DNA of 64,000 nucleotides from an uncultured Chloroflexia bacterium (lineage in GTDB: Bacteria > Chloroflexota > Limnocylindria > QHBO01): assembly GCA_963816215.1 (NCBI GenBank), contig CAWFKB010000007.1, positions 89,202 through 153,201 of the forward strand, read 5' to 3'. Shown in pieces: positions 1-64,000 of the stretch (within the stretch, counting starts at the first letter, position 1; the number at the start of each line of letters is the position of its first letter). A program made the position numbers and the translations under genes. Under the pieces are notes generated by a model. That model had not been told where the DNA came from and made no database searches. It worked only from the letters and a program-made list of their open reading frames with translations.

Positions 1-966
1 GAAGATGGGCACGTAGAACCCGCCCAGGCGCGCCCAGTCGAACCAGACCGTCGGATAGGCCTCGAGATTGAACGCCTCGCTGTACGACCCCGAGGTGGCG
101 GGGGCCCGCAGGCCGAACGTGAATCGTCCGACGCCGTCCGGCGGGACGGAGGCCGGGTCGAGGTAGGTGGGGATCCAGGTTGCCGGCCAGTCCGCAGCGC
201 GGAACACGCTCGCGCGGCCAGCCGGATTCGTGGTTCCCAACAGGACGCGGTCGCCGGACCCGTCCCGCAGCCAGGTACGGCCGCCGGTGTTCCGGAAGTC
301 GACCCAGTGGGTTTTCGTGGTCAGGCGCTTGATGACCTCGGTCGACCCGTTGCTCTCGCCGACGTAGGCGGCCAGATACGCGACCCGTCCGGGCCAGGTG
401 GTCCACAAGTGCCCAGACATGGGATCCACCGACTGCCAGCCACCGCTCACCGGTCGCAGCAGCTCGAAGTGCAGGTGCGGCCCGGTGCAGATCCCGCTGC
501 ATCCGGACTTCGCGATGACCTGCCCCGACGCCACCGACTGGCCCACCGTGACCAGGGCTCCCTGCTGGGCAAGGTGGTAATAGAGGGTGTCGCGCCCGTC
601 CGCGTGGCGCACGCGCACGTAGTTGCCGTAGTCGCCGTGCTGACTGGTTCCGAATCCTTCTTCGAGTGACACGACGGTTCCGCTGCGGGCCGCGGCCACG
701 TTCGTCTGGAGAGGCATGCCGTAGTCCAGCCCCGTGTGCTGGTCGTACACCCGCCCGGCGTGGGCGACCGTGTCGACCCACACCTGGCCGGTCCAGTCGA
801 GCTGGTAGCCCACCCGCGAGTCGCGGTCCATGCCGTAGCCGAGGGTGATGCCCGGACTGAGGAAGGGGAGCGTGAAGTCGTCGGCAGCCGCCACCGGGCC
901 GCCGGTGAGCAGCACGGCGGCCACGCCGATGACCGAGACCAGGAACGACCGATGCCGGCGGGTCAT
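1..966 (-). CDS. M23/LytM-family metallopeptidase, secreted. The C-terminus is cut by the window edge.
   Basis: My translation of the minus strand from the ATG at 966 runs to the window edge without a stop. It has an N-terminal signal peptide and M23 signatures: HTGLDYGMP...GNYVRVRHADG...TGPHLHFEL. The start overlaps the upstream stop as ATGA at 963-966. Confidence 0.7.
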   Translation of the reverse strand, partial: MTRRHRSFLVSVIGVAAVLLTGGPVAAADDFTLPFLSPGITLGYGMDRDSRVGYQLDWTGQVWVDTVAHAGRVYDQHTGLDYGMPLQTNVAAARSGTVVSLEEGFGTSQHGDYGNYVRVRHADGRDTLYYHLAQQGALVTVGQSVASGQVIAKSGCSGICTGPHLHFELLRPVSGGWQSVDPMSGHLWTTWPGRVAYLAAYVGESNGSTEVIKRLTTKTHWVDFRNTGGRTWLRDGSGDRVLLGTTNPAGRASVFRAADWPATWIPTYLDPASVPPDGVGRFTFGLRAPATSGSYSEAFNLEAYPTVWFDWARLGGFYVPIF

Positions 967-1970
967 GGCCGGCACCCCCGTCCGTCGCCGAGCCAGCAAG
1001 CAGCTGCGGACGCCGGTCCGACCACGGCTCCCGATAGGTCGAGCATGGTCCCAACCTGCGGTGACGAAATGAGGAGCAACTGGCCGTCGGGCGAGAACCG
1101 GACGATGTCGCCCGGTCCAACGTCACGTCCGAACGCGGCCCGGCCGGCCGGCGCCAGGTGGATCCGGCCGGCGGCTGACCAGGCGACCCACCCACCGTCG
1201 GTCGAGACATCGACCGTCGCGGCGTGGTCCAGGTCCAGGATGGAAGGGCCGGCCGTGCCGTTCGCGACCGGGACCACCGATATGCCGCCCCCATCGCGGT
1301 GCCGGACGAGGGCCGCTGCGCCCGCCTCCAATGGGAGGGCCTGGTAGGTCAGAACGGAGCTGCCGCCATCGTCGGCGGTGACCGCCGTCTCAACGCCACT
1401 CTCGGCATCCACGAACACCGCCCGAGCCCAGGTCGGTGCCTCCACCGACGACAACCGGATGGCGAGGATCTGCCCATCGGGCAGGACGGCGGGGGACGAA
1501 CCGAATGGCCCGACCGAGAGCCTGGCCGCGAGGTTGGTTTCGGCGTCGATCCGCCAAAGGGCGCCCGCACCATCCACCGCCACCAGCCACGAACCATCAC
1601 CGGCAAACGCCGCTCCACGGGCTCCGGGCAGCGCGACGTCTGCCTGCGAACCGTCGGCCTGGCTGATGGTCAGCGGCGCGACCTGGCCGGCGGGCTGCTC
1701 CGCGAACGCGGCGCGCAGGCCATCCGGCGCGACCGCAACGACCGGGGCCGCGAACGCGCTGGCCCCGCGACGCGGCTCCACCAGGGCGAGGCCGCCCACC
1801 TCGCGGACGGGCAGCAACAGGCTCCGGCCACTGTCCCGAACGGCCGCGGGGTCCAACACGGTGACAAGGGGCGGTGGCCCGGCCTGCGCCTTTCCGGAAC
1901 AGCCGCTCACGGCCAGGGCACTGATGGCAAAGGGGAGAACGAGCAGGGGAAACTTCCGGTTCCGAAGCAC
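963..1970 (-). CDS. Lipoprotein, probably a beta-propeller/TolB-like repeat protein
   Basis: Minus ORF 963..2126. I picked the GTG start at 1970 because GGAGG lies 8 nt upstream and it gives a lipoprotein signal (KFPLLVLPFAISALAVSGC lipobox). The protein is rich in DG/SPDG repeats. Confidence 0.55.
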   Translation of the reverse strand: MLRNRKFPLLVLPFAISALAVSGCSGKAQAGPPPLVTVLDPAAVRDSGRSLLLPVREVGGLALVEPRRGASAFAAPVVAVAPDGLRAAFAEQPAGQVAPLTISQADGSQADVALPGARGAAFAGDGSWLVAVDGAGALWRIDAETNLAARLSVGPFGSSPAVLPDGQILAIRLSSVEAPTWARAVFVDAESGVETAVTADDGGSSVLTYQALPLEAGAAALVRHRDGGGISVVPVANGTAGPSILDLDHAATVDVSTDGGWVAWSAAGRIHLAPAGRAAFGRDVGPGDIVRFSPDGQLLLISSPQVGTMLDLSGAVVGPASAAACWLGDGRGCRP

Positions 1971-2107
1971 GGCAAACCTCCGAGACGACGTGGTGATACG
2001 GGGAGGCAGATCAACGGCGGTCTGGGCGGCGGCACGAGTCCTCGAGCGAAAGAGAGCCCCAGCCTGAGCGGCGTCGCTTACCAGGGACGTACCGCATACT
2101 CCCGGCC

Positions 2108-2863
2108 GTGACCGAGCTGGCCGCACCTCTCGCCGCCCTGGTCGTGGGCGGGCTCGCTGTCGTGTCCGGCACGTGGCTGATCCGTTCGAGCGGAGCCCGC
2201 ACGGGCATGGGTCGACGGCTCGCGGCGGCCCGCACGATTCCTCTGGGCGAGCTCAACCAGCTCGCGGCGGCGAACGCCCTCCCGGCCGAACCGATACGGA
2301 TCGAGGGCCGGGTTCGGTGCGCGAATCCAATCGAAACCCCGGAAGGCGATCGCCTGGCCGTCCTCCACCGCGACGTCGAGGTGGCGCTGCCCGATAGGCA
2401 ATGGCGGACGATCGAGCACCTGCGCGACGCGCGATCGGTGGACCTGTGGGAGCGGGCCAGCTCGGTGCGACTGGACCTGGGCACCGCGGCCGAACCCCTG
2501 ATCACGATCCCGCACGTATGGGACGGACGCCCCGACGAGCTCCCGGCCAGCTACCAGCCCGCGCTGGAACGCCTGGCCAAGGAGAAGGGGCCGCCAACCG
2601 CAGCACGGGCCACAACTCGGGAGATCACCCTCGTCGACCAGCTGACCGTGCTGGCCTTCGCGCGCCGGGGCCTGGCCGGTCAGCTTGAGCTCGCCCCGCC
2701 CGAGGGTGGGTTCGTCGTCTCGGCAGTCGATCTTGACGTCGCCATGCGCCTGCTGGCGGGTCCGCGCCGATCGCGAATGCTCACCGGCTATACGGTATCC
2801 GCGCTGGGCGGGGCGGCCATGGTCCTGGGACTCATCGGTCTGGTCGTCGCGCTGCTGGGATAG
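2108..2863 (+). CDS. Hypothetical membrane protein with N- and C-terminal transmembrane helices
   Basis: ORF with GTG start. Hydrophobic helices at both ends and a protein-like composition in between. Divergent from the lipoprotein gene. Confidence 0.4.
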   Translation: MTELAAPLAALVVGGLAVVSGTWLIRSSGARTGMGRRLAAARTIPLGELNQLAAANALPAEPIRIEGRVRCANPIETPEGDRLAVLHRDVEVALPDRQWRTIEHLRDARSVDLWERASSVRLDLGTAAEPLITIPHVWDGRPDELPASYQPALERLAKEKGPPTAARATTREITLVDQLTVLAFARRGLAGQLELAPPEGGFVVSAVDLDVAMRLLAGPRRSRMLTGYTVSALGGAAMVLGLIGLVVALLG

Positions 2864-2983
2864 GGGCGGTACCGGGGGGAGGTACGAACGGGGTATGGAG
2901 GCGCCGACCTGCCGTTTCTAGCATGGGCCACACGCCGCCTACCAGATCCTCCAGTGGGGTCGGGCGGTCCGAATCGGTGAACG

Positions 2984-5818
2984 ATGGCCTCATCCACGAC
3001 CTCGAGCGGCCGGACCGACGCGCTGATCAGCGTGGCGCAGGCGGCTGCCCTGCTCGGAGTCCATCCCAACACCGTTCGAGCGTGGACCGAGAGTGGCCGC
3101 CTCACCGCCTGGCGGATCAACCCTCGTGGCGACCGGCGTTACCGAAAGGCAGACGTCGAACGTCTCCTGGCCGAGGGAGCCGCCGCGACCGGGAGTGAGC
3201 CCGCAGGCTCGAGCGACGCCGGCCCGGGAAGCCCTCGCATCACCGATTCAGACGTCGAAACGGCGGTCTTGACCAGAATCTCGCAGGGCACCGTGGACGC
3301 CGGCAGCGTGGCCGCGGTGTGCCGCGTGACGGTCGAGTCGCTGCGCACGATCGAGGCCATCGCCCGGGTGGCGGTGTACCTCGTCCGCGACGACCGCCTC
3401 GTGCTCGAAACCCACGCTGGGCACAGCACGCCCCCACCGCCCACCATGGCCTGGCCAGGCGAAACCGACGAATTCGCGCCCGACGGGTCGATTCGCCTGC
3501 CGCTGACCATCGGGCAGGAGCGCATCGGCTTGCTGGTGGCCACCGATGATTCCGATGGCGCATTCCTCAAGTCTCGCCGCCGATTCATGTCCTCCGTGGC
3601 CGGGACCGCGAGCGTGGCCCTGCGCCATGCCCGAGTCATCGCCCGCGCTCGTCGCGAGCTGACCCGCGCTCGTGCTCTGGCCAGCGTCACCCGCGAGCTG
3701 ACCGGCCAGCTGGAGCTGGGCGCGGTCCTGAGCGACATCGCCGACCGGACCCGGGGTCTGTTCGACGCCGACCGGGTGGGCCTCTGGATGCTGACCGAGG
3801 AACGCGAGCATCCCTTCGACCTGGCCGCGGAACGGAGCATCAGCCCGGCGTTCCAGTCCATGGTCGGATCGCTCACCCTCAATTCCCCCTCGCTCGGCAC
3901 CCAGGCCGTCCGCGAACGGCGCACGTTCGTGGCGCGCCATGCCGACACCGACCCATCCGTGGGCGTGCTCCAGGAGGTCTACCGCGCCGAAGGGGTGAAG
4001 ACCGCGTGTCTCGTGCCCCTGGTTTCCCATGACCGGGCGGTGGGCGTCATCGGCCTGTATCACTCCCACGACCGCGAATGGCCCGACGACGAGCTGGCCC
4101 TGGCCCAGGCCTTCGCCAACCAGGCGGCGGTGGCCATCAGCAACGCCCGCCTGTACCGCTCGACCGCGGAGCAGGCCGCCCGCATGCGGTCCATTCACGA
4201 CCTGTCTGCCCGCCTGAACCGCCTGACCGACGTGCAGGCCATCGCCGACGCCATCGTGGCCGAGGCGAGCACGCTCGCCGCCTTCCACGACATCCGGATC
4301 TACACCGTGGACTGGGAGCACGGAACGTGCGAGCCCATCGCCTTCACCGACCGACTCCAGGGGGATGGTGACTTCCGCGACCTGCTGCGGGTCGACATCG
4401 GTGCCGGATCGTTCACTGGCTGGGTCGCCGCCAACGCGCAGCCCATCCTCAGCAACGACGCCCTGAATGACACGCGTGGCCACACGATCGAGGGCACTGA
4501 CGAGATCGAGGAGTCGATGCTGGTCGTGCCCATGGTCTACGAGGGCCGCTCGGTGGGCGTCATCGCCCTGTCCAAGCTGGGTGTCAACCAGTTCTCGACC
4601 GATGACCTGCAGACCATGATGATTTTCGCCGGCTACGCGGCCCAGGCCCTCGTCAATGCGCGCAGCTACCGTCGCCTGGAGGAGCAGTCGAGCCAGCTGG
4701 CTCGGCAGCTGGAATCGCAGCGCAAGCTCCTCGACGTGAGCGCGCACGTCATGGGCACCCTCGAGCAGGAGGACATCCTGGAGACCGTCGCCGACGGCCT
4801 CAAGGCGGTGGTCCACTACGACAACCTGTCGATCTACCGCGCCGACGTCGTCAAGCAGGTCCTCGTCCCGGTCCTGACCCGCGAGCAGCACGCAGAAGAG
4901 GTGATGCGCTACATCATCCCGTTCGGGCGGGGCCTCATGGGATGGGTGGTCCAGAACGCGCAGGCCGTGCTGGCCAACGACGCGCTGGCCGATCCGCGCG
5001 CGCTCCAGATCCCCGGCACCCCGGCGGACCAGGAGGCGCTGATCGTTGTCCCGCTCATCAGCGACGGCCAGGTCACGGGCTCCATGAACGTGAGCCGAAA
5101 TGGTGGCGAGGAGGTCTACTTCAGCGAAACCGATTTCGAGCTGGTCCAGCTGTTCGCCGCGCAGGCAGCCGTGGCCCTCCGCAACGCGGACGAGCACCAC
5201 GCCATGAGCCAGCGGGCGGAGACCGATGCCCTGACCGGGCTGGGCAACCACGGCGCCTTCCAGCGCGACCTGGCCACCTCGATCGACCTGGCCCGCGATG
5301 CCACGCCGGGCAATGGCCAGCTGGGCCTGTTGATGATGGACCTCGACCGCTTCAAGTCCTACAACGACCGATTCGGCCATCCGGCCGGCGACGCGCTGCT
5401 CCACGCCGTGGGCGAGGCGCTGTACGCCGCCACGCGCAGCGACGACCGCGTGTACCGATACGGTGGCGACGAGTTCACGGTCGTGCTGGCGGGCGTGGGG
5501 CTGCCCGAGGCCCAGCGGGTCGCCGAGCGCGCCCGACGCATGGTTGCCGCGGTGTCCATTGAGAGTGGGGCCGCCCCGGTCACGATCACCGTGGGCGTGG
5601 CCCTCTTCCCTGATCACGGGGCCGACAAAGACGCACTGATCGGCGCGGCCGACGCGGCGCTGTATACCGGCAAGCAGGCCGGTGGCGACCGGGTCGTGAT
5701 CCCCGGCGAGAAGCCGAAGACCCGCGCTCCCAAGGCGTCCGCCTCACGCGATCCGCGGCGTGCGGTAGAGCAGCGCCGACGCCGCAGCGACAACCGCACC
5801 AAAACGACCGCGGCCTGA
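2984..5818 (+). CDS. Diguanylate cyclase with N-terminal MerR/excisionase-type HTH and four GAF domains (HTH-GAFx4-GGDEF)
   Basis: 944-aa ORF. N-terminus LLGVHPNTVRAWTESGRL...RRYRKADVERLL (HTH_17-like), four GAF-like blocks, and a C-terminal GGDEF domain with RYGGDEF. Confidence 0.85.
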   Translation: MASSTTSSGRTDALISVAQAAALLGVHPNTVRAWTESGRLTAWRINPRGDRRYRKADVERLLAEGAAATGSEPAGSSDAGPGSPRITDSDVETAVLTRISQGTVDAGSVAAVCRVTVESLRTIEAIARVAVYLVRDDRLVLETHAGHSTPPPPTMAWPGETDEFAPDGSIRLPLTIGQERIGLLVATDDSDGAFLKSRRRFMSSVAGTASVALRHARVIARARRELTRARALASVTRELTGQLELGAVLSDIADRTRGLFDADRVGLWMLTEEREHPFDLAAERSISPAFQSMVGSLTLNSPSLGTQAVRERRTFVARHADTDPSVGVLQEVYRAEGVKTACLVPLVSHDRAVGVIGLYHSHDREWPDDELALAQAFANQAAVAISNARLYRSTAEQAARMRSIHDLSARLNRLTDVQAIADAIVAEASTLAAFHDIRIYTVDWEHGTCEPIAFTDRLQGDGDFRDLLRVDIGAGSFTGWVAANAQPILSNDALNDTRGHTIEGTDEIEESMLVVPMVYEGRSVGVIALSKLGVNQFSTDDLQTMMIFAGYAAQALVNARSYRRLEEQSSQLARQLESQRKLLDVSAHVMGTLEQEDILETVADGLKAVVHYDNLSIYRADVVKQVLVPVLTREQHAEEVMRYIIPFGRGLMGWVVQNAQAVLANDALADPRALQIPGTPADQEALIVVPLISDGQVTGSMNVSRNGGEEVYFSETDFELVQLFAAQAAVALRNADEHHAMSQRAETDALTGLGNHGAFQRDLATSIDLARDATPGNGQLGLLMMDLDRFKSYNDRFGHPAGDALLHAVGEALYAATRSDDRVYRYGGDEFTVVLAGVGLPEAQRVAERARRMVAAVSIESGAAPVTITVGVALFPDHGADKDALIGAADAALYTGKQAGGDRVVIPGEKPKTRAPKASASRDPRRAVEQRRRRSDNRTKTTAA

Positions 5819-5866
5819 CCACCTGATCCGGGTCGGCGGCGACCGGATGCTATCCTCGCCCCCTCC

Positions 5867-6580
5867 ATGCGCCAGCCTCGCCGGTTCCGCCTGCCCGTCG
5901 TGGTGGTCGCCGTCGCCCTGGCCCTGGCCACCGCCGGCTGCGCCTCGTCTCCCTCGCCATCTCCGAGTGCGGGCGCGTCCGAGTCGGCGGGGCCCACGCC
6001 CACCCCGCTTCCCACGCCCGAGCCCACGCCGCGGTTCACGAACGAGCCCGACCCGTCCCTGTCCGGACTGATCCCTGACGCGGTGGGCGCCGCGGCCGTC
6101 GACAAGCCGGACCCGGGCGATTACGGCCTCACCCCCGGCGACATCGGTCAGGCCGCCTACGGGGAGCTGGGCCTCCGATTCCAATCCCTGGTCATCGCCT
6201 TCGTGCGCGAGCCGCGGCTGAGCCTGTACGCCGTGCGGGTCGACGGCCCACCGGTCCAGACCGAGGACCTCGAGCCGTATCTCGCCACCGCCGGCCGCTA
6301 CGTGGGCATCGCGGGCCTGGAGCGCGAACCCTGGGAGCTGAAGGCCGTCGGCGATCGCTGGACCTGGGTCCGCCCATCGGACAGCGCCACCCTGGTCGGG
6401 ACCACGGTGTACACGTGGGCCGACGGGCACTACGTCTTCTTGATGATCGGCGTGGACGACGCCCAGAACCAGGCGATGCTGGCCCTGCTCCCCGGCGAAG
6501 CCCCGCCCAGCCCCAGCCCCGAGCCCAGCTCGACCGGGGAAAGCAGCCCCGTACCCTCGGCCCTTCCCAGCCCCTCCTAG
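5867..6580 (+). CDS. Lipoprotein with Pro/Ser-rich linkers
   Basis: ATG start, signal peptide with LATAGC lipobox, low-complexity PS/PT segments at both ends around a globular core. Confidence 0.6.
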   Translation: MRQPRRFRLPVVVVAVALALATAGCASSPSPSPSAGASESAGPTPTPLPTPEPTPRFTNEPDPSLSGLIPDAVGAAAVDKPDPGDYGLTPGDIGQAAYGELGLRFQSLVIAFVREPRLSLYAVRVDGPPVQTEDLEPYLATAGRYVGIAGLEREPWELKAVGDRWTWVRPSDSATLVGTTVYTWADGHYVFLMIGVDDAQNQAMLALLPGEAPPSPSPEPSSTGESSPVPSALPSPS

Positions 6581-6595
6581 ACTGTCGTCCAGCCC

Positions 6596-7600
6596 ATGGA
6601 CGACCACGAGGACCTGACCGGCTCAGCCCGGAAGCGCGACCGGCTCGCCCGCCTGCTGGCGGTGGCCTCGATCCTCTATGCCAAGGGCAGCACCGAGCAG
6701 GGCGTCCCGGTCACCGAGATTGCGAGCCTGACCGGCATGAACGTGCGGACCGTGTACCGCGACCTGCGCGCCCTCGAGGACGAGCTGTCGGTCCCGATCT
6801 TCCAGGCCGGCCGGGGCCGGTATGGGATTGAGCGCAAGTTCTTCCTGCCCCCGCTCCACCTGAGCGTGCCGGAGGCCATCGTCCTGTTCCTCGCCGCCCG
6901 CCTCATCGCGCGCTGGTCCGACGAGGCGGACCAGGTCGTCATCTCGACCTTCACCAAGATCGCGAGCGAGCTGCCGCAGCCCATCGCCCGCCACGTGACC
7001 GCGACCATGCTCGCGGTGGGGGCCCAGGGCGCGAACGAGCGCTTCACGGCCATCTTCAACAGCGTGGCCCGTGGCTGGGCCGAGGGCCGGGTGGTGGACA
7101 TCGTCTACGAGGGCACCAACGGCGAGACGCGCCAGACCCGGGTCCAGCCCTACGCCCTGGAGCCGTATGCGGAGGGGCGGAGCATCTATCTCATCGCTTT
7201 CGATGAGTCTGTCGGCGCCCTGCGCACGTTCAAGGTGGAGCGCATTCGGCAGGCCATCCTGACCCTGGATCCGTACGAGATCCCCGAGACCTTCGACCCC
7301 GACCAGTTCTTCGCCCACTCGTGGGGCATCTGGTCGGCGGAGGGCACGCCGATCGAGGACGTGCACCTGCGGTTCGAGAAGTCGGTCGCGCGGCGTGTGC
7401 GCGAGACGGTGTGGCATCGGTCCCAGGTCCTGACCGATCTGCCCGATGGGCGGATCGAGATGATGGTGCGGGTGGCGGGCATCGTCGAGATCCGACCCTG
7501 GATCCTGTCCTGGGGAGACCAGGTGGAGGTGCTGGAGCCGGCCAGCCTGCGCGAGGCCGTCTCGGCCGCGGTCCGGGGAGCGGCTGCCCGTTACGGCTGA
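6596..7600 (+). CDS. WYL-domain transcriptional regulator (HTH-WYL-WCX, PafC-like architecture)
   Basis: 334 aa. N-terminal DeoR-like HTH (VTEIASLTGMNVRTVYRDLRALE), central WYL-type block (YALEPYAEGRSIYLIAFDESVGALRTFKVERI), and a C-terminal WCX-like segment (WGDQVEVLEPASLREAV). Confidence 0.8.
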   Translation: MDDHEDLTGSARKRDRLARLLAVASILYAKGSTEQGVPVTEIASLTGMNVRTVYRDLRALEDELSVPIFQAGRGRYGIERKFFLPPLHLSVPEAIVLFLAARLIARWSDEADQVVISTFTKIASELPQPIARHVTATMLAVGAQGANERFTAIFNSVARGWAEGRVVDIVYEGTNGETRQTRVQPYALEPYAEGRSIYLIAFDESVGALRTFKVERIRQAILTLDPYEIPETFDPDQFFAHSWGIWSAEGTPIEDVHLRFEKSVARRVRETVWHRSQVLTDLPDGRIEMMVRVAGIVEIRPWILSWGDQVEVLEPASLREAVSAAVRGAAARYG

Positions 7601-8310
7601 GCGGACGCCCGGTCTGGCGTGTCGAGGGGGAGGCGGAGGATGAGGGCCAGGGTCGGCCGGTCGGGGAGCGGCGCTGGGACGAGGGGAGCACGCAACCAGG
7701 CTTCACCGGCCGGTCCGGAGCGGTAGCGGGACGACAGGCGACGCGCGGACAAGCCATCGATCCCGAGCCGCGCCAACGCCTCGGCCACCAGCGTCCCGTC
7801 GCTGCGATATCCGTGGCCAACGGTGATCCGATCGCCGGGGGCCAGGATCGCCGCAAGCCAGTCTCGGCGAACGGAGAACGACCGCCGCATGACCGATTCC
7901 CCGCCGGCCCATAACAGGTCAGCAGCGACGTATGCCGCCCGCCCGGGCCGCGGCTGACGACCTTCCAGGCGGGCACGCAGGAGGTCTGAATCGGGCCGAC
8001 CAGCGTCGTCCAGCACGAGCAGGGTCCCCTCCACGACCACCCCGTCCTCGCTCAGCTGGGCGGGCAGCTCCGCCAGCTCGGGGAACGCCGCTTCCGCATC
8101 GGCCAGCCCCGCCACCTGGAGGCGGACCCGGCCGCGCTCGGCGAAGGCCAACGCCCGCGCGCCGGGCCACCACGGCTCGAACAGGTAGTCGGGATCATCG
8201 AACGGCGCCGGGGCATCCGACGGTTGCATGAGCGCGATCCGGGCGGGGAGACGGGCCGGCCGCGGATCGAGGTCGGGCTCCGCCGGCAGGGGCAGCTGTT
8301 CGGCCGGCAC
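7591..8310 (-). CDS. ATP-dependent DNA ligase-like (LigD ligase-domain homolog) with motif-I lysine substituted. Probably non-catalytic.
   Basis: 239 aa, GTG start 8 nt after the Ku stop. Ligase motifs are recognisable but degenerate: motif I is EPWWPGAR instead of EPKWDGxR; motif IV is YVAADLLWAGGESVMRRSFSVRR; motif V is DGLSARRLSSRYRSGPAGEAWLRA with K->R. No OB domain. Confidence 0.6.
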   Translation of the reverse strand: MPAEQLPLPAEPDLDPRPARLPARIALMQPSDAPAPFDDPDYLFEPWWPGARALAFAERGRVRLQVAGLADAEAAFPELAELPAQLSEDGVVVEGTLLVLDDAGRPDSDLLRARLEGRQPRPGRAAYVAADLLWAGGESVMRRSFSVRRDWLAAILAPGDRITVGHGYRSDGTLVAEALARLGIDGLSARRLSSRYRSGPAGEAWLRAPLVPAPLPDRPTLALILRLPLDTPDRASAQP

Positions 8311-8318
8311 GCCGCGCG

Positions 8319-9224
8319 TCAGGCGGTCTTGCGCCGCCGGGTCTGACGCGTCTCGTCGGCCTCCGCCGGCTTGGCCGCGCGGCTGCGTTTCGCGGGCGCT
8401 GGCTTGCTCTCGGCCTGGGCGTCCCCGGCGGCCGCATCGCGCCGGGCCTCGCGGGCCGCGGCCACGCTCGCCTCGAGGGCGGCCATGAGGTCGCCGATGC
8501 GGGTGGGCTCGGCCTGGGCGATGGGCGTTGGCTCCTGGCCGGCGACCTTGGCCTCGATGACGCCCATCAGCGCCTCGCGGTATCCGTCGCGGTACTCGGA
8601 CGCGTCGAACGTGCCGGTCATGGACGCGATCAGCTGTTCCGCCATCTTCCGTTCCGAGGCCTTGATCTCGATCCCTTCCCGGTCCACCGCGATCTCCTCG
8701 ATCGGGCGCACCTCGTCGGGCCAGTGGAGGGTGGTCAGGAGCATCGACTCCGAATACGGGTTGATGGCGGCCAGCTGCTCGCGGTCCTTCATGACCACCT
8801 TGCAGATGGCGGTCTTGTTGGCATCGGCCAGGACCTCGCGCAGGAGGAAGAAGGCCTTCTTGCCGACCGGGTCGGGCTCGAGGTAGTAGGCGCTCTTCAC
8901 GAACTGCGCGCCATGGGCTTCCTCATCGGCATCGACGAAGGTCTCGATCTCGATGGCCCGGATCGTCTTGAGCGGCACGGCCTCCAGGTCGTCATCGGTC
9001 ACGACCACGTATCGGCCCTTGCTCCACTCATAACCGCGCACCGTTTCCGAGCGCGGCACGACCTCGTCGTGGAACGGGCAGTAGATCTTCATCTGGATCC
9101 GGTTCAGGCAGCTGGCATGCAGCATGTTGAAGCCGATGCCGCTGGACTCGGTCGCCAGGTACAGCTTGACGGGAATGGTCACCAATCCGAATTGGATGGC
9201 GCCCCGCCACATCGCGCGTGCCAT
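8319..9224 (-). CDS. ku: Ku protein (non-homologous end joining)
   Basis: Classic N-terminus MARAMWRGAIQFGLVTIPVKLY, followed by a Ku core and a basic C-terminal tail. I take the ATG at 9224, since the longer ORF upstream adds a junk-like extension. Confidence 0.85.
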   Translation of the reverse strand: MARAMWRGAIQFGLVTIPVKLYLATESSGIGFNMLHASCLNRIQMKIYCPFHDEVVPRSETVRGYEWSKGRYVVVTDDDLEAVPLKTIRAIEIETFVDADEEAHGAQFVKSAYYLEPDPVGKKAFFLLREVLADANKTAICKVVMKDREQLAAINPYSESMLLTTLHWPDEVRPIEEIAVDREGIEIKASERKMAEQLIASMTGTFDASEYRDGYREALMGVIEAKVAGQEPTPIAQAEPTRIGDLMAALEASVAAAREARRDAAAGDAQAESKPAPAKRSRAAKPAEADETRQTRRRKTA

Positions 9225-9276
9225 AGGGTCGGTGAGGATACACCCGGTCTTCCAGCCCCCCAAACCGGCCGTAGGG

Positions 9277-9717
9277 TCAGGACGGCCCGGTGACGACCAC
9301 GAGCGCCTGCTCCTCCGGCAGGCCAGGCCGATTGAGCCGATAGCGGTGCTCGATCCGGACCGAGTGGCTCAGCATCCGCGACACCGGGCAGTAGCGGGTC
9401 GCCGACAGCTCGACCGCGCGGCTGAGGGCCGCCGGTTCCACGGCGCCGGTTACCTGGTGCTCGACCACGATGGTGGTGAAGACGTGCGGCGGGGCCGGCG
9501 CCATCTCGGCCTGCACGGCGATCTCGTAGCGCTCGGGCACCTGGCGCTTCTTGGCCAGGATGCTGGCCACGTCCATGGCCGTGCAGCCCGCGAGGCCGAC
9601 CAGGACCGCTTCCCGGGGTGAGGCGCCAACCCGTTGGGCAGCGTCGGCCGAGTCGAGGACGATCGTGAAGCCCGAGCCGGTCGTGGCGTCGGTGCGCAGG
9701 GAGGCCGCCGGATCCAC
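9277..9717 (-). CDS. OsmC/Ohr-family peroxiredoxin-like protein
   Basis: 146 aa with the OsmC signature GASPREAVLVGLAGCTAMDVASIL. Confidence 0.8.
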   Translation of the reverse strand: MDPAASLRTDATTGSGFTIVLDSADAAQRVGASPREAVLVGLAGCTAMDVASILAKKRQVPERYEIAVQAEMAPAPPHVFTTIVVEHQVTGAVEPAALSRAVELSATRYCPVSRMLSHSVRIEHRYRLNRPGLPEEQALVVVTGPS

Positions 9718-9743
9718 GACCCGGGCCTGGACGCGGAGCCCGC

Positions 9744-10349
9744 TTACGGGTTGTCCTCCAGGGGCGTGGGAATCCAGCCGCGGACTTCCTCCTCGGGGAG
9801 GATGTCGGCCAGGAGGTTGTCGTGCTCGCGCTCGTCGGCGATCAGGAAGACCTGGGCCAGGGCCCGGTGCACGGCCACGACGTCGGCGGTCCCGTCCACG
9901 GCGGGGTAGGGCGCGCAGCTGACGGCGACATCGGTCAGGGGCACGAAGCGGTCGGACACGTTCATCAGGCCATCCATGGCCTGGCTGGCCTCGGGGACGT
10001 GGAACATGCCGGTCAGCCAGAACGGCGCGATCCCGACCTGGATCTTCACGGGGCGCTTCTGGACCTGGAACTCGTTGTCATCGTCCGGGGCGCCGCTGCT
10101 GATGCCGAACAGGATCTCGCTGATCGCGACCCGCACCTGCTGGCCGCCGCGGGCGGCGCCCTGATCGGCGTACTCCGTCACCGTCGCCTGGTCCACCGCG
10201 AGGTGGTCGGAGCCGGACAGGTTGAGGATGTCGGTGGCCTTGCGGAACCGGGTGGACATCGTGCCCGACACGCGGAAGCCGACCGTGTAGAGCTCGACCT
10301 GGACGGGGAGGGTCGGAGGTCCCAGCGATCCGGCGTCCCAGCTGCTCAC
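9744..10349 (-). CDS. Hypothetical protein (no family recognised)
   Basis: 201-aa ORF with GTG start and protein-like composition, packed tightly between the methyltransferase and OsmC genes on the same strand. Confidence 0.45.
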   Translation of the reverse strand: MSSWDAGSLGPPTLPVQVELYTVGFRVSGTMSTRFRKATDILNLSGSDHLAVDQATVTEYADQGAARGGQQVRVAISEILFGISSGAPDDDNEFQVQKRPVKIQVGIAPFWLTGMFHVPEASQAMDGLMNVSDRFVPLTDVAVSCAPYPAVDGTADVVAVHRALAQVFLIADEREHDNLLADILPEEEVRGWIPTPLEDNP

Positions 10350-10358
10350 ATACCGATG

Positions 10359-11129
10359 CTACCGCTTGCGCGCCTTCCAGACCTCCTCACTCGGCCAGTT
10401 TCGGGCCCACTCGAGGGTCGAGATGTTCGTGTACCGGGTCTCGGCGCCTTCGGGGGCGCGAATCTCGACCAGGTCGGTGACCTCGAATCCGCTGCTCACC
10501 AGCAACCGGATCATGTCGCCGTGGGACAGGTGGAACTCGACGCTGTCCTCATCGGTCCACTCGAATCGGTGCATCCCGAACTGGGGACGGATGAGCCTGT
10601 CGGTGGCAGGCCCGTCCACCTCGAGGTCGGGCACGCTCAGCATCAGCAGGACGCTGTTGCCCAGGAAGATGAGCTCGCCGCCCGGTCGCAGGAGGCGCGC
10701 CGCCTCGGGGATCCACTGGTACGGGTCGGCCCAGATGGCCGCGCCGTACTCGGAGATCGCCAGGTCGAAGCTCGCCTCGGGAAGCGGCACCTGTTCGGCG
10801 AATCCCAGGATGAGCGGGAACTCCAGCCCGTGCTCGGCCTGGAGGCGTCGCGCGGTCTCGAGCTGGCGGGGCGAGTTGTCGAGGCCCACCACCCGGGCGC
10901 CCCGTCGAGCGAGCCAGGCGGAGACGTAGCCCGTCCCGCAGCCCAGCTCGATGGCGTCCTTCCCCGCCAGGTCGTCCGGCAGGAGATGCAGCTCGGACTC
11001 GGGCACGCCCCAGATCCCCCACCCCGGCTCGTCCGACGCCCAGTTCCGCTCACCGGCCGCCACGTACTCCTCGGCGGCGGTATCCCACCAGGCGCGGTTG
11101 CGTCGGACGTGCTCGGGCAACTCTGCCAT
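10359..11129 (-). CDS. Class I SAM-dependent methyltransferase
   Basis: Motif I ELGCGTGYVSAWLARRGARVVGLD. ATG at 11129. The long N-terminal extension in the ORF track is Arg-rich junk. Confidence 0.75.
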   Translation of the reverse strand: MAELPEHVRRNRAWWDTAAEEYVAAGERNWASDEPGWGIWGVPESELHLLPDDLAGKDAIELGCGTGYVSAWLARRGARVVGLDNSPRQLETARRLQAEHGLEFPLILGFAEQVPLPEASFDLAISEYGAAIWADPYQWIPEAARLLRPGGELIFLGNSVLLMLSVPDLEVDGPATDRLIRPQFGMHRFEWTDEDSVEFHLSHGDMIRLLVSSGFEVTDLVEIRAPEGAETRYTNISTLEWARNWPSEEVWKARKR

Positions 11130-11187
11130 CAGGCGCCGGACGGTACCCGATCGGCCCCGGCCCCGCAGCGATGTGTACGATCGGCGC

Positions 11188-13536
11188 ATGGAGCCGTCCA
11201 CCGCCAACGTCCTGGGCGCGGACGCACCGACGTTCAGCGCCGAGCAGGCGCAGGACATCGTGGCGGCGGTGTGGGGTCGGCGCGGAACGGCGACGCCCCT
11301 CGTCTCCGAGCGGGACCAGAACTTCCGCCTGACCGATGAACACGGCACGTCGTGGGTCCTGAAGATCGCGAACGCGGTCGAGGACCCGGGCGTGGTGGAC
11401 ATGGAGGTCGAGGCCGTCCGCCACGTGGCACGGATGGACCCCGATCTCCCGGTCGCGGTCCCCATCCCGACCGATGACGGGCCGTCGGTTGTCTCGCTCC
11501 CCGGCCCACGTGGCGAGGTGCACCTGGTCCGGCTCCTGCCCTTCATGCCGGGGGCGCACGTCGATGCGGCCGACCTGGATCTCGACGCGATCACGGAGAT
11601 CGGACGGACAACGGCGCGCCTGGGGCGTGCCCTGCGCGGCTTCTTCCACCCGGCCGCGGGGCGCGTGATCCTGTGGGACATCAAGCATCTGGACGAGCTG
11701 CGTCCCCACCTGGGCGCCGTGGCCGACCCCGCGCGACGGGCGATGGTTGATCGGGCCCTGGAACGGTTCGACGTGCGGGTGGCGCCGGCCCTGCCCGGGC
11801 TGCGGGCGCAGGTCATCCACAACGACGCGACCCTGGACAACCTGCTGCTCGACGGCGGCCGCGTGTCAGGGATCGTGGACTTCGGGGACATGGCCCACAC
11901 CGCGCTGATCCTGGACCTGACCGCCATGCTGCAGTCCGTCCTGCGCGGTCGGGCCGACGTGTGGGAGGCCGCCGAGGCGGCCATCCAAGGCTACGGTTCG
12001 GTCATTCCCCTCGAAGCCGAGGAGGGCGACCTGCTGGCCGATCTGCTCGCCGCGCGGATGGTGCAGACCGTGCTCATCTCCGTGTGGCGCACCGCCCAGT
12101 ACCCCAACAACGAGTACATCCGAGGCTGGCTGGAACCGGCCTACGAGCTGCTCGATGCAATGGAGGCCTTCGGCTATGACGAGGCCGTTCGACGCCTGGC
12201 CGCCGCTGCGGGAAGCGCGGGCGCAGGAGCGCGCGATGCGCGCCGCACCATCATCCCGACCGAGGAGCTGCGGGAGCGCCGCCAACGGGTGCTCGGTTCC
12301 GCGCTGTCACCCCTGACCTACGACCGGCCACTGCATCTCGTCCGCGGTGACGGGGTGTGGCTGTACGACGCCGAGGACCGCGCCTACGTGGACGCCTACA
12401 ACAATGTGCCGGTCGTGGGCCACGCCCACCCGGTCGTGGTGGAGGCCATCGCCCGCCAGGCGGCAGACCTGAACACGAACACCCGCTACCTCCACGAGTC
12501 GGTCGTGCTCCTCGCCGAGCGCCTGACGGCCAGCATGCCCGAGGAGCTCGACACCGTCATGTTCGTGAACTCCGGGAGCGAGGCCAACGACCTGGCCTGG
12601 CGGCTGGCGACGGTGGCCACCGGCGGCACCGGCGGCATCTGCACCACCTGGTCGTACCACGGCCTGACCGCGGCCATCGCGGACCTGTCCTCCTCGGAGT
12701 GGCCGCGCGGGGAGCGGCCCGCATCGGTCGAAACGATCCCGGCTCCAGATCCGCTGCGCGGACCCCACCACGACCAGCTGGACGTGGACGTCGCCAGCGC
12801 CGCGGAGCTGGGCGCGGCCGCCGCGCGGCTGGTAGAGCAGGGCGTCACTCCGGCGGCCGTGTTCGTGGACGGGACGTTCACTGCCGATGGAATCTTCCCC
12901 ACCACGCCTGCGTACCTGGCCGAGCTCCGCCGCCAGACCACCGCCGCGAACGTGATCTACGTGGCGGACGAGGTCCAGGCCGGGCACGGTCGGACCGGGG
13001 ACCTGTGGAGCTTCGGGGCGTCGGGGGTCACGCCCGACCTGGTGACCCTGGGCAAGCCGATGGGCAACGGCCACCCGGTGGCGGCGGTCGTCGCCCGCTC
13101 GGAGATCGTGGATCGGTTCGCGGCGGAGCACGAGTACTTCAGCACCTTCGGCGGCAACCCCGTCGCGTGCGCCGCGGCGCTGGCGGTGCTGGACGTGATC
13201 GACGACGAGGGGTTGCTTCAGAACGCCGCGACCGTCGGTGGTCTCCTGCGGGACGCCGTGGAGGCCATGGCCGCCGACCACCCGGCCATCGGTGACGTCC
13301 GGGGCCGCGGCCTGATGGTCGGGGTGGACCTCATGGTCGACCGCGGGACGCGCGAGCCGGCCTCGGACCTGGCGCACCGGGTCATGAACGAGATGCGCGA
13401 GCGCGGAGTCCTGATCAGCACCACCGGGCGTTTGGGCAACGTCCTGAAGATCCGTCCCCCGCTGGTCCTGACCGCGTCCCAGGCCGAGCTGATCATCACC
13501 GCCCTGGACGACTCGCTGCGCGCCGCCGGCGCCTAG
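11188..13536 (+). CDS. Bifunctional fusion: APH/choline-kinase-fold phosphotransferase (N-terminus) + class-III PLP aminotransferase-like domain (C-terminus). Candidate aminoalcohol/hydroxylysine kinase + phospho-lyase.
   Basis: N-terminal half has the kinase catalytic loop [29 protein letters not shown]-terminal half has class-III aminotransferase motifs [16 protein letters not shown] and the PLP-lysine block [10 protein letters not shown]. Starts at ATG 11188. Confidence 0.85.
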
Positions 13537-13559
13537 GGAGGACCCGCCCGGGAGGGCCG

Positions 13560-15284
13560 CTACTCCGGGGGCAACGACCCGCGGGTCGCGATCCGCGCGT
13601 CCCGCCCGCCCTGCCCGGTGGCCAGCAGGATCCGACCGCTGGCCTGCGCCTCGAACAACGTTTCGACGGACGCCAGGTCGTCGATGTCGGCCACCGTCTT
13701 GTCCTCGCGGACGCGGACGATCCGCGGGAAGCGCAGCGCAAAGCCGCTCCCGTGGCGCGTGCTGCGCATGATCCGGTCGAACGCGATCTCGACCACGACC
13801 TCGGGCACCACGCTGCGGTAGCGGCCGAAGTCGCGGAGCGTGGTCTTCTGGAAATGCTCGGTGAAGGCGGCGATCTCCGCATCGGTCAGGCCGGTGTAGG
13901 CCTTGCCCACCACGGACAGGCCCGATCCATCGGTCTCGCGCACGGCAAAGGTGTAATCGGACAGCACGCCCCGGCGCTTGCCGTGGCCCCACTCGACGCC
14001 CACCACCACGCAGTCGAGGGTGGCGAGCGCCTTCTTGAGCTTCAGCCAGCCGAGCCCGCGACGACCCGGCTGATAGACCGATGCCGGGTCCTTGACCATG
14101 AGCCCCTCGTTGCGCCGCTCGCGAGCGGCGTCGAACAGAGCGTCCACCTCGTCCGTGCTCGTGGCCCGATCCAGGCGGGCGTACAGGAGCCGGCCATCGG
14201 TCTTGCCCGGCAGATCGAGCGCTTCCAGGGCCGCCCGGCGCTCGCGGAGCGGCGTCTCCAGCAGGTCGCGCCCGTCGACGTGTAGCACGTCGAACGCGAC
14301 CAGGACCACCGGTACGCGCTCCAGGAGTGCGGCGTCGGGATTGACCCGGCCAAGACGCCGCTGGAGGGCGGCGAAGTCCAGGACGGCGCCCGCCTTGAAC
14401 GGGATCAGCTCCCCGTCCAGGACCAGGTCATGGCCGAGGGAGGCAACCGAGCTGACGACCTCCGGGAAGGAGACGGTGATCTCCTTCAGGTCGCGGCTGA
14501 AGAGGCGCGCGGTGCCGCTGGCGAGATGGAGCTGAGCCCGGATGCCGTCGTACTTGTCCTCGATCCAGGCCTCGTCACCCACCCGGCGCACGACCTCCGC
14601 CGCGTCCCCGACCGGGGTCGCGAGCATGGGTCGGATGGGTCGTCCCAGGTGCAGGCCGGCGGTGTCGAGCTGGCCGCGCCGGGCCAGGGTGGCTGCCTCA
14701 CCGGGTTCGCCCAGGAGCATCAGCGCGCGTCGAACCGATGCCTGCGGCGCGTCGAAGGCGGCGGCAATGGCCTCCTCCAACAGGCCCTCACGCAGACCAA
14801 TGCGCGTTTCGCGTGCCGCGATCCGCGCGACGTATCGGGCTTCGTCAGGCGTGGCCCGCCGGAACAGCTCGGTCATGACCGCCACCCGGGCGTCGGTGGT
14901 CGGGGCATCGGCCATGGCCCGGTAGCCGTCGGCCACGTCGCCCACGGTCAGTACCGGGCCCGCGGGACGCTGGGCGGCAAGGAGGTCCGCCGCCGCATCC
15001 CCGAAGTCGGAGTGGCGGAGCCACGCGGCGGACATCGCTTCTTCTGCGGCCCCGCTGGCTGCGGCCAGGGCGGCGGCCTGCTGGACCCATCCCAGGCCGA
15101 GACGGTCCGCGGCGCCGGGGAGCGGCTTGCCCGACAGGAACGTTGCGGCGCGCGGCAGATCCGCGGCCGGCAGGTCATGCAGGTAGGCGGCCAGGATGTC
15201 GCGCTTGGCGAGCTTGGACCGGGTCGCCGCCACCGCGTCCGCGGTGGCGGCAAAGGCACTGAACGGGGAGCTTCGGGATGCCAT
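13560..15284 (-). CDS. lig: ATP-dependent DNA ligase (LigB/Lig1-like, with N-terminal DNA-binding domain)
   Basis: 574 aa. Motif I EDKYDGIRAQ, motif III LDGELI, motif V GLMVKDPASVY, motif VI WLKLK. Confidence 0.85.
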   Translation of the reverse strand: MASRSSPFSAFAATADAVAATRSKLAKRDILAAYLHDLPAADLPRAATFLSGKPLPGAADRLGLGWVQQAAALAAASGAAEEAMSAAWLRHSDFGDAAADLLAAQRPAGPVLTVGDVADGYRAMADAPTTDARVAVMTELFRRATPDEARYVARIAARETRIGLREGLLEEAIAAAFDAPQASVRRALMLLGEPGEAATLARRGQLDTAGLHLGRPIRPMLATPVGDAAEVVRRVGDEAWIEDKYDGIRAQLHLASGTARLFSRDLKEITVSFPEVVSSVASLGHDLVLDGELIPFKAGAVLDFAALQRRLGRVNPDAALLERVPVVLVAFDVLHVDGRDLLETPLRERRAALEALDLPGKTDGRLLYARLDRATSTDEVDALFDAARERRNEGLMVKDPASVYQPGRRGLGWLKLKKALATLDCVVVGVEWGHGKRRGVLSDYTFAVRETDGSGLSVVGKAYTGLTDAEIAAFTEHFQKTTLRDFGRYRSVVPEVVVEIAFDRIMRSTRHGSGFALRFPRIVRVREDKTVADIDDLASVETLFEAQASGRILLATGQGGRDARIATRGSLPPE

Positions 15285-15345
15285 GTCGGTCCGAGTCTAG
15301 GCGCCCGCTTGACGGGCGCCATCGGTCCGGCCACCCTTCGCGCCG

Positions 15346-15945
15346 ATGACGTCATGGAAGAGCCCGGTGACGCCCGAGGTGGCGCACCGGCTCCCCCCGG
15401 GCCAGGTGCTGACCGAGAAATTCCCCGTTCTCCAGTTCGGCCAGGTACCCTCGTACCCGGACCTTTCGACCTGGGACCTGCGGGTGTGGGGCGCGGTCGA
15501 GCAGCCGTTCACCCTGCGCTGGGCCGAGGTCCGCCAGCTCCCGGTGCGCGAGGTCACGCTCGACGTTCACTGCGTCACGCGCTGGTCCAAGCTGGGGACG
15601 ACCTGGGAGGGCGCGCCCATGACCCACATCGCGGAAGCAGCGACGGTCAAGCCCGAGGCACGGCACGTCATCTTCCATTCGGAGTACGGCTATACGACCA
15701 ATGTCCCGATGGAGGTGGCGCTCCAGGCCGATGCGCTCATCGCCTGGAACTTCGACGGCAAGCCCCTCGAGCCGGAGCACGGCTATCCCCTGCGCGGGCT
15801 GATGCCCGGCCGCTACTTCTGGAAGAGCGCCAAGTGGCTGCGCGGGATCGAGTTCAGCGTCGACGACCAGCCCGGCTTCTGGGAGCGCAACGGGTACAGC
15901 AACAACGCCGATCCGTGGCGCGAGGAACGCTACTCCGATGACTGA
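15346..15945 (+). CDS. Molybdopterin-dependent oxidoreductase, sulfite-oxidase family (YedY/MsrP-like catalytic subunit)
   Basis: DVHCVTRWSKLGTTWEG gives the Moco Cys ligand context, and GYPLRGLMPGRYFWKSAKWLRGIEF is family-typical. Confidence 0.75.
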   Translation: MTSWKSPVTPEVAHRLPPGQVLTEKFPVLQFGQVPSYPDLSTWDLRVWGAVEQPFTLRWAEVRQLPVREVTLDVHCVTRWSKLGTTWEGAPMTHIAEAATVKPEARHVIFHSEYGYTTNVPMEVALQADALIAWNFDGKPLEPEHGYPLRGLMPGRYFWKSAKWLRGIEFSVDDQPGFWERNGYSNNADPWREERYSDD

Positions 15946-16288
15946 GCAGCCGATGACCACCGCGGCCCGCGTTCGGCGCCTGTCCCCGATGTGGCAGACC
16001 GCGGTGATCTGCCTGGTCGGGGTGACGGTGTCCGGTGCCCTGGTCGCACTGTCGCTGTTCACCCAGAACGTGGGCCTGTTCGTGGCCCTCACCCTGGCCG
16101 CCACCGTGGTGGCCGCCGGAGTCGGGATCTACGCCGCCGTCCAGGGCTGGCGCGGGTCGCAGCGTGCCGCCGCTCGCGGGTCGCAGGGTCGAGCTGCGGG
16201 GATCGCGCTGGCGGCGGGAGCCATGATCATCGTCGCGGCGGTCGCCATCTCCGGCGCGATCTGGATCGTCCTGCTCTTCTTCCTCTAG
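15938..16288 (+). CDS. Small hypothetical membrane protein
   Basis: 116-aa ORF with three hydrophobic helices. Its ATG overlaps the stop of the upstream gene (ATGA). Confidence 0.3.
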   Translation: MTEQPMTTAARVRRLSPMWQTAVICLVGVTVSGALVALSLFTQNVGLFVALTLAATVVAAGVGIYAAVQGWRGSQRAAARGSQGRAAGIALAAGAMIIVAAVAISGAIWIVLLFFL

Positions 16289-16329
16289 ACCGTCGGCGGG
16301 CGGCCCTTCCGCCTACCATTGGAGCAGTC

Positions 16330-16406
16330 GCCCCCATCGTCTAGAGGCCTAGGACGCCACCCTTTCAAGGTGGAGATCACCGGTTCGAATCCGGTTGGGG
16401 GCGCCA
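16330..16406 (+). tRNA. tRNA-Glu (anticodon TTC)
   Basis: Hand-folded cloverleaf: acceptor GCCCCCA/TGGGGGC, anticodon stem CCACC/GGTGG with loop CTTTCAA, T-loop TTCGAAT, 3' GCCA encoded. Confidence 0.85.
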
Positions 16407-16421
16407 CTCATGCCCCGGCGT

Positions 16422-16601
16422 CTAGATATGGTGGATCTCCACTCGCTCGCCGCAGTCGGGGCAGTGGAGCAGCAGGAGCTTGGGATCGTCCTTGGTCGGG
16501 CGCCAGGTGTAGACGTCCGACTCCTTGACCATCTCCCCGCAGGTCGGGCACTCGGCGCCCAGGGCCAGCCACTGCTCGCGGGGGACAGACTGCCGGCCCA
16601 C
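16422..16601 (-). CDS. Small zinc-ribbon protein (two CxxC pairs), putative
   Basis: 59-codon minus-strand ORF starting at GTG. It contains ...CPTCGEMVKESDVYTWRPTKDDPKLLLLHCPDCGERVEIHHI. The GTG sits 1 nt after the TAG of the upstream ORF. Confidence 0.3.
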   Translation of the reverse strand: MGRQSVPREQWLALGAECPTCGEMVKESDVYTWRPTKDDPKLLLLHCPDCGERVEIHHI

Positions 16602-16602
16602 G

Positions 16603-17079
16603 CTACGGGTGCTCGGACGGAGCGTCGTCCGCCGCCGGCGCGACGGAATCGGCCGGGTCGGCGGGTGGTGCCGGAGGACCGGGGGGCTCCCAGCCGAGCA
16701 TCACGGCCGGGGATTCAGCCAGCGCCGCGCGGGCGGCGGCGGCTTCCTTCGGACCGGAAAGCATCGAGTACCGGCGCGAGTCGTAGCCGGGCCAATGGCC
16801 CACGTCGCCGTCGCGGATCATCACCGCCCGGCGCAGGTGGATCCCGGTCACGTCGCTGACGGATCGGTCCATGACCTCGAAGTCCCGACCGGTCACCTGG
16901 CGCAGGGCTGCGGGCAGGGTCTCGACCAGGTACGCCGGATCGGGGTTCACGGCCATGGCCAGGTCGAGGGCCTGGACGACCAGGTCGTCCGGAAGGTCGC
17001 GGGGCAGCGGGCGACTGATGTACCGCATCCGGGAGTCCCGACTGGGACCCATGAACGTCCGCCACAGGCTCCGCACCAT
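16603..17079 (-). CDS. Hypothetical protein
   Basis: Minus ORF 16603..17250 with protein-like composition in its C-terminal 150 aa. I chose the internal ATG at 17079 because the longer form would overlap the galU start region. The start is uncertain. Confidence 0.3.
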   Translation of the reverse strand: MVRSLWRTFMGPSRDSRMRYISRPLPRDLPDDLVVQALDLAMAVNPDPAYLVETLPAALRQVTGRDFEVMDRSVSDVTGIHLRRAVMIRDGDVGHWPGYDSRRYSMLSGPKEAAAARAALAESPAVMLGWEPPGPPAPPADPADSVAPAADDAPSEHP

Positions 17080-17221
17080 CGGTTCGGGATTGTACCGATG
17101 CCGGCTGGCGGGCGGCACCGGGGCCCATCGGTATACTTGCCGCCGCGTGAGGCCGTTCGTCCACCCGCCCGGCTGGACCGCCCCCCGCCTCTGACAGCCA
17201 CGCACCCGGAGGAACCCTCGC

Positions 17222-18100
17222 ATCAGCGCGCGCGTTCGAAAGGCGGTCATCCCGGCCGCCGGCTACGGAACCCGGTTCCTGCCCGCCACCAAGGCCATCC
17301 CCAAGGAGATCCTGCCGCTCGTTGACCGGCCCGTGATCCAGTACGCGGTCGAGGAGGCCGTCGCATCGGGGATCGAGCAGATCGTGATCGTGGTCGGCTC
17401 GGGGACGAGCGTGATCGAGGAGCACTTCGACTCCCATCCCGCCCTTGAGCGCTGGCTGGAGGACCGCGGCGACATCGAGCTCCTCCGTGCCGTTCGCAAG
17501 CAGTCCGAGTTCGCGGCCATCGCCTACGTCCGCCAGAAGGAGCCGCTGGGCCTGGGCCATGCGGTGCTCATGGCCAAGGAGCTCATCGGGGACGAGCCGT
17601 TTGCCATCCTGCTGCCCGACGACATCATGCTGAACCCCGGCGGGGCGCCGGTCCTCGCCCAGCTGATCGAGGCGCACGGGGCCCATCGAGGCTCGGTCAT
17701 CGCCATCACCAAGGTCCCGCGCTCGGAGGCCAGCCGGTATGGCATCGTCGAGACCCGGCGCGGAGAGGGCCGCGTCTGGGAGCTGGCAGACGTGGTCGAG
17801 AAGCCCCCGGTCGAGGAGGCCCCGTCCGACCTCGCGGTCCTGGGCCGCTACGTGCTGAGCCCGCGCATCTTCGACGAGCTGGAGCACACCCAGCAGGGTG
17901 CCGGGGGCGAAATCCAGCTGACCGATGCCATTCGCGCCCTGATCGCGGACCAGCCGGTGTACGGATACGAGTTCACCGGCCATCGCTACGACGCCGGGAC
18001 CCGGATCGGCTGGCTGGAGGCCAACGTGGCCCTGGCCCTGGAGTCGGACCTGGCGGACGAGTTCCGCGGATACCTCCGCGGGCTCGACCTGCGAGACTAG
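17222..18100 (+). CDS. galU: UTP--glucose-1-phosphate uridylyltransferase
   Basis: KAVIPAAGYGTRFLPATKAIPKEILPLVDRPVIQY plus the rest of the GalU core. There is no in-frame ATG/GTG/TTG between the stop at 17192-17194 and the conserved motif. A GGAGG at 17208-17212 is followed 9 nt later by ATC at 17222, so the start is non-canonical or an indel is hiding it. Confidence 0.7.
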   Translation: MSARVRKAVIPAAGYGTRFLPATKAIPKEILPLVDRPVIQYAVEEAVASGIEQIVIVVGSGTSVIEEHFDSHPALERWLEDRGDIELLRAVRKQSEFAAIAYVRQKEPLGLGHAVLMAKELIGDEPFAILLPDDIMLNPGGAPVLAQLIEAHGAHRGSVIAITKVPRSEASRYGIVETRRGEGRVWELADVVEKPPVEEAPSDLAVLGRYVLSPRIFDELEHTQQGAGGEIQLTDAIRALIADQPVYGYEFTGHRYDAGTRIGWLEANVALALESDLADEFRGYLRGLDLRD

Positions 18101-18104
18101 CCGC

Positions 18105-19643
18105 GTGAACGAGGCTCCCAACGGCCGCTTGATCGCGGGCCGATACCGGTTGATCAGCCCTATCGGCGAAGGCGGGATGGCCACGGTGTGGCGGGCCATG
18201 GACGAGCAGCTCGAGCGCGAGGTGGCGGTCAAGATCCTCCGTCCCCAATTCGGCGCGGACTCCGGATTCTCGGCCCGCTTCCGCAACGAGGCTCGGACAG
18301 CCGGCTCACTGAACAATCCGAACGTGGTCCAGATCTACGACTTCGGGACCGATGCCGAGGGCGGCGACCAGTACATCGTGATGCAGCTGGTGGACGGCCA
18401 GGACCTGGCCTCGGTCCTCCGCGAGCGCGGCGCCCTGCCGGTGGACGAGGCCGTTGCCATTGGGGCCGCGGTGGCCGATGCGCTCGACGCCGCGCATCAC
18501 CTCGGGCTCATCCACCGCGACGTAAAGCCAGCCAACATCCTCATCACCGCGAGTGGCCGAACGCTGGTCACCGACTTCGGCATCTCGCGGGCCATCACCG
18601 ATGCCTCGATGACCATGACCGGGACGACGATCGGCTCCGTCCACTACTTCAGCCCCGAGCAGGCCGCCGGGGAGGAGCTCGGCCCCCCGTCGGACATCTA
18701 TGCCCTGGGCATCGTCATGTACGAGATGCTCAGCGGCCGACGGCCGTTCGAGGGTGACTCGGCTGCCGGGGTGGCGCTCAAGCGTCTGAACGAACCACCG
18801 CCCCCGCTGTCTACCGGCATCCTCCCCATCCCCGGCGCACTCGAGGCCGTGGTCATGAAGGCACTTGCGCGCGATCCCGCCCAGCGGTACGCCACGGCGG
18901 CCGACTTCGGGCACGCCCTGCGGACCTGGGCCAGCGGGGAGGACACCGTGGTCGCAGCCATCGTTCCGCCACCGGTCGTCCCACCACCCGCCGAACCCGT
19001 CGCCCCGGTTCCCGTACCCCTGCCTCCCCCCAAGAAGGGGACGCCGTGGTGGATCTGGATCCTTGCCTTCCTGGCCGTCCTGATGCTGGGAGCGATGGGG
19101 TTCCTCGGCGCGCGCCTGCTGGGCGCCTTTGGTCCCGAGAACGAGCCGAGCCCAAGCGCGGACGTGTTCGCGATGCCCGACTGGGTAGGCCAACCGATTG
19201 CGGCCGTCCGGCTCGAAGCCGAAGACCTGAACGTGATTCTCGACGAGCAGCCCGAGGCGAGCACCGATGTCGAGAAGGACACCGTGATCTCGACGGATCC
19301 CCGGTCGGGTAAGGACGTCTCCGAGGGCGACACGATCATCGTCGTCGTCAGCGCGGGCGAGGAAACGGTCATGGTGCCAACCCTGGCCGGCCAGACGCGG
19401 GAGGAAGCCCGAGACACACTGCTTGCCGCTGACCTTCAGCTGGGGCTCGTATCGGTGGAGACGTCCGATCAGCCCGAGGGAACGGTCATCCGCAGCAATC
19501 CGGCCTCGGGGACCGAGGTGGCCACCGGCTCGCAGGTCGACATCGTCTTGTCCAGCGGTCCGACGCCGACCCCGCAACCGACACCAACGCCAGCCCCCAC
19601 GCCAACCCCGGCCCCAACGCCCACGCCGGCGCCTACCCCCTGA
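18105..19643 (+). CDS. Ser/Thr protein kinase with transmembrane segment and extracellular PASTA repeats (PknB-like)
   Basis: Kinase motifs GEGGMATVW, HRDVKPANIL, DFG; a TM helix; two PASTA-like repeats; C-terminal TPTPAPTP low-complexity tail. GTG start. Confidence 0.85.
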   Translation: MNEAPNGRLIAGRYRLISPIGEGGMATVWRAMDEQLEREVAVKILRPQFGADSGFSARFRNEARTAGSLNNPNVVQIYDFGTDAEGGDQYIVMQLVDGQDLASVLRERGALPVDEAVAIGAAVADALDAAHHLGLIHRDVKPANILITASGRTLVTDFGISRAITDASMTMTGTTIGSVHYFSPEQAAGEELGPPSDIYALGIVMYEMLSGRRPFEGDSAAGVALKRLNEPPPPLSTGILPIPGALEAVVMKALARDPAQRYATAADFGHALRTWASGEDTVVAAIVPPPVVPPPAEPVAPVPVPLPPPKKGTPWWIWILAFLAVLMLGAMGFLGARLLGAFGPENEPSPSADVFAMPDWVGQPIAAVRLEAEDLNVILDEQPEASTDVEKDTVISTDPRSGKDVSEGDTIIVVVSAGEETVMVPTLAGQTREEARDTLLAADLQLGLVSVETSDQPEGTVIRSNPASGTEVATGSQVDIVLSSGPTPTPQPTPTPAPTPTPAPTPTPAPTP

Positions 19644-19717
19644 TCGGCCGACCCGTCTGATCGGCGGTGCTAGGATGGCCGCCGCTTCCGTCCCACGAGC
19701 ATCGAGGAAACCCGCCC

Positions 19718-20038
19718 ATGTCCGCTGTCGCCGTAGACGACACGACGTTCGAAACCCAGGTCCTGAACAGCCCCAAGCCCGTCCTGGTGGACTTCTGGGC
19801 CCCCTGGTGCGGGCCCTGCCGGCTGGTCTCGCCGGTGGTCGAATCGCTCGGAGAGTCGCACGGCGACAAGATCGCGGTGGCCAAGCTCAACACCGATGAG
19901 AACCAGGATCTCGCGATGCGCTACAGCATCTTCAGCATCCCCACCCTGATCCTGTTCAAGGACGGACGCGAGGCTGCCCGCCTGGTCGGCTACATGCCCC
20001 AGCCGGTCATCGAGGAGCGCCTCAGGAACTGGCTGTAG
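19718..20038 (+). CDS. trxA: Thioredoxin
   Basis: WCGPC active site. ATG with GAGGAA 8 nt upstream. 106 aa. Confidence 0.85.
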   Translation: MSAVAVDDTTFETQVLNSPKPVLVDFWAPWCGPCRLVSPVVESLGESHGDKIAVAKLNTDENQDLAMRYSIFSIPTLILFKDGREAARLVGYMPQPVIEERLRNWL

Positions 20039-20169
20039 GCGACGAGCCGATGGAGGGACGGCCGCCCCCCCGCCAGATCGTCATCCGGCCCGAACGCCGG
20101 ACAGGTCCCGAGCGTCGCGAGACCGAAGCCCCGGCGCCGTCCGACCGCCGCCAGGGCGATCGGCGAACG

Positions 20170-20640
20170 ATGTGCTGGGAGGTCGAGAACTGCGACCTCG
20201 CCATCCGGTATCGGTGCCCCGCCTTCATCCTGCGCCGCCCCTGCTGGGAGCTGTGGGCGGTCGAGGGCCTGGGCCCGGCCCGGGCGTGCTGCCACAACGA
20301 CACCGACTGCGAGCCAGGCCGTTGCGCGATCGCCGAGAAGCGGTTCGCCGGGGCGCCGGCAGCGGAACCGCTGGCCGTCCACGTCGGCCGCCGCGGAGCG
20401 CCGCTGGGCTTCAGCCGGCCGCGACGGCACAGCTGCCCCAACTTCTTCGTGACCCACGGTTCGGGCGGTCGGATCCCGGTCGACGCACCGCACCTCCTGC
20501 GCTCCCTGGCCAAGCAGGAGGGCACGGTCTCCCGATGCCGGGTCCGCGGTGGGGTCCATCTCGACAGCGGCTACGTCACCGACCTGTGCCTGACCGGCCA
20601 GTACCGCGACTGCGTCTTCTTCGAGGACGAGCAGGGCTGA
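20170..20640 (+). CDS. Cysteine-rich hypothetical protein (12 Cys in about 156 aa)
   Basis: ATG ORF reading MCWEVENCDLAIRYRCPAF...CWELW...ACCHNDTDCEPGRCAIAE... with protein-like composition. It overlaps the 5' region of folC in another frame. Confidence 0.4.
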   Translation: MCWEVENCDLAIRYRCPAFILRRPCWELWAVEGLGPARACCHNDTDCEPGRCAIAEKRFAGAPAAEPLAVHVGRRGAPLGFSRPRRHSCPNFFVTHGSGGRIPVDAPHLLRSLAKQEGTVSRCRVRGGVHLDSGYVTDLCLTGQYRDCVFFEDEQG

Positions 20641-21995
20641 CCACGGCGCTCACCTACGCTGCGGCGATCGCGGCCATTCGGAGCCGAGGCCGATTTGGGG
20701 TGAGCCTGGGCCTGGAGCGCATCGACCGGATCCTGGCCGAGCTCGATCACCCCGAGCGATCCCTGCGCGGGGCGCTGGTGGCCGGCACCAATGGGAAGGG
20801 CAGCGTGGTGGCCCTCACCGCATCGGTGCTCCGCGCCGCCGGCCACCGGGTGGGAACCATGCCCAAGCCGCACCTCGTCACGTATCGCGAACGGATCACG
20901 GTGGACGGCAACCTGCTCAGTGAGTCGGCGTTTGCGTCTGTTGTTGAGACGGTCCTGAACGCGGTGGACCGAATCCAGACCGATGCCGGGGCGCCCACCG
21001 AGTTCGAGGTCCTGACCGCCGCCGGCTTCGTCGCGCTGGCCGATGCCAAGGTCGACGCCGCGGTGATCGAAGTCGGGCTCGGTGGGCGCCTCGATGCCAC
21101 GAATGCCGCTGACCTGGGCGTCGCGGTCGTGACCACCGTCCAGCACGACCACGAGCGGCACCTGGGGCGGACCCTGACCGCCATCGGTGGGGAGAAGGCG
21201 GCCATCATCAAGCGGGGTGACCTGGCGGTGACCGGGGCGATGGGCCGGGGGCTGGCGCCGGTGGTTGCCCGGGCCAAGGCCGTCCACGCGCCGCTCCATC
21301 GGGCCGGGCCGGGACAAGCCTGGCAGGCGCTGGTCACGGACGCGGGCTGGGACGGGATCATGGTCGACCTCCGGACGCCGGACGGGTGGCTGCGCGACGT
21401 CCGGGTCGGGCTGCTGGGCAGCCACCAGGGGCAGAATGCGGCGGTGGCCGCTGCCGTCCTCGACGCCATCCAGGCCGATGCAACGCGCGGCGGGCGTTCG
21501 CTCGCCGTGGCCGAGTCCCACCTGCGCGATGGCCTGGCCGCCGCTCGTTGGCCGGGGCGCCTGGAGTGGTTTCCCGACGCTGCCGGCGGGCGAGGCGTCC
21601 TGCTCGACGGGGCACACAACCCGGCGGGCGCCCGGGCGTTGGCTGCGGCCCTTGCCGAGCTCGGGGTGCGCAGGTTCCCACTCGTGTTCGGTGCCATGCG
21701 CGGCAAGCGGGTGAGCGCCGTGCTTCGAGCGCTGGCGCCGCTCGACCCCCGACCGGTCTTCACGTCGGTTGCGGATCCCCATGCCCACTCCCCGGAGGAA
21801 TTGCTCCGGACCTGGCGACGTGCCATTCCCCATGCACGAGGGACGGCGGCGGGCCGCGTTGTCGCCGATCCGGCCACCGCCCTTTCCGTGGCTACCAACC
21901 TCGCCCCGGTCCGAGGTCCGGTGGTGGTCGCCGGGTCGCTGTACCTGGTGGGCGCGGTCCGTGCCGCCCTGACCGGGGAGCGGGTCGACCCGTGA
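20538..21995 (+). CDS. folC: Dihydrofolate synthase / folylpolyglutamate synthase
   Basis: Mur-ligase fold with AGTNGKGS P-loop and FolC-like core. Start is uncertain: ATG at 20538, or a non-canonical start near 20637 just before LTTALTYAAAIAA. Confidence 0.75.
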   Translation, partial: PGPRWGPSRQRLRHRPVPDRPVPRLRLLRGRAGLTTALTYAAAIAAIRSRGRFGVSLGLERIDRILAELDHPERSLRGALVAGTNGKGSVVALTASVLRAAGHRVGTMPKPHLVTYRERITVDGNLLSESAFASVVETVLNAVDRIQTDAGAPTEFEVLTAAGFVALADAKVDAAVIEVGLGGRLDATNAADLGVAVVTTVQHDHERHLGRTLTAIGGEKAAIIKRGDLAVTGAMGRGLAPVVARAKAVHAPLHRAGPGQAWQALVTDAGWDGIMVDLRTPDGWLRDVRVGLLGSHQGQNAAVAAAVLDAIQADATRGGRSLAVAESHLRDGLAAARWPGRLEWFPDAAGGRGVLLDGAHNPAGARALAAALAELGVRRFPLVFGAMRGKRVSAVLRALAPLDPRPVFTSVADPHAHSPEELLRTWRRAIPHARGTAAGRVVADPATALSVATNLAPVRGPVVVAGSLYLVGAVRAALTGERVDP

Positions 21996-23261
21996 CCGCC
22001 GCCCGCGGCCGACCGATCCCGGACCTCGCCTGGGGAAGCCGGACCTTGGTGATGGGCGTCCTCAATGTGACGCCCGACTCGTTCTCGGGCGACGGGCTGG
22101 CTCCCGCCGGCCGCTCCAGGGCGGAGGTCGTGGAAGCGGCCGTCGCGCAGGCCCATGCCTTCGTCGCGTGCCGGCGCGGACATCCTCGATATCGGTGGAG
22201 AGTCGTCCCGCCCGGTCGCGGTGTACGGGGCTCACGACGCGGTGGACGCCGAAACCGAGATGGGGCTGGTCCTGCCGGTCATCGAAGCCCTGGCCACGAG
22301 CCTCGACCCACAGATCCTGATCAGCATCGACACGACCAAGGGCGTGGTCGCCCGCGCGGCACTCGCCGCCGGGGCGGGCATGGTCAACGACGTGTGGGCC
22401 GCTCGCCGGGACCCGGACACGGCCGTGGCCGCGGCCGAGGCGGGCGCCTACCTGGTCGTGATGCACAACAAGGACGTCGCCCAGTACGACCACGGCGTCC
22501 TGCCCGAGGTCGTCGAGTGGCTCCAATCTGCGGCAGAGGACGCAGCCGCGGCCGGGATCCGTGCCGACCGGCTGGTGGTCGATCCCGGCATCGGCTTCGG
22601 CAAGACCCCCGACCACAGCCTCGAGGTCCTCCACCGGCTCGCAGACCTGAAGGCGGCGCTCGGGCTGCCGCTCCTGATCGGGACCAGCCGCAAGCGGTTC
22701 ATCGGTGACGTCCTGGACGGCGCTCCACCGGACGACCGGCTGGAGGGCACGATCGCCAGCGTGGTGGCCGCCATCGCCGACGGGGCGGATGTCGTGCGGG
22801 TCCACGACGTGGCGCCGGTCGTCCGCGCCGTGCGCGTGGCGGACGCGATCGTCCGACGCGCGGACGCCTCCGCGGTCGCGACAGATCTACCCGGCGAAAT
22901 TCGCCTGACCGGCATCGCGGCCAGCGGCCGCCACGGTGTCAGCGACGAGGAACGGTCATCGGTCCAGCCCTTCGAGGTCGATGTGACCGCCCGGGCTGAT
23001 GTCGCACATGCGGCCGCCAACGACGACCTGGCCGCCACCGTGGACTACGCCGCGCTGCAGTCCCTCGTCATTGACCGCGTGGCGGGCCAGAGCTTCCGGT
23101 TGCTCGAATCCCTCGCCGCGGACATCGGCCGCGCGGCGCTGGACCGGTGGCCCGTGATCTCCGAGGTAGCGATCGCCGTCCGCAAGCCACAAGCGCCCAT
23201 GCCCGGACCGGTGGGCACCGTGGAGGTCAGGGTTCGACTCCCGCGCGACCTGCGCGGCTGA
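21992..23261 (+). CDS. folP: Dihydropteroate synthase fused to dihydroneopterin aldolase (FolP-FolB), with an apparent +1 frameshift near 22169
   Basis: The GTG at 21992 overlaps the folC stop (GTGA). N-terminus LVMGVLNVTPDSFSGDG...AQAHAFVA is in one frame; GADILDIGGESSRP...DTTK...VNDV...DPGIGFGK...GTSRKRFIG is in the next frame. The C-terminal about 120 aa is a FolB domain (GIAASGRHGV...FEVDV...TVDYAAL). Confidence 0.7.
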
Positions 23262-23264
23262 GGG

Positions 23265-24716
23265 CTAGACCTGGGCCGGAAGCGTCCCCAGGGTAACGTC
23301 GATGGCCAGCTGCTCGCCGTTGCGGAGCACGGTCAGGGTGACGACATCGCCGGGCCGATACGGGAGCAGCAGGGTCGCCAGGTCATGGTCGGCGTCCACC
23401 GTCCGCCCGGCCAGCTCGGTGATGATGTCGCCCACTTGGAGTCCAGCTTCGTCGGCAGGGCTGCCCGGGATGACCGCCGCTTCTCCGCTGCTTCCCTCGG
23501 CAATGAGGGCGCCTTCCTCGACCGACAGGTTGTTGTCGGCGGCCAGCTGCTTGTCGATCATCTGGTAGCGCACACCCACCCACGGCCGCGACAGCTCGTC
23601 GCCGTTCAGGGCCAGGGCCATGATCGGCTTGGCGAAGTCGATGGGGATGGCGAACCCGATCCCCTGCGCGCTCGTGTTGACGGCGGTATTGATCCCGATG
23701 ACCTGGCCCACGCTGTTGACCAGCGGGCCACCGGAGTTGCCCGGGTTGATGGCGGCATCGGTCTGGATCAGGTGGCTGAGGTCCTCGGAGCTCGTGCCGT
23801 TCCCGGCCGTGATCTGGCGACCCAGGCCGGACACGACGCCGGTGGTCACCGTGTCGCTGTACTGCGCCAGTGGGTTGCCAATGGCGATGGCCAGCTGACC
23901 CACCTCCAGCGCGGCAGAGGAGCCGATGGGCGCGGTCGGCAGGTCCGAGGCGTCGATCTTGATGATGGCCAGGTCGGTGAGGGTGTCCGTACCGATGAGT
24001 GTCGCATCGAAGACGCGCGAGTCGGCGAGCCGAACCTGGAGGCTCACCGCATCACCGGCGACGTGCTTGTTGGTCAGGATCCAGCCGTCGGGGTCAAAGA
24101 TGAAGCCCGAGCCTGTGCCCGACCCGCCGGTGGACAGGGTGGCTTCGATGGTCACGACCGCGGGTCCTACGCTGTCCACGGCGTTGATGACCGCCGATGA
24201 TTCGTCCAGGGTCACCTGGGACACGTTTTCGCCGGCCGGCGGCTGGGTCGTGGGGGTGGTGCCGGTCCCGACCAGGTTGACCACGGCCAGCCCGGACAGG
24301 GTCCCGGACACGATGCCCGCGGCCAGGGCAATGGCCACGAATCCGAGGAGTCGCGGCCGGTGCGGCGGCGCGGCTTCGGCGGGTTCGGGGGGAAGGCTGC
24401 GGCGCGTGGACCAGGCCGGCGCGGAAGACCAGGTGTCGGATGGTGGAATGGGGGCGCTGTCGCCGCTGGCACCATAGCGGTCGGTCTCGACCGCGGCCGG
24501 GGGCTCGGCCTCGAAGTCGGCGGACAGCGTCTCGGGAGTCTTGGGCTCGGCGGACGCGCTGGGCTGGTCGGGGGTCGCGGGCGTGGGATCGCCCGGCGCG
24601 TCTGCGGTTGGTTCGGTATCAGTCACAGGGCCAAGTGTCGAGGACCGAGGTTGCGGGCGCTGTCCGTCCCCGGTGAAGAATCGTTGATCAAGCGGGAGGC
24701 GCGCCGACCTCCACAT
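23265..24716 (-). CDS. HtrA/DegP-family serine protease (trypsin-like + PDZ) with disordered N-terminal region and TM anchor
   Basis: Catalytic block TDAAINPGNSGGPL, His context LTNKHV, C-terminal PDZ. ATG at 24716 with GGGGAG 7 nt upstream. Overlaps the 3' end of the upstream kinase gene by 29 nt. Confidence 0.8.
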   Translation of the reverse strand: MWRSARLPLDQRFFTGDGQRPQPRSSTLGPVTDTEPTADAPGDPTPATPDQPSASAEPKTPETLSADFEAEPPAAVETDRYGASGDSAPIPPSDTWSSAPAWSTRRSLPPEPAEAAPPHRPRLLGFVAIALAAGIVSGTLSGLAVVNLVGTGTTPTTQPPAGENVSQVTLDESSAVINAVDSVGPAVVTIEATLSTGGSGTGSGFIFDPDGWILTNKHVAGDAVSLQVRLADSRVFDATLIGTDTLTDLAIIKIDASDLPTAPIGSSAALEVGQLAIAIGNPLAQYSDTVTTGVVSGLGRQITAGNGTSSEDLSHLIQTDAAINPGNSGGPLVNSVGQVIGINTAVNTSAQGIGFAIPIDFAKPIMALALNGDELSRPWVGVRYQMIDKQLAADNNLSVEEGALIAEGSSGEAAVIPGSPADEAGLQVGDIITELAGRTVDADHDLATLLLPYRPGDVVTLTVLRNGEQLAIDVTLGTLPAQV

Positions 24717-26157
24717 TGGCCAGCTCCCCGGCCGCCGCGGCCCCCTGGCGGGGCAGGACGACCCGGAACACGGTGCCTTCCCCGAGCACGCTGGCGACCT
24801 CGATGAACCCGCCGTGCATCTCCACGATGGAGCGGGCGATGGCCAGTCCCAGCCCGCTGCCCGACGCCCGTGCCTCGCCCACGTTGGTGCCGCGATAGAA
24901 CCGATCGAAGATGCGTGGCAGCTCGGCCGGCGGAATGCCGGGACCGGTATCGGCGATCTCGATCACCGCGGCCTCCGGCTCGTCGCGGACCTCGAGGGCC
25001 ACCGTCCCGCCGGGGGCGGTGAACTTCACGGCGTTGCCCACCAGGTTGGTGATGAGCTGGACAATCCGCTCCCGGTCGAATCGGAGGGCCACCGTCGTCG
25101 ACGGCGCGGCGTAGGTCACGCTGATCTGGCGAGCCGCGGCGATCTCCGCGGTGGCCTCCACGGCGACCCGGACCGGCTCGCGCAGGTCGCCGATCTTCAC
25201 GTCCATGGGGAAGATGCCGGCGTCGATCCGCGACAGGTCCAGCAGGTTGGCGCTCATCCATTCGAGCCGGGTCAGCTGCTCGGTGGAGCGGTCCAGGAAC
25301 TCGGCTCGCGTCTCCTCGTCCACCCCGCCGTCGCGCTGCAGTTCGGTATATGTCCGCAGGGCGGCCAACGGAGTCCGCAGCTCGTGGCTGACATCCGCGA
25401 CGAACTCGCGCAGCCGGTCGCGGTCCGCCTCCAGCAGGTGCAGGGACTCCGTCAGACGGTCGGCCATCAGGTTGAACTGCTCCCCCAGCTGGTCGATCTC
25501 CTCCACCCCGGCCGGCGGGACGCGCGCGTCGAGATGGCCGTGGGCCAGCCGCCGCGAGAAGCTGCCCAGGCGGTCCAGCGGAATCGTGAGCCGCCGCGCA
25601 GCCCACACCCCGACGCCCAGGGACACGAGCAGGGCGAGGGCTCCGGCGCCGACCAGCGCCCCGCGGACCTGGGTCAGGGTCGCCTCGCGGGCCGTGTACG
25701 GCACCGACACGACGACCTCGAGCTGAAGCGTGCCACCGGGGGCGAGGGGTTCCGCGAACGGAAGCTCGACCGAGAACGGAAGGCGGGTGGTCGGCGCGAG
25801 GGCGTCGGGGGCCAGCCCCTGCGCTTCGGCGGCCTCGATGTCCGTTGGTTCCGCGAATGCGGCCTGCGACCCGTCCACCGCGTTGACGACCTCGACCGTC
25901 ACCAGGAGTCGGTTGGCCGCTTCCTCCGCGGCCGGCTGCATGATCCGCAGCTGCCGTTGCTCGGGGTCGTTGAGGAACTCGCCCAGCCCGCTGGTGGCTG
26001 CGCGGTTCACGGTGTCGATGATCAGCAGCGCGGTGGCCTGGGCCGACGCCTCGGTCCGGGCCCGGCCCTGCTGCTCGAAGTATCCGGGCAGGATCTGGTT
26101 CAGGGCCACGCCGCTGATGAGCAGCGCGATCAACGCGGTACTGGCAAGGGCAACCAC
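24688..26157 (-). CDS. Sensor histidine kinase (TM-HAMP-HisKA-HATPase)
   Basis: H-box VSHELRTPL, N/G boxes (GNAVKF, DTGPGI, GSGLGL), two TM segments. Confidence 0.8.
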   Translation of the reverse strand: MVALASTALIALLISGVALNQILPGYFEQQGRARTEASAQATALLIIDTVNRAATSGLGEFLNDPEQRQLRIMQPAAEEAANRLLVTVEVVNAVDGSQAAFAEPTDIEAAEAQGLAPDALAPTTRLPFSVELPFAEPLAPGGTLQLEVVVSVPYTAREATLTQVRGALVGAGALALLVSLGVGVWAARRLTIPLDRLGSFSRRLAHGHLDARVPPAGVEEIDQLGEQFNLMADRLTESLHLLEADRDRLREFVADVSHELRTPLAALRTYTELQRDGGVDEETRAEFLDRSTEQLTRLEWMSANLLDLSRIDAGIFPMDVKIGDLREPVRVAVEATAEIAAARQISVTYAAPSTTVALRFDRERIVQLITNLVGNAVKFTAPGGTVALEVRDEPEAAVIEIADTGPGIPPAELPRIFDRFYRGTNVGEARASGSGLGLAIARSIVEMHGGFIEVASVLGEGTVFRVVLPRQGAAAAGELANVEVGAPPA

Positions 26158-26202
26158 CAGGCGAACGTCGAGACGGCGGATGAATCGGCGAAGGTGGATC
26201 GG

Positions 26203-26886
26203 TCAGTCCTCGGCGAATGCGTAGCCCACGCCCCGGATGGTCCGGATGTAGCGCGGCTGGGCGGGATCGGGCTCGACCTTGTCACGGATATGGCTGATGT
26301 GGACGTTGATCGTGCGCTCGTCCTGCTCGATCGCGGCGTCGTAGTCGCGCACCAGCTCGAGCAGCTGCGACCGGGTGAAGACCCGGCCGGGGCGGGCAGC
26401 GAGGTGACGGAGCAGGTCGAACTCGGTGGTCGTGAGGCTGATCCGCTCCCCGTCGCGGGTCACGCGACGGCGCTCGAGGTCGATCACGAGGTCGCCCCGG
26501 CGCAGGGTGTCGGACGCCTGCACGTCGGCCAGCTCCCCGTAGGCGCGGCGCAGGAGCGCCTTCACCCGGCTCGTCAGCTCGCGAACGCTGAAGGGCTTCA
26601 CGAGATAGTCGTCGGCGCCGATCTCGAGCCCCACCACCTTGTCCACCTCGTCCGTGCGGGCGGTGAGGAACAGGATGGGAGCCCGGGTCTCGCGACGGAG
26701 CTGGCGGCAGACCTCGAACCCGTCGATGCCCGGGAGCCGGACGTCCAGTAGGACGAGGTCCGGGGCGAGCTCAGCAAAGCGGGCCACGGCCTCCTCGCCG
26801 GTCATGATCACCTTGACCCCGTAGCCCTCGCGCTCGAGGGCCACCTGGACGCCGCGCGCAACGGCGGGCTCATCCTCGACGATCAT
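26203..26886 (-). CDS. OmpR/PhoB-family response regulator
   Basis: Receiver domain (MIVEDEP...LLDVRLPGIDGF...) plus a winged-helix C-terminus. Internal ATG at 26886 is the most plausible start. Confidence 0.85.
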   Translation of the reverse strand: MIVEDEPAVARGVQVALEREGYGVKVIMTGEEAVARFAELAPDLVLLDVRLPGIDGFEVCRQLRRETRAPILFLTARTDEVDKVVGLEIGADDYLVKPFSVRELTSRVKALLRRAYGELADVQASDTLRRGDLVIDLERRRVTRDGERISLTTTEFDLLRHLAARPGRVFTRSQLLELVRDYDAAIEQDERTINVHISHIRDKVEPDPAQPRYIRTIRGVGYAFAED

Positions 26887-27026
26887 GATGGTGGCGGCCA
26901 CGGGGACCGATTCTAGACCGATGCCCAACCGACGCCCGGACGGGCGGCCAGAGCCTCGGTTCGAGATCGGTTCGGGCCGGCGGGCGTTTGCCGGCCTATC
27001 GGTCCCCCTGTACCATTCGCCACCCC

Positions 27027-27701
27027 ATGACCCTCGAACTCGCCGTCGACCCGCGCGCCGTGCTCGGCAAGCAGACCAAGCGTCTGCGCCGCACCGGTGC
27101 CGTGCCGGGCGTGGTGTTCGGCAAGAACACCGACTCCATCCCGGTCCAGGTCGATGCCAAGCGCTTCGAGGCCCTGTACCACGCCGCCGGGCGGACGACC
27201 ATCTTCCAGCTGACGGTCACCGGCAACGGGCCGTCGAGCGCGATCATCAAGTCGGTCCAGCGCCACCCGCTCAGCGGGCGCGCGGTCCACGTCGACTTCT
27301 TCCTCCCCGACCTCAAGGTCGAGATGCAGGTCGACGTCCCCATCGTCTTCACCGGGGAGGCGCCTGCCATCGAGGAGACCGGCGGATCCCTCTTCCAGTC
27401 CCTGTCCAGCGTCAAGGTCCGCGCCCTGCCGGCCGACCTGCCGCACGAGTTCTCGATCGACCTCTCGCCGCTGGTCGACCTCGAGGCCGCCATCCACGTC
27501 AGTGACATCGCCGTAGACCCCGAGCGGGTGCACATCCTCAACGACCCCGAGGAGCTGATCGCCAAGGTCATGCCGCCGCGCGTCGAGGAGGAGATCCCGG
27601 TCGTGGCCGAGGGCGAGGAGGGTGCCGAGGGCGAGGAGGGTGCCGAGGGCGAGGAGGGCGCCGAGGGCGCCGAGTCCGGTCCGACCGAGGACGAGGGCTA
27701 G
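27027..27701 (+). CDS. rplY: 50S ribosomal protein bL25 (Ctc form) with acidic EGEEGAEG-repeat tail
   Basis: LRRTGAVPGVVFG...HVDFF core of L25/Ctc. The C-terminus carries a repeated EGEEGAEG motif. Confidence 0.85.
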   Translation: MTLELAVDPRAVLGKQTKRLRRTGAVPGVVFGKNTDSIPVQVDAKRFEALYHAAGRTTIFQLTVTGNGPSSAIIKSVQRHPLSGRAVHVDFFLPDLKVEMQVDVPIVFTGEAPAIEETGGSLFQSLSSVKVRALPADLPHEFSIDLSPLVDLEAAIHVSDIAVDPERVHILNDPEELIAKVMPPRVEEEIPVVAEGEEGAEGEEGAEGEEGAEGAESGPTEDEG

Positions 27702-27716
27702 CTCAGCCCGCTCCGC

Positions 27717-28589
27717 TCAGCGTCTCCTGACGCGCGGGTCGAAGGCGTCCCGCATCCCGTCACCCAACAGGGTGAAGCCCACCAGCGCGATCCCCAGCGC
27801 GATCATGGGCGGGAACACGAGCCACGGCGCCTGGCCGAAGCGGTCGATCCCCTGATCGATCAGGCTGCCCCACGAGGCTCGGGGGATCTGCACCCCCAGG
27901 CCGAGGAACGACAATGTCGACTCGGCCAGAATGGCCATCGGGATCCCAAGGCTGATGGCGATGGCGATGGGCCCCATCGCCTGCGGCAGGATGTGGCTCC
28001 GGACGATGCGGCCGCCGGGGACACCGATGGCACGCGCCGCCTCGATGTCCTCGCGCTGCTTGAGGGACAGGGTCTGGGCTCGGACCAGGCGGGCGGTGCC
28101 GACCCACGCGATCAGACCGATGGCCACGAGCGTGGCGAGTAAGCCGTTGAGGATCGTGAAGAACGGGGTGTCGACGATCGCCGCCGAGATCATGATGATG
28201 AACAGCAGGTCGGGGAACGTCGCGATGATGTCGGTGAAGCGCATGAGCGCGGTCTCGGTCCTCCCGCCCCGCCAGCCGGCGGTCAACCCTACCGGGACGC
28301 CGATCGCGATCACCACCAGCTGGGCGACGAATGCCACCGTCAGCGAGACCCGGGCCCCGTCAACGGTGCGAGCCAGGAGGTCGCGGCCCAGGGTATCGGT
28401 GCCGAGTAGATGGTTCGGCGACAGCGGCGGGAGCGGGCCGTGGTTCTCCACGACCGCCGGGAGATCCTGGTCCTCGTAGGTCCATGGCAGGAGCGGCGGC
28501 ACGAAGACCGCGATGAACACGAGGCTCACCACGATCGCACTGCCCGCGATGCCTGCCGGACTGCTGATCAGCCGAGCGAGCGCATCCAT
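27717..28589 (-). CDS. ABC transporter permease (DppC/OppC-like)
   Basis: Multi-TM protein with the binding-protein-dependent transport signature around IEAARAIGVPGGRIVRSHILPQ. Confidence 0.8.
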   Translation of the reverse strand: MDALARLISSPAGIAGSAIVVSLVFIAVFVPPLLPWTYEDQDLPAVVENHGPLPPLSPNHLLGTDTLGRDLLARTVDGARVSLTVAFVAQLVVIAIGVPVGLTAGWRGGRTETALMRFTDIIATFPDLLFIIMISAAIVDTPFFTILNGLLATLVAIGLIAWVGTARLVRAQTLSLKQREDIEAARAIGVPGGRIVRSHILPQAMGPIAIAISLGIPMAILAESTLSFLGLGVQIPRASWGSLIDQGIDRFGQAPWLVFPPMIALGIALVGFTLLGDGMRDAFDPRVRRR

Positions 28590-28650
28590 CCAGAAGCCAC
28601 GGCTCCGCTCTCTCGGTCGGGACACTTCGCCGGCGCGGGCCGCTCGAGCA

Positions 28651-29649
28651 TCAGCCACCAGGAATCGCCTCCGGCGCGCCCATCGACCCGTCGCGGATCC
28701 GAGGGTCGATGACCCCATAGGCGATGTCGACGACCGCGTTGGCAATCGCAACCACGATCGCGTAGATGAGGGTGATGGCCATCAGCAGGGTGTAATCGCG
28801 GCCGCGAATCGCGAAGTAGTACAGGTTGCCAAGCCCCGGGATGTCGAACACACGCTCGACCACGATGGAGCCGGTGATCAGGAGGGCGAGGATCGATCCG
28901 GCAATGGTCACGATCGGGATGGCGGCGTTTCGAAGCAGGTGGACCCGCACGACCTGCTTCTCGGGCACGCCCTTGGAGTGCGCCGTGCGGATGTAGTCCG
29001 CCTGCAGGACCTCGAGCACGGCAGCCTTGGTGTGGCGCGCGATCTGGGCCATGGGCAAGCCGGCCAGGGCGAGGGTCGGCAGGATCCAGTGTCGCGGGGT
29101 TTCCCAGCCACTCCGCGGGAACAGGCCTTCCAGCGGTGGCAGCGGGGTCGAGCCGGGGAACACTGGGCCTCGGGCGGCACCCAGGGTGAGCTGGAGGAAG
29201 GCGGCCAGAGCGAAGGCGGGGAGTGCCATGCCGGCCAGAGCCAGGATGCTTGCCGCGTAGCCCGAGGGTCGTCGTTGGCGCAGGGCGGCTACCAGCCCGA
29301 GGGGGACACCGATCCCCACCGCGACGGCAAAGGCCAGGACGCACAGCAGGAGGGTCGGGCCGATCGCGGCCCCGACGGCATCGGCCACCTCGTACCGCTC
29401 GGTCGAGGTTCCGATACCAAAATCTCCCTGGAGCATGTGACCCAGCCACGCCAGGTACTGGATGGGGAGTGGCTGGTCGAGCCCGAGCTCCTCGGTCAGG
29501 CGCTCGACGACCGCCGGCTCGAGCTGGCGGCCCTCGCGGTTCCACGGGCTGCCGGGGGCGACGTGCATGATCGTGAAGGCGACGATCGAGGCGCCCAGCA
29601 CGATGGGAATGACCCATGCCAGCCGACGAACCGCGTAGCGAAGAAGCAC
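28651..29649 (-). CDS. ABC transporter permease (DppB/OppB-like)
   Basis: Multi-TM protein with the conserved DYIRTAHSKGVPEKQVVRVHLLRNA segment. Confidence 0.8.
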   Translation of the reverse strand: MLLRYAVRRLAWVIPIVLGASIVAFTIMHVAPGSPWNREGRQLEPAVVERLTEELGLDQPLPIQYLAWLGHMLQGDFGIGTSTERYEVADAVGAAIGPTLLLCVLAFAVAVGIGVPLGLVAALRQRRPSGYAASILALAGMALPAFALAAFLQLTLGAARGPVFPGSTPLPPLEGLFPRSGWETPRHWILPTLALAGLPMAQIARHTKAAVLEVLQADYIRTAHSKGVPEKQVVRVHLLRNAAIPIVTIAGSILALLITGSIVVERVFDIPGLGNLYYFAIRGRDYTLLMAITLIYAIVVAIANAVVDIAYGVIDPRIRDGSMGAPEAIPGG

Positions 29650-29706
29650 CTCACCTCCTGCCTAGTAGAACCCCGGGCCACCGGCGCGAGTTCAGATTGG
29701 CGACGT

Positions 29707-30729
29707 TCAGGGCTGGGCGGAAACGGCCCGCAGCTCCCCGGAAGGCCCGGTCACGACGATCGACTCGCCGCTGACGAAGGATCGCTCATCGGGCGGATGA
29801 GCCTCGTGGCGCTCCTCGCCCTGGAAGACGGCGAGGGTGAACACGCCGCGCTGGCGGAGTTCTCCGACGCTGCGTCCTTCGAGCCAGCTGCCCGCGGTCA
29901 CGGGCAGCTCCTCGATCGAGAAGTTGAGCTCGCCGTGGGACAGCGCGGCATCGATGAAGTCGATGACCCGCGGCCGCACCGCCAGCTCCGCGATCCGGCG
30001 GCCGGCGGTCCCATATGGCGAGACGACGCGATTCGCCCCTGCCCGGATGAGCTTGGCCTCCGACTCCACGGCGTTGGCGCGGGCAACGATGAACAGGTTC
30101 GGGTTGAGCTGACGGGCGGACAGGACGATGAACACGTTCTCGGAGTCCGTGTCGACGCAGGCAATCAGGCCGCGCGCGCGGGCCACGCCTGCCTCTTCGA
30201 GAACGTGGTCCGTCGTCGCATCGCCGGGGACGACCATGTGGCCATCGCCCGCCGCCCGCGCGCGCGAAGCCTCATCGGTGTCGATCACCACGACCGGGTG
30301 GCCGGCGTGGTTCAGCTCGCGGGCCACGGCCGCCCCGACCCGTCCGTATCCGCACAGGATCATGTGGCCTCGCGCCGCTTCGACCGACCGTGCCATGTTC
30401 CTCGCCTCCCGACGGCCGCTCGCGACCTCGTCCACCACGTACTCGCTGATGATCCCAATGGACCCAAAGATGATGGCCACCCCGGCGACCGACATGACCA
30501 TGGCCCACACCCGCCCGACGCTGTCGAGCTCGTGGACCTCGCGGAACCCGACCGTGGTCAGGGTCGTGATGGTCTGGTACAGCGCATCCTCGACAGTCCA
30601 GTGCTCGAGGAGCGCGAATCCCGCCGTCCCCACCACCACCGCGCTGATGGCCACCAGCAGGAGGGAGCGGACGTGACGCACGGTCACCCGGGCGGCGCCC
30701 GTCCAGGCGGCAACCGAGGGCTCAGTCAC
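29707..30729 (-). CDS. Potassium channel-like protein with RCK/TrkA domains (pore sequence TVGFRE)
   Basis: Two TM helices plus a pore helix with LTTVGFREV, followed by a TrkA-N Rossmann motif (ILCGYGRVG) and a TrkA-C domain. Confidence 0.75.
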   Translation of the reverse strand: MTEPSVAAWTGAARVTVRHVRSLLLVAISAVVVGTAGFALLEHWTVEDALYQTITTLTTVGFREVHELDSVGRVWAMVMSVAGVAIIFGSIGIISEYVVDEVASGRREARNMARSVEAARGHMILCGYGRVGAAVARELNHAGHPVVVIDTDEASRARAAGDGHMVVPGDATTDHVLEEAGVARARGLIACVDTDSENVFIVLSARQLNPNLFIVARANAVESEAKLIRAGANRVVSPYGTAGRRIAELAVRPRVIDFIDAALSHGELNFSIEELPVTAGSWLEGRSVGELRQRGVFTLAVFQGEERHEAHPPDERSFVSGESIVVTGPSGELRAVSAQP

Positions 30730-30967
30730 CGCCCGATCCTACGCGAGAGGAATCGGTCAGAAGGGCTGGTTTTGGGCATTCGAGGGGGATATAGTCGCCC
30801 GCGTCACGCCGCGCCGGCGCCCGTCCCGCGTCGCTCTCGCAGGTCCCGCCGCGCAGGAGAAAGGAGCCGCCCGCCGGCATCACTGTCCCTCGCAACTGCC
30901 TGTGTCCGCCCCGCCCGAACTCGCGGGGTGTTCGCCCCCTTCAGACCCAGCAACAGTGAGGTTTCGG

Positions 30968-32584
30968 ATGTCGCAGATGTCCAGCAAGGACGATGTGCTG
31001 GCGCAGGATCGCAGCGACCTGCACGGCCTCGGCTACGCCCAGGAGCTCCTTCGGTCCATGGGCGGATTCAGCAACTTCGCGATCAGCTTCTCAATCATTT
31101 CCATCCTGACCGGCGCGGTCATCCTCTACAACTACGGCCTCAATCTGGCCGGTCCGGCCGCGGTCGGCATCGGCTGGCCGCTTGTCACGTTCTTCACGCT
31201 GATGATCGCCGCCACCATGGCCGAGCTCGCATCGGCATACCCCACCGCCGGCGGTCTCTACTACTGGGCCAGCAAGCTCCGCAACAAGGACTGGGGCTGG
31301 TGGACGGCGTGGCTGAACCTGGGTGGCCAGGTCTCGATCGTGGCCGGCATCAACTACTCGGCGGCGTTCTTCCTGACAGCCACGATCATCAACCCCCTGC
31401 TCGGCGGGACGTTTGATCCCGCCGCCGATACACTCGGCGTCCAGAACGCCATCTGGATGACCGGCGTCCTCATCGCGATCGAAGTCGTATTCAACGTAGC
31501 CGGAACCCGGATCGTGGCGTTCATGAACGACCTGTCCGTGTGGTGGCACATCTTCTTCGTGGCCGCCATCGCCATCGCCCTGGTGACCATTGGCACGCAG
31601 CCGACCAATGACATCGACTTCCTGTTCACCGTCGCGCCGGCCGGAACGGCGGCGGATGGTACGCCGTGGGAACAGATCATCCCCTTCGGCATTGCGGGTG
31701 CGTTCGCCCTGAGCCTGCTGCAGGCGCAGTGGACATACACCGGGTACGACGCATCGGCCCACGTCGCCGAGGAGACCGTCTTCGCTCGGCGGGCTTCGGC
31801 CTGGGGCGTGTTCCTCTCGGTGGCCGTCTCCGCCATCGCGGGCTACGTCGTCCTCATGGCCCTGAACCTGAAGATGCCTCCGCCGGCTGACGTCATGGCC
31901 AACAGCGGCGGCTTGGGCATCAAGTACATCCTCGAGCAGAACCTGGGCGCGGGCCTCAACAACCTCGGCGGCCTCCTCGCGGCTGGCGTGGCGATCGCGA
32001 TGACGTTCTGCGGCTTCTCGTCGATCGCCTCGGCCGGGCGCATGCTGTTCGCCTTCAGCCGGGACGACGGTGTTCCCGGGAGTCGTTGGCTGAAGAATGT
32101 CAGCCACCGCTTCCGGACCCCGGCCAATTCGGTGATCGCGATCAGCCTCTTCTCGTGGTTGCTGATCATGCTGGTCTACCTGATCTTCACGCTGGCCGGC
32201 GCCGATCCGCTGTTCCTCATCGCCGGAATCGTCGGCGTGAGCACGGTGCTGCTCTACTGGGCCTACGGGCTCTGCATCCTGCTCGGCCTCATCGGCGATC
32301 AGTCATGGCGCGAGCGCCAGACCTGGAGCCTGGGCCGATGGAGCAAGCCGCTGGCCTGGATCTCGGTGATCTGGATCATCCTCATCACCCCGTTGTTCCT
32401 CTATCCGTTCGAGTTGAATGCAGCCTCCCTGGCGACCGTTGCCGGCTTCCTCGTGCTGCTGCTCGTCTACTACTTCGTATGGGCGCGGAGCCGGTTCAAG
32501 GGCCCGATCCCGCAGGGAACGGCCGAAGAGCTGGAAGCCATCGAACGCGAGTTCGAAGATGCGGCGACCGCTATCTCGACCTGA
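30968..32584 (+). CDS. APC-family amino acid/amine permease
   Basis: About 12-TM permease with APC-type segments. ATG at 30968. Confidence 0.8.
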   Translation: MSQMSSKDDVLAQDRSDLHGLGYAQELLRSMGGFSNFAISFSIISILTGAVILYNYGLNLAGPAAVGIGWPLVTFFTLMIAATMAELASAYPTAGGLYYWASKLRNKDWGWWTAWLNLGGQVSIVAGINYSAAFFLTATIINPLLGGTFDPAADTLGVQNAIWMTGVLIAIEVVFNVAGTRIVAFMNDLSVWWHIFFVAAIAIALVTIGTQPTNDIDFLFTVAPAGTAADGTPWEQIIPFGIAGAFALSLLQAQWTYTGYDASAHVAEETVFARRASAWGVFLSVAVSAIAGYVVLMALNLKMPPPADVMANSGGLGIKYILEQNLGAGLNNLGGLLAAGVAIAMTFCGFSSIASAGRMLFAFSRDDGVPGSRWLKNVSHRFRTPANSVIAISLFSWLLIMLVYLIFTLAGADPLFLIAGIVGVSTVLLYWAYGLCILLGLIGDQSWRERQTWSLGRWSKPLAWISVIWIILITPLFLYPFELNAASLATVAGFLVLLLVYYFVWARSRFKGPIPQGTAEELEAIEREFEDAATAIST

Positions 32585-32682
32585 GATCCATGCGACCCTG
32601 AACCAAGGACGGGCCGGCCGGGACAACCGGCCGGCCCGTCTCACCCGAGCGACCTGACACCGTGCCCGACGAGGACTTCGCG

Positions 32683-34062
32683 ATGACGACCACCAAGGAC
32701 CACCCCAGCAAAGCCGTCCTGACCCAGGCCATCCACGACGGGCAGATCGACACCCTGATCGTGGCCCTGACCGACATGCAGGGCCGCCTCATGGGCAAGC
32801 GGGTCCAGGGCCAGGCGTTCCTGAACGGCGCCATCGACCACGGCGCCCACTTCTGCACGTACCTCCTCGGCACGGACATGGAGATGAACACGCCCGATGG
32901 CTTCCAGCTCATGAACTGGGAGACGGGGTACGGCGACTGGATCGCCGATCCGCTATGGGACACCTACCGGGTGGTGCCGTGGCTGGAGAAGACGGCCATC
33001 GTCCTTTCCGACACGGTGGACCACCACGGGCACGAGATTGCCGTCTCGCCACGGACCATGCTCAAGCGCGTCGTCGAGAAGGCGACCGAGATGGGATTCC
33101 GGGCCATGGCCGGTTCGGAGTACGAGTACTACCTGCTGGCCGATACCTACGAGCAGGCCTGGGAGAAGGGCTACGTCGGGCTCAAGCGGTTCGGCTACTA
33201 CAACGAGGACTACCACCTCCTGCAGGCCACCAAGGGCGAGCCGATCCACGGCAAGCTGCGCAACCTCATGACCGAGGCCGGGATCCCGGTCGAGTTCAGC
33301 AAGGGCGAGGCGGCGCCCGGCCAGCACGAGGTCAACATCCACTACACCGACGTGCTGGAGATGGCCGACTGGTCGGTCCTCTTCAAGCACGGGGCCAAGG
33401 AGATCGCCTGGCTGAACGGGATGGGCCTGACCTTCATGGCCAAGCCCGATCACACCTGGACCGGCTCCAGCGGCCACCTGCACATGTCCCTGTGGGACAA
33501 GACCGGCAAGAAGGCGCTCTTCTACGACCCCAAGGCCGAGCCGTACGGCATGTCGAAGACCATGCGCCACTTCCTGGGCGGGATGATGAAGTACTCGCGC
33601 GAGCTCTCGATCTTCTGGGCCTGGAACGTGAACTCGTACAAGCGCTACGCCGTGGCGTCGTGGGCGCCGGTGAACGTGGTGTGGGGGCGGGACAACCGCA
33701 CCACCGGGTTCCGGATCGTGGGCGACGAGTCGGGGCTCCACGTCGAGAACCGCTTCCCCGGCGGCGACATGAACCCGTACCTGGCGTACGCCGCGGTGAT
33801 CGGGGCCGGGCTGCTGGGGATCGAGCGCGAGATCGAGCCGCCGGACGAATACGTGGGAAACGGGTACGTGGCCACCGGCTGCGACCGCATGCCGCGCGCG
33901 CTGCACGAGGCCATCCGCGAGCTCGAGGCCAGCGAGGCGGCAGCCGACATCTTCGGTCCCAACGTCGTGGCCCACTACCTCAACGCGGCGCGCGTGGAGC
34001 AGGAGACCTACGACGCGATCGTCCATCCGTGGGACCGCGAGCGCTACCTGGAACGGGGCTAA
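32683..34062 (+). CDS. Glutamine synthetase-like gamma-glutamyl-amine ligase (PuuA/GlnA3/GlnA4-type)
   Basis: GS catalytic-domain motifs (HYTDVLEMADW, GSSGHLHMSLW, NRFPGGDMNPYLA). I prefer the ATG at 32683 (AGGA 8 nt upstream) over the GTG at 32662. Confidence 0.8.
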   Translation: MTTTKDHPSKAVLTQAIHDGQIDTLIVALTDMQGRLMGKRVQGQAFLNGAIDHGAHFCTYLLGTDMEMNTPDGFQLMNWETGYGDWIADPLWDTYRVVPWLEKTAIVLSDTVDHHGHEIAVSPRTMLKRVVEKATEMGFRAMAGSEYEYYLLADTYEQAWEKGYVGLKRFGYYNEDYHLLQATKGEPIHGKLRNLMTEAGIPVEFSKGEAAPGQHEVNIHYTDVLEMADWSVLFKHGAKEIAWLNGMGLTFMAKPDHTWTGSSGHLHMSLWDKTGKKALFYDPKAEPYGMSKTMRHFLGGMMKYSRELSIFWAWNVNSYKRYAVASWAPVNVVWGRDNRTTGFRIVGDESGLHVENRFPGGDMNPYLAYAAVIGAGLLGIEREIEPPDEYVGNGYVATGCDRMPRALHEAIRELEASEAAADIFGPNVVAHYLNAARVEQETYDAIVHPWDRERYLERG

Positions 34063-34065
34063 CCG

Positions 34066-34833
34066 ATGCGATTGAGCGACAAGGTCGCCGTCATCACCGG
34101 CGCCGGAAGCGGGATGGGCCGCACGGCGGCCCTGATGTTCGCGGCCGAGGGCGCCAAGGTGGTGGTGGCCGAGTACGACGAGGCGGCCGGCGCCGAAACC
34201 CGCGACCAGGTGATGGCCGCGGGCGGGGACGCCGTGTTCGTGAAGACCGATGTCTCGTCAGAGACCGATGCGGCCGCCATGGTGGCGGCCGCCATGGATC
34301 GGTATGGGCGGCTGGACGTCCTCTACAACAATGCCGGGATCATGCCCGAGGCCGATCACTCGGTGACCGACACCGACGTCGAGACCTGGGACCAGGTGAT
34401 GGCCATCAACGTCCGTGGCGTGTTCCTGGGCTGCAAGTACGCGATCCCGCGCATGCTGGAGCAGGGGTCCGGATCGGTCATCAACATCAGCTCGTTCGTC
34501 GCCCTGCTCGGCTGCTCGGTCCCGCAGGACGCGTACACCGCCTCGAAGGGCGCCGTGCTGTCGCTGACCCGGTCATTGGCCGTCCAGTTCGGTCCCCAGG
34601 GAGTGCGCTCCAACGCCATCTGCCCCGGCCCCATCGAGACGCCGCTCCTCATGGACTGGCTGCTGAAGGACGAGGCGGCCAAGAACCTGCGCCTCGCCCG
34701 CAACCCCACCGGCCGGTTCGGCAAGCCCGAGGAGATCGTGAACGTGGCTGTCTACCTGGCCTCGGACGAGTCACGCTGGACGAACGGCGCCCATTTCGTC
34801 ATCGACGGCGGAATCAGCGTCAACTACTTCTAG
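34066..34833 (+). CDS. Short-chain dehydrogenase/reductase
   Basis: TGAGSGMG cofactor motif, NNAG, catalytic YTASK. Confidence 0.85.
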   Translation: MRLSDKVAVITGAGSGMGRTAALMFAAEGAKVVVAEYDEAAGAETRDQVMAAGGDAVFVKTDVSSETDAAAMVAAAMDRYGRLDVLYNNAGIMPEADHSVTDTDVETWDQVMAINVRGVFLGCKYAIPRMLEQGSGSVINISSFVALLGCSVPQDAYTASKGAVLSLTRSLAVQFGPQGVRSNAICPGPIETPLLMDWLLKDEAAKNLRLARNPTGRFGKPEEIVNVAVYLASDESRWTNGAHFVIDGGISVNYF

Positions 34834-34882
34834 GGCCGGGCAACAGGTCGCTCGCCTGACCGGGGATATACTCGGGCCCCTG

Positions 34883-36373
34883 ATGACGACCGAAACGACC
34901 GCCGCCGCTGACCTTGCCCCGAGCGTGGGCGCGATGCAGATGATCATTGGTGGCGAGCACGTGGACGCCGCTGACGGGCAAACGTTCGAGGTCATCAACC
35001 CGGCCACCGGAGCGGTACTGGCGACGGCCCCCATGGGCGGCCCCGAGGACGTCAACCGGGCGGTCGCCGCGGCCCAGAAGGCCCTGGACGACCCGAAGGG
35101 CTTCTCGTCCTGGTCAGCAGCCAAGCGCGGCCGCGCCCTCCAGAAGCTGAGCAACCTGGTCAAGGATCACCTGGAGGAGCTGGCTCAGCTCGAGAGCCGC
35201 AACGTGGGCAAGCCCATCTCCGGCGCCCGCGGCGAGGCCTTGGGGGTCAGCCTCGTGTTCGAGTACTACGCCGGCGCGGCCAACAAGCATTTTGGCCAGA
35301 CCATCCCAACCAGCAAGCCGGGGCTCGACTTCACGCTGCGCGAGCCCATCGGCGTGGTGGGCCTGATCGTGCCCTGGAACTTCCCGATGAACATGGCGTC
35401 CTGGAAGCTGGGGCCTGCCCTGGCCACCGGCAACGCCTGCATCCTCAAGCCGGCCTCCTACACGCCGCTCACCGCGCTGCGACTCGGGGAGCTGGCGCTG
35501 GAAGCCGGGTTCCCGCCGGGCATCGTGAACGTGGTCACCGGTCCGGGCGGCACCGCGGGTGCGGCCATCGCCGCCCATCCAGGGGTTGGCAAGGTGGCCT
35601 TCACCGGCGAGACGACGACCGGCCAGGAGATCCTGCGCCTGGCGGCGGGGAACGTGAAGAAGGTGAGCCTCGAGCTGGGCGGAAAGAGCCCGAACATCGT
35701 GTTCGCCGACGCCGACCTGGACCGATTCGCCCGCGAGTCGCCCTACGCGGTGTTCGACAACGCCGGCCAGGACTGCTGTGCGCGGAGCCGGATCTTCGTC
35801 GAGGCATCGGTTCACGACCAGGTCGTGGCCGCCTTCATCGAGGCCACGCGCAACGTCAAGGTCGGTGACCCCGCCGACGAGGGGACTGAGATGGGGAGCC
35901 TCGTCAGCCAGCGCCAGCGCGAGCGGGTGGCGGACTACATCCAGGTCGGCCGGGACGAGGGAGCGGAGCTGGCGTATGGCGGGGAGGCCCCGACCGGTGA
36001 TCCGTTCGACGACGGCGCATACCTGATGCCCACCATCTTCGACGGCTGCCGGACCGACATGCGGATCGTGCGCGAGGAGATCTTTGGTCCGGTGGTTGCC
36101 ATCATCCCGTTCGCGGACGAAGCGGAGGCCGTGCGCCTGGCCAACGACACGCCGTATGGGCTGTCGGGATCGGTCTGGAGCCGGGACATCGGCAAGGCGA
36201 TCCGGGTCGCCAAGGGCCTCAAGGCGGGCGTCCTGTCGGTGAACTCCAACAGCAGCGTGCACACCGAGGCGCCCTTCGGCGGCTACAAGATGAGCGGGAT
36301 CGGGCGCGAGCTGGGAATGGGGGCGCTCGACCTGTTCACCGAGGTCAAGAACGTCTTCGTCGACCTGACCTGA
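34883..36373 (+). CDS. NAD(P)-dependent aldehyde dehydrogenase
   Basis: 496 aa. ELGGKSP and the Cys context QDCCARSRIFVEAS. Full-length ALDH. Confidence 0.85.
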   Translation: MTTETTAAADLAPSVGAMQMIIGGEHVDAADGQTFEVINPATGAVLATAPMGGPEDVNRAVAAAQKALDDPKGFSSWSAAKRGRALQKLSNLVKDHLEELAQLESRNVGKPISGARGEALGVSLVFEYYAGAANKHFGQTIPTSKPGLDFTLREPIGVVGLIVPWNFPMNMASWKLGPALATGNACILKPASYTPLTALRLGELALEAGFPPGIVNVVTGPGGTAGAAIAAHPGVGKVAFTGETTTGQEILRLAAGNVKKVSLELGGKSPNIVFADADLDRFARESPYAVFDNAGQDCCARSRIFVEASVHDQVVAAFIEATRNVKVGDPADEGTEMGSLVSQRQRERVADYIQVGRDEGAELAYGGEAPTGDPFDDGAYLMPTIFDGCRTDMRIVREEIFGPVVAIIPFADEAEAVRLANDTPYGLSGSVWSRDIGKAIRVAKGLKAGVLSVNSNSSVHTEAPFGGYKMSGIGRELGMGALDLFTEVKNVFVDLT

Positions 36374-36374
36374 G

Positions 36375-37807
36375 TTGACTCCGCCTCCGTTCCAGCTCCC
36401 CGAGACCCGCCCCGCTCCCCTCACCATTCGCCGGTTCGCCGCGCTCGTGGCGGGCAAGGCGGCGGCCAGCGCCACCCGTCTCACCGGTCGAGGCGGCGGA
36501 ACCTCGCTGCCGGGGATGGTCGCCCGGCGGCTGGACCCCGGCATCCTGTCGGACCTGGTCGGGGACCGGGGGGTGCCGGTCCTGGCCATCACCGGGTCCA
36601 ATGGCAAGACCACGACCGCCCGGTTCACCGCTGCCCTCCTCCGGGCGGCCGGCCTCCCGGTTGCTCATAACCAGGCGGGCGCGAACCTCGTCCAGGGGGT
36701 GACCTCTCTGGCGGTAGCAACGGCCGATCTCCGGGGCCGTATGCCGCCAGTGGTGCTGGTGAGCGAGATCGACGAGGGCGCGCTCCCGCTGGTGGCGCCC
36801 GAGATCCGGCCCCGTGCCATCCTCGTGACGAACCTCTTCCGCGACCAGCTGGATCGGTACGGCGAGATCTATGCCGTGGCCGACCTCTTCGAGTCGGTCG
36901 CGGCTGGGCTGCCGGCGGACAGCGTGCTGGTCGTGAATGCCGATGATCCGATCGTGGCCGGGCTGGCGCCGGGTCGTCTCGGGACGCTGCGTCACGTTCG
37001 GCATGGACCTCGCCGAGTCGACGGACACCATCACCCGGGCCGCGGACACGATCCGCTGCCCGGTGTGTCGGGCGGACCTCGTCTACGACAAGGTCTACCT
37101 CTCGCACATGGGCGCGTGGCACTGCGATGCCTGCGGCCTGACCCGCCGCGAGCTGGACGTGGCGGTGACCGCGGTCGAGGTCCGCGGACTGGCCGAGACG
37201 CGCTTCACCGTCCGCACGCCGGATCGCGTCCTGGAGCTGACGGTCCCCCAGTCGGGCGTGCACGTCGCCTACGACGCGGCGGCGGCCATCGCCCTGGCCT
37301 ACGGCCTGGGCGTCGTCCCTGGATCACGCGGCAGAGGCGCTGGCGGCGGTCGGCCCTGCCTTCGGACGGCTGGAACGGATCACGGCCGGCGACCGCCAGA
37401 TCGTGCTGGGCTTTGCGAAGAACCCCACCTCGTACAACACGACCCTGCGCGCCCTCGCCACCGAGGGCCTGCCCGAGCAGCTGCTGATCGCGGCCAGCAA
37501 CACGCTCGTTGACGGCGAAGACTTCGGGTGGCTGTGGGACGTGGAGTTCGAGGGCGCGGTCCCACGGATCAAGGCCGCCACGGTCTCCGGCCTCCGCGCC
37601 GACGAGCTGGCCAACCGGCTGAAGTACGCGGGGCTGGACCCGGCGCGCATCACCGTGGTCGAGGACCGCGTCCCGGCCCTGGACCACGCCCTGGCCGGAC
37701 TCGAGCCCGGCGGCGTGCTCACCGTGCTGGCGGGCTACACCCCGACCATCGAGCTCCGCGAGGAGATGCGCCGTCGCGGCTGGGTTGGGCGATACTGGGC
37801 CGCATGA
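36375..37807 (+). CDS. murT: Lipid II isoglutaminyl synthase subunit MurT (Mur-ligase-like + DUF1727), with two apparent frameshifts
   Basis: TTG start 1 nt after the ALDH stop. AITGSNGKTTT P-loop, Cys4 zinc ribbon CPVCRADL...HCDACG, and C-terminal LGFAKNPTSYNTTLRAL. The gene is spread over three frames, with shifts near 36981 and 37318. Confidence 0.7.
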
Positions 37808-38606
37808 CCGAGTCCGGGTACCCCACCCTGCGCATCGCCCACCTCTACCCGTCGCTGCTTAACGTGGCCGGTGACGGAGGCAACGTGATGGCCCTCGTCC
37901 AGCGCTGCGCCTGGCGCGGCATCCCGACCGAGGTCGTCGACGTCGAGCAGGGGGACAAGCCCGACTTCACGACCTTTGACCTGATCCTGTTCCATGGCGG
38001 GCAGGACGTGGAGATGGAGGTCGTGGCGGCCGACCTGGGGCTCAAAGTGCCGTCCCTGCGGGAGGCCGCTGACCAGGGCGTCGTGATCTTCGCGGTGTGC
38101 GCAGGCCTTCAGTTGCTCGGCAACCGGTACACCCCGTCCGACGGCGAGGCCCTGGAGGGCGCGGCCATCCTCGACCTGGAAACCCACGGAGGACCGGAGC
38201 GCTTCATGCAGCACGCGGCGGTCGAGGTGACCCTCAACGGCGAGACGGGCACGGTCGTGGGGTTCGAGAACCATTCAGCGGCCAGACCATCCTCGGCCCC
38301 GGCGCCCAGCCCTTCGGGACCATGGTCGCCGGCGCCGGCAACAACGGCAGCGACGGGACCGAGGGCGCCGTGCGCGACCACGTGTACGCCACCTACCTCC
38401 ACGGACCGGTGCTGCCCAAGAACCCGTGGCTGGCCGACCAGCTCATCAAGATCGCCCTCGAGCGACGGATGGGCCACCCGGTGGAGCTCGCTCCCCTCGA
38501 CGACGAGGCGGAGACGCGCGCCCACGAGGTGACCCTGGCCAAGGCCCTTCGCAATCGCGGTCAGCGGACGGCGCTCACCCCGGCCGAACTGGTCCGCAAC
38601 CGGTAG
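37804..38606 (+). CDS. gatD: Lipid II isoglutaminyl synthase glutaminase subunit GatD (CobQ-type GATase), with one apparent frameshift
   Basis: ATG overlaps the murT stop (ATGA). VIFAVCAGLQLLG carries the Cys nucleophile. The C-terminal half (GAGNNGSDGTEGAV...HGPVLPKNPW) is in another frame from about 38280. Confidence 0.7.
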
Positions 38607-38627
38607 TTCCGGGCCAAAAAAAACTCG

Positions 38628-38657
38628 TTGACGGCGCCGAAAGGCGGCGCCCATACT
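38628..38657 (+). promoter_or_regulatory. Candidate sigma70-type promoter (TTGACG-N18-CATACT) preceded by an A8 tract, upstream of the permease/kinase/oxidase operon
   Basis: TTGACG at 38628-38633 and CATACT at 38652-38657. A8 run at 38616-38623, unusual in a 70% GC sequence. About 100 nt upstream of the TTG start at 38757, which has an AAGGAGA RBS. Confidence 0.35.
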
Positions 38658-38756
38658 CGCGCCCGAATTGCACCCGCGGGCTGCTTCCGCGGGTCGGTGA
38701 TCCTTGTGTCCCTTGCGTCTGTGCCATCGCCCAGAAACGGATGAAGGAGACTCGCC

Positions 38757-40385
38757 TTGACCGCGGATCAGACCCACGCCGAGCAGGTCGCCAAGGATGA
38801 CGCGCACCTCGAGTCGCTCGGCATCAAGCCCCAGCTGAGCCGGCGGCTCGGCTACTTCTCCAGCTTCGCAGTGGCGTTCAGCTACATCAGCGTCGCGACT
38901 GGTTCGTTCACCCAGCAAGCAGTCGCCATTGGAGTGGGCGGCCCGCCCTTCATCTGGGGCTGGTTCCTCGTCATCCTCGGTCAGACGTTCGTGGCCCTGA
39001 ACTTTGCCGAACTGTCGAGCCATTTCCCGGTGGCTGGATCGATTTATCAGTGGTCGAAACGACTTTCGAACAAGACCCTGGGCTGGTTCACCGGCTGGTT
39101 CTACTTCTGGGCCGGTGTCCTGACCGTGACCGCCGTCGCCGCCACCGTCCCGTACGTGATGTCGCCGCTGTTCGGAATCGACCTGTCCGCCGCGAGTCCG
39201 ATCCCGTTCCTCAATACGTGGTCGTTCCTGTCGATCATCGCGCTCCTGGTTTCGACGACCATCAACGCGTTCGGCGTGCGGCTCTTGACCTTCCTGAACA
39301 ACCTCGGTGTCGCCGCCGAGATCCTGGGCATGATCGTGTTCGCCCTGGTCCTGCTGATCTTCGCCAATCACCAGCCGATCTCGGTCATCTTTGACACGTC
39401 GTACACGGCCAACCTGGCTGGTGGGAACTACTTCGCCGTGTTCCTGGTGGGCATGTTCCTCGCCCTGTTCGTGGTCTATGGATTCGACACGGCCGGAACC
39501 TTTGGTGAGGAGACCGTCAACGCCAGCAAGCACGCCCCGCGCGGTGTCCTCGCGGCGATCTGGCTGTCTGGCATCGCCGGGTTCCTGTTCCTGCTCGGCG
39601 TGATTCTGTCCTTCAAGGACATCGGGGCCGCCGTCGCCGAAGGGCAGGCGTTTGGCTTTCCCTTCGCAACCACCATCAAAGAGAACCTGAACCAGGAGTT
39701 AGTCGGGGGAGTGACGCTCGGTGACGTCTATCTGGTGGTCATCCTGATCGCAGTCTCCGTCTGCACCCTGGCCATTCAGGGCGCGACGACCCGCCTGATG
39801 TTCTCGATGGGACGCGACGGCCGCCTGCCGTTCGGGAAGACCTGGGCCCACGTCAACAAGTCCTTCAAGACCCCAACCAATGCCGCGCTCGGAGTGGGCG
39901 TCCTCTCCGTGGTGCCCTTGCTCGTCACCGGCGCGCTGGCGGCGTTCTACCTCGCCATTGCGGCCACCGGAACGATCTACATCAGCTACTTCCTGTGCAA
40001 CTGGGGAGTCCTGCGCGCCCGACGACGCGGCTGGCCGCACAAGGCTGCCTGGTTCAAGCTCGGCAGTTGGGGAACGATCCTCAACTTCCTGGCCCTGGTG
40101 TGGGGCGGGCTGATGATCATCAACATCGGTATCTGGGAGAGCCCGATCTTCGGAGACTTCGGCAACGAACTCCGGAGCATCTGGTCCAACCCGCCGATCA
40201 ACACCTTCCTCCAATGGAACGGTGAGACGCTGTCCGACCTTCCCGCAATCCCGGTGTTCGAGTTCTTCGTCGGCTCGGTCCTGACCATCGGCGTGCTGTA
40301 CTACGTTCTGAGCGGTCAGCGCCGCAAGGAGGACGTCGTCCAACTCGAGGCGGATACCGCCACCGGCGAGACGATGATCGCGTAA
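38757..40385 (+). CDS. APC-family amino acid/amine (choline/ethanolamine-type) permease
   Basis: 542 aa, about 12 TM. TTG start with AAGGAGA 6 nt upstream. Confidence 0.8.
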   Translation: MTADQTHAEQVAKDDAHLESLGIKPQLSRRLGYFSSFAVAFSYISVATGSFTQQAVAIGVGGPPFIWGWFLVILGQTFVALNFAELSSHFPVAGSIYQWSKRLSNKTLGWFTGWFYFWAGVLTVTAVAATVPYVMSPLFGIDLSAASPIPFLNTWSFLSIIALLVSTTINAFGVRLLTFLNNLGVAAEILGMIVFALVLLIFANHQPISVIFDTSYTANLAGGNYFAVFLVGMFLALFVVYGFDTAGTFGEETVNASKHAPRGVLAAIWLSGIAGFLFLLGVILSFKDIGAAVAEGQAFGFPFATTIKENLNQELVGGVTLGDVYLVVILIAVSVCTLAIQGATTRLMFSMGRDGRLPFGKTWAHVNKSFKTPTNAALGVGVLSVVPLLVTGALAAFYLAIAATGTIYISYFLCNWGVLRARRRGWPHKAAWFKLGSWGTILNFLALVWGGLMIINIGIWESPIFGDFGNELRSIWSNPPINTFLQWNGETLSDLPAIPVFEFFVGSVLTIGVLYYVLSGQRRKEDVVQLEADTATGETMIA

Positions 40386-40406
40386 GTTCCCGTTGCGCCC
40401 GCCCAG

Positions 40407-40443
40407 GCGAGCGGCTCGGCGCCCCGGCGCTCGAGCCGCTCGC
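40407..40443 (+). repeat. Strong GC-rich inverted repeat/hairpin between the permease and kinase genes
   Basis: GCGAGCGGCTCG GCGCC CC GGCGC TCGAGCCGCTCGC: arms of about 17 bp with a single bulge. Confidence 0.5.
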
Positions 40444-40475
40444 GCATTTCCGCACGAGATTCGAGGGCCGCTGGA

Positions 40476-41444
40476 TTGACCGATCCCCCCTTTCCCCCGC
40501 CCGATGACGAACCGCTCCACGGCGAGCTGGCGGAGCACCTGTCTGACGCCCTCCAGCGCGTCCCGGAGACGGCCGGGCGCGACCTCACTTTCACCCCGCT
40601 CTCGGGCGGGATCACGAACCGGAACTTCCTGATCACCGTCGCCGGCGAGGCGGATCGGTACGTCATCCGCCTGGCAGGCAACGACACCTTCCTGCTGGGC
40701 ATCAGCCGCGAGGTGGAGCACGCCGCCACCGTGGCCGCCGCCGGCGTGGGGGTGGGCCCCGAGGTGGTCGCCTTCATCAAGCCCGAGGGCTACCTCGTCA
40801 CCCGCTTCATCATCGGTCAGCCGGTCAGCGACGACGCCGTGCGCGATCCCGCCACCCTGGCCCGGGTGGCCGACTCCATCCGCCGGGTCCACGGCGGGCC
40901 GGCCATCCCCGGCCTGTTCGTTCCGTTGCGGATCTGCGACGCGTACCACGCCCTCGCATCGGCCCGCGGCGTCCCGGACCCGGCCGGCTGGGACGCGGCG
41001 CTGGCCGCGGGACGGCGGATCGAGCGCGCCCTGCTGGATGCGCCGCTCCCCCTGGCGCCGTGCCACAACGACCTGCTCAACGCGAACTTCATCGACGACG
41101 GCGAGCGGATCCGGATCGTGGACTGGGAGTACGCCGGCATGGGCGACCTGTTCTTCGACCTGGGCAACTTCAGCATCAACCACGAGCTGAGCCCCGAGCA
41201 GGACGTCACCTTCCTGTGTGCCTACGACCAGACCGATGCGCCTGACCCCGCGCGCCTCGCGCGGCTGACGCTCATGCGCGTGGTGTCCGACTTCCGCGAG
41301 GCAATGTGGGGCGTCCTCCAGCAGGCGATCAGCACCCTGGACGTGGACTTCGTGGAATACGCCGACGAGCACTTCGACCGGCTGCTGCGCCATGCCGCGG
41401 AGCCGCGCTTCGAGGACGCCCTGCGCGAGGTCGCCGGTGGCTGA
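40476..41444 (+). CDS. Choline/ethanolamine kinase-family phosphotransferase (LicA-like)
   Basis: TPLSGGITNRNFLI (Brenner-type) and HNDLLNANFIDDGERIRIVDWEYAGMGDLFFDLGNF. TTG start with GAGGG 9 nt upstream. Confidence 0.75.
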   Translation: MTDPPFPPPDDEPLHGELAEHLSDALQRVPETAGRDLTFTPLSGGITNRNFLITVAGEADRYVIRLAGNDTFLLGISREVEHAATVAAAGVGVGPEVVAFIKPEGYLVTRFIIGQPVSDDAVRDPATLARVADSIRRVHGGPAIPGLFVPLRICDAYHALASARGVPDPAGWDAALAAGRRIERALLDAPLPLAPCHNDLLNANFIDDGERIRIVDWEYAGMGDLFFDLGNFSINHELSPEQDVTFLCAYDQTDAPDPARLARLTLMRVVSDFREAMWGVLQQAISTLDVDFVEYADEHFDRLLRHAAEPRFEDALREVAGG

Positions 41445-43864
41445 CGCCGCGCGCGTCGTGATCATCGGCGGGGGCGTGGGCGGAACAGCCATCGCCTATC
41501 ACCTCGCCCGACTGGGCTGGACCGAGGTCGTGCTCCTCGAACGATCGGAACTGACCAGCGGATCCACGTTCCACTCCGCGGGTCTGGTGGGCCAGCTCCG
41601 CGCCAGCCCGACCTTGACCCGGATGATGGTCGACTCAGTGGATACCTACCGCCAGCTCCAGGCCGAGACCGGCGTGGATCCCGGCTGGCGCGAGGTTGGA
41701 TCGCTCCGCCTGGCCTCCAGCGCCGAACGGATGGAGGAGCTGCGCCGCCAGGCCGGCTGGGCCAAGGCCTATGGGCTCGAGATGGCGCTCGTCTCCGCCG
41801 ACGAGGCGCAGGCCCGCTTCCCGCTCATGTCAACCGCGGGCGTGCTCGGCGCGGCCTGGCTCCCCACCGACGGCTACCTCGACCCCTCGGGTCTGACCCA
41901 GGCCCTCGCCGCGGGCGCCCGCCAGCGCGGAGTGGACATTCGGACCCGGACCCGGGTCACCGCCATCACGGTCGTGAACGGGCGCGTGACCGGGGTGGAG
42001 ACCGATGCCGGACCGATCCAGGCCGAATTCGTCGTCAACGCGGCGGGCATGTTCGCGCCGGAGGTCGGCCGCCTGGCCGGAGTCGCCGTCCCGATCATCC
42101 CGTTCGCGCACCAGTACCTCGTGACCGAGCCCATCGACGGCGTGACCCCGGATCTGCCCGCAGCTGCGTGACCCCGATCATCTGGTCTACTTCCGGCCCG
42201 AGGTCGGCGGCCTGGTGATGGGCGGCTACGAGCGCGATCCGGCCGCGTGGGGACTGGACGGCATCGCCCCCGACTTCAACGGCAAGCTCCTGCCGCCCGA
42301 CTGGCCGCGCTTCGAGGAGATCAGCCGCGGCGCGGTCCTCCGGGTGCCTGCCATGGCCACCGCCGGCGTGCGGCAGCTGATCAACGGCCCGGAGGGCTTC
42401 ACTCCCGACAACGAGTTCATCCTGGGCGAGACCGAGGTGCGCGGCTTCTGGGTCGCCGCCGGCTTCTCGGCCCACGGGATCGCCGGCGCGGGCGGGATGG
42501 GCCGCCAGGTCGCGCACTGGATCGTGGACGGCGAGCCGGAGTACGACCTGTGGAAGATGGACATCCGCCGGTTCGGGGCGCAGTACCGGTCACGAACCGT
42601 CGTCCAGGCGCGGGCCACCGAGAACTACGCGACCTACTACGACATCCACTACCCCAACGAGGAACGGCAGTCCGCCCGGGCGCTGCGCCTCTCCCCAACG
42701 TACGGGCGCCTGGCCGAGCTGGGCTGCGCGTTCGGCGAGAAGTCCGGCTGGGAGCGACCGAACTGGTTCGACAGCAATGCCCCGCCGGGCGACCCGGCGC
42801 TCCGCCCGCGCGGATGGGCGGGCCACCACTGGTCACCGGCCATCGAGGCCGAGGCCCTGGCCACCCGCACGACCGCCGCCCTGTTCGACGAGACGAGCTT
42901 CTCGAAGATCGAGATCAGCGGGTCGGGCGCGCTCGCCTTCCTGCAGCGCCTGTGCGCCAACGACATGGACCGACCCATCGGTCGAATCACGTACACCCAG
43001 ATGCTCAACCGCCGGGGCGGGATCGAGTGCGACTTCACCGTCACCCGCCTCGCGGCGGATCGGTTCTTCATCGTCACCGGCACCGCGTTCGGGAATCACG
43101 ACCTGGGCTGGATCCGGTCGCATGCCCCCGACGACGGCAGCGTGACCCTGACCGATGTGACCTCGGCCCGGGCGTGCCTCGGCATCTGGGGTCCGCGCGC
43201 GCGCGACATCGTGGCCTCGACCAGCACCGATGACTGGTCGAACGACGCATTCCCCTACCTGAGCGCCCGCCAGGTGAGCGTCGGCCCGGTTCCCGTCCTG
43301 GCGCTGCGGGTCACGTATGTCGGGGAGCTGGGCTGGGAGCTCTACGCCCCCATGGAATACGGCCTCGTCCTGTGGGACACGCTGTGGGCCGCCGGGAAAC
43401 CGCACGGCATGGTGGCCGGCGGCTACCGGGCGATCGAGGCACTGCGTCTGGAGAAGGGTTACCGGGTGTGGTCGAGCGACATCACGCCCGACGACTCCCC
43501 GGACCAGGCGGGTTTGGGGTTCGCGGTCCGGATGGGCAAGGCCGAGCTGTTCATCGGCCGCGACGCGCTCGAAGCCGCCCGGGCGGGCGGGGTGGATCGG
43601 CGCCTGTGCTGCCTGGTCCTCGACGAGCCGCTGGCCGTGGCGCTGGGCAACGAGCCGATCCGGATCGGGCAGCAGGTCGTGGGACGCGTGACGTCCGGTG
43701 GCTACGGGTACACGGTCGGGGCCAGCATCGCCTACGGCTACCTCCCCGCGGCGCAGGCCGACGTGAATCAGCGGGTCGAGGTCGAGATCTTCGGGGAGTG
43801 GGTAGGCGGAACGGTGAGCGCCGAGCCGTTGTTCGACCCCAGCGGGGAGCGGATCCGGGCCTGA
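41437..43864 (+). CDS. Dimethylglycine/sarcosine dehydrogenase-family FAD oxidoreductase fused to a GcvT-like aminomethyltransferase domain, with one apparent frameshift
   Basis: GTG overlaps the kinase stop. N-terminal FAD motif VVIIGGGVGGTAIAYHL and a DAO domain. HQYLVTEPIDGV, then a stop in this frame, while LRDPDHLVYFRPEVGGLVMGGYE continues in the next frame from about 42158. C-terminal GcvT-like folate-binding domain. Confidence 0.7.
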
Positions 43865-43865
43865 C

Positions 43866-44618
43866 CTACTGCGCGGCGGCGCGGCGGATGGCCGCGTGGG
43901 CCCGGGCCGCCTCGACGAACGAGGCCCACAGCCGCTCGAACTCGGGGGAGGTGAACTCCGTCCGCTCGGGATGGCTCTGGATGCCCATCACCCAGCGGCT
44001 CGGGTTCGCGTCCTCGAGCGCCTCCACCAGGTCGCCTTCCGGATGCGCGCTATAGCCGCTGACGGTGAGCCCGGTCCCCACCTGGTCCGGACGGACGGCC
44101 TGGTGGTGGTACGTGTTCACCGAGGCGATCGACTCGCCCAGCACCTCGGCCAGTCGCGTTCCGGCCTCGATCTCCATGTCATGGGCCTTGGCCTCGGGCG
44201 CAGGGTACGCCGGGCTGGTGTGGCCCTCGATGTCCTGCACGAGCGCGCCGCCACGGAACACGTTGATGGCCTGCATCCCGCGGCACACGCCAAAGATCGG
44301 GACGTCCTGCGCTTCGGCGGCGGCGAAGGCCGCCTGCTCAAGGGCGTCGCGGCCGGGTTCCACCACGGTCGTGGGATGGGGCTCCTCTCCGTACAGGGCA
44401 GGGGCCAGGTCCGCGCCACCGGACAGCAGCAGGCCGTCCATCGTGTCAAAGGCGGCCTCGCGCTCGGCGGCGCTGCTGTCCTCGTTGAGCGCGATCACGT
44501 CGCCACCGTGTCGCGCCACGGCCTCGAAGTAGCGGTCGTTCTTCTGCCAGGCCACTTCCTCGTTCGCCGCGTGCTCGGGCGACTGGACGGTGACCACGAT
44601 CCGCGGCGGACGATCCAT
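43866..44618 (-). CDS. Gamma-glutamyl-GABA hydrolase-family protein (PuuD-like, class I GATase/peptidase C26)
   Basis: GVCRGMQ nucleophile elbow and a His context near the C-terminus. 250 aa. Confidence 0.75.
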   Translation of the reverse strand: MDRPPRIVVTVQSPEHAANEEVAWQKNDRYFEAVARHGGDVIALNEDSSAAEREAAFDTMDGLLLSGGADLAPALYGEEPHPTTVVEPGRDALEQAAFAAAEAQDVPIFGVCRGMQAINVFRGGALVQDIEGHTSPAYPAPEAKAHDMEIEAGTRLAEVLGESIASVNTYHHQAVRPDQVGTGLTVSGYSAHPEGDLVEALEDANPSRWVMGIQSHPERTEFTSPEFERLWASFVEAARAHAAIRRAAAQ

Positions 44619-44698
44619 GTTTCGATGGTACGCCGGCGTCGTCCCGCCAGACCGGCCGACGGGCAGATTCCTGCCACTCCGCTAGGCTGTCCCGACAT

Positions 44699-45688
44699 AT
44701 GACCGATTCGCGTCGTCTTCGACTTCCCGTGGTCCTGCTCGTCGTTGGCCTGCTGGCCATCGCGACCGCCTGTCAGCCGCCGAGCGCCTCCGCGTGCGGG
44801 CTGGTCGACTACGCGACGACCATCCAGACCGATCTCGACACCCTGACGGCACTGGACGCCACCCAGGTCGCGACGGCCGGGACACCCGACAACGTCACCG
44901 CGCTGGCCACCCTGGACACGCTCGACGCCACGGTGGTCGAAGCCCAGGCGGCCCTCGACGCGGCATCGGACGACGAGGTCAACACCGTGACGCGGACCTC
45001 CTTCCAGGCCGTGCTGGACGCAACCTCGGCCGCAACGTCATCGATGCGGACGGCCATCGAATCCGGAGACGCGGGTCAGGTCAGTTCGGCCATAACCGGT
45101 CTCCAGGTTGCTTCGGCGGCCATCGGCGCGTTCACCGGCCTGGTGAACGGGCTCGGGGAGGACTGCCCGACCGCCTCACCGAGCGAGTCGACAGCCGCGA
45201 GCGCCTCCGCGGAGGCAACGCTCGAACCGACCCTGGCCCCGACCGTCGCACCCACCGCCACCCCCGTCCCACCCACGGACACCCCTGCGCCGACGGCAAC
45301 CCCAGCGGAAACCGAGTCCGAGACGGAGGCTGAAGCCACCCCGACCGCCACGCCTGCGCCGACCGCGACACCTACCCCAACGCCCACCCCCACGCCAACG
45401 CCGAGCCCGTCCCCCACTCTGAGCCCGACTATCGAGCCGAGCCCTTCTGCCTCCGAGCCACCTACGCCGGATGACGAGGGCAGCGGGCTACTGCCGTGGA
45501 TCCTGGTCCTGGGTGTCGGTGGCCTGGGTGCCGCCATCGTCGTCCTGTGGTACGCCAACCGCAACGACGAGGGCGAGCCGCCCGACGAGTTCGGGACGCC
45601 GCCCGACGAGTTCGGTGGACCGGACCAGGGGACCTCCGCACCGCCGCCTGTCGGTGGTGCGCCGCCACCGACCGCGCCGCAGTCCTAG
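44699..45688 (+). CDS. Lipoprotein with Pro/Thr-rich spacer and C-terminal TM anchor
   Basis: LAIATAC lipobox, long TPTPAPTATP low-complexity region, C-terminal hydrophobic helix, PPDEFG repeats. Confidence 0.55.
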   Translation: MTDSRRLRLPVVLLVVGLLAIATACQPPSASACGLVDYATTIQTDLDTLTALDATQVATAGTPDNVTALATLDTLDATVVEAQAALDAASDDEVNTVTRTSFQAVLDATSAATSSMRTAIESGDAGQVSSAITGLQVASAAIGAFTGLVNGLGEDCPTASPSESTAASASAEATLEPTLAPTVAPTATPVPPTDTPAPTATPAETESETEAEATPTATPAPTATPTPTPTPTPTPSPSPTLSPTIEPSPSASEPPTPDDEGSGLLPWILVLGVGGLGAAIVVLWYANRNDEGEPPDEFGTPPDEFGGPDQGTSAPPPVGGAPPPTAPQS

Positions 45689-45755
45689 GTCGCGCCCACC
45701 GGATCCGGCGATTTCGCCAGTTTCGGGCGCGCCCTAACCGGCTCGGTGACCCGGT

Positions 45756-46745
45756 CTACCCGCTGACCGTTGCCTGGGCCGTCGAAGCCTTGAACGTCAG
45801 CCCCCGCTCGAGTTTGGCCTGCACGACGTGGTACGCGATGAGCAGCTGGGTGAGGGCCAACGGGTCGGAGTGCCTCTCGACGCTGCCGTCGAGGTAACTG
45901 CCGATCTCGTCCGGTCGCAGATGACGATGGGTCTCCATGTGCGCCCAGATCCGCTCGTCGAGCTCGAGAGCGCGCGAGGGTGAAACGGTCCCGTCGATCT
46001 CCAGGATCGAGGTACCCGGAGCGTCCGCCTCCGGCTCGAGGCGAATCGGAGGCGGGTCGTCCCGCCCAGCGCTCGCCAGCACGTCCTCGAGGTCGAGATG
46101 CGGCAGCCCGGCGCCGAGCCGCAAACGCACATTCAGATGGGCATCGTCATCGACCGCCGTGCCCGCAAGGAAATAGCCGGGTGGCGGGTAGAACTGGACG
46201 AGCAGGTCGGCGCGCTCGCGCTGAGGTGCGAGGTACAGCCGGTGGTCATCGAGCCTGTCGACGATCTGGCGAATCACCTGCGGCACGCTGTACCCACGCT
46301 CCGCGCAGTCCCGCTTCACCTTCCATGCCCACTTCAGCTCCTCCTGCGGCTGGAGCCACACCCGAACGTCGAACGCGCTCCGGAGGCTCGCCGTCAGCAG
46401 GGGGAAGAGGCCGCGGATGACGACGATCTCCCGCGGGTCGACCTCCTCGCGCGGGCCGAAGGTCCCCGTCGAGTGGTCGTACGTTGGCTTCGAGACGATC
46501 TCGCCGCGCGCGATGGCTGCAACCTGCCGCTCCATCAACTCGATGTCATTGGCAGCCGGGTTGAGGGCCGTCACGCCGAGCCGCTTCCGTTCAGCCCGAT
46601 CCAGCTTGTGATAGTCGTCCAGGCACAGGTTCGTGATCCGTTCCGCGCCGAAGATCCGATACAGGCCCCTGACCAGGGTGGTCTTGCCGCTGCCGCTGTC
46701 GCCTCCGACGGCCACCATCACGGGACGGCCGGTCGTCGTCGCCAC
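45756..46745 (-). CDS. prk: Phosphoribulokinase
   Basis: PRK/uridine-kinase fold with VMVAVGGDSGSGKTT P-loop and ITNLCLDDYHKLDRAERK. GTG start 2 nt after the RuBisCO stop. Confidence 0.75.
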   Translation of the reverse strand: MATTTGRPVMVAVGGDSGSGKTTLVRGLYRIFGAERITNLCLDDYHKLDRAERKRLGVTALNPAANDIELMERQVAAIARGEIVSKPTYDHSTGTFGPREEVDPREIVVIRGLFPLLTASLRSAFDVRVWLQPQEELKWAWKVKRDCAERGYSVPQVIRQIVDRLDDHRLYLAPQRERADLLVQFYPPPGYFLAGTAVDDDAHLNVRLRLGAGLPHLDLEDVLASAGRDDPPPIRLEPEADAPGTSILEIDGTVSPSRALELDERIWAHMETHRHLRPDEIGSYLDGSVERHSDPLALTQLLIAYHVVQAKLERGLTFKASTAQATVSG

Positions 46746-46747
46746 GG

Positions 46748-48085
46748 TCAGAACCTCACGTCCGACCACAGGTCGAGGGCCTGGCGCAACTCGGGACAGC
46801 TCTGTGCCGCATGCTGGAGTGTCTGCCCGGCAGCGACCGCCTCGACCGCGGCGCGCGCCGCAACTGCGCCGGCTCGGCTCCCTCCGGGATGCCCATGCAC
46901 GCCGCCGCCGAACAGGAAGAAGGCATCCGTGCCGAAGACCGCGTGGAGCTGGGGGAGGTGGCCCGGGTGCAGGCCGCCCGAGGCCACGGGCACGACAGGT
47001 TTGATCGCACCCCACTCCTGGTCGAACAGCGTCCCGCCGCCGGCGGGTGCAAATGCGGCGGTCATCATGCGGCGCCGTTCGCCCATCTCCTCGATCGTTC
47101 CTTCGAGCTTCCCCACGCCCGTGCCGACATGGAGATGATCAACGCCCATCAACCGCGCCCACTTTGCGATGACCAGGAAGTCCACGCCGTGATCGGGGTG
47201 ACGATCCATGACCGCGTGCATGGCCCGGTGTGCGTGCAGCGCCAGTCCCAGGCGCTCAGCCTCCGCACGGAGAGACGCGGTCGCCGCAAAACCCGCCGTC
47301 AGAAAGTCGACCATCACGAAACGTCCCCCCCGATCGGCGACCACGTTGGCGCGGCGAAGCATCTCCTCGGTGTTGGCGGCGGTGACGTTGGCCCAGTAGC
47401 CCTTGCGCTCTCCGGTCTCGGCCTCGGCGCGCTGCACGAGCTCAAGTGTTCGCTCGATGCGTTCGTCAAAGGGAGACCACGCCTGACTGTTGAGGTTCTC
47501 GTCGTCCTTGATGGTGTCGATCCCGCCGCTCAGGGTCTCGTAGGCGCGTCGTGCATGCTCAGCCGGCGAGAGTCCCAGCTTCGGCTTAATGGTTGAGCCC
47601 GTGAGCGCCCTGCCATGCACGTTCAGCTTCTCCCGAACGCCCGCCATGCCGAAGGCCGGCCCCGGGAAGGAATCGACCAGGGGGAGCGGGATGCGCATGT
47701 CGAGCAGGCGGAGCGCGCTCACCGCCTTGAAGCCGAACACATTGCCGACCACGCTGGACAGGATGTTCGGAATGCTGCCGAACTCGAACAGGTCGATCGG
47801 GTACGCGATCCAGACGAGGCCGTTGGCGATCCGGTACACGCGCGCCCGAAGCTCGTAGGCCAGACCTTCGTCGTCCTCGCCGACCTCGGTCCACGTCCCG
47901 GTCGAGGATTCGGCCGCCACCGCAGCCGCGGCCTCTTCCATCGACGTGTCCGCCCGCGGAGCGACCTTGAACGCGACCAGCAGATCCGTCGCAATCGGCA
48001 CGTAGTCGAGGGCCAGGTACAGCTCCTGGTACGAGTGGACTCCACGGGTCCGCTCAGGTCCTGTCCGCGCGGTGGTCTGGCTCAC
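46748..48085 (-). CDS. rbcL: Ribulose-1,5-bisphosphate carboxylase/oxygenase large subunit (no small subunit nearby; form II/III-like)
   Basis: 445 aa with the active-site residues of a genuine RuBisCO: GSTIKPKLGLS, GGIDTIKDDENLNSQ, HAHRAMHAV, HLHVGTGVGKLEG, PVASGGLHPG, LFGGGVHGHPGG. N-terminal GTWTEV and VGNVFGF. Confidence 0.85.
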   Translation of the reverse strand: MSQTTARTGPERTRGVHSYQELYLALDYVPIATDLLVAFKVAPRADTSMEEAAAAVAAESSTGTWTEVGEDDEGLAYELRARVYRIANGLVWIAYPIDLFEFGSIPNILSSVVGNVFGFKAVSALRLLDMRIPLPLVDSFPGPAFGMAGVREKLNVHGRALTGSTIKPKLGLSPAEHARRAYETLSGGIDTIKDDENLNSQAWSPFDERIERTLELVQRAEAETGERKGYWANVTAANTEEMLRRANVVADRGGRFVMVDFLTAGFAATASLRAEAERLGLALHAHRAMHAVMDRHPDHGVDFLVIAKWARLMGVDHLHVGTGVGKLEGTIEEMGERRRMMTAAFAPAGGGTLFDQEWGAIKPVVPVASGGLHPGHLPQLHAVFGTDAFFLFGGGVHGHPGGSRAGAVAARAAVEAVAAGQTLQHAAQSCPELRQALDLWSDVRF

Positions 48086-48190
48086 GGCACGCTCATGCCT
48101 CGGATGTTTGAGTCAGCCTCGCAAACCACCGGCCCGCTGGCATAGGGCCATTTGTACCGAAAACGCCGAACTACCCGCTGACCGGCACGA

Positions 48191-48265
48191 TGGAGCCGAA
48201 GGTGGGATTCGAACCCACGACCGACGGTTTACGAAACCGTTGCTCTACCCCTGAGCTACTTCGGC
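48191..48265 (-). tRNA. tRNA-Thr (anticodon CGT)
   Basis: Hand-folded: acceptor GCCGAAG/CTTCGGC, anticodon stem ACGGT/ACCGT with loop TTCGTAA, T-loop TTCGAAT, discriminator T + CCA encoded. Confidence 0.85.
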
Positions 48266-48331
48266 CTGGCGCCGCGCGATTCTACCGCCTGATCCTTCGG
48301 ACGCCAGATCGGTCCGCTACCCTCGGATCGC

Positions 48332-48823
48332 ATGACTGACGAAGCGCCTGTCCTTCGCGCGCCCACATCGTCGGACTACGACATCCTGATCGGTCAGATC
48401 AATGACTGGTGGGGCGGCCGCGAGATGCGCCACCTGCTGCCGCGCCTCTTCTTCCAGCATTTCGCCCCGCTTTCGTTCGTCGTGGACGGAGATGGCGACG
48501 CGGGACCCATCGCGTTCCTCATCGGCTTCGTGTCGCAGACGGACCCGGACCTGGGCTACATCCACTTCGTGGGCGTCCACCCAAATCGCCGCCGCGAGGG
48601 ATTGGCCGGACTGATGTACGAGACGTTCTTCGCGAAGGCTCGGGCGCGCGGCGTCCGGCGGGTGATGGCCCTCACCTCCCCGGTGAACCGCACGTCCATC
48701 GCCTTCCATCGGTCGATGGGCTTCACCCCGCACCCGGGCCCGGCCGAAGCGGACGGGATCCCGTACCAGCCGGACTACGACGGACCGGGCGACGACCGGG
48801 TGGTGTTCGAGCGACCGGTCTGA
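48332..48823 (+). CDS. GNAT-family N-acetyltransferase
   Basis: 163 aa, with an acetyl-CoA-binding-like segment HPNRRREGLAGLMYETF. Confidence 0.7.
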   Translation: MTDEAPVLRAPTSSDYDILIGQINDWWGGREMRHLLPRLFFQHFAPLSFVVDGDGDAGPIAFLIGFVSQTDPDLGYIHFVGVHPNRRREGLAGLMYETFFAKARARGVRRVMALTSPVNRTSIAFHRSMGFTPHPGPAEADGIPYQPDYDGPGDDRVVFERPV

Positions 48824-48824
48824 C

Positions 48825-49679
48825 TCAGGCCGTGGGCGCGGCCCAGCCGTGGAGCAGCTCGTCGTGGTACCGCGGCCCCCGATCCAGGGTCTTGGGGATG
48901 GGCGCCATCCTGGCCCGGCCCCGCTGGACGAGGGCGAAGTAGGGACACAGGTCGGTGAGCGGGCACAGGCCGCAGATGGGGCGCGGAGCACGGCACACCT
49001 CCCGTCCATGGCGAATGAGCAGGACGTGGCCCGCGTACATGGACTCCGGCGGGACGACCTCCTCGAGCAGGTCGTGAGCTCGGGTCAGATCGGTCCGCTT
49101 GGGGATGAGGCCCAGCCGCTCGGCGACGCGATAGACGTGGGTGTCCACCGGCAGCGCGGGCCGGCCGAACGCGAACAGGAGCACGATCGAGGCGGTCTTG
49201 CGCCCGATGCCCGGCAGTGCCACCAGCCAGTCCCGCGCCTGGTCGAGCGGCCACTCGGCCAGGAATCCCAGGTCCCAGGTCCCGTTGGTGGCGTCGCTGA
49301 CCTCGGCCAGGACCTGCTGGATGCGCCGCGACTTGGTTGGCGCAAGGCCGCCGGCACGGATCACGTCCTCCAGCTCGTCGGTTGGGGCGGCGAGGACCGC
49401 GTCCCAGCCGGGATAGGCGGCCTGCAGCGCGACGAACGCGCGGTGCGAGTTCGTGTCGGCCGTGTTCTGGGCCAGGATGGTGAGGACCAGCTCGGCCACG
49501 GGGTCCAGGCGCGGGCCCGACCAGGTGGGCCAGCCGTATCGCTCGGCCAGGCGGTCGAGGATGGGACCGATCCGCTCGCGCCGCACCCGGCGCTGCGCGG
49601 TGAGCCGGCGCCGTTTGGCGGCCGCCTTGGCAGCCTTCGCGGCTTTCGCGGTCGCCTTGGCCGAGGCCTTGGTGGCCAC
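48825..49679 (-). CDS. nth: Endonuclease III (HhH-GPD, 4Fe-4S) with Lys/Ala-rich N-terminal tail
   Basis: LPGIGRKTA HhH motif and FeS cluster C-x6-C-x2-C-x5-C. N-terminal ATKASAKATAKAAKAAAKRRR tail. GTG start 2 nt after the glycerate kinase stop. Confidence 0.8.
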   Translation of the reverse strand: MATKASAKATAKAAKAAKAAAKRRRLTAQRRVRRERIGPILDRLAERYGWPTWSGPRLDPVAELVLTILAQNTADTNSHRAFVALQAAYPGWDAVLAAPTDELEDVIRAGGLAPTKSRRIQQVLAEVSDATNGTWDLGFLAEWPLDQARDWLVALPGIGRKTASIVLLFAFGRPALPVDTHVYRVAERLGLIPKRTDLTRAHDLLEEVVPPESMYAGHVLLIRHGREVCRAPRPICGLCPLTDLCPYFALVQRGRARMAPIPKTLDRGPRYHDELLHGWAAPTA

Positions 49680-49681
49680 CC

Positions 49682-50857
49682 TCAGCGACGGGCGCCGAGG
49701 CGTCGGCCGATTCCGATGGTGCGGGCAACCCGGGCTGCGGCGTTGGCCAGGAGGCGCTCGGTGTCGGCCATGGCGGAGTCCAGCTCGACCGGTCGATCGA
49801 TGATCGGCTGGACCACGGCGAAGGCACCAGATGCCTCCAGGATCTCGGCCCCGGGGCCGAGGCCGCCGCACAGGAGGGCCACGGGGATGCCGCGCGCGTA
49901 GTGAGCCACGCCCAGCGCCGCCTTGCCGGCCAGGGTCTGCTCGTCGGCTCGTCCCTCGCCGGTGAGGACGAGATCCGCGTCCTGGAGGGCGGCGGGCAGC
50001 CCCACCAGCTCGGCCACCTCCTCGACTCCCGGAAGGACGACCGCTGACGTGAAGCCCAGCAGGCCGGCGGTCGTGCCGCCCGCGGCGCCGGCCCCCGGAA
50101 CGTCGGTGACGTCGCGACCGGTTGCCCGCCGGATCTCGGCGCCCCAGCGGACGAGCGCGGCATCGAGCTCCGCCACGGTGGCCGCATTGGCGCCCTTCTG
50201 GGGGGCGAAGGTCGCAGCCGCCCCGGCAGGCCCGGTCAGCGGGTTGGTGACATCCGAGGCGATCACGATCTCCGTCCCCGCCAGCCGTGGATCGAGTTCG
50301 TCCACCTCGACGTGATCGAGGTTCGACAACGCGGCGCCGCCATCGGGCAGCGGCTCGCCCCGCGCGTCCAGCAGCCGCAATCCGAGTTCCACCAGCAGGC
50401 CGGCGCCCCCGTCTGTCGTCGCCGAGCCACCGAGGCCCACCACGATCCGGCGTGCGCCCGCATCGAGGGCGGCGCGGATGACCCGGCCCGTCCCGCGTGT
50501 GGACGCCGTGCGCGCGTTGGCCGGCGTGCGCTCGGCAGCCGAGAGCCGTGCCAGGCCGCTGGCCTCGGCCATCTCCACGAACGCGGACGATCCAGAGTCC
50601 ATGGACAGCCAGGCGGCCTCCACCGGACGGCCCAGCGGGTCCACCGTGGTGCACACCTGCCGCGTGACCTGCTCCCCGTTGGCCGCGGCGATGGCCGTCA
50701 GCGTTCCCTCCCCGCCGTCCGCCATCGGGATCTGCAGGATCGTGTCGTCGGGTCGGATCGAAGCCCAGCCACGAGCGATGGCCTCGGCCGCGGCCACCGA
50801 GTCCAGCGCGCCGCCGAACGAGTCGGGAGCGACCACCACCCGCAGGGCGGGGCTCAC
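49682..50857 (-). CDS. Glycerate kinase (GlxK/GarK family)
   Basis: 391 aa, glycerate-kinase family throughout (VVAPDSFGG..., GGGAGLL...). ATG overlaps the upstream stop (ATGA). Confidence 0.8.
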   Translation of the reverse strand: MSPALRVVVAPDSFGGALDSVAAAEAIARGWASIRPDDTILQIPMADGGEGTLTAIAAANGEQVTRQVCTTVDPLGRPVEAAWLSMDSGSSAFVEMAEASGLARLSAAERTPANARTASTRGTGRVIRAALDAGARRIVVGLGGSATTDGGAGLLVELGLRLLDARGEPLPDGGAALSNLDHVEVDELDPRLAGTEIVIASDVTNPLTGPAGAAATFAPQKGANAATVAELDAALVRWGAEIRRATGRDVTDVPGAGAAGGTTAGLLGFTSAVVLPGVEEVAELVGLPAALQDADLVLTGEGRADEQTLAGKAALGVAHYARGIPVALLCGGLGPGAEILEASGAFAVVQPIIDRPVELDSAMADTERLLANAAARVARTIGIGRRLGARR

Positions 50858-52767
50858 GAGCTGAGCTCCTTGCGCCGGGCCAGGTAGGCGGGGATGGTGT
50901 TCATCGGCGGACGAATGGCGTCACCCACCTCGCGCACGTCCAGGGTGAATCGGCCGTTCTCCTGGCGGATCTGCTTCATGCGCTCCCCCATATCGGTCAG
51001 CAGCTCCAGGCGCTGGCGTTCCTCGAGCTTGGTGATGGCCGCCTTGAGGATGACGAACGCCATCCGGGACAGGTCAGGCAGGGACTGGTTGCGGTGGATG
51101 CGGCGCTCGAGGTCCACCTGGCCGATCCCGGACAGGCCCACGCGGTCGGCAATGTCGATGAGAAGACCGATTTCGACAGCGTAGCCGGTGAAGAACGGCA
51201 CCGATTCGAGCAGCTCGCGCCGTCCGGCGTATTCGCCCGACAGGGGCTGGATGACCCCGGACAGCTCGGGGAAGAACAGGTTGATCAGGGGCCGCGCCGT
51301 CAGCTCGGTGACCCGCCCACCCTGGTCCGGCTGGAGCTGCCCGCCAGTGACGATGGGACGCTGGTAGAAGCCCTTCACGTACTGGATCCGCGGCTCGCGG
51401 AGCAGTGGCCCCAGCAGGCCGTACACGAACCGGGGCTGGATGTTGCGGATGTCGGTGTCGACCCACACCACCAGGTCGCCGCGCAGCTCGTACAGGCTCT
51501 TCCAGAGCGCCTCGCCCTTCCCCACGTATGCGCCCAGCTCGGGGAGGATCTCGTCGTGCTGGCGGACGGCGGCGCCGAGCTCGCGGGCAATCTCGACCGT
51601 GCGGTCGGTGGAGGCCGAGTCGACGACCAGGAGCTCATCAACCAGCGGGACTCGGTCCATGAGCGCCTCTCGAATGCGGCGTATGGTCAGGCCAATCGTC
51701 TTCTCCTCGTTGAGGGTCGGGAGGCCCACGCTGACGGTCAGGGCCTGCCGTTCCTTGAGATCGACCAGCCGATGGAGGTCGCGGAACTCGCTGGCGTGGA
51801 ACGTGTTCTCCGCGAACCAGCGGTCAACAACAGTCGGCAGGGTGTTGCTCTCCTCGAACGCGGCATCGGCCGCCGGGAGGCTCCCGGCCTCGGCCCGCAG
51901 GTGCTCGAAGGTCCCCGCGGTCACGGGCTGTCGCGACTTCACCACCATCACCGTGGGGCGGGCGCGGGATGCCACCGTCTCCGCCAGGCGCCCGAACAGG
52001 CGACGCCCGGTGCCGCTCCCCGTGGGCTCCGCCGCGGCCCCGACCACCACCAGGTCGTGGTGGGCCGACTCGCGCAGGATGGCGCCGCGCACGGTCGGTG
52101 CCTCGATCACGAGCGGCTTGACCGTCACGCCCCGGGCATGCCGTTTGACGAGCCCGCTCAACGCCGCCTGGCTGCGGGCCAGCGCGTCGGGACCGCCCCC
52201 CGGCGGGACGACGTGAAGGGCCACCAGCTGGGCACCAAATCCGCGGGCCAGGTCCGCCGCGAGGGTCAGGGCCAGCTCGGCGTTGGGGCCGCCACGGACC
52301 GGGACCAGGATGGAGCTCACGCTCCCGAGGCCGCGCTGCTTGACCACGGCGATGTCACATGGCGCGTCGCGGACCACGTCGTCGATCGTGGTCGAGAACA
52401 CCGCTCTCCCGCGTTGTCCCTGTCGCGGAGGTCCGCCCCAGCCGAAGATGACGAGATCGGCCCCGATCTCGGCCACCGCCTCCACGATCCCGTCCGATGC
52501 CTGGCGGCCGATCCGAACCGCGGTCCGGACCTCGACCGACGCGTCATCGCGGAAGTTCGGCACCCGCTGCAGGAGGCGCCGCGCCTCACGAGCGCGGTTG
52601 GCGCCCTCGGCCAGGGACACGCCCTCGGGCACCTCGACGATGCCCAGGGCCGTGATCTCGGTCGCCCGCCGATGGGCCAGGTGCGAGCCGATCCGGACCA
52701 GGTCGCGCGCCGTCCGCGGGTTGGCCAGGGGCATGAGGATCCGATACGGCCCCCGGCGGCGCGCCAT
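50854..52767 (-). CDS. gpgS: Fusion of tandem universal stress protein (UspA) domains with glucosyl-3-phosphoglycerate synthase (GpgS)
   Basis: N-terminal about 300 aa are two Usp-like domains. C-terminal about 320 aa match GpgS closely: LPTLNEE, LVVDSASTDRT, GKGEALWKSL, GGRVTELTARPL, QPLSGEYA, GYAVEIGLLID, HRN. The ATG at 52767 overlaps the upstream stop (TGATG). Confidence 0.7.
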   Translation of the reverse strand: MARRRGPYRILMPLANPRTARDLVRIGSHLAHRRATEITALGIVEVPEGVSLAEGANRAREARRLLQRVPNFRDDASVEVRTAVRIGRQASDGIVEAVAEIGADLVIFGWGGPPRQGQRGRAVFSTTIDDVVRDAPCDIAVVKQRGLGSVSSILVPVRGGPNAELALTLAADLARGFGAQLVALHVVPPGGGPDALARSQAALSGLVKRHARGVTVKPLVIEAPTVRGAILRESAHHDLVVVGAAAEPTGSGTGRRLFGRLAETVASRARPTVMVVKSRQPVTAGTFEHLRAEAGSLPAADAAFEESNTLPTVVDRWFAENTFHASEFRDLHRLVDLKERQALTVSVGLPTLNEEKTIGLTIRRIREALMDRVPLVDELLVVDSASTDRTVEIARELGAAVRQHDEILPELGAYVGKGEALWKSLYELRGDLVVWVDTDIRNIQPRFVYGLLGPLLREPRIQYVKGFYQRPIVTGGQLQPDQGGRVTELTARPLINLFFPELSGVIQPLSGEYAGRRELLESVPFFTGYAVEIGLLIDIADRVGLSGIGQVDLERRIHRNQSLPDLSRMAFVILKAAITKLEERQRLELLTDMGERMKQIRQENGRFTLDVREVGDAIRPPMNTIPAYLARRKELSS

Positions 52768-54065
52768 CAGGACGGTTCCCTTTGCGCGCCAGCGGCCTGC
52801 GCCTGCCAGGCGCGCACGAGCCACGGCTTGAGGTCCTCGAACTCGCGCGCCTGGGCTTCGACCAGCCGCTCGGCCTGGTCGTCGGTCAGGTCACGGACCT
52901 CGTTGATGAATCCCGCCGTGCGCCCGAAGTACAGCCCCGTCAGCCCGGCCAGCAGGGCCTCGCGGTCCATCCCGGAGCGCTGGAAGGCCAGCAGCGCGTC
53001 GAACAGGCAGCGGATCCAGAGCTCCGAGGGAAAGGCGAAGGTGGACGGATCGTCCACGGACAGGGCCCGGACTCGCTCGAGCTGCTCCCCGGCCAGCACC
53101 CGCTTCCAGACCGTTCCCTCGGCCAGCCGCGCGTTGTCGAAGCCATGAACGAGCGCGGCCTGGTCCACCGTGATCGGCTCCGGGGCGATGACCCGCTCGA
53201 AACCGTACTCGGGCACCGGTTCGGAGCCCTTGATCGGCAGCCACTCGGCGGCCTGCTCTCCGGCCAGCCGGAAGAGGGTCCCGACCACCTGGCGGAACAT
53301 CGGTCCCAGGTCGCCGGCGGGGTCCTTGGGGTCGTGGACCTTGGCCCCCAGCCGGGTCTGGCACACCGCGAACCCGCCGGCCAGGGCGTGGTGGGTCATC
53401 CAGATGTCGATCCCGAACCGCGCCGTGCCCTCGTCCCAGTCGGGCAGCTCGAGCAGCGCCTTGACCAGGTCGCGGCTGATGGCGAACTCCCCGCCGATCG
53501 GCTGCCGCAGGCGACGCCCGTACAGGGTCCGGGTCAGCGGGTAGGCGATGTGGTTGGTGATCGTGCCGTCGTACTTGTGGCGGGCGTAGAGCGGCGCGAC
53601 GTAGTCGTAGCCGCCCTTCAGGATCGGTCCGGCCAGGAGCTCGATCCACTCGGGCACGATGCTGCGCAGGTCGGAGTCGACGAGGACGAGCGCCTCGACC
53701 TTCAGCTCGTGCGCGACCTCCAGCAGGGCGCGCACCGCCGATCCCTTCCCGCTGGGTCCCCGGTAGGTGACCGCGATCCGCCGCAGCCGGTGCGGGGGCC
53801 GGATGAGGATCATCTGCTCCAGGTAGTCGGGGCTCTCGGTCGTGACCGCCACCCGGGGCGTGTCGTCGGCGGAGCCGCCGTCCGCGTTCACGAGCACCGG
53901 TTTGAGGTCGGTGAAGTACTGGACCATGCCCGCCGTCGCGGCCCGCACCACGTACCCGATCGTGTCCGCATTCCCGAAGGACGGGATGCCCACCATGAGA
54001 TCCGCCTGGCCCACCCGGCGCACCGCGTTCCATCCGCGTGCGTCCAGAGCGGAGGCGACCTTCAC
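52767..54065 (-). CDS. GT-A-fold glycosyltransferase (GpgS/MpgS-like), specificity unknown
   Basis: GIPSFGNADTIGYVV and VNADGGSADDTP glycosyltransferase motifs. The GTG overlaps the upstream stop (GTGA). Confidence 0.6.
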   Translation of the reverse strand: MKVASALDARGWNAVRRVGQADLMVGIPSFGNADTIGYVVRAATAGMVQYFTDLKPVLVNADGGSADDTPRVAVTTESPDYLEQMILIRPPHRLRRIAVTYRGPSGKGSAVRALLEVAHELKVEALVLVDSDLRSIVPEWIELLAGPILKGGYDYVAPLYARHKYDGTITNHIAYPLTRTLYGRRLRQPIGGEFAISRDLVKALLELPDWDEGTARFGIDIWMTHHALAGGFAVCQTRLGAKVHDPKDPAGDLGPMFRQVVGTLFRLAGEQAAEWLPIKGSEPVPEYGFERVIAPEPITVDQAALVHGFDNARLAEGTVWKRVLAGEQLERVRALSVDDPSTFAFPSELWIRCLFDALLAFQRSGMDREALLAGLTGLYFGRTAGFINEVRDLTDDQAERLVEAQAREFEDLKPWLVRAWQAQAAGAQREPS

Positions 54066-54757
54066 CGGTTGATCACGCGCTTCTTGCGTCCCTTCCAGAA
54101 CAGGTTGGTGGGCCCGGGCGCCCGGTCGGGCTGGATGGCGATCACGATCCAGTCCTCGGTCGCGGTCCCCGGCTGGTAGCGCGAGTTGGCGTGCTTGGCC
54201 ACCGCCTGGCGGAAGCCGTTCTCGTGCCAGGCGTGGAACCACGACCCGAGCGGCATCTTGACCGATGGCGTGACTCGCACGCGGACACTCTCCGAGACCA
54301 GGCCCGACAGGAGCCGGCGCCGCTCCTGGTACGGCACGTCCCCCAGGAATTCGCCGTCGATCTCGACCACGTCCACCACCACGAACGCGCGCCGCTTCTC
54401 GAGCTCCGCGGGATCAGGCCCCTCTTCAGGCAGGTCGCCGGCCTCGTCGGCCAACGCCTCCGACCATCGCTCGGCCGCCGACCCATGGCCCAGGAAGGGC
54501 TGGGCGCTCCAGATCCCGTCGAGCACCGCCTGATCGGCGTCAACCGACACGGCGAGGACCTCGGCCAGCTCGTGGTAGAAGTCGTCGACCGGCACCCCCG
54601 ACCCATCGGTCAGGCGGACGGTCCCGTCGCTGATGGAAGCCACCAGGCGATCCCCGGTCCAGTACGGCTCGAACGACCAGTGCGGGCTGTTGATGCTCAC
54701 TCTCGACTCGGTCGCGAGCTGGGGAAGGATGGGCCCGACGCCGCGCTCGGTGGTCAT
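54062..54757 (-). CDS. ATP-dependent DNA ligase-like protein (second paralog) with motif-I Lys and motif-III Glu substituted. Probably non-catalytic.
   Basis: ILPQLAT...HWSFEPYWTGDR (motif I, K->Y); VLDGIWS (motif III, E->I); FVVVDVVEIDGEFLGDVPYQERRRLL (motif IV); NGFRQAVAKHANSRYQPGTATEDWIVIA (motif V/VI). ATG overlaps the helicase stop (ATGA). Confidence 0.55.
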   Translation of the reverse strand: MTTERGVGPILPQLATESRVSINSPHWSFEPYWTGDRLVASISDGTVRLTDGSGVPVDDFYHELAEVLAVSVDADQAVLDGIWSAQPFLGHGSAAERWSEALADEAGDLPEEGPDPAELEKRRAFVVVDVVEIDGEFLGDVPYQERRRLLSGLVSESVRVRVTPSVKMPLGSWFHAWHENGFRQAVAKHANSRYQPGTATEDWIVIAIQPDRAPGPTNLFWKGRKKRVINR

Positions 54758-56025
54758 CGGTACAGGTTGAGCTCGCCTTCCTCGACCTCCATCCCGACCT
54801 CGGTCTTGATGGCCTGCCAGGCGTCGAGGTCCCACTCCGCGACGAAGGTGATGGCCGTCCCCGCCTTGCCGGCCCGACCGGTGCGGCCCACGCGGTGGAT
54901 ATACGTGTCGGCGTCCTCGGGGATGTCGTAGCTCAGGACGTAGGGCAGGTCCATGATGTCGAGCCCCCGGCTGGCGACGTTGGTCGCCACCAGGAACTGG
55001 ATCTGGCCCGCCTTGAACGCCGCGAGCGTCTTCTCGCGCTCGCGCTGCGACAGCCCGCCGTGGAGGGCGGCCACGTTGCGCCCACGGCGCTTGAGGGACA
55101 TCGTCAGCCGGTCGACCCCGATCTGGGTGTGGCGGAAGACGAGGAGCCGATCGAACCCGAACGTATCGGCCAGCTCGACCATGGCCGCCACCTTGTCCTG
55201 CTCGGCCACGAAGTACACCAGCTGGCGGGTGGTCGCCACCGTGCGCAGCTCCGGCCGGATGGCCACGTGGTCCGCGTCACGGCGCATGAACCGGTCGCAG
55301 ATGCGCAGGATGGCGTACGGCATGGTGGCGCTGAAGAGGGCGGTCTGGCGCTGGCGCGGACAGCGGGCCAGGATCGTCTCCACGTCGACGATGAAGCCCA
55401 TGTCCAGCATCCGGTCCGCCTCGTCCAGGATCACGATCTGGACCGATTCCAGCCGCAGCTCCCCGCGTCGGATGAGGTCCAGGACACGCCCGGGGGTGCC
55501 GACCACGACCTGCGTCCCGCGGTGGAGGGCGGAGACCTGGCGGTCCATGGCCGCCCCGCCGTAGATGGCGACCGTTTTCACGTTCCGGAAACGACCGATG
55601 GCCGCGATCTCGGCGGTGACCTGCTGGCACAGCTCGCGGGTGGGGGTCAGGACCAGGGCCTGCACCGATTTCGACCCGGGGTCTACCTGCTCCACGATGG
55701 GAATGCCAAAGGCCGCGGTCTTGCCGGTGCCCGTCTGGGCCTGGCCGATGAGGTCATGGCCGGCCCGCAGCGACGGGATGGTGCGGGCCTGGACCTCGGT
55801 GGGGGTGACGTAGCCCATCTGCTCCAGGGCCCGGGCGATGGTGACCGGGACCTCGATCTCGCCGAACCGATAGCCCGCCGCGGCCGCGAGGACCGCGGCG
55901 GTCAGGGCCGAGGGGGGCTCGGCCGGCAGGTCGGTGGCGGGGGACGGACGGCCGTCAACGGCTGTCGGTGTGGTGGAAGCGCGGCGTCGGGTGCGGCGGC
56001 GAGGCGTGGTGGGAGTTTGCGGCAA
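54754..56025 (-). CDS. DEAD-box ATP-dependent RNA helicase
   Basis: Q-motif TPTEVQ, AQTGTGKT, DEAD (ILDEADRM), SAT, HRVGRTGR. I chose the TTG at 56025 (GGAG 7 nt upstream) because longer starts would overlap the divergent znuA. Confidence 0.75.
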   Translation of the reverse strand: MPQTPTTPRRRTRRRASTTPTAVDGRPSPATDLPAEPPSALTAAVLAAAAGYRFGEIEVPVTIARALEQMGYVTPTEVQARTIPSLRAGHDLIGQAQTGTGKTAAFGIPIVEQVDPGSKSVQALVLTPTRELCQQVTAEIAAIGRFRNVKTVAIYGGAAMDRQVSALHRGTQVVVGTPGRVLDLIRRGELRLESVQIVILDEADRMLDMGFIVDVETILARCPRQRQTALFSATMPYAILRICDRFMRRDADHVAIRPELRTVATTRQLVYFVAEQDKVAAMVELADTFGFDRLLVFRHTQIGVDRLTMSLKRRGRNVAALHGGLSQREREKTLAAFKAGQIQFLVATNVASRGLDIMDLPYVLSYDIPEDADTYIHRVGRTGRAGKAGTAITFVAEWDLDAWQAIKTEVGMEVEEGELNLYR

Positions 56026-56134
56026 CGAGGGCTCCGGTTCGAAAAACAGTGGTCGTGGGCCGATCGTAGCACGGGGTTCGGCGACTGGCCTGTCGCAGCC
56101 TGAACGCTTGACGAGACCGGGTATCATCCTCGTC

Positions 56135-57041
56135 ATGAGACACGGTTTCATCTCGGTTGGAGTCGCATCGGCCCTCACGGTCGGGATGCTCGCCGGCTGC
56201 ACGTCGTCTGCCAGCCCGTCGCCCGACGCCGCCTTGCACGTCGTTGCCACCACGACCGTGTTCGCAGACCTCGTGGCCCAGGTCGGCGGCGACCGGGTCG
56301 TCGTCCGATCCCTGGTCCCGGCCGGCGGAGAGCCCCATACCTTCGATCCGCGACCGTCGGACGTGATCGCGTTCGCCGATGCCGACCTCGTAGTCATGAA
56401 CGGGCTGGGACTCGATGACTGGGTGGTGGATCTCATGAGCGAGGCCGGCAGTGAGGCGCCGGTTCTCGTCCTGGGCGAGGACCTGCCCGGGTGCGGACTA
56501 CATCACCGACCCCGCTGAGGGCAGCACCAACCCCCACCTGTGGCTGAACGTCGCGTACGCCATCGGCTACGTCGATCGCATCGAGAGCGCACTCGCCGAC
56601 GCCGATCCGGACGGGACCGACGCCTACGCCCAGCGGGCCGACGCGTACCGGGCGGAGCTCGGCGACCTGGACACCTTCGCCCGATCGGAGCTGGCCGCCA
56701 TCCCAGAATCGCAGCGTCGGGTCGTTTCGTTCCATGACGCGTTCCCCTATTTCGCGGCGGCATACGGACTGGAGGTGGTTGGCACTGTGGTCGAGGCGCC
56801 AGGCCAGGACCCGAGCGCAGGGCAGGTGACGGCGCTGATCGACGCGATCCACGATTCCGGGGTCAGCGCCATCTTGAGCGAGGCTCAGTTCCCCGCCGAC
56901 CTCGTGGAGCAGATCGCCGCCGAAACGGGCGTGGAGGTCGTTTCGGACCTGTACAGCGACAGCCTGGGCGACCCGCCGGGTAACTCGTATGCGGGACTCA
57001 TGCGATGGGACGTGGAACGGATCAGCGAGGCGCTTCGATGA
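56135..57041 (+). CDS. znuA: Metal (zinc) ABC transporter substrate-binding lipoprotein, ZnuA/TroA family, with one apparent frameshift
   Basis: Lipoprotein signal MRHGFISVGVASALTVGMLAGC. TroA-fold N-half ends in-frame at about 56518, and the C-half (ADYITDPAEG...HLWLN...) continues in another frame from about 56490 (extra G in CCCGGG). Confidence 0.7.
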
Positions 57042-57871
57042 GCACGGACAATGACGCCGTGACATCCGACGTCGTGCTCCGGGACATCGACGCCGGCTAC
57101 GGCGAAACGGTCGCGCTCGAGCACATCAGCCTCGACGTCCCCGCCGGATCGCTGGTGGCGGTGGTCGGCCCGAACGGAGCCGGAAAGAGCACCCTCCTCA
57201 AGCTGATCGCGGGCCTGCTCAAGCCGTGGAGCGGTGACATCACGGTGCTCGGTGCCGTCCCCGGCGAACACGCCCATCGGGTGGCCTACGTCCCCCAGGC
57301 CGAGATGGTCGACTGGGCGTTCCCGGTCACGGTTTCGCAGGTCGTGATGATGGGTCGATATCCGCTCCTCGGCCCGTGGCACAGGCCCGGACGAGAGGAC
57401 ACTGCAGCCACGGAGCGCGCGCTTGACCGGATGGGCATGCAGGGCCTCCGCGACCGCCAGATTGGAGCGCTGTCAGGAGGGCAGCGGCGGCGGGTGTTCC
57501 TGGCCCGCGCCATGGCGGCCGATGCCCAGCTGTTCCTCCTTGACGAGCCGGTCACCGCCATCGACCCGGTGACCCAGGACGACATCATGGACGTGCTCGG
57601 GGAGGAGGCGGCCGCGGGGCGAACCGTGATCGCGAGCACCCACGACCTGGCCTGCGCCGCGGAGTGCTTCCAGCGGGTGGTGGCCGTGAATCGGACCATC
57701 GTCGCCGACGGCCCATCGTCCATTGCCCTCGACGCGGAGGTCCTGGCCCGCGCCTACGGCGGCCACCTGCTCCGCCTGGAAGGCGGGCGCGTGCTCGTCG
57801 ACGACGCCCACCATCACGACGAGCCGCCGGCCCACGAGCGCCACTTCCACGAAGGCGGTCGCGAGTCGTGA
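57038..57871 (+). CDS. znuC: Metal ABC transporter ATP-binding protein
   Basis: Walker A GPNGAGKST, signature LSGGQRRR, Walker B LFLLDEP. ATG overlaps the znuA stop (ATGA). Confidence 0.8.
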   Translation: MSTDNDAVTSDVVLRDIDAGYGETVALEHISLDVPAGSLVAVVGPNGAGKSTLLKLIAGLLKPWSGDITVLGAVPGEHAHRVAYVPQAEMVDWAFPVTVSQVVMMGRYPLLGPWHRPGREDTAATERALDRMGMQGLRDRQIGALSGGQRRRVFLARAMAADAQLFLLDEPVTAIDPVTQDDIMDVLGEEAAAGRTVIASTHDLACAAECFQRVVAVNRTIVADGPSSIALDAEVLARAYGGHLLRLEGGRVLVDDAHHHDEPPAHERHFHEGGRES

Positions 57872-58728
57872 TCGATCTCATCCTGAGCCCGCTCGGCTAC
57901 GACATCTTCCTGCGCTCGCTGTTGGCGGTGGTCATGGTCGGCATCGTGTGCGCGGTCGTGGGCACATACGTCGTGCTCAAAGGCCTGGCATTCATCGGTG
58001 ACGCGATCAGCCACGCCGCTTTCCCCGGGGTGGTGGCTGCATACATCCTCGGTGGGTCGTACTTCATCGGGGCGGCCGTCGCCGCGGTCTCCACGGCCCT
58101 CGCGACTCGGTACATCACCCGTCGCGGAGATCTCCGCTCCGACACCTCGATCGGGGTTCTGTTCGCCGGCATGTTCGCACTCGGGATCTTCATGTTCAGC
58201 ACGATCCGAGGCTACGTCGGGGACCTGTTCGCATTCTTGGTGGGCAACGTATTGGCGATCAGTCCCACCGACCTGGTAGCCCTCGTCCTGCTGGCCACCG
58301 CCACCCTGGCCATCGTGGCCATCCTCTGGAAGGAGCTGCTGTACGCCACGTTCGATCCCCTGGGAGCCGCCGCCTCGGGCCTGAAGGTCGAGGCGCTGGA
58401 GTACCTCTTCCTGGCGCTGGTGGCGATGACTATCGTCATCAGCCTCCAGGCCGTCGGCATCATCCTGGTGGTGGCCATGCTCGTCACCCCGCCAGCCGCC
58501 GCGCAATTGCTGACCGTGCGCTTCGGGCGGCTGGTCGGCCTGGCGATCGCGATCAGTGTCCTGTCATCGGTCGTTGGCCTCTACCTCAGCTTCTGGCTCG
58601 ACGTCGCGAGCGGGGCCACCATCGTCCTCACCCAGACCGTGGTCTTCCTGCTGGCTCTATTCCTCGGACCGCGTCGCGGCCTGCTGTCGCGGCGCCAGCC
58701 TGCCGCCCAGGCCCTGGTCGCGGAATGA
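57868..58728 (+). CDS. znuB: Metal ABC transporter permease
   Basis: Multi-TM ZnuB/MntB-like. GTG overlaps the znuC stop (GTGA). Confidence 0.8.
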   Translation: MIDLILSPLGYDIFLRSLLAVVMVGIVCAVVGTYVVLKGLAFIGDAISHAAFPGVVAAYILGGSYFIGAAVAAVSTALATRYITRRGDLRSDTSIGVLFAGMFALGIFMFSTIRGYVGDLFAFLVGNVLAISPTDLVALVLLATATLAIVAILWKELLYATFDPLGAAASGLKVEALEYLFLALVAMTIVISLQAVGIILVVAMLVTPPAAAQLLTVRFGRLVGLAIAISVLSSVVGLYLSFWLDVASGATIVLTQTVVFLLALFLGPRRGLLSRRQPAAQALVAE

Positions 58729-59174
58729 CCGCCACCGCCGCCCGCCGGCTCCGCAAGGCAGGCCACCGCGTCACCAGCCAGCGCCTCGCGGTGGCCGACG
58801 CCCTGGCCGCCGTGCCCCGCCAGGTCACGGCGCAGGAACTCTGGGAAGGCATGCGCCCTCGATACCCGGCCATCGGCCGGGCGACCGTCTTCCGCACGCT
58901 CGAGGCCCTCAGCGAGGCCGGCCTGGCCCGGCGCCTCGAGCGGGACGGGCACGTGTACGCGTACGTCGCCTGCCGCCCGGCGCATCACCATCACCTGTCG
59001 TGCCGGGTGTGCGGCACCGTGACCGAGGTGGGCGAGGAGCTGGTGGCGGACCTCAGCCGTCGGGCACGGCAGGACCTCGGCTTCCAGATCGAAGACGCGA
59101 GGCTGGACTTCTATGGCGTGTGCCGCGCCTGCGCGGCAGCCGGCCTGGCGTCGAGAGCGAGCCCTAGGGGCTGA
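58725..59174 (+). CDS. zur: Fur-family regulator, Zur-like
   Basis: Fur fold with HHHHLSCRVCG...CRAC metal sites. ATG overlaps the znuB stop. Confidence 0.8.
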   Translation: MTATAARRLRKAGHRVTSQRLAVADALAAVPRQVTAQELWEGMRPRYPAIGRATVFRTLEALSEAGLARRLERDGHVYAYVACRPAHHHHLSCRVCGTVTEVGEELVADLSRRARQDLGFQIEDARLDFYGVCRACAAAGLASRASPRG

Positions 59175-60270
59175 CCCGGCCCGTCGCGACCTCGCGCATG
59201 GCGTCGGGGTCGCCGGCACCCGGGCCTACCCCATCGGTCTCGCCGGAGCCGGAGCGGCCGAGGTTGCGCGGCGGTCGCGGCTTGCGCTTGGCGTACCCCG
59301 TGGGATGGGACAGCTTCCAGGCCCATGCGTCGGCCAGCATCTGCTCCAGCGACGATTCGCGCGGGCTCCAGCCCAGGTCTCGACGGGCGCGGCGGGAGGA
59401 GGCCACCAGGCGCGGCGGGTCGCCCACCCGTCGACGGACGACGCGGGCCGGGATCGCTCGACCGGTGACCTTGCGGGCGGCCTCGATCACCTCGCGGACG
59501 GAGAATCCGGCCGCGGAACCGAGGTTGTAGACCTCGAACGAGGGCTCCGCCTCGCCGGTGGCCTCGAGGGCCAGCAGGTGGGCGGTGGCCAGGTCGCGGA
59601 CGTGGATGAAGTCCCGAATGCAGGTCCCGTCGGGGGTGTTGTAGTCCTGGCCGAAGATCCGGACGTCGGGATGCTCACCGGCGGCGACCTTGAGGATGAG
59701 CGGGATGATGTGCGTCTCCGGGTCGTGGTCCTCCCCGTTGCGCTCGGTGGCGCCGGCCACGTTGAAGTAGCGCAGGCTGATCGCCCGGAAGCCGTGGCAC
59801 GCCGCGTACCAGCGCATGGCGCCCTCGAACGCGAGCTTCGTCTCGCCGTACGGGTTGATCGGCTCGGTCCGGTCCGCCTCGGCGATGGGGACCCGCTTGG
59901 GCTCTCCGTACACCGCGGCGGTGGACGAGAACACGATCCGGGGCACCCGACGCTCGCGGAGTGCCTCGAGCAGCTTCACGCCGTTGCTGACGTTCTCGCG
60001 GTAGTACAGCTCCGGGTGCTCCATGGACTCGCTGACCAGGGAGCGAGCGGCGCAGTGGAGGACGGCCTGGATACGGTGCTCGCGAAGGACGCGCTCGACC
60101 CGGTTCTGATCGCTCAGGCTGCCCACCACCAGTCGCGCGCCGCGGACGACCGCGTCGCGGTGGCCGGTCTTCAGGTTGTCGTAGACGGTGACGTCATGGC
60201 CGGCGTCGATGAAGGTCTCGACGCTCGTCGAGCCCACGTATCCGGCGCCACCGACAACCAGGATCCGCAC
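59164..60270 (-). CDS. galE: UDP-glucose 4-epimerase
   Basis: VVGGAGYVGS Rossmann motif, catalytic YGETK, full-length NAD-dependent epimerase. Confidence 0.85.
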   Translation of the reverse strand: MRILVVGGAGYVGSTSVETFIDAGHDVTVYDNLKTGHRDAVVRGARLVVGSLSDQNRVERVLREHRIQAVLHCAARSLVSESMEHPELYYRENVSNGVKLLEALRERRVPRIVFSSTAAVYGEPKRVPIAEADRTEPINPYGETKLAFEGAMRWYAACHGFRAISLRYFNVAGATERNGEDHDPETHIIPLILKVAAGEHPDVRIFGQDYNTPDGTCIRDFIHVRDLATAHLLALEATGEAEPSFEVYNLGSAAGFSVREVIEAARKVTGRAIPARVVRRRVGDPPRLVASSRRARRDLGWSPRESSLEQMLADAWAWKLSHPTGYAKRKPRPPRNLGRSGSGETDGVGPGAGDPDAMREVATGRVSP

Positions 60271-60456
60271 GCAACCAACCTACTCGGCAGACCGAGGTGA
60301 CCGAAGCACGGGCGTGTCAACCCGTGGGGCACTGACACTCATGCGGGGAAGGGCTCCTCCGATGGGTCCGGGTCGCCGATTGTAGCAGCGGGTCGAGCGC
60401 ATTCCGATGGGGGCAGCCGGCCCGGTGGTGCGTCGGCGCACCACCGGCGAGGGTCG

Positions 60457-61813
60457 TCAGTCCTTGTTCGCGGCGAGGCGGTCCCGGGCGAGGGACAGCA
60501 GCGCGTCCCGCTCGTTGACCGATGGATCGTCCAGGGCCGCCTGGAGCAGGTCTTCGAGCAGCTGGCCGACCTGGGGTCCTGGCGCGAGGCCAAGCTCGCG
60601 CATGAGGTCCTCGCCGTTGACCGCCAAGCCACGGACCGACAAGACCGCGCCGGGTCGGAGAGCCGCGATCCGGTTCTCCAGCTCGTCGGCGGGGGCGTCG
60701 CCCGCCTCGGGGCCGGCCGATGCGGCCGTGTCCGCGCGACGGAGGGCCAGCACGTCGGCGAGCGGCTGCCCGGGACCGATGCGCTTGATGAACCGCCGCA
60801 CGGCGGCATCGGTCCATTCGGGGCCGTACTGGATGAGGTGGTGCCGGACGAGGTGCCGGACGCGTTCCACGTCGGCGCGTGAGAACGCGAGGTCTCGCAT
60901 CCGGGCCTCGACCAGGACGGCGCCCTCCGACTCGTGACCGATGAAGTGGCCATCCGCCGCGGTGGGCGCCTTGCCCACGTCGTGCAGGAGCCCGGCCAGG
61001 CGAAGGATCGGGTCCGCCGCCGGCAGGGCATCCACCGTCCGCAGCGAGTGGTCCAGTGCGTCGCCGGCCAGTGCCTTGCCCTGGGCAATGCCGCGCAGCG
61101 CGGCGAGCTCGGGGAGAACCACGGCCAGCAGCCGGAGACGCTCCAGGAGCGCGAAACCGCGCGAGGGGACCGGCACCGCCAGCAGGCGGACGAGCTCGTC
61201 GCGCACCCGTTCACCGGAGAGCCGTTCCGCGGAGGGGGCCAGCCGGCGGATGGCGGCTTCGGTGGGCGGGTCGATGGTCAGATCCAGGGTCGTCGCGAAC
61301 CGCGCGGCGCGCAGGAGGCGCAGCGCGTCCTCGGCGAATCGCTCCTCGGGATCTCCCACCGCGCGGAGAACGCCGGCCGCCAGGTCCGCCTGTCCCCCGT
61401 ACGGGTCGACCAGGTGCCCGCGCCGCGCCTCCAGGTCATCGGGAACCCAGGCCATGGCGTTGATCGTGAAGTCGCGCCGCGCGAGGTCATCGGTCAGGCT
61501 GGAGCCCCAGATGACCTCGTCGGGATGGCGCCGGTCGCGGTAGCCGCCCTCGGATCGGTAGGTCGTGATCTCGACGGCCATGTCGTCGGAGCGGACGGTC
61601 ACCGTCCCGAACGGGTTGGCCCAGGTGGAATCGGGGAAGAGCGCGGCGACGACCTCCGGGTGGGCAGAGGTCGCCACGTCCCAGTCACGGGCGGCTCCCC
61701 CCGCGGACCAGGTCGCGAACGCAGCCACCGACAAGGGCGGCCTCGTGGCCATCCGAGTTGAGGACCCGAAGGATCCGAGCGACGTCTCCCGGGAGTTGGA
61801 GGAACGGTTCCAC
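60457..61813 (-). CDS. cca: CCA-adding enzyme / tRNA nucleotidyltransferase (Pol-beta NTase + HD domain), with one apparent frameshift
   Basis: The N-terminus from GTG 61813 (ILRVLNSDGHEAALVGGCVRDLVRGG) then hits a stop. RDWDVATSAHPEVVAALF... and the HD domain (LHDVGK) continue in the next frame. The shift lies at a C6 run at 61696-61701. Confidence 0.7.
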
Positions 61814-61861
61814 CTCCGGATCGTGCGCCTCGAGGACGAGACTGCGCAACGCGAGCGACGC

Positions 61862-61890
61862 TTGACAGGTATCGGAATCCGTCGTAGTAC
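61862..61890 (+). promoter_or_regulatory. Candidate promoter TTGACA-N17-TAGTAC in the cca/protease divergent intergenic region
   Basis: Perfect -35 hexamer at 61862-61867 and a weak -10 at 61885-61890, about 110 nt upstream of the protease GTG. Confidence 0.25.
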
Positions 61891-62002
61891 GGCTCCCTCG
61901 ATTGGCCGGGGCGCGCGGCCGTTCACACCGTACCTGAAGGGGAGTGGCATCCGACAGATTGCAACGGGGCGTAGTTCCTCGAGCATCTGCCGAAGCCGTG
62001 CA

Positions 62003-64000
62003 GTGTCCGTGCGGCAACGTTCGCTTGTTTTCGTGTCCGCGGTCGCGGTGACCGTGGTCGGGTTCTGGGTCCCGCTGGGCGCTCCCGGCGCAGTCATGGC
62101 CGGAGGACCTCCCCTCGTCCAGGGGCAACCCTCAGGGCTATCGATTCCGCAAACGGTCCCCAACGGGAGGACCTTGCTGCCGAGTCCTGAGGCACCGCCG
62201 CCTGCCGAAAGGACTGGTCGGATTCTCGTCCAGCGTCGAGCGGGCATTGCCTTGAGTGCCTACAGCGCGCTGCTTGGACGAAATGGGGTCACGCCCGCAG
62301 CACCCCCGCGCACCAGCGGCCGCTGGTCGGTGGTGATTCCCGCCAACGGGGACGTAGATACGGCTCTGACCGCGCTTCGCCACGACCAGGAGGTGGCCTG
62401 GGCGGAGCCCGAATATCGACGGCAGCCATCGGTCAACCCGGTAAGCGAGCCCTTTTTCGGGGACGAGTGGGGACTCCACAACACCGGACAGGTGGTCGGG
62501 AACTTCGACGGAGCCCCGAATGTCGATATGAACCTGCCCGAGGCGTGGCAGATCGGACTAGGCAGCTCGTCCATCGTCGTGGCTGTGATCGACACCGGGG
62601 TCGACTTCACGAACCCCGACCTCGTCGGGACTGCCTGGACCAACCCGGGTGAGTCGGGGAACGGCAAGGAGACCAACGATTTCGACGACGACGGAAACGG
62701 ATACAAGGACGACGTCCACGGTTGGGACTTCTGCCACAACGACAACAGCGTATTCGAGGTCGAGGACGGTTGGCACGGAACCGCCATGGCGAGCGTCATT
62801 GCCGCTCAAGCGAACGGATTGGGGATCGCCGGTGTGGCGCCGGGCGTCCGGATCATGGCGCTCAAATTCCTCGACCAATCCGGCACCAGCTGTGGAATGG
62901 TTGGTGACGAGATCGCGGCGATTGAATATGCCGCGGCAATGGGCGCGCAAATTGCGAACGCGTCGTTTAGTGGGTCAGCCTCCAACCAGGCTGAGCACGA
63001 CGCGATTGCCGATGCGCAGGCGGCAGGAATGCTCGTAGTCGCCTCAGCGGGCAATTCGTCAGCCGACCTCGACACCACGCCGGTCTACCCTGCCGCCTAC
63101 GACCTGGACAACATCGTGTCCGTCGCATCGGTAAGCAATGAGGGCTTGATCTCCGAGGACTGCGGCGGCGTGGGGTCCTGCTCCAACTACGGCGCCACGA
63201 CCGTCGACCTCGCCGCACCGGGCGAGGCCGTCATGGTGGCCGCAACCGTGGATACGGCCGGGAACTACATCTGGGGGACCGTTTCGGGGACCTCGCCGGC
63301 CGCCGCGAACTGTCTCCGGCGTAGCCGCGCTTGTCGCGTCAAACCGCTCCGACCTCCAAGGATGGGAGCTTCTGAAGCAGACCCTTATGGCCACAGGGAA
63401 GCCAGTTCCGTGGTTGCGCGGGCTCACCGTCACCGGGCGAATGCCGGATGCGCGCGCCGCGTTGGTCGCATCCCCAGATATCGTCCGGCTCAGCGGCGCG
63501 AACAGGTACTCGACGGCAGCAGCAATCTCCGCTGCGACCTACTTCCGGTACCCGCCGTTCGTCTTCATCGCGACCGGGGCGACCTATCCCGACGCGCTCA
63601 GTGGTGGGGCGCCGGCAGCGCAGTTCGGCCTCCCTCTGCTGCTTGCTCAGAAGACGGGCATTCCCGCCCCAACGGCGGCCGAGCTCGTCCGCCTGCGGCC
63701 GCTCAACATCGCGGTCCTTGGCGGAGCAGGAGTCATTCCCGATGCCGTCGGCGTGCAGTTCTACAACTACGTCCCAGACGATGGAGTGGTGGTCCGGGTA
63801 TCCGGTCCCGACCGATACAGCACCTCGGCAGCTGTCTCGCTCTTCTCCTACGACCCGGGCGTGGACACGGTGTTCATCGCCACCGGGACGAATTTCCCTG
63901 ACGCCCTCGGCGCGGCGCCGCCTTCGGCGTTCGGCTTCGGTCCCCTGCTGCTGGTCACCCCAACCTCGATCCCATCGGTCATCGCCTACGAGCTCGCTCG
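62003..64000 (+). CDS. Secreted subtilisin-like (S8) serine protease with C-terminal cell-wall-binding (CW_binding_2-type) repeats. It runs off the window end and has one apparent frameshift.
   Basis: Signal peptide after the GTG start. Catalytic D (VAVIDTGVD), H (HGTAMAS), S (GTSPAAA). A frameshift lies near 63311. Downstream are three repeats of RLSGANRYSTAAAIS...FPDALSG type. No stop before 64000. Confidence 0.7.

Follow-up and report, generated by a model that had tools for sequence, protein, structure and literature searches.

An operon-like ggs-gpgS-gpgP cluster of Persephonella marina reportedly encodes both the single-step and the two-step glucosylglycerate pathways. PMC3736172 cites Fernandes et al. 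2007 (J Bacteriol 189:4014). Glycerate kinase genes neighbour glucosylglycerate genes, according to PMC7178133, in which glucosylglycerate phosphorylase neighbourhoods with glycerate kinase, GpgS or GpgP are attributed to Franceus et al. 2017. For nucleic-acid enzymes, a known system for comparison is the ligase-associated DNA damage response operon, composed of an Lhr-like DEXH helicase, an ATP-dependent ligase, an exonuclease, and PdeM (TIGR04120-04123). The locus described here is an array of six co-directional minus-strand genes at 48825-56025 of the window, the 64,000-nt stretch of a soil Chloroflexota (Limnocylindria) genome that was analysed.

The array encodes, in order of transcription, a DEAD-box RNA helicase, a ligase-like protein, a glycosyltransferase (GT), a Usp-GpgS fusion, a glycerate kinase, and an endonuclease III (Nth)-like glycosylase whose stop lies at 48825. 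Pfam and NCBIfam profiles back these identities, all six of which stand as given by the first-pass annotation. The five junctions, read directly from the minus strand, are as tight as had been claimed. The helicase stop and ligase-like start share an ATGA (54757-54754), the ligase-like stop and GT start a GTGA (54065-54062), and the GT stop and Usp-GpgS start overlap by 1 nt in TGATG (52769-52765). The fourth junction, between Usp-GpgS and the glycerate kinase (50857-50854), is a GTGA rather than the ATGA first reported. The kinase stop TGA (49684-49682) is followed by GG and the Nth-like GTG at 49679, a 2-nt gap. Homologue alignments open at the overlapping start codons, which backs the chosen starts, and some 15 species from the same subclade as the window show identical -4/-1 overlaps. 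A 4- or 1-nt stop/start overlap was possible in 6/32 co-directional adjacent pairs of the window, four of them within the array and two within the neighbouring ABC/Fur operon; overlaps are thus enriched in the array (4/5, compared with 2/27 of the remaining pairs; Fisher p = 0.002).

The Usp-GpgS fusion (50854..52767, minus strand; 637 aa) consists of tandem universal-stress-protein (Usp) domains (approximately aa 1-300; two Pfam Usp stretches, 1.4e-24) and a GT81 glucosyl-3-phosphoglycerate synthase domain (aa 314-626) that also matches Glycos_transf_2. The proposal that it is such a fusion was borne out by the NCBIfam GpgS model NF010496 (388 bits, cut-off 262), and the DxD, GGRVTE, and PLSGE motifs are present. 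Searches against the PDB matched 3f1y (MpgS/GpgS; 2e-74) and GpgS 7p5l (1.6e-68); the best solved match is the dual-specificity Rubrobacter MpgS, which speaks against a firm assignment of the sugar. The preceding gene (52767..54065, minus strand; GTG start) encodes a GT-A glycosyltransferase of 432 aa; its original label, simply a glycosyltransferase, was correct and can be refined. GpgS (3ckj, 1.6e-09) and mannosylglycerate synthase (2y4k, 4e-04) are its nearest solved structures, and it is a paralogue related to both. It matches Pfam MGS_GT (3.8e-06), and scores 62 bits with the NCBIfam GpgS model, below the 262 cut-off. The protein contains a DSD motif and an invariant I169-T170 pair, which aligns with Ile138-Thr139 of mannosylglycerate synthase, the residues that bind the glycerate carboxylate. 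Its homologues are named glucosylglycerate synthase by JGI, and it is a candidate for single-step synthesis of hexosyl-glycerate (glucosylglycerate). The third protein, a class-I (GlxK/GarK-type) glycerate kinase of 391 aa (49682..50857, minus strand; GTG start), was identified by Pfam Gly_kinase (1.2e-122) and TIGR00045 (383 bits, cut-off 168); both E. coli glycerate kinases yield 2-PG, according to PMC4378991. GalU, a source of UDP-glucose, is encoded in the window, and a GpgP phosphatase was not found among the scanned window ORFs. Given this kinship of the GT and the glucosylglycerate synthase name of its homologues, the three proteins are, judged by sequence, one coherent sugar-glycerate module of a known kind, whose enzymes probably make a protective solute.

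The helicase (54754..56025, minus strand; 423 aa) starts at a TTG codon preceded by a GGAG Shine-Dalgarno sequence, both kept in relatives. Pfam DEAD (7.9e-49) and Helicase_C (3.3e-27) were matched, and the top NCBIfam matches (CshA, DbpA, and RhlE) each fell under the respective equivalog cut-off. The N-terminal ~50 aa are rich in Arg, Pro, and Thr, and a C-terminal RNA-binding extension is absent. As an RNA helicase, it does not belong among the repair enzymes.

The ligase-like protein (54062..54757, minus strand; 231 aa) has a LigD-type adenylation (NTase) domain as its sole domain, followed by a basic C-terminal tail; an OB domain is absent. It matches Pfam DNA_ligase_A_M (4.8e-07), a profile of its family hits the ligase domain of M. 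tuberculosis LigD at 1e-19, and its AF2 model (pLDDT 78) resembles DNA-ligase adenylation domains. Motif I reads EPYWTGDR, where live ligases have E-x-KWDG-x-R. In every family member the motif I lysine is replaced by tyrosine, and the motif III glutamate and motif V lysines are gone, so the suggestion that the ligase is dead holds for the whole family. The motif IIIa phenylalanine and the motif IV lysine are kept, and a family-specific invariant insert, W-x-A-Q-P-F-x-G-x-G-S, follows motif III. Other parts of the window encode Ku and a live ATP-dependent ligase.

The Nth-like protein (48825..49679, minus strand; 284 aa, GTG start) is an HhH-GPD, Fe-S DNA glycosylase with the GRKTA lysine, the VDTH aspartate, and the C-X6-C-X2-C-X5-C motif all present (Pfam HhH-GPD 1.9e-10; TIGR01083 nth 116 bits, below the 212 cut-off). 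The Lys/Ala tail ascribed to it is N-terminal (residues 2-22) and is restricted to the window and its closest relative. It opens a basic extension that continues into an Arg-rich segment, which is kept across the class.

An extended -10-like promoter motif, TGCTACGAT, lies at 56063..56071 on the minus strand, approximately 38 nt 5′ of the helicase start codon. Counting both strands, the 64-kb window has just three copies of the motif TGNTANNAT. In 64 related loci the motif precedes the helicase, its background frequency being one per ~12 kb of strand. A palindrome, TGACGAG-N13-CTCGTCA (56109..56135), lies between the divergent helicase and znuA genes and overlaps the plus-strand znuA ATG at 56135. 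A related motif, TGATAC-N3-GTCTCA, recurs beside the Zn-transporter start in relatives, and the divergent operon includes a Fur-family gene; the palindrome is a candidate Fur/Zur-family operator. Internal promoters or terminators, named in the first-pass annotation as evidence that would break up the array, were absent from its interior in the window by consensus scans, and TGNTANNAT was found inside neither the window array nor those of its subclade. Since TGNTANNAT lies upstream of the helicase and, in the window, never internally, the window array is probably one operon, in which the helicase/pseudo-ligase pair is fused with the GT-UspGpgS-GlyK-Nth block. Elsewhere, 18 loci that belong to one subclade share a conserved TGCTACCAT in the spacer between the ligase-like and GT genes, the only place where an array-internal motif was seen, and single-operon status is therefore lineage-specific. 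The scan covers one promoter class only; in a deep branch, the ligase-like to Nth segment sits behind an opposite-strand MFS gene and lacks TGNTANNAT, so other promoter types exist.

The reading that we favour, with moderate confidence, is that of a class-conserved cluster, here forming one six-gene operon, in which two modules are joined by co-expression and share no pathway. Transcription would start from the extended -10 element, and the overlapping stop and start codons would couple translation. The first module would produce a hexosyl-glycerate compatible solute, most likely glucosylglycerate: Usp-GpgS would join NDP-glucose to 3-phosphoglycerate, a phosphatase for the following step being absent from the cluster, and the GT would use NDP-hexose and D-glycerate to make the same solute in a single step. 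The glycerate kinase, with 2-PG or 3-PG as its possible product, would link free glycerate to the pool of phosphoglycerates, either feeding GpgS or recycling glycerate, and the tandem Usp domains may serve as a built-in regulatory input. The second module would comprise the nucleic-acid proteins, namely the DEAD-box RNA helicase, the LigD-derived adenylation domain, and the Nth-type glycosylase/lyase. The pseudo-ligase would be unable to self-adenylate and might thus, if active at all, be a nucleotide- or nucleic-acid-binding partner.

Conservation of gene order, proposed as a check on the original observation, was found: all six genes occur in order in 36/38 species-level Limnocylindria loci with enough flank, and a loss of conservation was not found. 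The adjacency could also be a historical accident on a slowly rearranging backbone, with overlaps that reflect genome compaction and confer no selective or regulatory benefit, an explanation that we consider possible but unlikely. It draws on the functionally unrelated upstream genes (HNH, CCA-adding enzyme, (TPR), and epimerase), which are equally syntenic in the window and both deep branches, and on the 18 loci with an internal promoter-like motif. The three sugar-glycerate genes were cleanly lost together in one nested clade, which retains the helicase, ligase-like, and Nth genes, and the deeper branch retains ligase-like to Nth but not the helicase. Unrelated insertions are tolerated at three junctions in some species, including an opposite-strand PAS-EAL gene (L054) and a formate-tetrahydrofolate ligase (L047) between GpgS and GlyK, and MerB and YbjQ between GlyK and Nth. 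In most of the class, a spacer divides the helicase/pseudo-ligase pair from the GT-UspGpgS-GlyK-Nth block; in the window's subclade the two are fused by 4-nt overlaps. Against accident, however, synteny stops directly past Nth, where a GNAT gene is common only to the window and L005, yet the block persists down to 33-35% ligase-like protein identity. In the clade that lost the cassette, the ligase-like and Nth genes did not disperse, but became direct, overlapping neighbours. The array junctions are also far tighter than the window background, and GlyK|Nth lies within 20 nt in 37/47 species. The favoured reading is further supported by the GT|UspGpgS 1-nt overlap in 57/64 species and by UspGpgS|GlyK spacing within 20 nt in 37/51.

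We regard as improbable an integrated system in which the sugar-glycerate enzymes have the pseudo-ligase and glycosylase as dedicated partners, possibly through a nick/AMP- or nucleotide-sensing pseudoenzyme that makes solute synthesis depend on DNA or energy status, or through one unrecognised substrate shared by the glycosylase and GTs: the set ligase-like...GT-UspGpgS-GlyK...Nth is the most persistent and, unlike the helicase, occurs in both deep branches, and the residues and insert retained by the pseudo-ligase suggest a conserved binding function, but ligase-like and Nth outlast the cassette in one clade, L085 has the ligase-like gene without the cassette, L089 carries the cassette but no Nth beside it, the fastest-evolving protein is the ligase-like one (median identity 51% vs 66-79% for the other five), and we know of no chemistry that joins these families. 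The functional link between osmolyte synthesis and repair that had been proposed was not upheld; what was found is co-location of separable modules with insertions and equally syntenic upstream genes, and the link is further weakened by the promoter-like motif between the ligase-like and GT genes in one subclade and by a helicase that is no repair enzyme. Under the favoured two-module reading, the link would be co-expression at most, and a stress module is hypothetical.

Compared with described systems, the glycosylase shares the HhH-GPD fold, catalytic lysine, aspartate, and four-cysteine Fe-S motif with E. coli Nth and the Deinococcus DR2438 type, but scores under their equivalog cut-offs (nth, 116 vs 212; DR2438 model, 172 vs 400) and has a basic N-terminal extension with a class-wide Arg-rich segment. 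As in the ligase-associated operon, a helicase gene adjoins a ligase-family gene, together with a DNA-processing enzyme; however, this helicase is of the DEAD-box RNA type (TIGR04121, 57 bits vs a cut-off of 850), the ligase-like protein is catalytically dead (TIGR04120, 16 bits vs 400), and exonuclease and PdeM are missing from the array. The pseudo-ligase resembles M. tuberculosis LigD (PDB 1VS0, 6NHX) in profile, fold, the motif IIIa phenylalanine, and the motif IV lysine with its SRY-PG segment, but lacks the motif I lysine and aspartate, motif III glutamate, and motif V lysines, as well as the OB, polymerase, and phosphoesterase domains, and has its own insert. The fusion aligns through its C-terminal 320 aa with M. 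tuberculosis Rv1208, M. hassiacum GpgS, and Rubrobacter xylanophilus MpgS/GpgS (3F1Y) at 2e-74 to 1e-60, has the GT81 GpgS motifs, and passes the GpgS equivalog cut-off, whereas the solved enzymes (324-387 aa) lack the ~300-aa tandem Usp N-terminus. As in the glucosylglycerate phosphorylase neighbourhoods outlined in PMC7178133, glycerate kinase is genomically tied to glucosylglycerate metabolism, but no GH13_18 phosphorylase occurs here, and the kinase lies beside two synthases rather than a catabolic enzyme. A close parallel in layout is the P. marina cluster, in which a second glycosyltransferase likewise adjoins gpgS, which would place two routes to one solute side by side; JGI gives homologues of the window GT the name glucosylglycerate synthase. 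In contrast to P. marina, the window cluster has no GpgP phosphatase; tandem Usp domains are fused to its GpgS, a glycerate kinase gene comes next, and nucleic-acid genes flank the module on both sides.

Six consecutive open reading frames were found on the minus strand of this window (about 70% G+C), running from the TTG start of a helicase gene at 56025, preceded by a GGAG Shine-Dalgarno sequence, to the stop codon of an Nth-like gene at 48825. Both the TTG start and its Shine-Dalgarno sequence are kept in relatives, and the two ends agree with the outer coordinates of the first-pass annotation. When the junctions were read base by base, start/stop overlaps were located, all on the minus strand, between the helicase and ligase-like genes (ATGA, 54757-54754), the ligase-like and glycosyltransferase (GT) genes (GTGA, 54065-54062), the GT and Usp-GpgS fusion genes (TGATG, 52769-52765), and the Usp-GpgS and glycerate kinase (GlyK) genes (GTGA, 50857-50854), whereas GlyK (TGA, 49684-49682) and Nth (GTG, 49679) are separated by a 2-nt gap. 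The tight packing described in the first-pass annotation therefore stood, with a correction to its fourth junction, which had been read as ATGA. Overlaps of 4 or 1 nt are possible in 6 of the 32 co-directional neighbour pairs of the whole window; four belong to the array and two to the ABC-transporter/Fur operon next to it (Fisher p = 0.002), confirming that the tight array is real and atypical for this genome. A convergent GNAT acetyltransferase gene (48332-48823, +) stops 1 nt from the Nth stop codon, leaving no space for an intergenic terminator, so that either transcript must end within the other gene.

Limnocylindria (GTDB class Ellin6529) abound in soils, and all homologues of the ligase-like protein came from Limnocylindria/Chloroflexota metagenome-assembled genomes. 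A scan of one genome per species yielded 80 loci, and tblastn mapping gave the same order of helicase, ligase-like, GT, Usp-GpgS, GlyK and Nth wherever the contig was long enough. All six genes were present in 36 of the 38 loci with enough flanking sequence, so the gene order, whose conservation had been raised earlier as a check, is indeed kept in relatives; the other two loci carry no more than helicase, ligase-like and Nth. Measured against the window, the ligase-like protein is the most divergent of the six (46-93% identity, median 51%), compared with medians of 66-79% for the other five. In a neighbour-joining tree of helicase and ligase-like sequences, the loci devoid of the GT, Usp-GpgS and GlyK cassette (L031, L039 and L066) form one clade nested among six-gene loci, indicating secondary loss of the cassette; an ancestral core of helicase, ligase-like and Nth, into which the cassette was inserted later, is thereby ruled out. 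One further locus, L082, keeps ligase-like, GlyK and Nth.

The 1-nt overlap of GT and Usp-GpgS recurs in 57 of 64 species. Of 51 species, 28 show a 4-nt overlap of Usp-GpgS and GlyK and 37 keep the two at most 20 nt apart, and GlyK and Nth lie at most 20 nt apart in 37 of 47. Overlap at the two upstream junctions is limited to the window's subclade: elsewhere the helicase and ligase-like genes are mostly 21-100 nt apart (median 37), and the ligase-like and GT genes mostly tens to several hundred nucleotides (maximum 584).

A deeper branch was recovered from 50%-identity cluster representatives, as a wider set of lysine-less ligase-domain proteins of about 235 residues from related Chloroflexota (proteins P0251-P0309; loci L085-L090). 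These carry the motif EPLWSG-R and an N-terminal WRPQ, and their genes usually follow those for HNH, CCA-adding enzyme, TPR and epimerase. The full order is HNH, CCA-adding enzyme, TPR, epimerase, ligase-like, sometimes GNAT, GT, Usp-GpgS, GlyK, sometimes a toxin-antitoxin pair or PIN gene, and Nth, with identities of 33-35% for ligase-like, 53-55% for GT, 58% for Usp-GpgS and 42-47% for Nth; the exceptions are L085, which lacks the cassette, and L089, which lacks an adjacent Nth. The helicase is absent from the deep-branch loci, and the helicase together with the divergent Fur/zinc-transporter unit is confined to one order. The most persistent set is thus ligase-like, the sugar-glycerate trio and Nth. 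HNH, CCA-adding enzyme and epimerase genes also lie upstream of the array in the window (59164-62259) and are equally conserved, so part of the conservation is backbone synteny.

The array is best read, with a confidence slightly past even, as a conserved cluster, probably co-transcribed in this genome, in which a glucosylglycerate-type module and three nucleic-acid proteins are tied together by common expression rather than through one pathway. The main rival explanation, that the order is inherited synteny without significance, is a possibility to be taken seriously, if a rather doubtful one. It is favoured by the syntenic backbone upstream, by the separability of the modules, and by insertions at the junctions: in some species MerB stands between GlyK and Nth, in L054 an opposite-strand PAS-EAL gene separates GpgS from GlyK, and in L047 a formate-tetrahydrofolate ligase gene occupies the same position with YbjQ between GlyK and Nth. 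Passive inheritance is harder to reconcile with the unusually tight junctions, with the sharp boundary downstream, where synteny stops directly after Nth (the GNAT gene is common to the window and its closest relative, L005, only), and with the fate of the loci that lost the cassette, in which ligase-like and Nth became overlapping neighbours.

Transcription was approached through a conserved motif. Scans of 47500-57500 with sigma-70 and intrinsic-terminator consensus sequences returned nothing and are uninformative for a GC-rich lineage, so the empirically conserved TGNTANNAT was used in their place. When the regions upstream of the helicase were aligned, GTGCTACGATC emerged as conserved at a distance of about 40-50 nt from the TTG start. 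The extended -10-like motif TGNTANNAT occurs three times in the whole window on both strands: upstream of the helicase (56063-56071, -), upstream of the epimerase (60379-60387, -), and near the thioredoxin gene (19668-19676, +). Its background over all loci is 1 per about 12 kb of strand, and it is very rare in these 70% GC genomes. In the array and leader of the 80 loci searched, it lies upstream of the helicase in 64, and in one subclade 18 loci have it, as TGCTACCAT, in the spacer between ligase-like and GT; just two further array hits were found, one called inside the helicase gene of L037 and one downstream of ligase-like near the contig end of L076. In five 16-kb deep-branch loci the sole copy is upstream of HNH. 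Nearly every copy in the stretches examined closely precedes the start of a gene (helicase, epimerase, thioredoxin, HNH or GT), and TGNTANNAT could be used as a lineage-specific promoter marker. Other promoter types exist, since in L087 and L090 the genes from ligase-like to Nth stand behind an opposite-strand gene and lack the motif. An Rfam scan of the window detected two tRNAs only, with no riboswitch or leader RNA in the array.

At the level of sequence, the six genes show the features by which operons are recognized, namely a common direction, a conserved order, junctions that are short or overlapping, a single promoter and the absence of an internal terminator. This supports the view that the array in the window may be a single transcription unit starting upstream of the helicase. 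The class-wide pattern indicates two probable units, helicase with ligase-like and GT to Nth, which would have become fused in the window's subclade.

The region ahead of the helicase is shared with a znuA-like solute-binding gene (56135-57041, +). A palindrome, TGACGAG-N13-CTCGTCA (56109-56135), overlaps the znuA start codon, and a related motif, TGATAC-N3-GTCTCA, adjoins the start of a Zn-transporter gene (ZnuA or Zip) in many relatives; the palindrome could be a Zur/Fur operator, lying in the promoter region common with the helicase operon. The znuA-like gene is split into two overlapping reading frames in different frames (55934-56518 and 56451-57041). It encodes a single 296-residue protein in L002 and is similarly split in L003, and the split is either a frameshifted pseudogene or a long-read assembly indel error. 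A second apparent frameshift in the window was seen in a DAO-FAO_M-GCV_T gene, sarcosine/dimethylglycine oxidase-like (41269-43864, +), which is divided into 41269-42171 and 42146-43864 and is a single 808-residue protein in L002.

On the other side of the array, a near-type-III RuBisCO large subunit (46748-48085, -; TIGR03326 494.4, cut-off 497.45) and, at 45756-46742 (-), a phosphoribulokinase are encoded directly 3′ of tRNA-Thr(CGT) (48191-48265). In L005 the order is Nth, GNAT and tRNA-Thr with no RuBisCO within 4 kb, and in L002 Nth is directly followed by Peptidase_C26; the pair resembles a strain-specific island for CO2 fixation located at a tRNA. Elsewhere in the window, an open reading frame at 10930-13536 (+) joins an APH-type phosphotransferase (Pfam 5.5e-22) to a class-III aminotransferase (1.7e-77), as a kinase-aminotransferase fusion.

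In the 637-residue Usp-GpgS protein, two Usp domains are fused to a GT81 domain. The latter scored 388 bits against the NCBIfam GpgS equivalog NF010496, above the cut-off of 262, and carries the DxD motif, the GGRVTE acceptor loop and PLSGE. Its nearest solved relatives are the dual-specificity Rubrobacter MpgS/GpgS (2e-74, the best match) and mycobacterial GpgS (1.6e-68). The structure of M. tuberculosis GpgS tied PLSGE to discrimination against mannose and revealed the roles of Val186 and Thr187 (PMC2581804); by analogy, PLSGE would favour glucose over mannose here. The two Usp stretches were detected by Pfam PF00582 (87.7 bits, cut-off 24), and the Usp ATP motif (G-x2-G-x9-G-S/T) is by eye just partly recognizable in both copies.

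The GT (432 residues, GT-A) is a paralogue of the GpgS domain, with about 26% identity to it. It stands exactly at the cut-off of Pfam MGS_GT (27 bits) and matches the GpgS model weakly (62 bits against 262), and among solved structures it is closest to GpgS (1.6e-09) and the Rhodothermus mannosylglycerate synthase MgS (4e-04). The DSD metal motif is kept, and the invariant Ile169-Thr170 aligned with Val186-Thr187 of GpgS and Ile138-Thr139 of MgS, the residues that bind the glycerate carboxylate. Many homologues (68-84% identical) are named 'glucosylglycerate synthase' by JGI, by annotation only. The AF2 model of GT was poor (pLDDT 54), from an alignment of 20 sequences all at least 68% identical. 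The third member of the trio is a class I (GlxK/GarK) glycerate kinase (TIGR00045 383, cut-off 168; Pfam Gly_kinase 410 bits); the glycerate 2- and 3-kinase models gave 289 and 276 bits, both under their equivalog cut-offs, and the protein has no exact match on record in the assembly index. GalU is encoded in the window.

GT, Usp-GpgS and GlyK are predicted to form a coherent sugar-glycerate module of known kind, given the relatedness to GpgS and MgS, the aligned acceptor residues, the JGI names, the glycerate-kinase neighbourhoods, and the cluster of Persephonella marina, in which ggs, gpgS and gpgP, as Fernandes reportedly described in 2007, lie together in one operon-like arrangement. The 2007 paper is cited in PMC3736172. 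Glucosylglycerate genes are known to have glycerate kinase genes beside them (PMC7178133). The cluster predicts two parallel routes by which Limnocylindria would make a sugar-glycerate solute, probably glucosylglycerate, and a GpgS with a built-in Usp regulatory domain.

Of the three nucleic-acid proteins, the helicase carries the motifs PTEVQ (Q), AQTGTGKT (I), DEAD (II), SAT (III) and HRVGRTGRAG (VI) in two RecA-like domains (Pfam DEAD 7.9e-49, Helicase_C 3.3e-27) and is, as judged by these motifs, a canonical DEAD-box RNA helicase (SF2). It falls below the NCBIfam equivalog cut-offs for CshA (428 against 646), DbpA (378 against 524) and RhlE (296 against 743) and belongs to none of the named types CshA, DbpA, RhlE and DeaD at equivalog level, and its C-terminus extends about 40 residues past motif VI with no family-specific extension. 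The ligase-associated DEXH-helicase damage-response operon was considered as a model, and membership was ruled out by the scores.

The ligase-like protein (231 residues) consists of an adenylation (NTase) domain only, and Pfam recognizes DNA_ligase_A_M alone. An alignment of 17 members, and another with live ligases from the 50%-identity cluster library, showed that motif I, EPYWTGDR in the window and E-P-[Y/F/A/S/L/H/Q/V]-W-x-G-x-R in the family, departs from the E-x-K-W-D-G-x-R of live ligases, the lysine being replaced by Y, F, A, S, L, H, Q or V in all 17 close and all 13 distant members. Motif III is DGIW (DG[I/V/Y/F] in the family, DGE in live ligases), motif V (DWIVIAI) contains no lysines, and the chain stops after the NTase domain, so that the OB domain is absent. 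What the protein keeps is the Phe of motif IIIa, the Lys of motif IV and an invariant insert specific to the family. The family profile matched the ligase domain of M. tuberculosis LigD at 1e-19, and the top Foldseek matches of the AF2 model (pLDDT 78) were DNA-ligase adenylation domains (E 7e-13 to 1e-12). The protein is therefore a pseudoenzyme, with the adenylation-domain fold but without the catalytic motifs of ATP-dependent ligases, and the earlier label of a dead ligase was correct. A LigD-like family of about 235 residues, without any residue needed for covalent catalysis, is thereby defined. Database labels of its members as 'LigD' or 'ATP-dependent DNA ligase' mislead, and NHEJ capacity would be over-called in these genomes as a result. 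At a distance of 40 kb from the pseudo-ligase, the window also encodes Ku (8319-9368, -; TIGR02772 269 bits, cut-off 150) and an ATP-dependent DNA ligase of full length with three domains (13560-15296, -), so the organism has live ligase and NHEJ components outside the array.

The Nth-like protein contains an HhH-GPD domain with the catalytic Lys (GRKTA) and Asp (VDTH) and a C-X6-C-X2-C-X5-C Fe-S motif. At 116 bits against the TIGR01083 cut-off of 212, it is assigned by these signatures to the HhH-GPD/Fe-S superfamily, with no equivalog assignment. The 'histone-like' Lys/Ala tail noted in the first-pass annotation is present, but it sits at the N-terminus and occurs in the window and L005 alone; the extension conserved across the class is an Arg-rich segment only (RRLAA-RR-RR).

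The stress module proposed at first reading is a reasonable hypothesis, plausible from the Usp domains, the compatible solute, the oxidative-damage glycosylase and the DEAD-box helicase. An integrated system, in which the pseudo-ligase would serve as a sensor or adaptor, is conceivable but lacks support, and is regarded as improbable. In its fullest form, which is just as unlikely, the pseudo-ligase and Arg-tailed Nth would be dedicated parts of a Limnocylindria desiccation or stress system with both synthases and GlyK; the dead ligase would be a repurposed nick, AMP or nucleotide sensor, coupling nucleic-acid damage or energy status to solute synthesis, or would bring in the glycosylase (joined in one order by the RNA helicase). 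Retention of ligase-like, GT-Usp-GpgS-GlyK and Nth in two deep branches, down to 33% ligase-like identity, is in its favour. An RNA helicase and a base-excision enzyme beside solute genes offer a concrete hypothesis of co-regulation, not a mechanism.

Among the papers searched, none joined Limnocylindria with glucosylglycerate or described the cluster, and a 2026 Limnocylindria genomics paper mentions none of the array genes. Each component falls within a known family. No description was found of three variants: the Usp-GpgS fusion, the LigD-like family without the lysine, and the association across the class. GpgP of the HAD or histidine-phosphatase type was absent from Pfam scans of about 45 window reading frames, covering all but a few small ones, and from the junction inserts of L054 and L047. 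Compared with known glucosylglycerate clusters, what is new here is an arrangement in which no GpgP is clustered and GpgS is fused to Usp domains.

Follow-up and report, generated by a model that had tools for sequence, protein, structure and literature searches.

A putative non-catalytic relative of LigD-type ligases in a glucosylglycerate and base-excision repair gene block of Limnocylindria

Introduction

In the ligase domain of bacterial LigD, several residues have been assigned to individual contacts: E479 contacts the adenine N6, K618 the adenine N1 and R486 the ribose; E530 is also a ribose contact, E613 is a ligand of the catalytic metal, and R501, R629, K635 and K637 bind phosphate (PMC8656161, PMC7470946). 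Descendants of nucleic-acid ligases that have given up catalysis are rare, and we found no bacterial one described: the literature yielded no account of lysine-less or pseudo-ligase proteins with a bacterial ATP-ligase domain, nor of an operon containing such a protein, nor of glucosylglycerate clusters in Chloroflexota. A 2026 paper on Limnocylindria genomics mentions neither pseudo-ligases nor glucosylglycerate clusters. As for the pathway that makes glucosylglycerate, a protective sugar, GgS and many GpgS enzymes are known to use ADP-glucose (PMC3736172).

Here we analyse a protein that brings these two subjects together. Judged by its sequences, its family is a conserved offshoot of the ligase adenylation domain made up of pseudo-enzymes, and it sits in an unexpected operon, one that combines the synthesis of a compatible solute with base-excision repair.

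Results

The pseudo-ligase is a stand-alone ligase adenylation domain

The gene lies at 54062..54757 on the minus strand of the window, by which we mean the whole stretch of 64,000 nucleotides that was analysed (G+C 69.8%), and it encodes a protein of 231 aa that consists of a single ligase adenylation (NTase) domain without a Lys nucleophile or an OB domain; we refer to it as the pseudo-ligase. Pfam PF01068, the adenylation domain of ATP-dependent DNA ligases, matches residues 24-204 (30.6 bits; gathering score 26.2). The NCBIfam models for LigD, NHEJ ligase and LigC match at E values of 1e-22 to 1e-12, far under their equivalog cut-offs (at best 79 bits vs 989, and 63 bits vs 228). The closest solved relative is the ligase domain of M. 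tuberculosis LigD (1VS0, 6NHX and 6NHZ; E ~1e-12), and the alignment to these structures spans the NTase half of the chain only; the pseudo-ligase stops 27 residues past the NTase domain, and the OB domain with motif VI is missing. Its relatives are all 200-250 aa long and therefore also without an OB domain. The protein thus has both a family-level sequence match to LigD/LigC-type ligases and their NTase fold. We accordingly rejected a different fold, and a chance match of motifs as well, since this is a conserved ligase-domain family under selection.

Catalytic residues are lost while adenine and ribose contacts are kept

LigD residue numbers were taken from the alignment of the pseudo-ligase to LigD, which reproduces every residue named in PMC8656161 (H465, E479, K481, R486, R501, E530, E613, K618, R629, K635 and K637), and were mapped onto 119 close and 52 distant homologues and onto 165 genomic loci. 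In the remnant of motif I, EPYWTGDR (residues 30-37; 54647..54670, minus strand), E30, P31, W33, G35 and R37 are invariant, and Y32 stands at the position of the nucleophile, LigD K481. This position is hypervariable and is never Lys in the 164 loci compared, where it is occupied by L (74), Y (39), A (15), V (9), I (7), H (7), F (4), S (3), M (3), C (2) or Q (1). In the remnant of motif III, D80-G81-I82 (54512..54520, minus strand), I, V or Y stands in place of the ribose-contacting Glu (LigD E530), which is found in none of the 165 loci. The lysine of motif IV, K188 (LigD K618; 54194..54196, minus strand), is retained in 161 of 163 loci, while the Glu of the same motif (LigD E613) has given way to a variable S, T or R. 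Motif V, W633-V-K635-D-K637 in LigD, is reduced to W203-I-V-I-A207 (54137..54151, minus strand), with both lysines gone. The phosphate-binding residues R501, R629, K635 and K637 correspond to G52, A199, V205 and A207 in the window's protein and are variable across the family; D483 is likewise lost and variable.

Set against these losses, the equivalents of E479 (E30), K618 (K188), R486 (R37), G484, D528-G529 and D560 are essentially invariant, and nine positions are invariant in 164 of 164 loci. The family also has invariant residues of its own that differ from those of real ligases (P31, N191, R161, P169 and W177), and among its invariants we saw neither a new catalytic set nor a conserved cluster of Asp, His, Cys or Lys. 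A variable acidic insertion separates motif III from motif IIIa, FVVVDVVEIDG, in which the Asp alone is retained and the adenine-stacking aromatic is replaced by V, I or L.

A preliminary description of this DNA had recognised a lysine-less, catalytically dead ligase-domain homolog here, with K replaced by Y in motif I and E by I in motif III; both substitutions are present in the window (Y32 and I82), and to this extent the description agrees with the absence of Lys from all 164 loci, with the PF01068 match and with the purifying selection described below. Its further statement that motifs IV and V are conserved has to be revised: the stretch then labelled motif IV is motif IIIa, and AVAKHANSRY, then labelled motif V, is motif IV, in which the lysine is kept and the glutamate lost, the true motif V being the lysine-free stretch that ends at A207. 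Because the nucleophile, the phosphate and metal ligands and the OB domain have all been lost, we predict with high confidence that the pseudo-ligase is unable to adenylylate itself or to seal nicks.

A tightly packed block of six genes

In the window, six genes on the minus strand, from a helicase to an EndoIII-like glycosylase, are joined by overlaps of 1-4 nt or by a spacer of 2 nt. The block opens with a DEAD-box RNA helicase of the CshA/DbpA/RhlE type (54754..56025; 423 aa from a TTG at 56025, a start inferred from homologues of 421-430 aa). As the preliminary description had pointed out, the stop codon of the helicase overlaps the ATG of the pseudo-ligase (ATGA), and a glycosyltransferase begins on the pseudo-ligase stop codon (GTGA). 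This GT-A glycosyltransferase (52767..54065) is glucosylglycerate-synthase-like: it carries the JGI name glucosylglycerate synthase, and its nearest solved relatives, distant ones, are GpgS and mannosylglycerate synthase. It is followed by tandem Usp domains fused to a glucosyl-3-phosphoglycerate synthase (Usp-Usp-GpgS; 50854..52767), whose ATG at 52767 overlaps the stop of the glycosyltransferase gene by one base and whose GpgS part (residues 333-645) passes NF010496 with 388 bits against a cut-off of 262. A glycerate kinase (49682..50857) starts in a GTGA overlap with the GpgS stop, and a GTG 2 nt past the kinase stop opens the gene for an HhH-GPD glycosylase of the EndoIII family with an Fe-S motif (nth; 48825..49679), closest to Deinococcus EndoIII-1 and EndoIII-3. 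A tRNA gene (48194..48265, minus strand) closes the block, an arrangement that recurs in two further loci (L002 and L005). No gene for the phosphatase GpgP is present in the window's block.

From the stop/start overlaps of 1-4 nt and the same-strand order in 165 loci, we infer that the pseudo-ligase is probably co-transcribed with the block. A scan of 47500..57500 found no sigma-70 promoters or intrinsic terminators. Around the operon, in the window and in 11 further loci, Rfam found tRNAs only and neither riboswitches nor regulatory RNAs of any other kind. None of the PADLOC defence-system models was matched by the pseudo-ligase or by the Ku-linked paralog described below. The window also contains a complete LigB-type ligase (13560..15284), which is likely to be its working ligase.

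Gene order across loci

The gene context was counted across loci by tblastn. The order pseudo-ligase, glucosylglycerate-synthase-like glycosyltransferase, Usp-GpgS, glycerate kinase and EndoIII-like glycosylase is conserved (165 loci), and the glycosyltransferase is directly 3' of the pseudo-ligase in 138 of the ~149 loci with sufficient sequence, often with an overlap of 1 or 4 nt. Loci found from the glycosyltransferase show the same order in three of three cases; the best 120 matches of the glycosyltransferase search were all close relatives, at least 68% identical. The EndoIII-like gene ends the block in both clades of the family wherever the locus is long enough, and among the first 86 loci nth lies 3' of the glycerate kinase in 61, a count bounded by locus length.

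The helicase behaves differently: in the window's clade it lies upstream in 81 of 81 judgeable loci, in the other clade in 0 of 70. In this helicase-less clade the pseudo-ligase heads the unit, with a -10-like TAnGAT box ~6 nt before its start codon, and upstream of it lie a divergent MFS/ATG22-type transporter, an epimerase or an SDR. The earlier proposal that the pseudo-ligase keeps company with a DEAD-box helicase and nth is consequently right for nth across the family and for the helicase in one clade only; the family-wide partners are the glucosylglycerate genes and the EndoIII-like gene. Ku, which had been suggested for the same co-occurrence search, was found near the pseudo-ligase neither in the window nor in the 86 loci screened.

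Sugar genes are missing from 7-8 loci, in which the EndoIII-like gene is the immediate neighbour of the pseudo-ligase. Such loci occupy at least three separate places in a neighbour-joining tree of the pseudo-ligase, and its invariant residues are all intact in them. In one (L001) the pseudo-ligase and nth overlap by 4 nt; another locus (L037) has the order pseudo-ligase, glycerate kinase, nth.

Distribution and selection

The close homologues (43-90% identity) and a large group of more distant ones (25-38% identity) share both the gene block and their place within it, and we therefore treat them as one orthologous family. Its members come nearly all from Chloroflexota MAGs that carry the label Candidatus Limnocylindria or Limnocylindrales, and the few oddly labelled bins are probably mis-binned. 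In a scan of GTDB species representatives, at least 535 pattern matches were confirmed as encoding a pseudo-ligase relative, which means that several hundred genomes carry the gene.

Between the window and L005, the dN/dS of the pseudo-ligase is 0.28, compared with 0.13-0.18 for four neighbouring genes; it is thus under selection, though less constrained than any other gene of the block. The same tendency is seen between the two clades, where the pseudo-ligases are 25-38% identical and the glycosyltransferase and GpgS 52-60%. The protein is acidic, with a median pI of 5.05 in its clade and values below 6 in 40 of 40 sampled members; real LigD-type ligases have a median of 6.8 in their NTase regions.

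A second lysine-less paralog next to Ku

A second lysine-less protein in the window (7591..8310, minus strand) also consists of an NTase domain without an OB domain and adjoins Ku. It has a conserved family of its own with 120 homologues, in which an invariant W replaces K481, P replaces both D483 and K637, T replaces E530 and R replaces K618, and Ku again adjoins a homologue in another locus (L167). Like the pseudo-ligase, it is ~200-240 aa long, has neither an OB domain nor a Lys nucleophile and is restricted to Limnocylindria; unlike it, it has the invariant W and the R, retains the acid-Gly pair of motif IV and has Ku as a neighbour. Both paralogs share a Pro at the position of LigD G480.

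In profile-profile comparisons the pseudo-ligase scores 291 against its own distant clade, 252 against real LigD-type ligases and 104 against the Ku-linked paralog, which in turn scores 236 against real ligases and 90 against the distant pseudo-ligase clade; single-sequence searches give the same picture. Since each family scores higher against real LigD-type ligases than against the other, we read the two paralogs as LigD-type domains that degenerated separately. The preliminary description had called the two copies independent, which agrees with the low mutual score; its idea that they make up one functional family of pseudo-ligases does not survive the same comparison, and we rejected it.

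Discussion

A possible binding or adaptor role

We suggest, at about even chances, that the pseudo-ligase is a non-enzymatic ligand-binding or adaptor module in a stress operon. Its NTase domain descends from a LigD/LigC-type ATP-dependent DNA ligase and has lost the Lys nucleophile, the residues for the ATP phosphates and the catalytic metal, and the OB domain, while the fold was kept together with E30, K188 and R37. A ligand that contains adenosine would then probably occupy the remnant pocket, and under stress the protein might modulate one of its operon partners (the helicase, the glycosylase or the enzymes of sugar synthesis) in a manner that can be likened to the use of the capping-enzyme fold by snurportin-1. 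Such a role fits the retained fold, the frozen contacts to adenine and ribose, the lost contacts to phosphate and metal and the lack of a new catalytic set, and it fits equally the close linkage within the operon and a purifying selection that is relaxed yet clear. The partner might be any of the three: the linkage to the sugar genes is the commonest and tightest, that to the EndoIII-like gene outlasts the loss of the sugar genes, and that to the helicase is confined to one clade. The case for adenine binding is weakened by the replacement of the stacking aromatic of motif IIIa, and the conservation of E30, K188 and R37 could be due to the stability of the fold alone; the conservation of gene order within one class could also be partly a matter of inheritance rather than function. 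That the pseudo-ligase evolves faster than its neighbours speaks against a binding or adaptor role.

It may even be, though we think this decidedly unlikely, that the dead ligase domain senses or carries a molecule containing adenosine and couples the nucleotide or stress state of the cell to compatible-solute synthesis and nucleic-acid maintenance. Candidate ligands may be ADP-glucose or ADP (the donor and the product of GgS and GpgS), AMP, or an adenosine-type 5' end of RNA.

The persistent association with nth also raises the possibility, in our view a somewhat doubtful one, that the protein is a DNA-repair accessory that recognises nicks or AP-lyase products and hands off or shields base-excision intermediates together with the EndoIII-like glycosylase and, in one clade, the helicase. 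The ancestral fold is after all a nick-binding domain, nth ends the block across both clades, and in those few loci without sugar genes an intact pseudo-ligase lies directly against it. The residues that would hold the AMP or the 5'-phosphate at a nick (K481, K635, K637 and R629) are gone, however, and the protein has no OB or other DNA-binding domain and is more acidic than the NTase regions of real LigD-type ligases; the helicase, moreover, is of the RNA type and limited to one clade. We regard it as unlikely that the pseudo-ligase is instead a dedicated component or regulator of glucosylglycerate synthesis, which might for example tune GpgS or the GgS-like glycosyltransferase by binding ADP-glucose, ADP or AMP. 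The position of the glycosyltransferase directly 3' in nearly all judgeable loci, often with overlapping stop and start codons, speaks for this explanation, as do the place of the pseudo-ligase at the head of the unit behind a -10-like box in the helicase-less clade, the retained adenine and ribose contacts and the use of ADP-glucose by GgS and many GpgS enzymes. It is harder to reconcile with a pseudo-ligase that stays intact where the block has no sugar genes and has lost the phosphate contacts on which the binding of ADP or an ADP-sugar would depend, and no characterised glucosylglycerate pathway includes such a protein.

That the protein remains an enzyme, be it a ligase or nucleotidyltransferase with another nucleophile or the bearer of a new activity such as the GpgP phosphatase, seems to us highly improbable: the block does lack a phosphatase gene and K188 is essentially invariant, but the metal and phosphate ligands are all lost and variable, no new cluster of Asp, His, Cys or Lys has taken their place, and the former nucleophile position is hypervariable. 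The highest dN/dS of the operon might alternatively be taken as the mark of a decaying remnant without function, an explanation effectively refuted by conservation, since the value is still only 0.28, 165 loci and hundreds of genomes have an intact reading frame, length is held at 200-250 aa and the nine invariant residues are preserved throughout. We thus return to a binding or adaptor module as our preferred reading.

Implications

The family is clean and well sampled, its catalytic, phosphate and metal residues gone and its adenine and ribose contacts frozen, and it offers a tractable test case for the re-use of an enzyme fold as a binding module. If the domain were indeed a sensor or carrier, it would be a bacterial, adenine-specific counterpart of the cap-binding domain of snurportin, a role new for the ligase fold. 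There is also a practical side: metagenome pipelines label these genes 'LigD' or 'ATP-dependent DNA ligase', and as a result predictions of NHEJ and ligase capacity are inflated in Limnocylindria, a class abundant in soil and freshwater. The hosts of the family are uncultured.

Comparison with known systems

Compared with LigD/LigC-type ligases (1VS0, 6NHX, 6NHZ), the pseudo-ligase is a stand-alone protein of ~230 aa that lacks the Lys nucleophile, the glutamates of motifs III and IV, the lysines of motif V, R501, R629, the OB domain and motif VI, and it has an acidic insertion between motifs III and IIIa. It differs from the bacterial NHEJ module of Ku and LigD in having neither an adjacent Ku nor POL or PE domains. 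Operons of an Lhr-type DEXH helicase with a LigE-type ligase (TIGR04121/TIGR04120) resemble the window's block in that a helicase gene adjoins a gene of the ATP-ligase family; we rejected this operon type, as the window's helicase is a DEAD-box RNA helicase (427 bits with the CshA model, 55 bits with TIGR04121 against a cut-off of 850), the pseudo-ligase reaches 16 bits with TIGR04120 against a cut-off of 400, and its ligase domain is dead.

Two further proteins can be set beside the pseudo-ligase. The m3G-cap-binding domain of snurportin-1 (PDB 1XK5) is a non-catalytic use of the NTase superfamily that, like the pseudo-ligase, has no nucleophile and no OB domain; unlike it, snurportin-1 is a eukaryotic protein of the capping-enzyme branch whose ligand is a guanine cap dinucleotide and which carries a fused importin-beta-binding domain, and we detected no sequence relationship between the two. 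The ligase-like domain of the poxvirus polymerase processivity factor A20/A22 (8WPF chain B) is a much weaker structural match and, unlike the pseudo-ligase, is viral and belongs to a polymerase holoenzyme. The described clusters for glucosylglycerate and mannosylglucosylglycerate (GpgS-GpgP, GgS, MggA/B/S) have GpgS, a GgS-like glycosyltransferase and glycerate kinase in common with the window's block, which differs from GpgS-GpgP clusters in the absence of GpgP; and whereas those clusters contain no ligase-like protein, EndoIII gene or Usp-GpgS fusion (PMC3736172), the block described here has all three.

A Ku-linked lysine-less paralog and a full-length ligase

The first paralog of the lysine-less pseudo-ligase (7591..8310, minus strand) is a 239-aa protein that consists of the NTase domain only, with the motif EPWWPGAR and no nucleophile lysine; its neighbour on the same strand is Ku (8319..9263). 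It belongs to a conserved family of its own in the Limnocylindria, and among 120 homologues Trp is invariant at the position of the nucleophile (K481 in LigD numbering), while Arg occupies that of the motif IV lysine, K618. The pseudo-ligase at 54062..54757 is more distant from the first paralog than real LigD-type ligases are, and degeneration in the two families appears to have been independent. In one further locus (L167) its homologue again adjoins Ku. Convergent with the pair of genes in the window lies an HTH-WYL-WCX regulator of PafBC-like architecture (6596..7600, plus strand), and such a regulator likewise neighbours the pair in L167.

Directly before the lost lysine, where LigD has Gly480, both lysine-less families have Pro (residue 31 in the pseudo-ligase family; the motif EPWW in that of the first paralog).

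The window also encodes a full-length ATP-dependent DNA ligase (13560..15284, minus strand; PF04675, PF01068 at 152.8 bits, and PF04679), in which the N-terminal, adenylation and C-terminal domains are all present; this is likely the functional ligase for the region. At 10951..13536 (plus strand), an APH-type phosphotransferase domain and a class-III aminotransferase are fused in a protein of 861 aa.

The upstream side and a putative promoter region

Divergent from the DEAD-box helicase gene, and separated from it by ~110 nt, the zinc-binding protein ZnuA is encoded in two reading frames on the plus strand (56135..56518 and 56451..57041, covering profile positions 1-83 and 95-263). The split is due to a frameshift or else to an error in sequencing, and the homologous locus L006 shows a similar one. 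In six other loci (L009, L011, L012, L013, L019 and L026), a -10-like TAnGAT box lies ~6 nt 5' of the start codon of the ligase-like gene, with a mirrored counterpart, CTATGATCC, serving the divergent MFS transporter gene; this arrangement suggests that a divergent promoter region shared by the two genes gives rise to leaderless transcripts.

The downstream genes

Downstream, GpgS carries two universal stress protein (Usp) domains at its N terminus (50854..52767, minus strand), a fusion kept in every locus examined. The closest relatives, L005 and L006, have a MerB-like gene of the organomercurial lyase family (11082..11678 in these loci) inserted between glycerate kinase and nth, and this insertion is missing from the window. 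The EndoIII-like glycosylase (48825..49679, minus strand), with an N-terminal tail rich in Lys and Ala, scores 172 bits against the model for the monofunctional glycosylase DR2438 (Deinococcus radiodurans EndoIII-1), and is nearest to EndoIII-1 and EndoIII-3 of D. radiodurans rather than to E. coli Nth.
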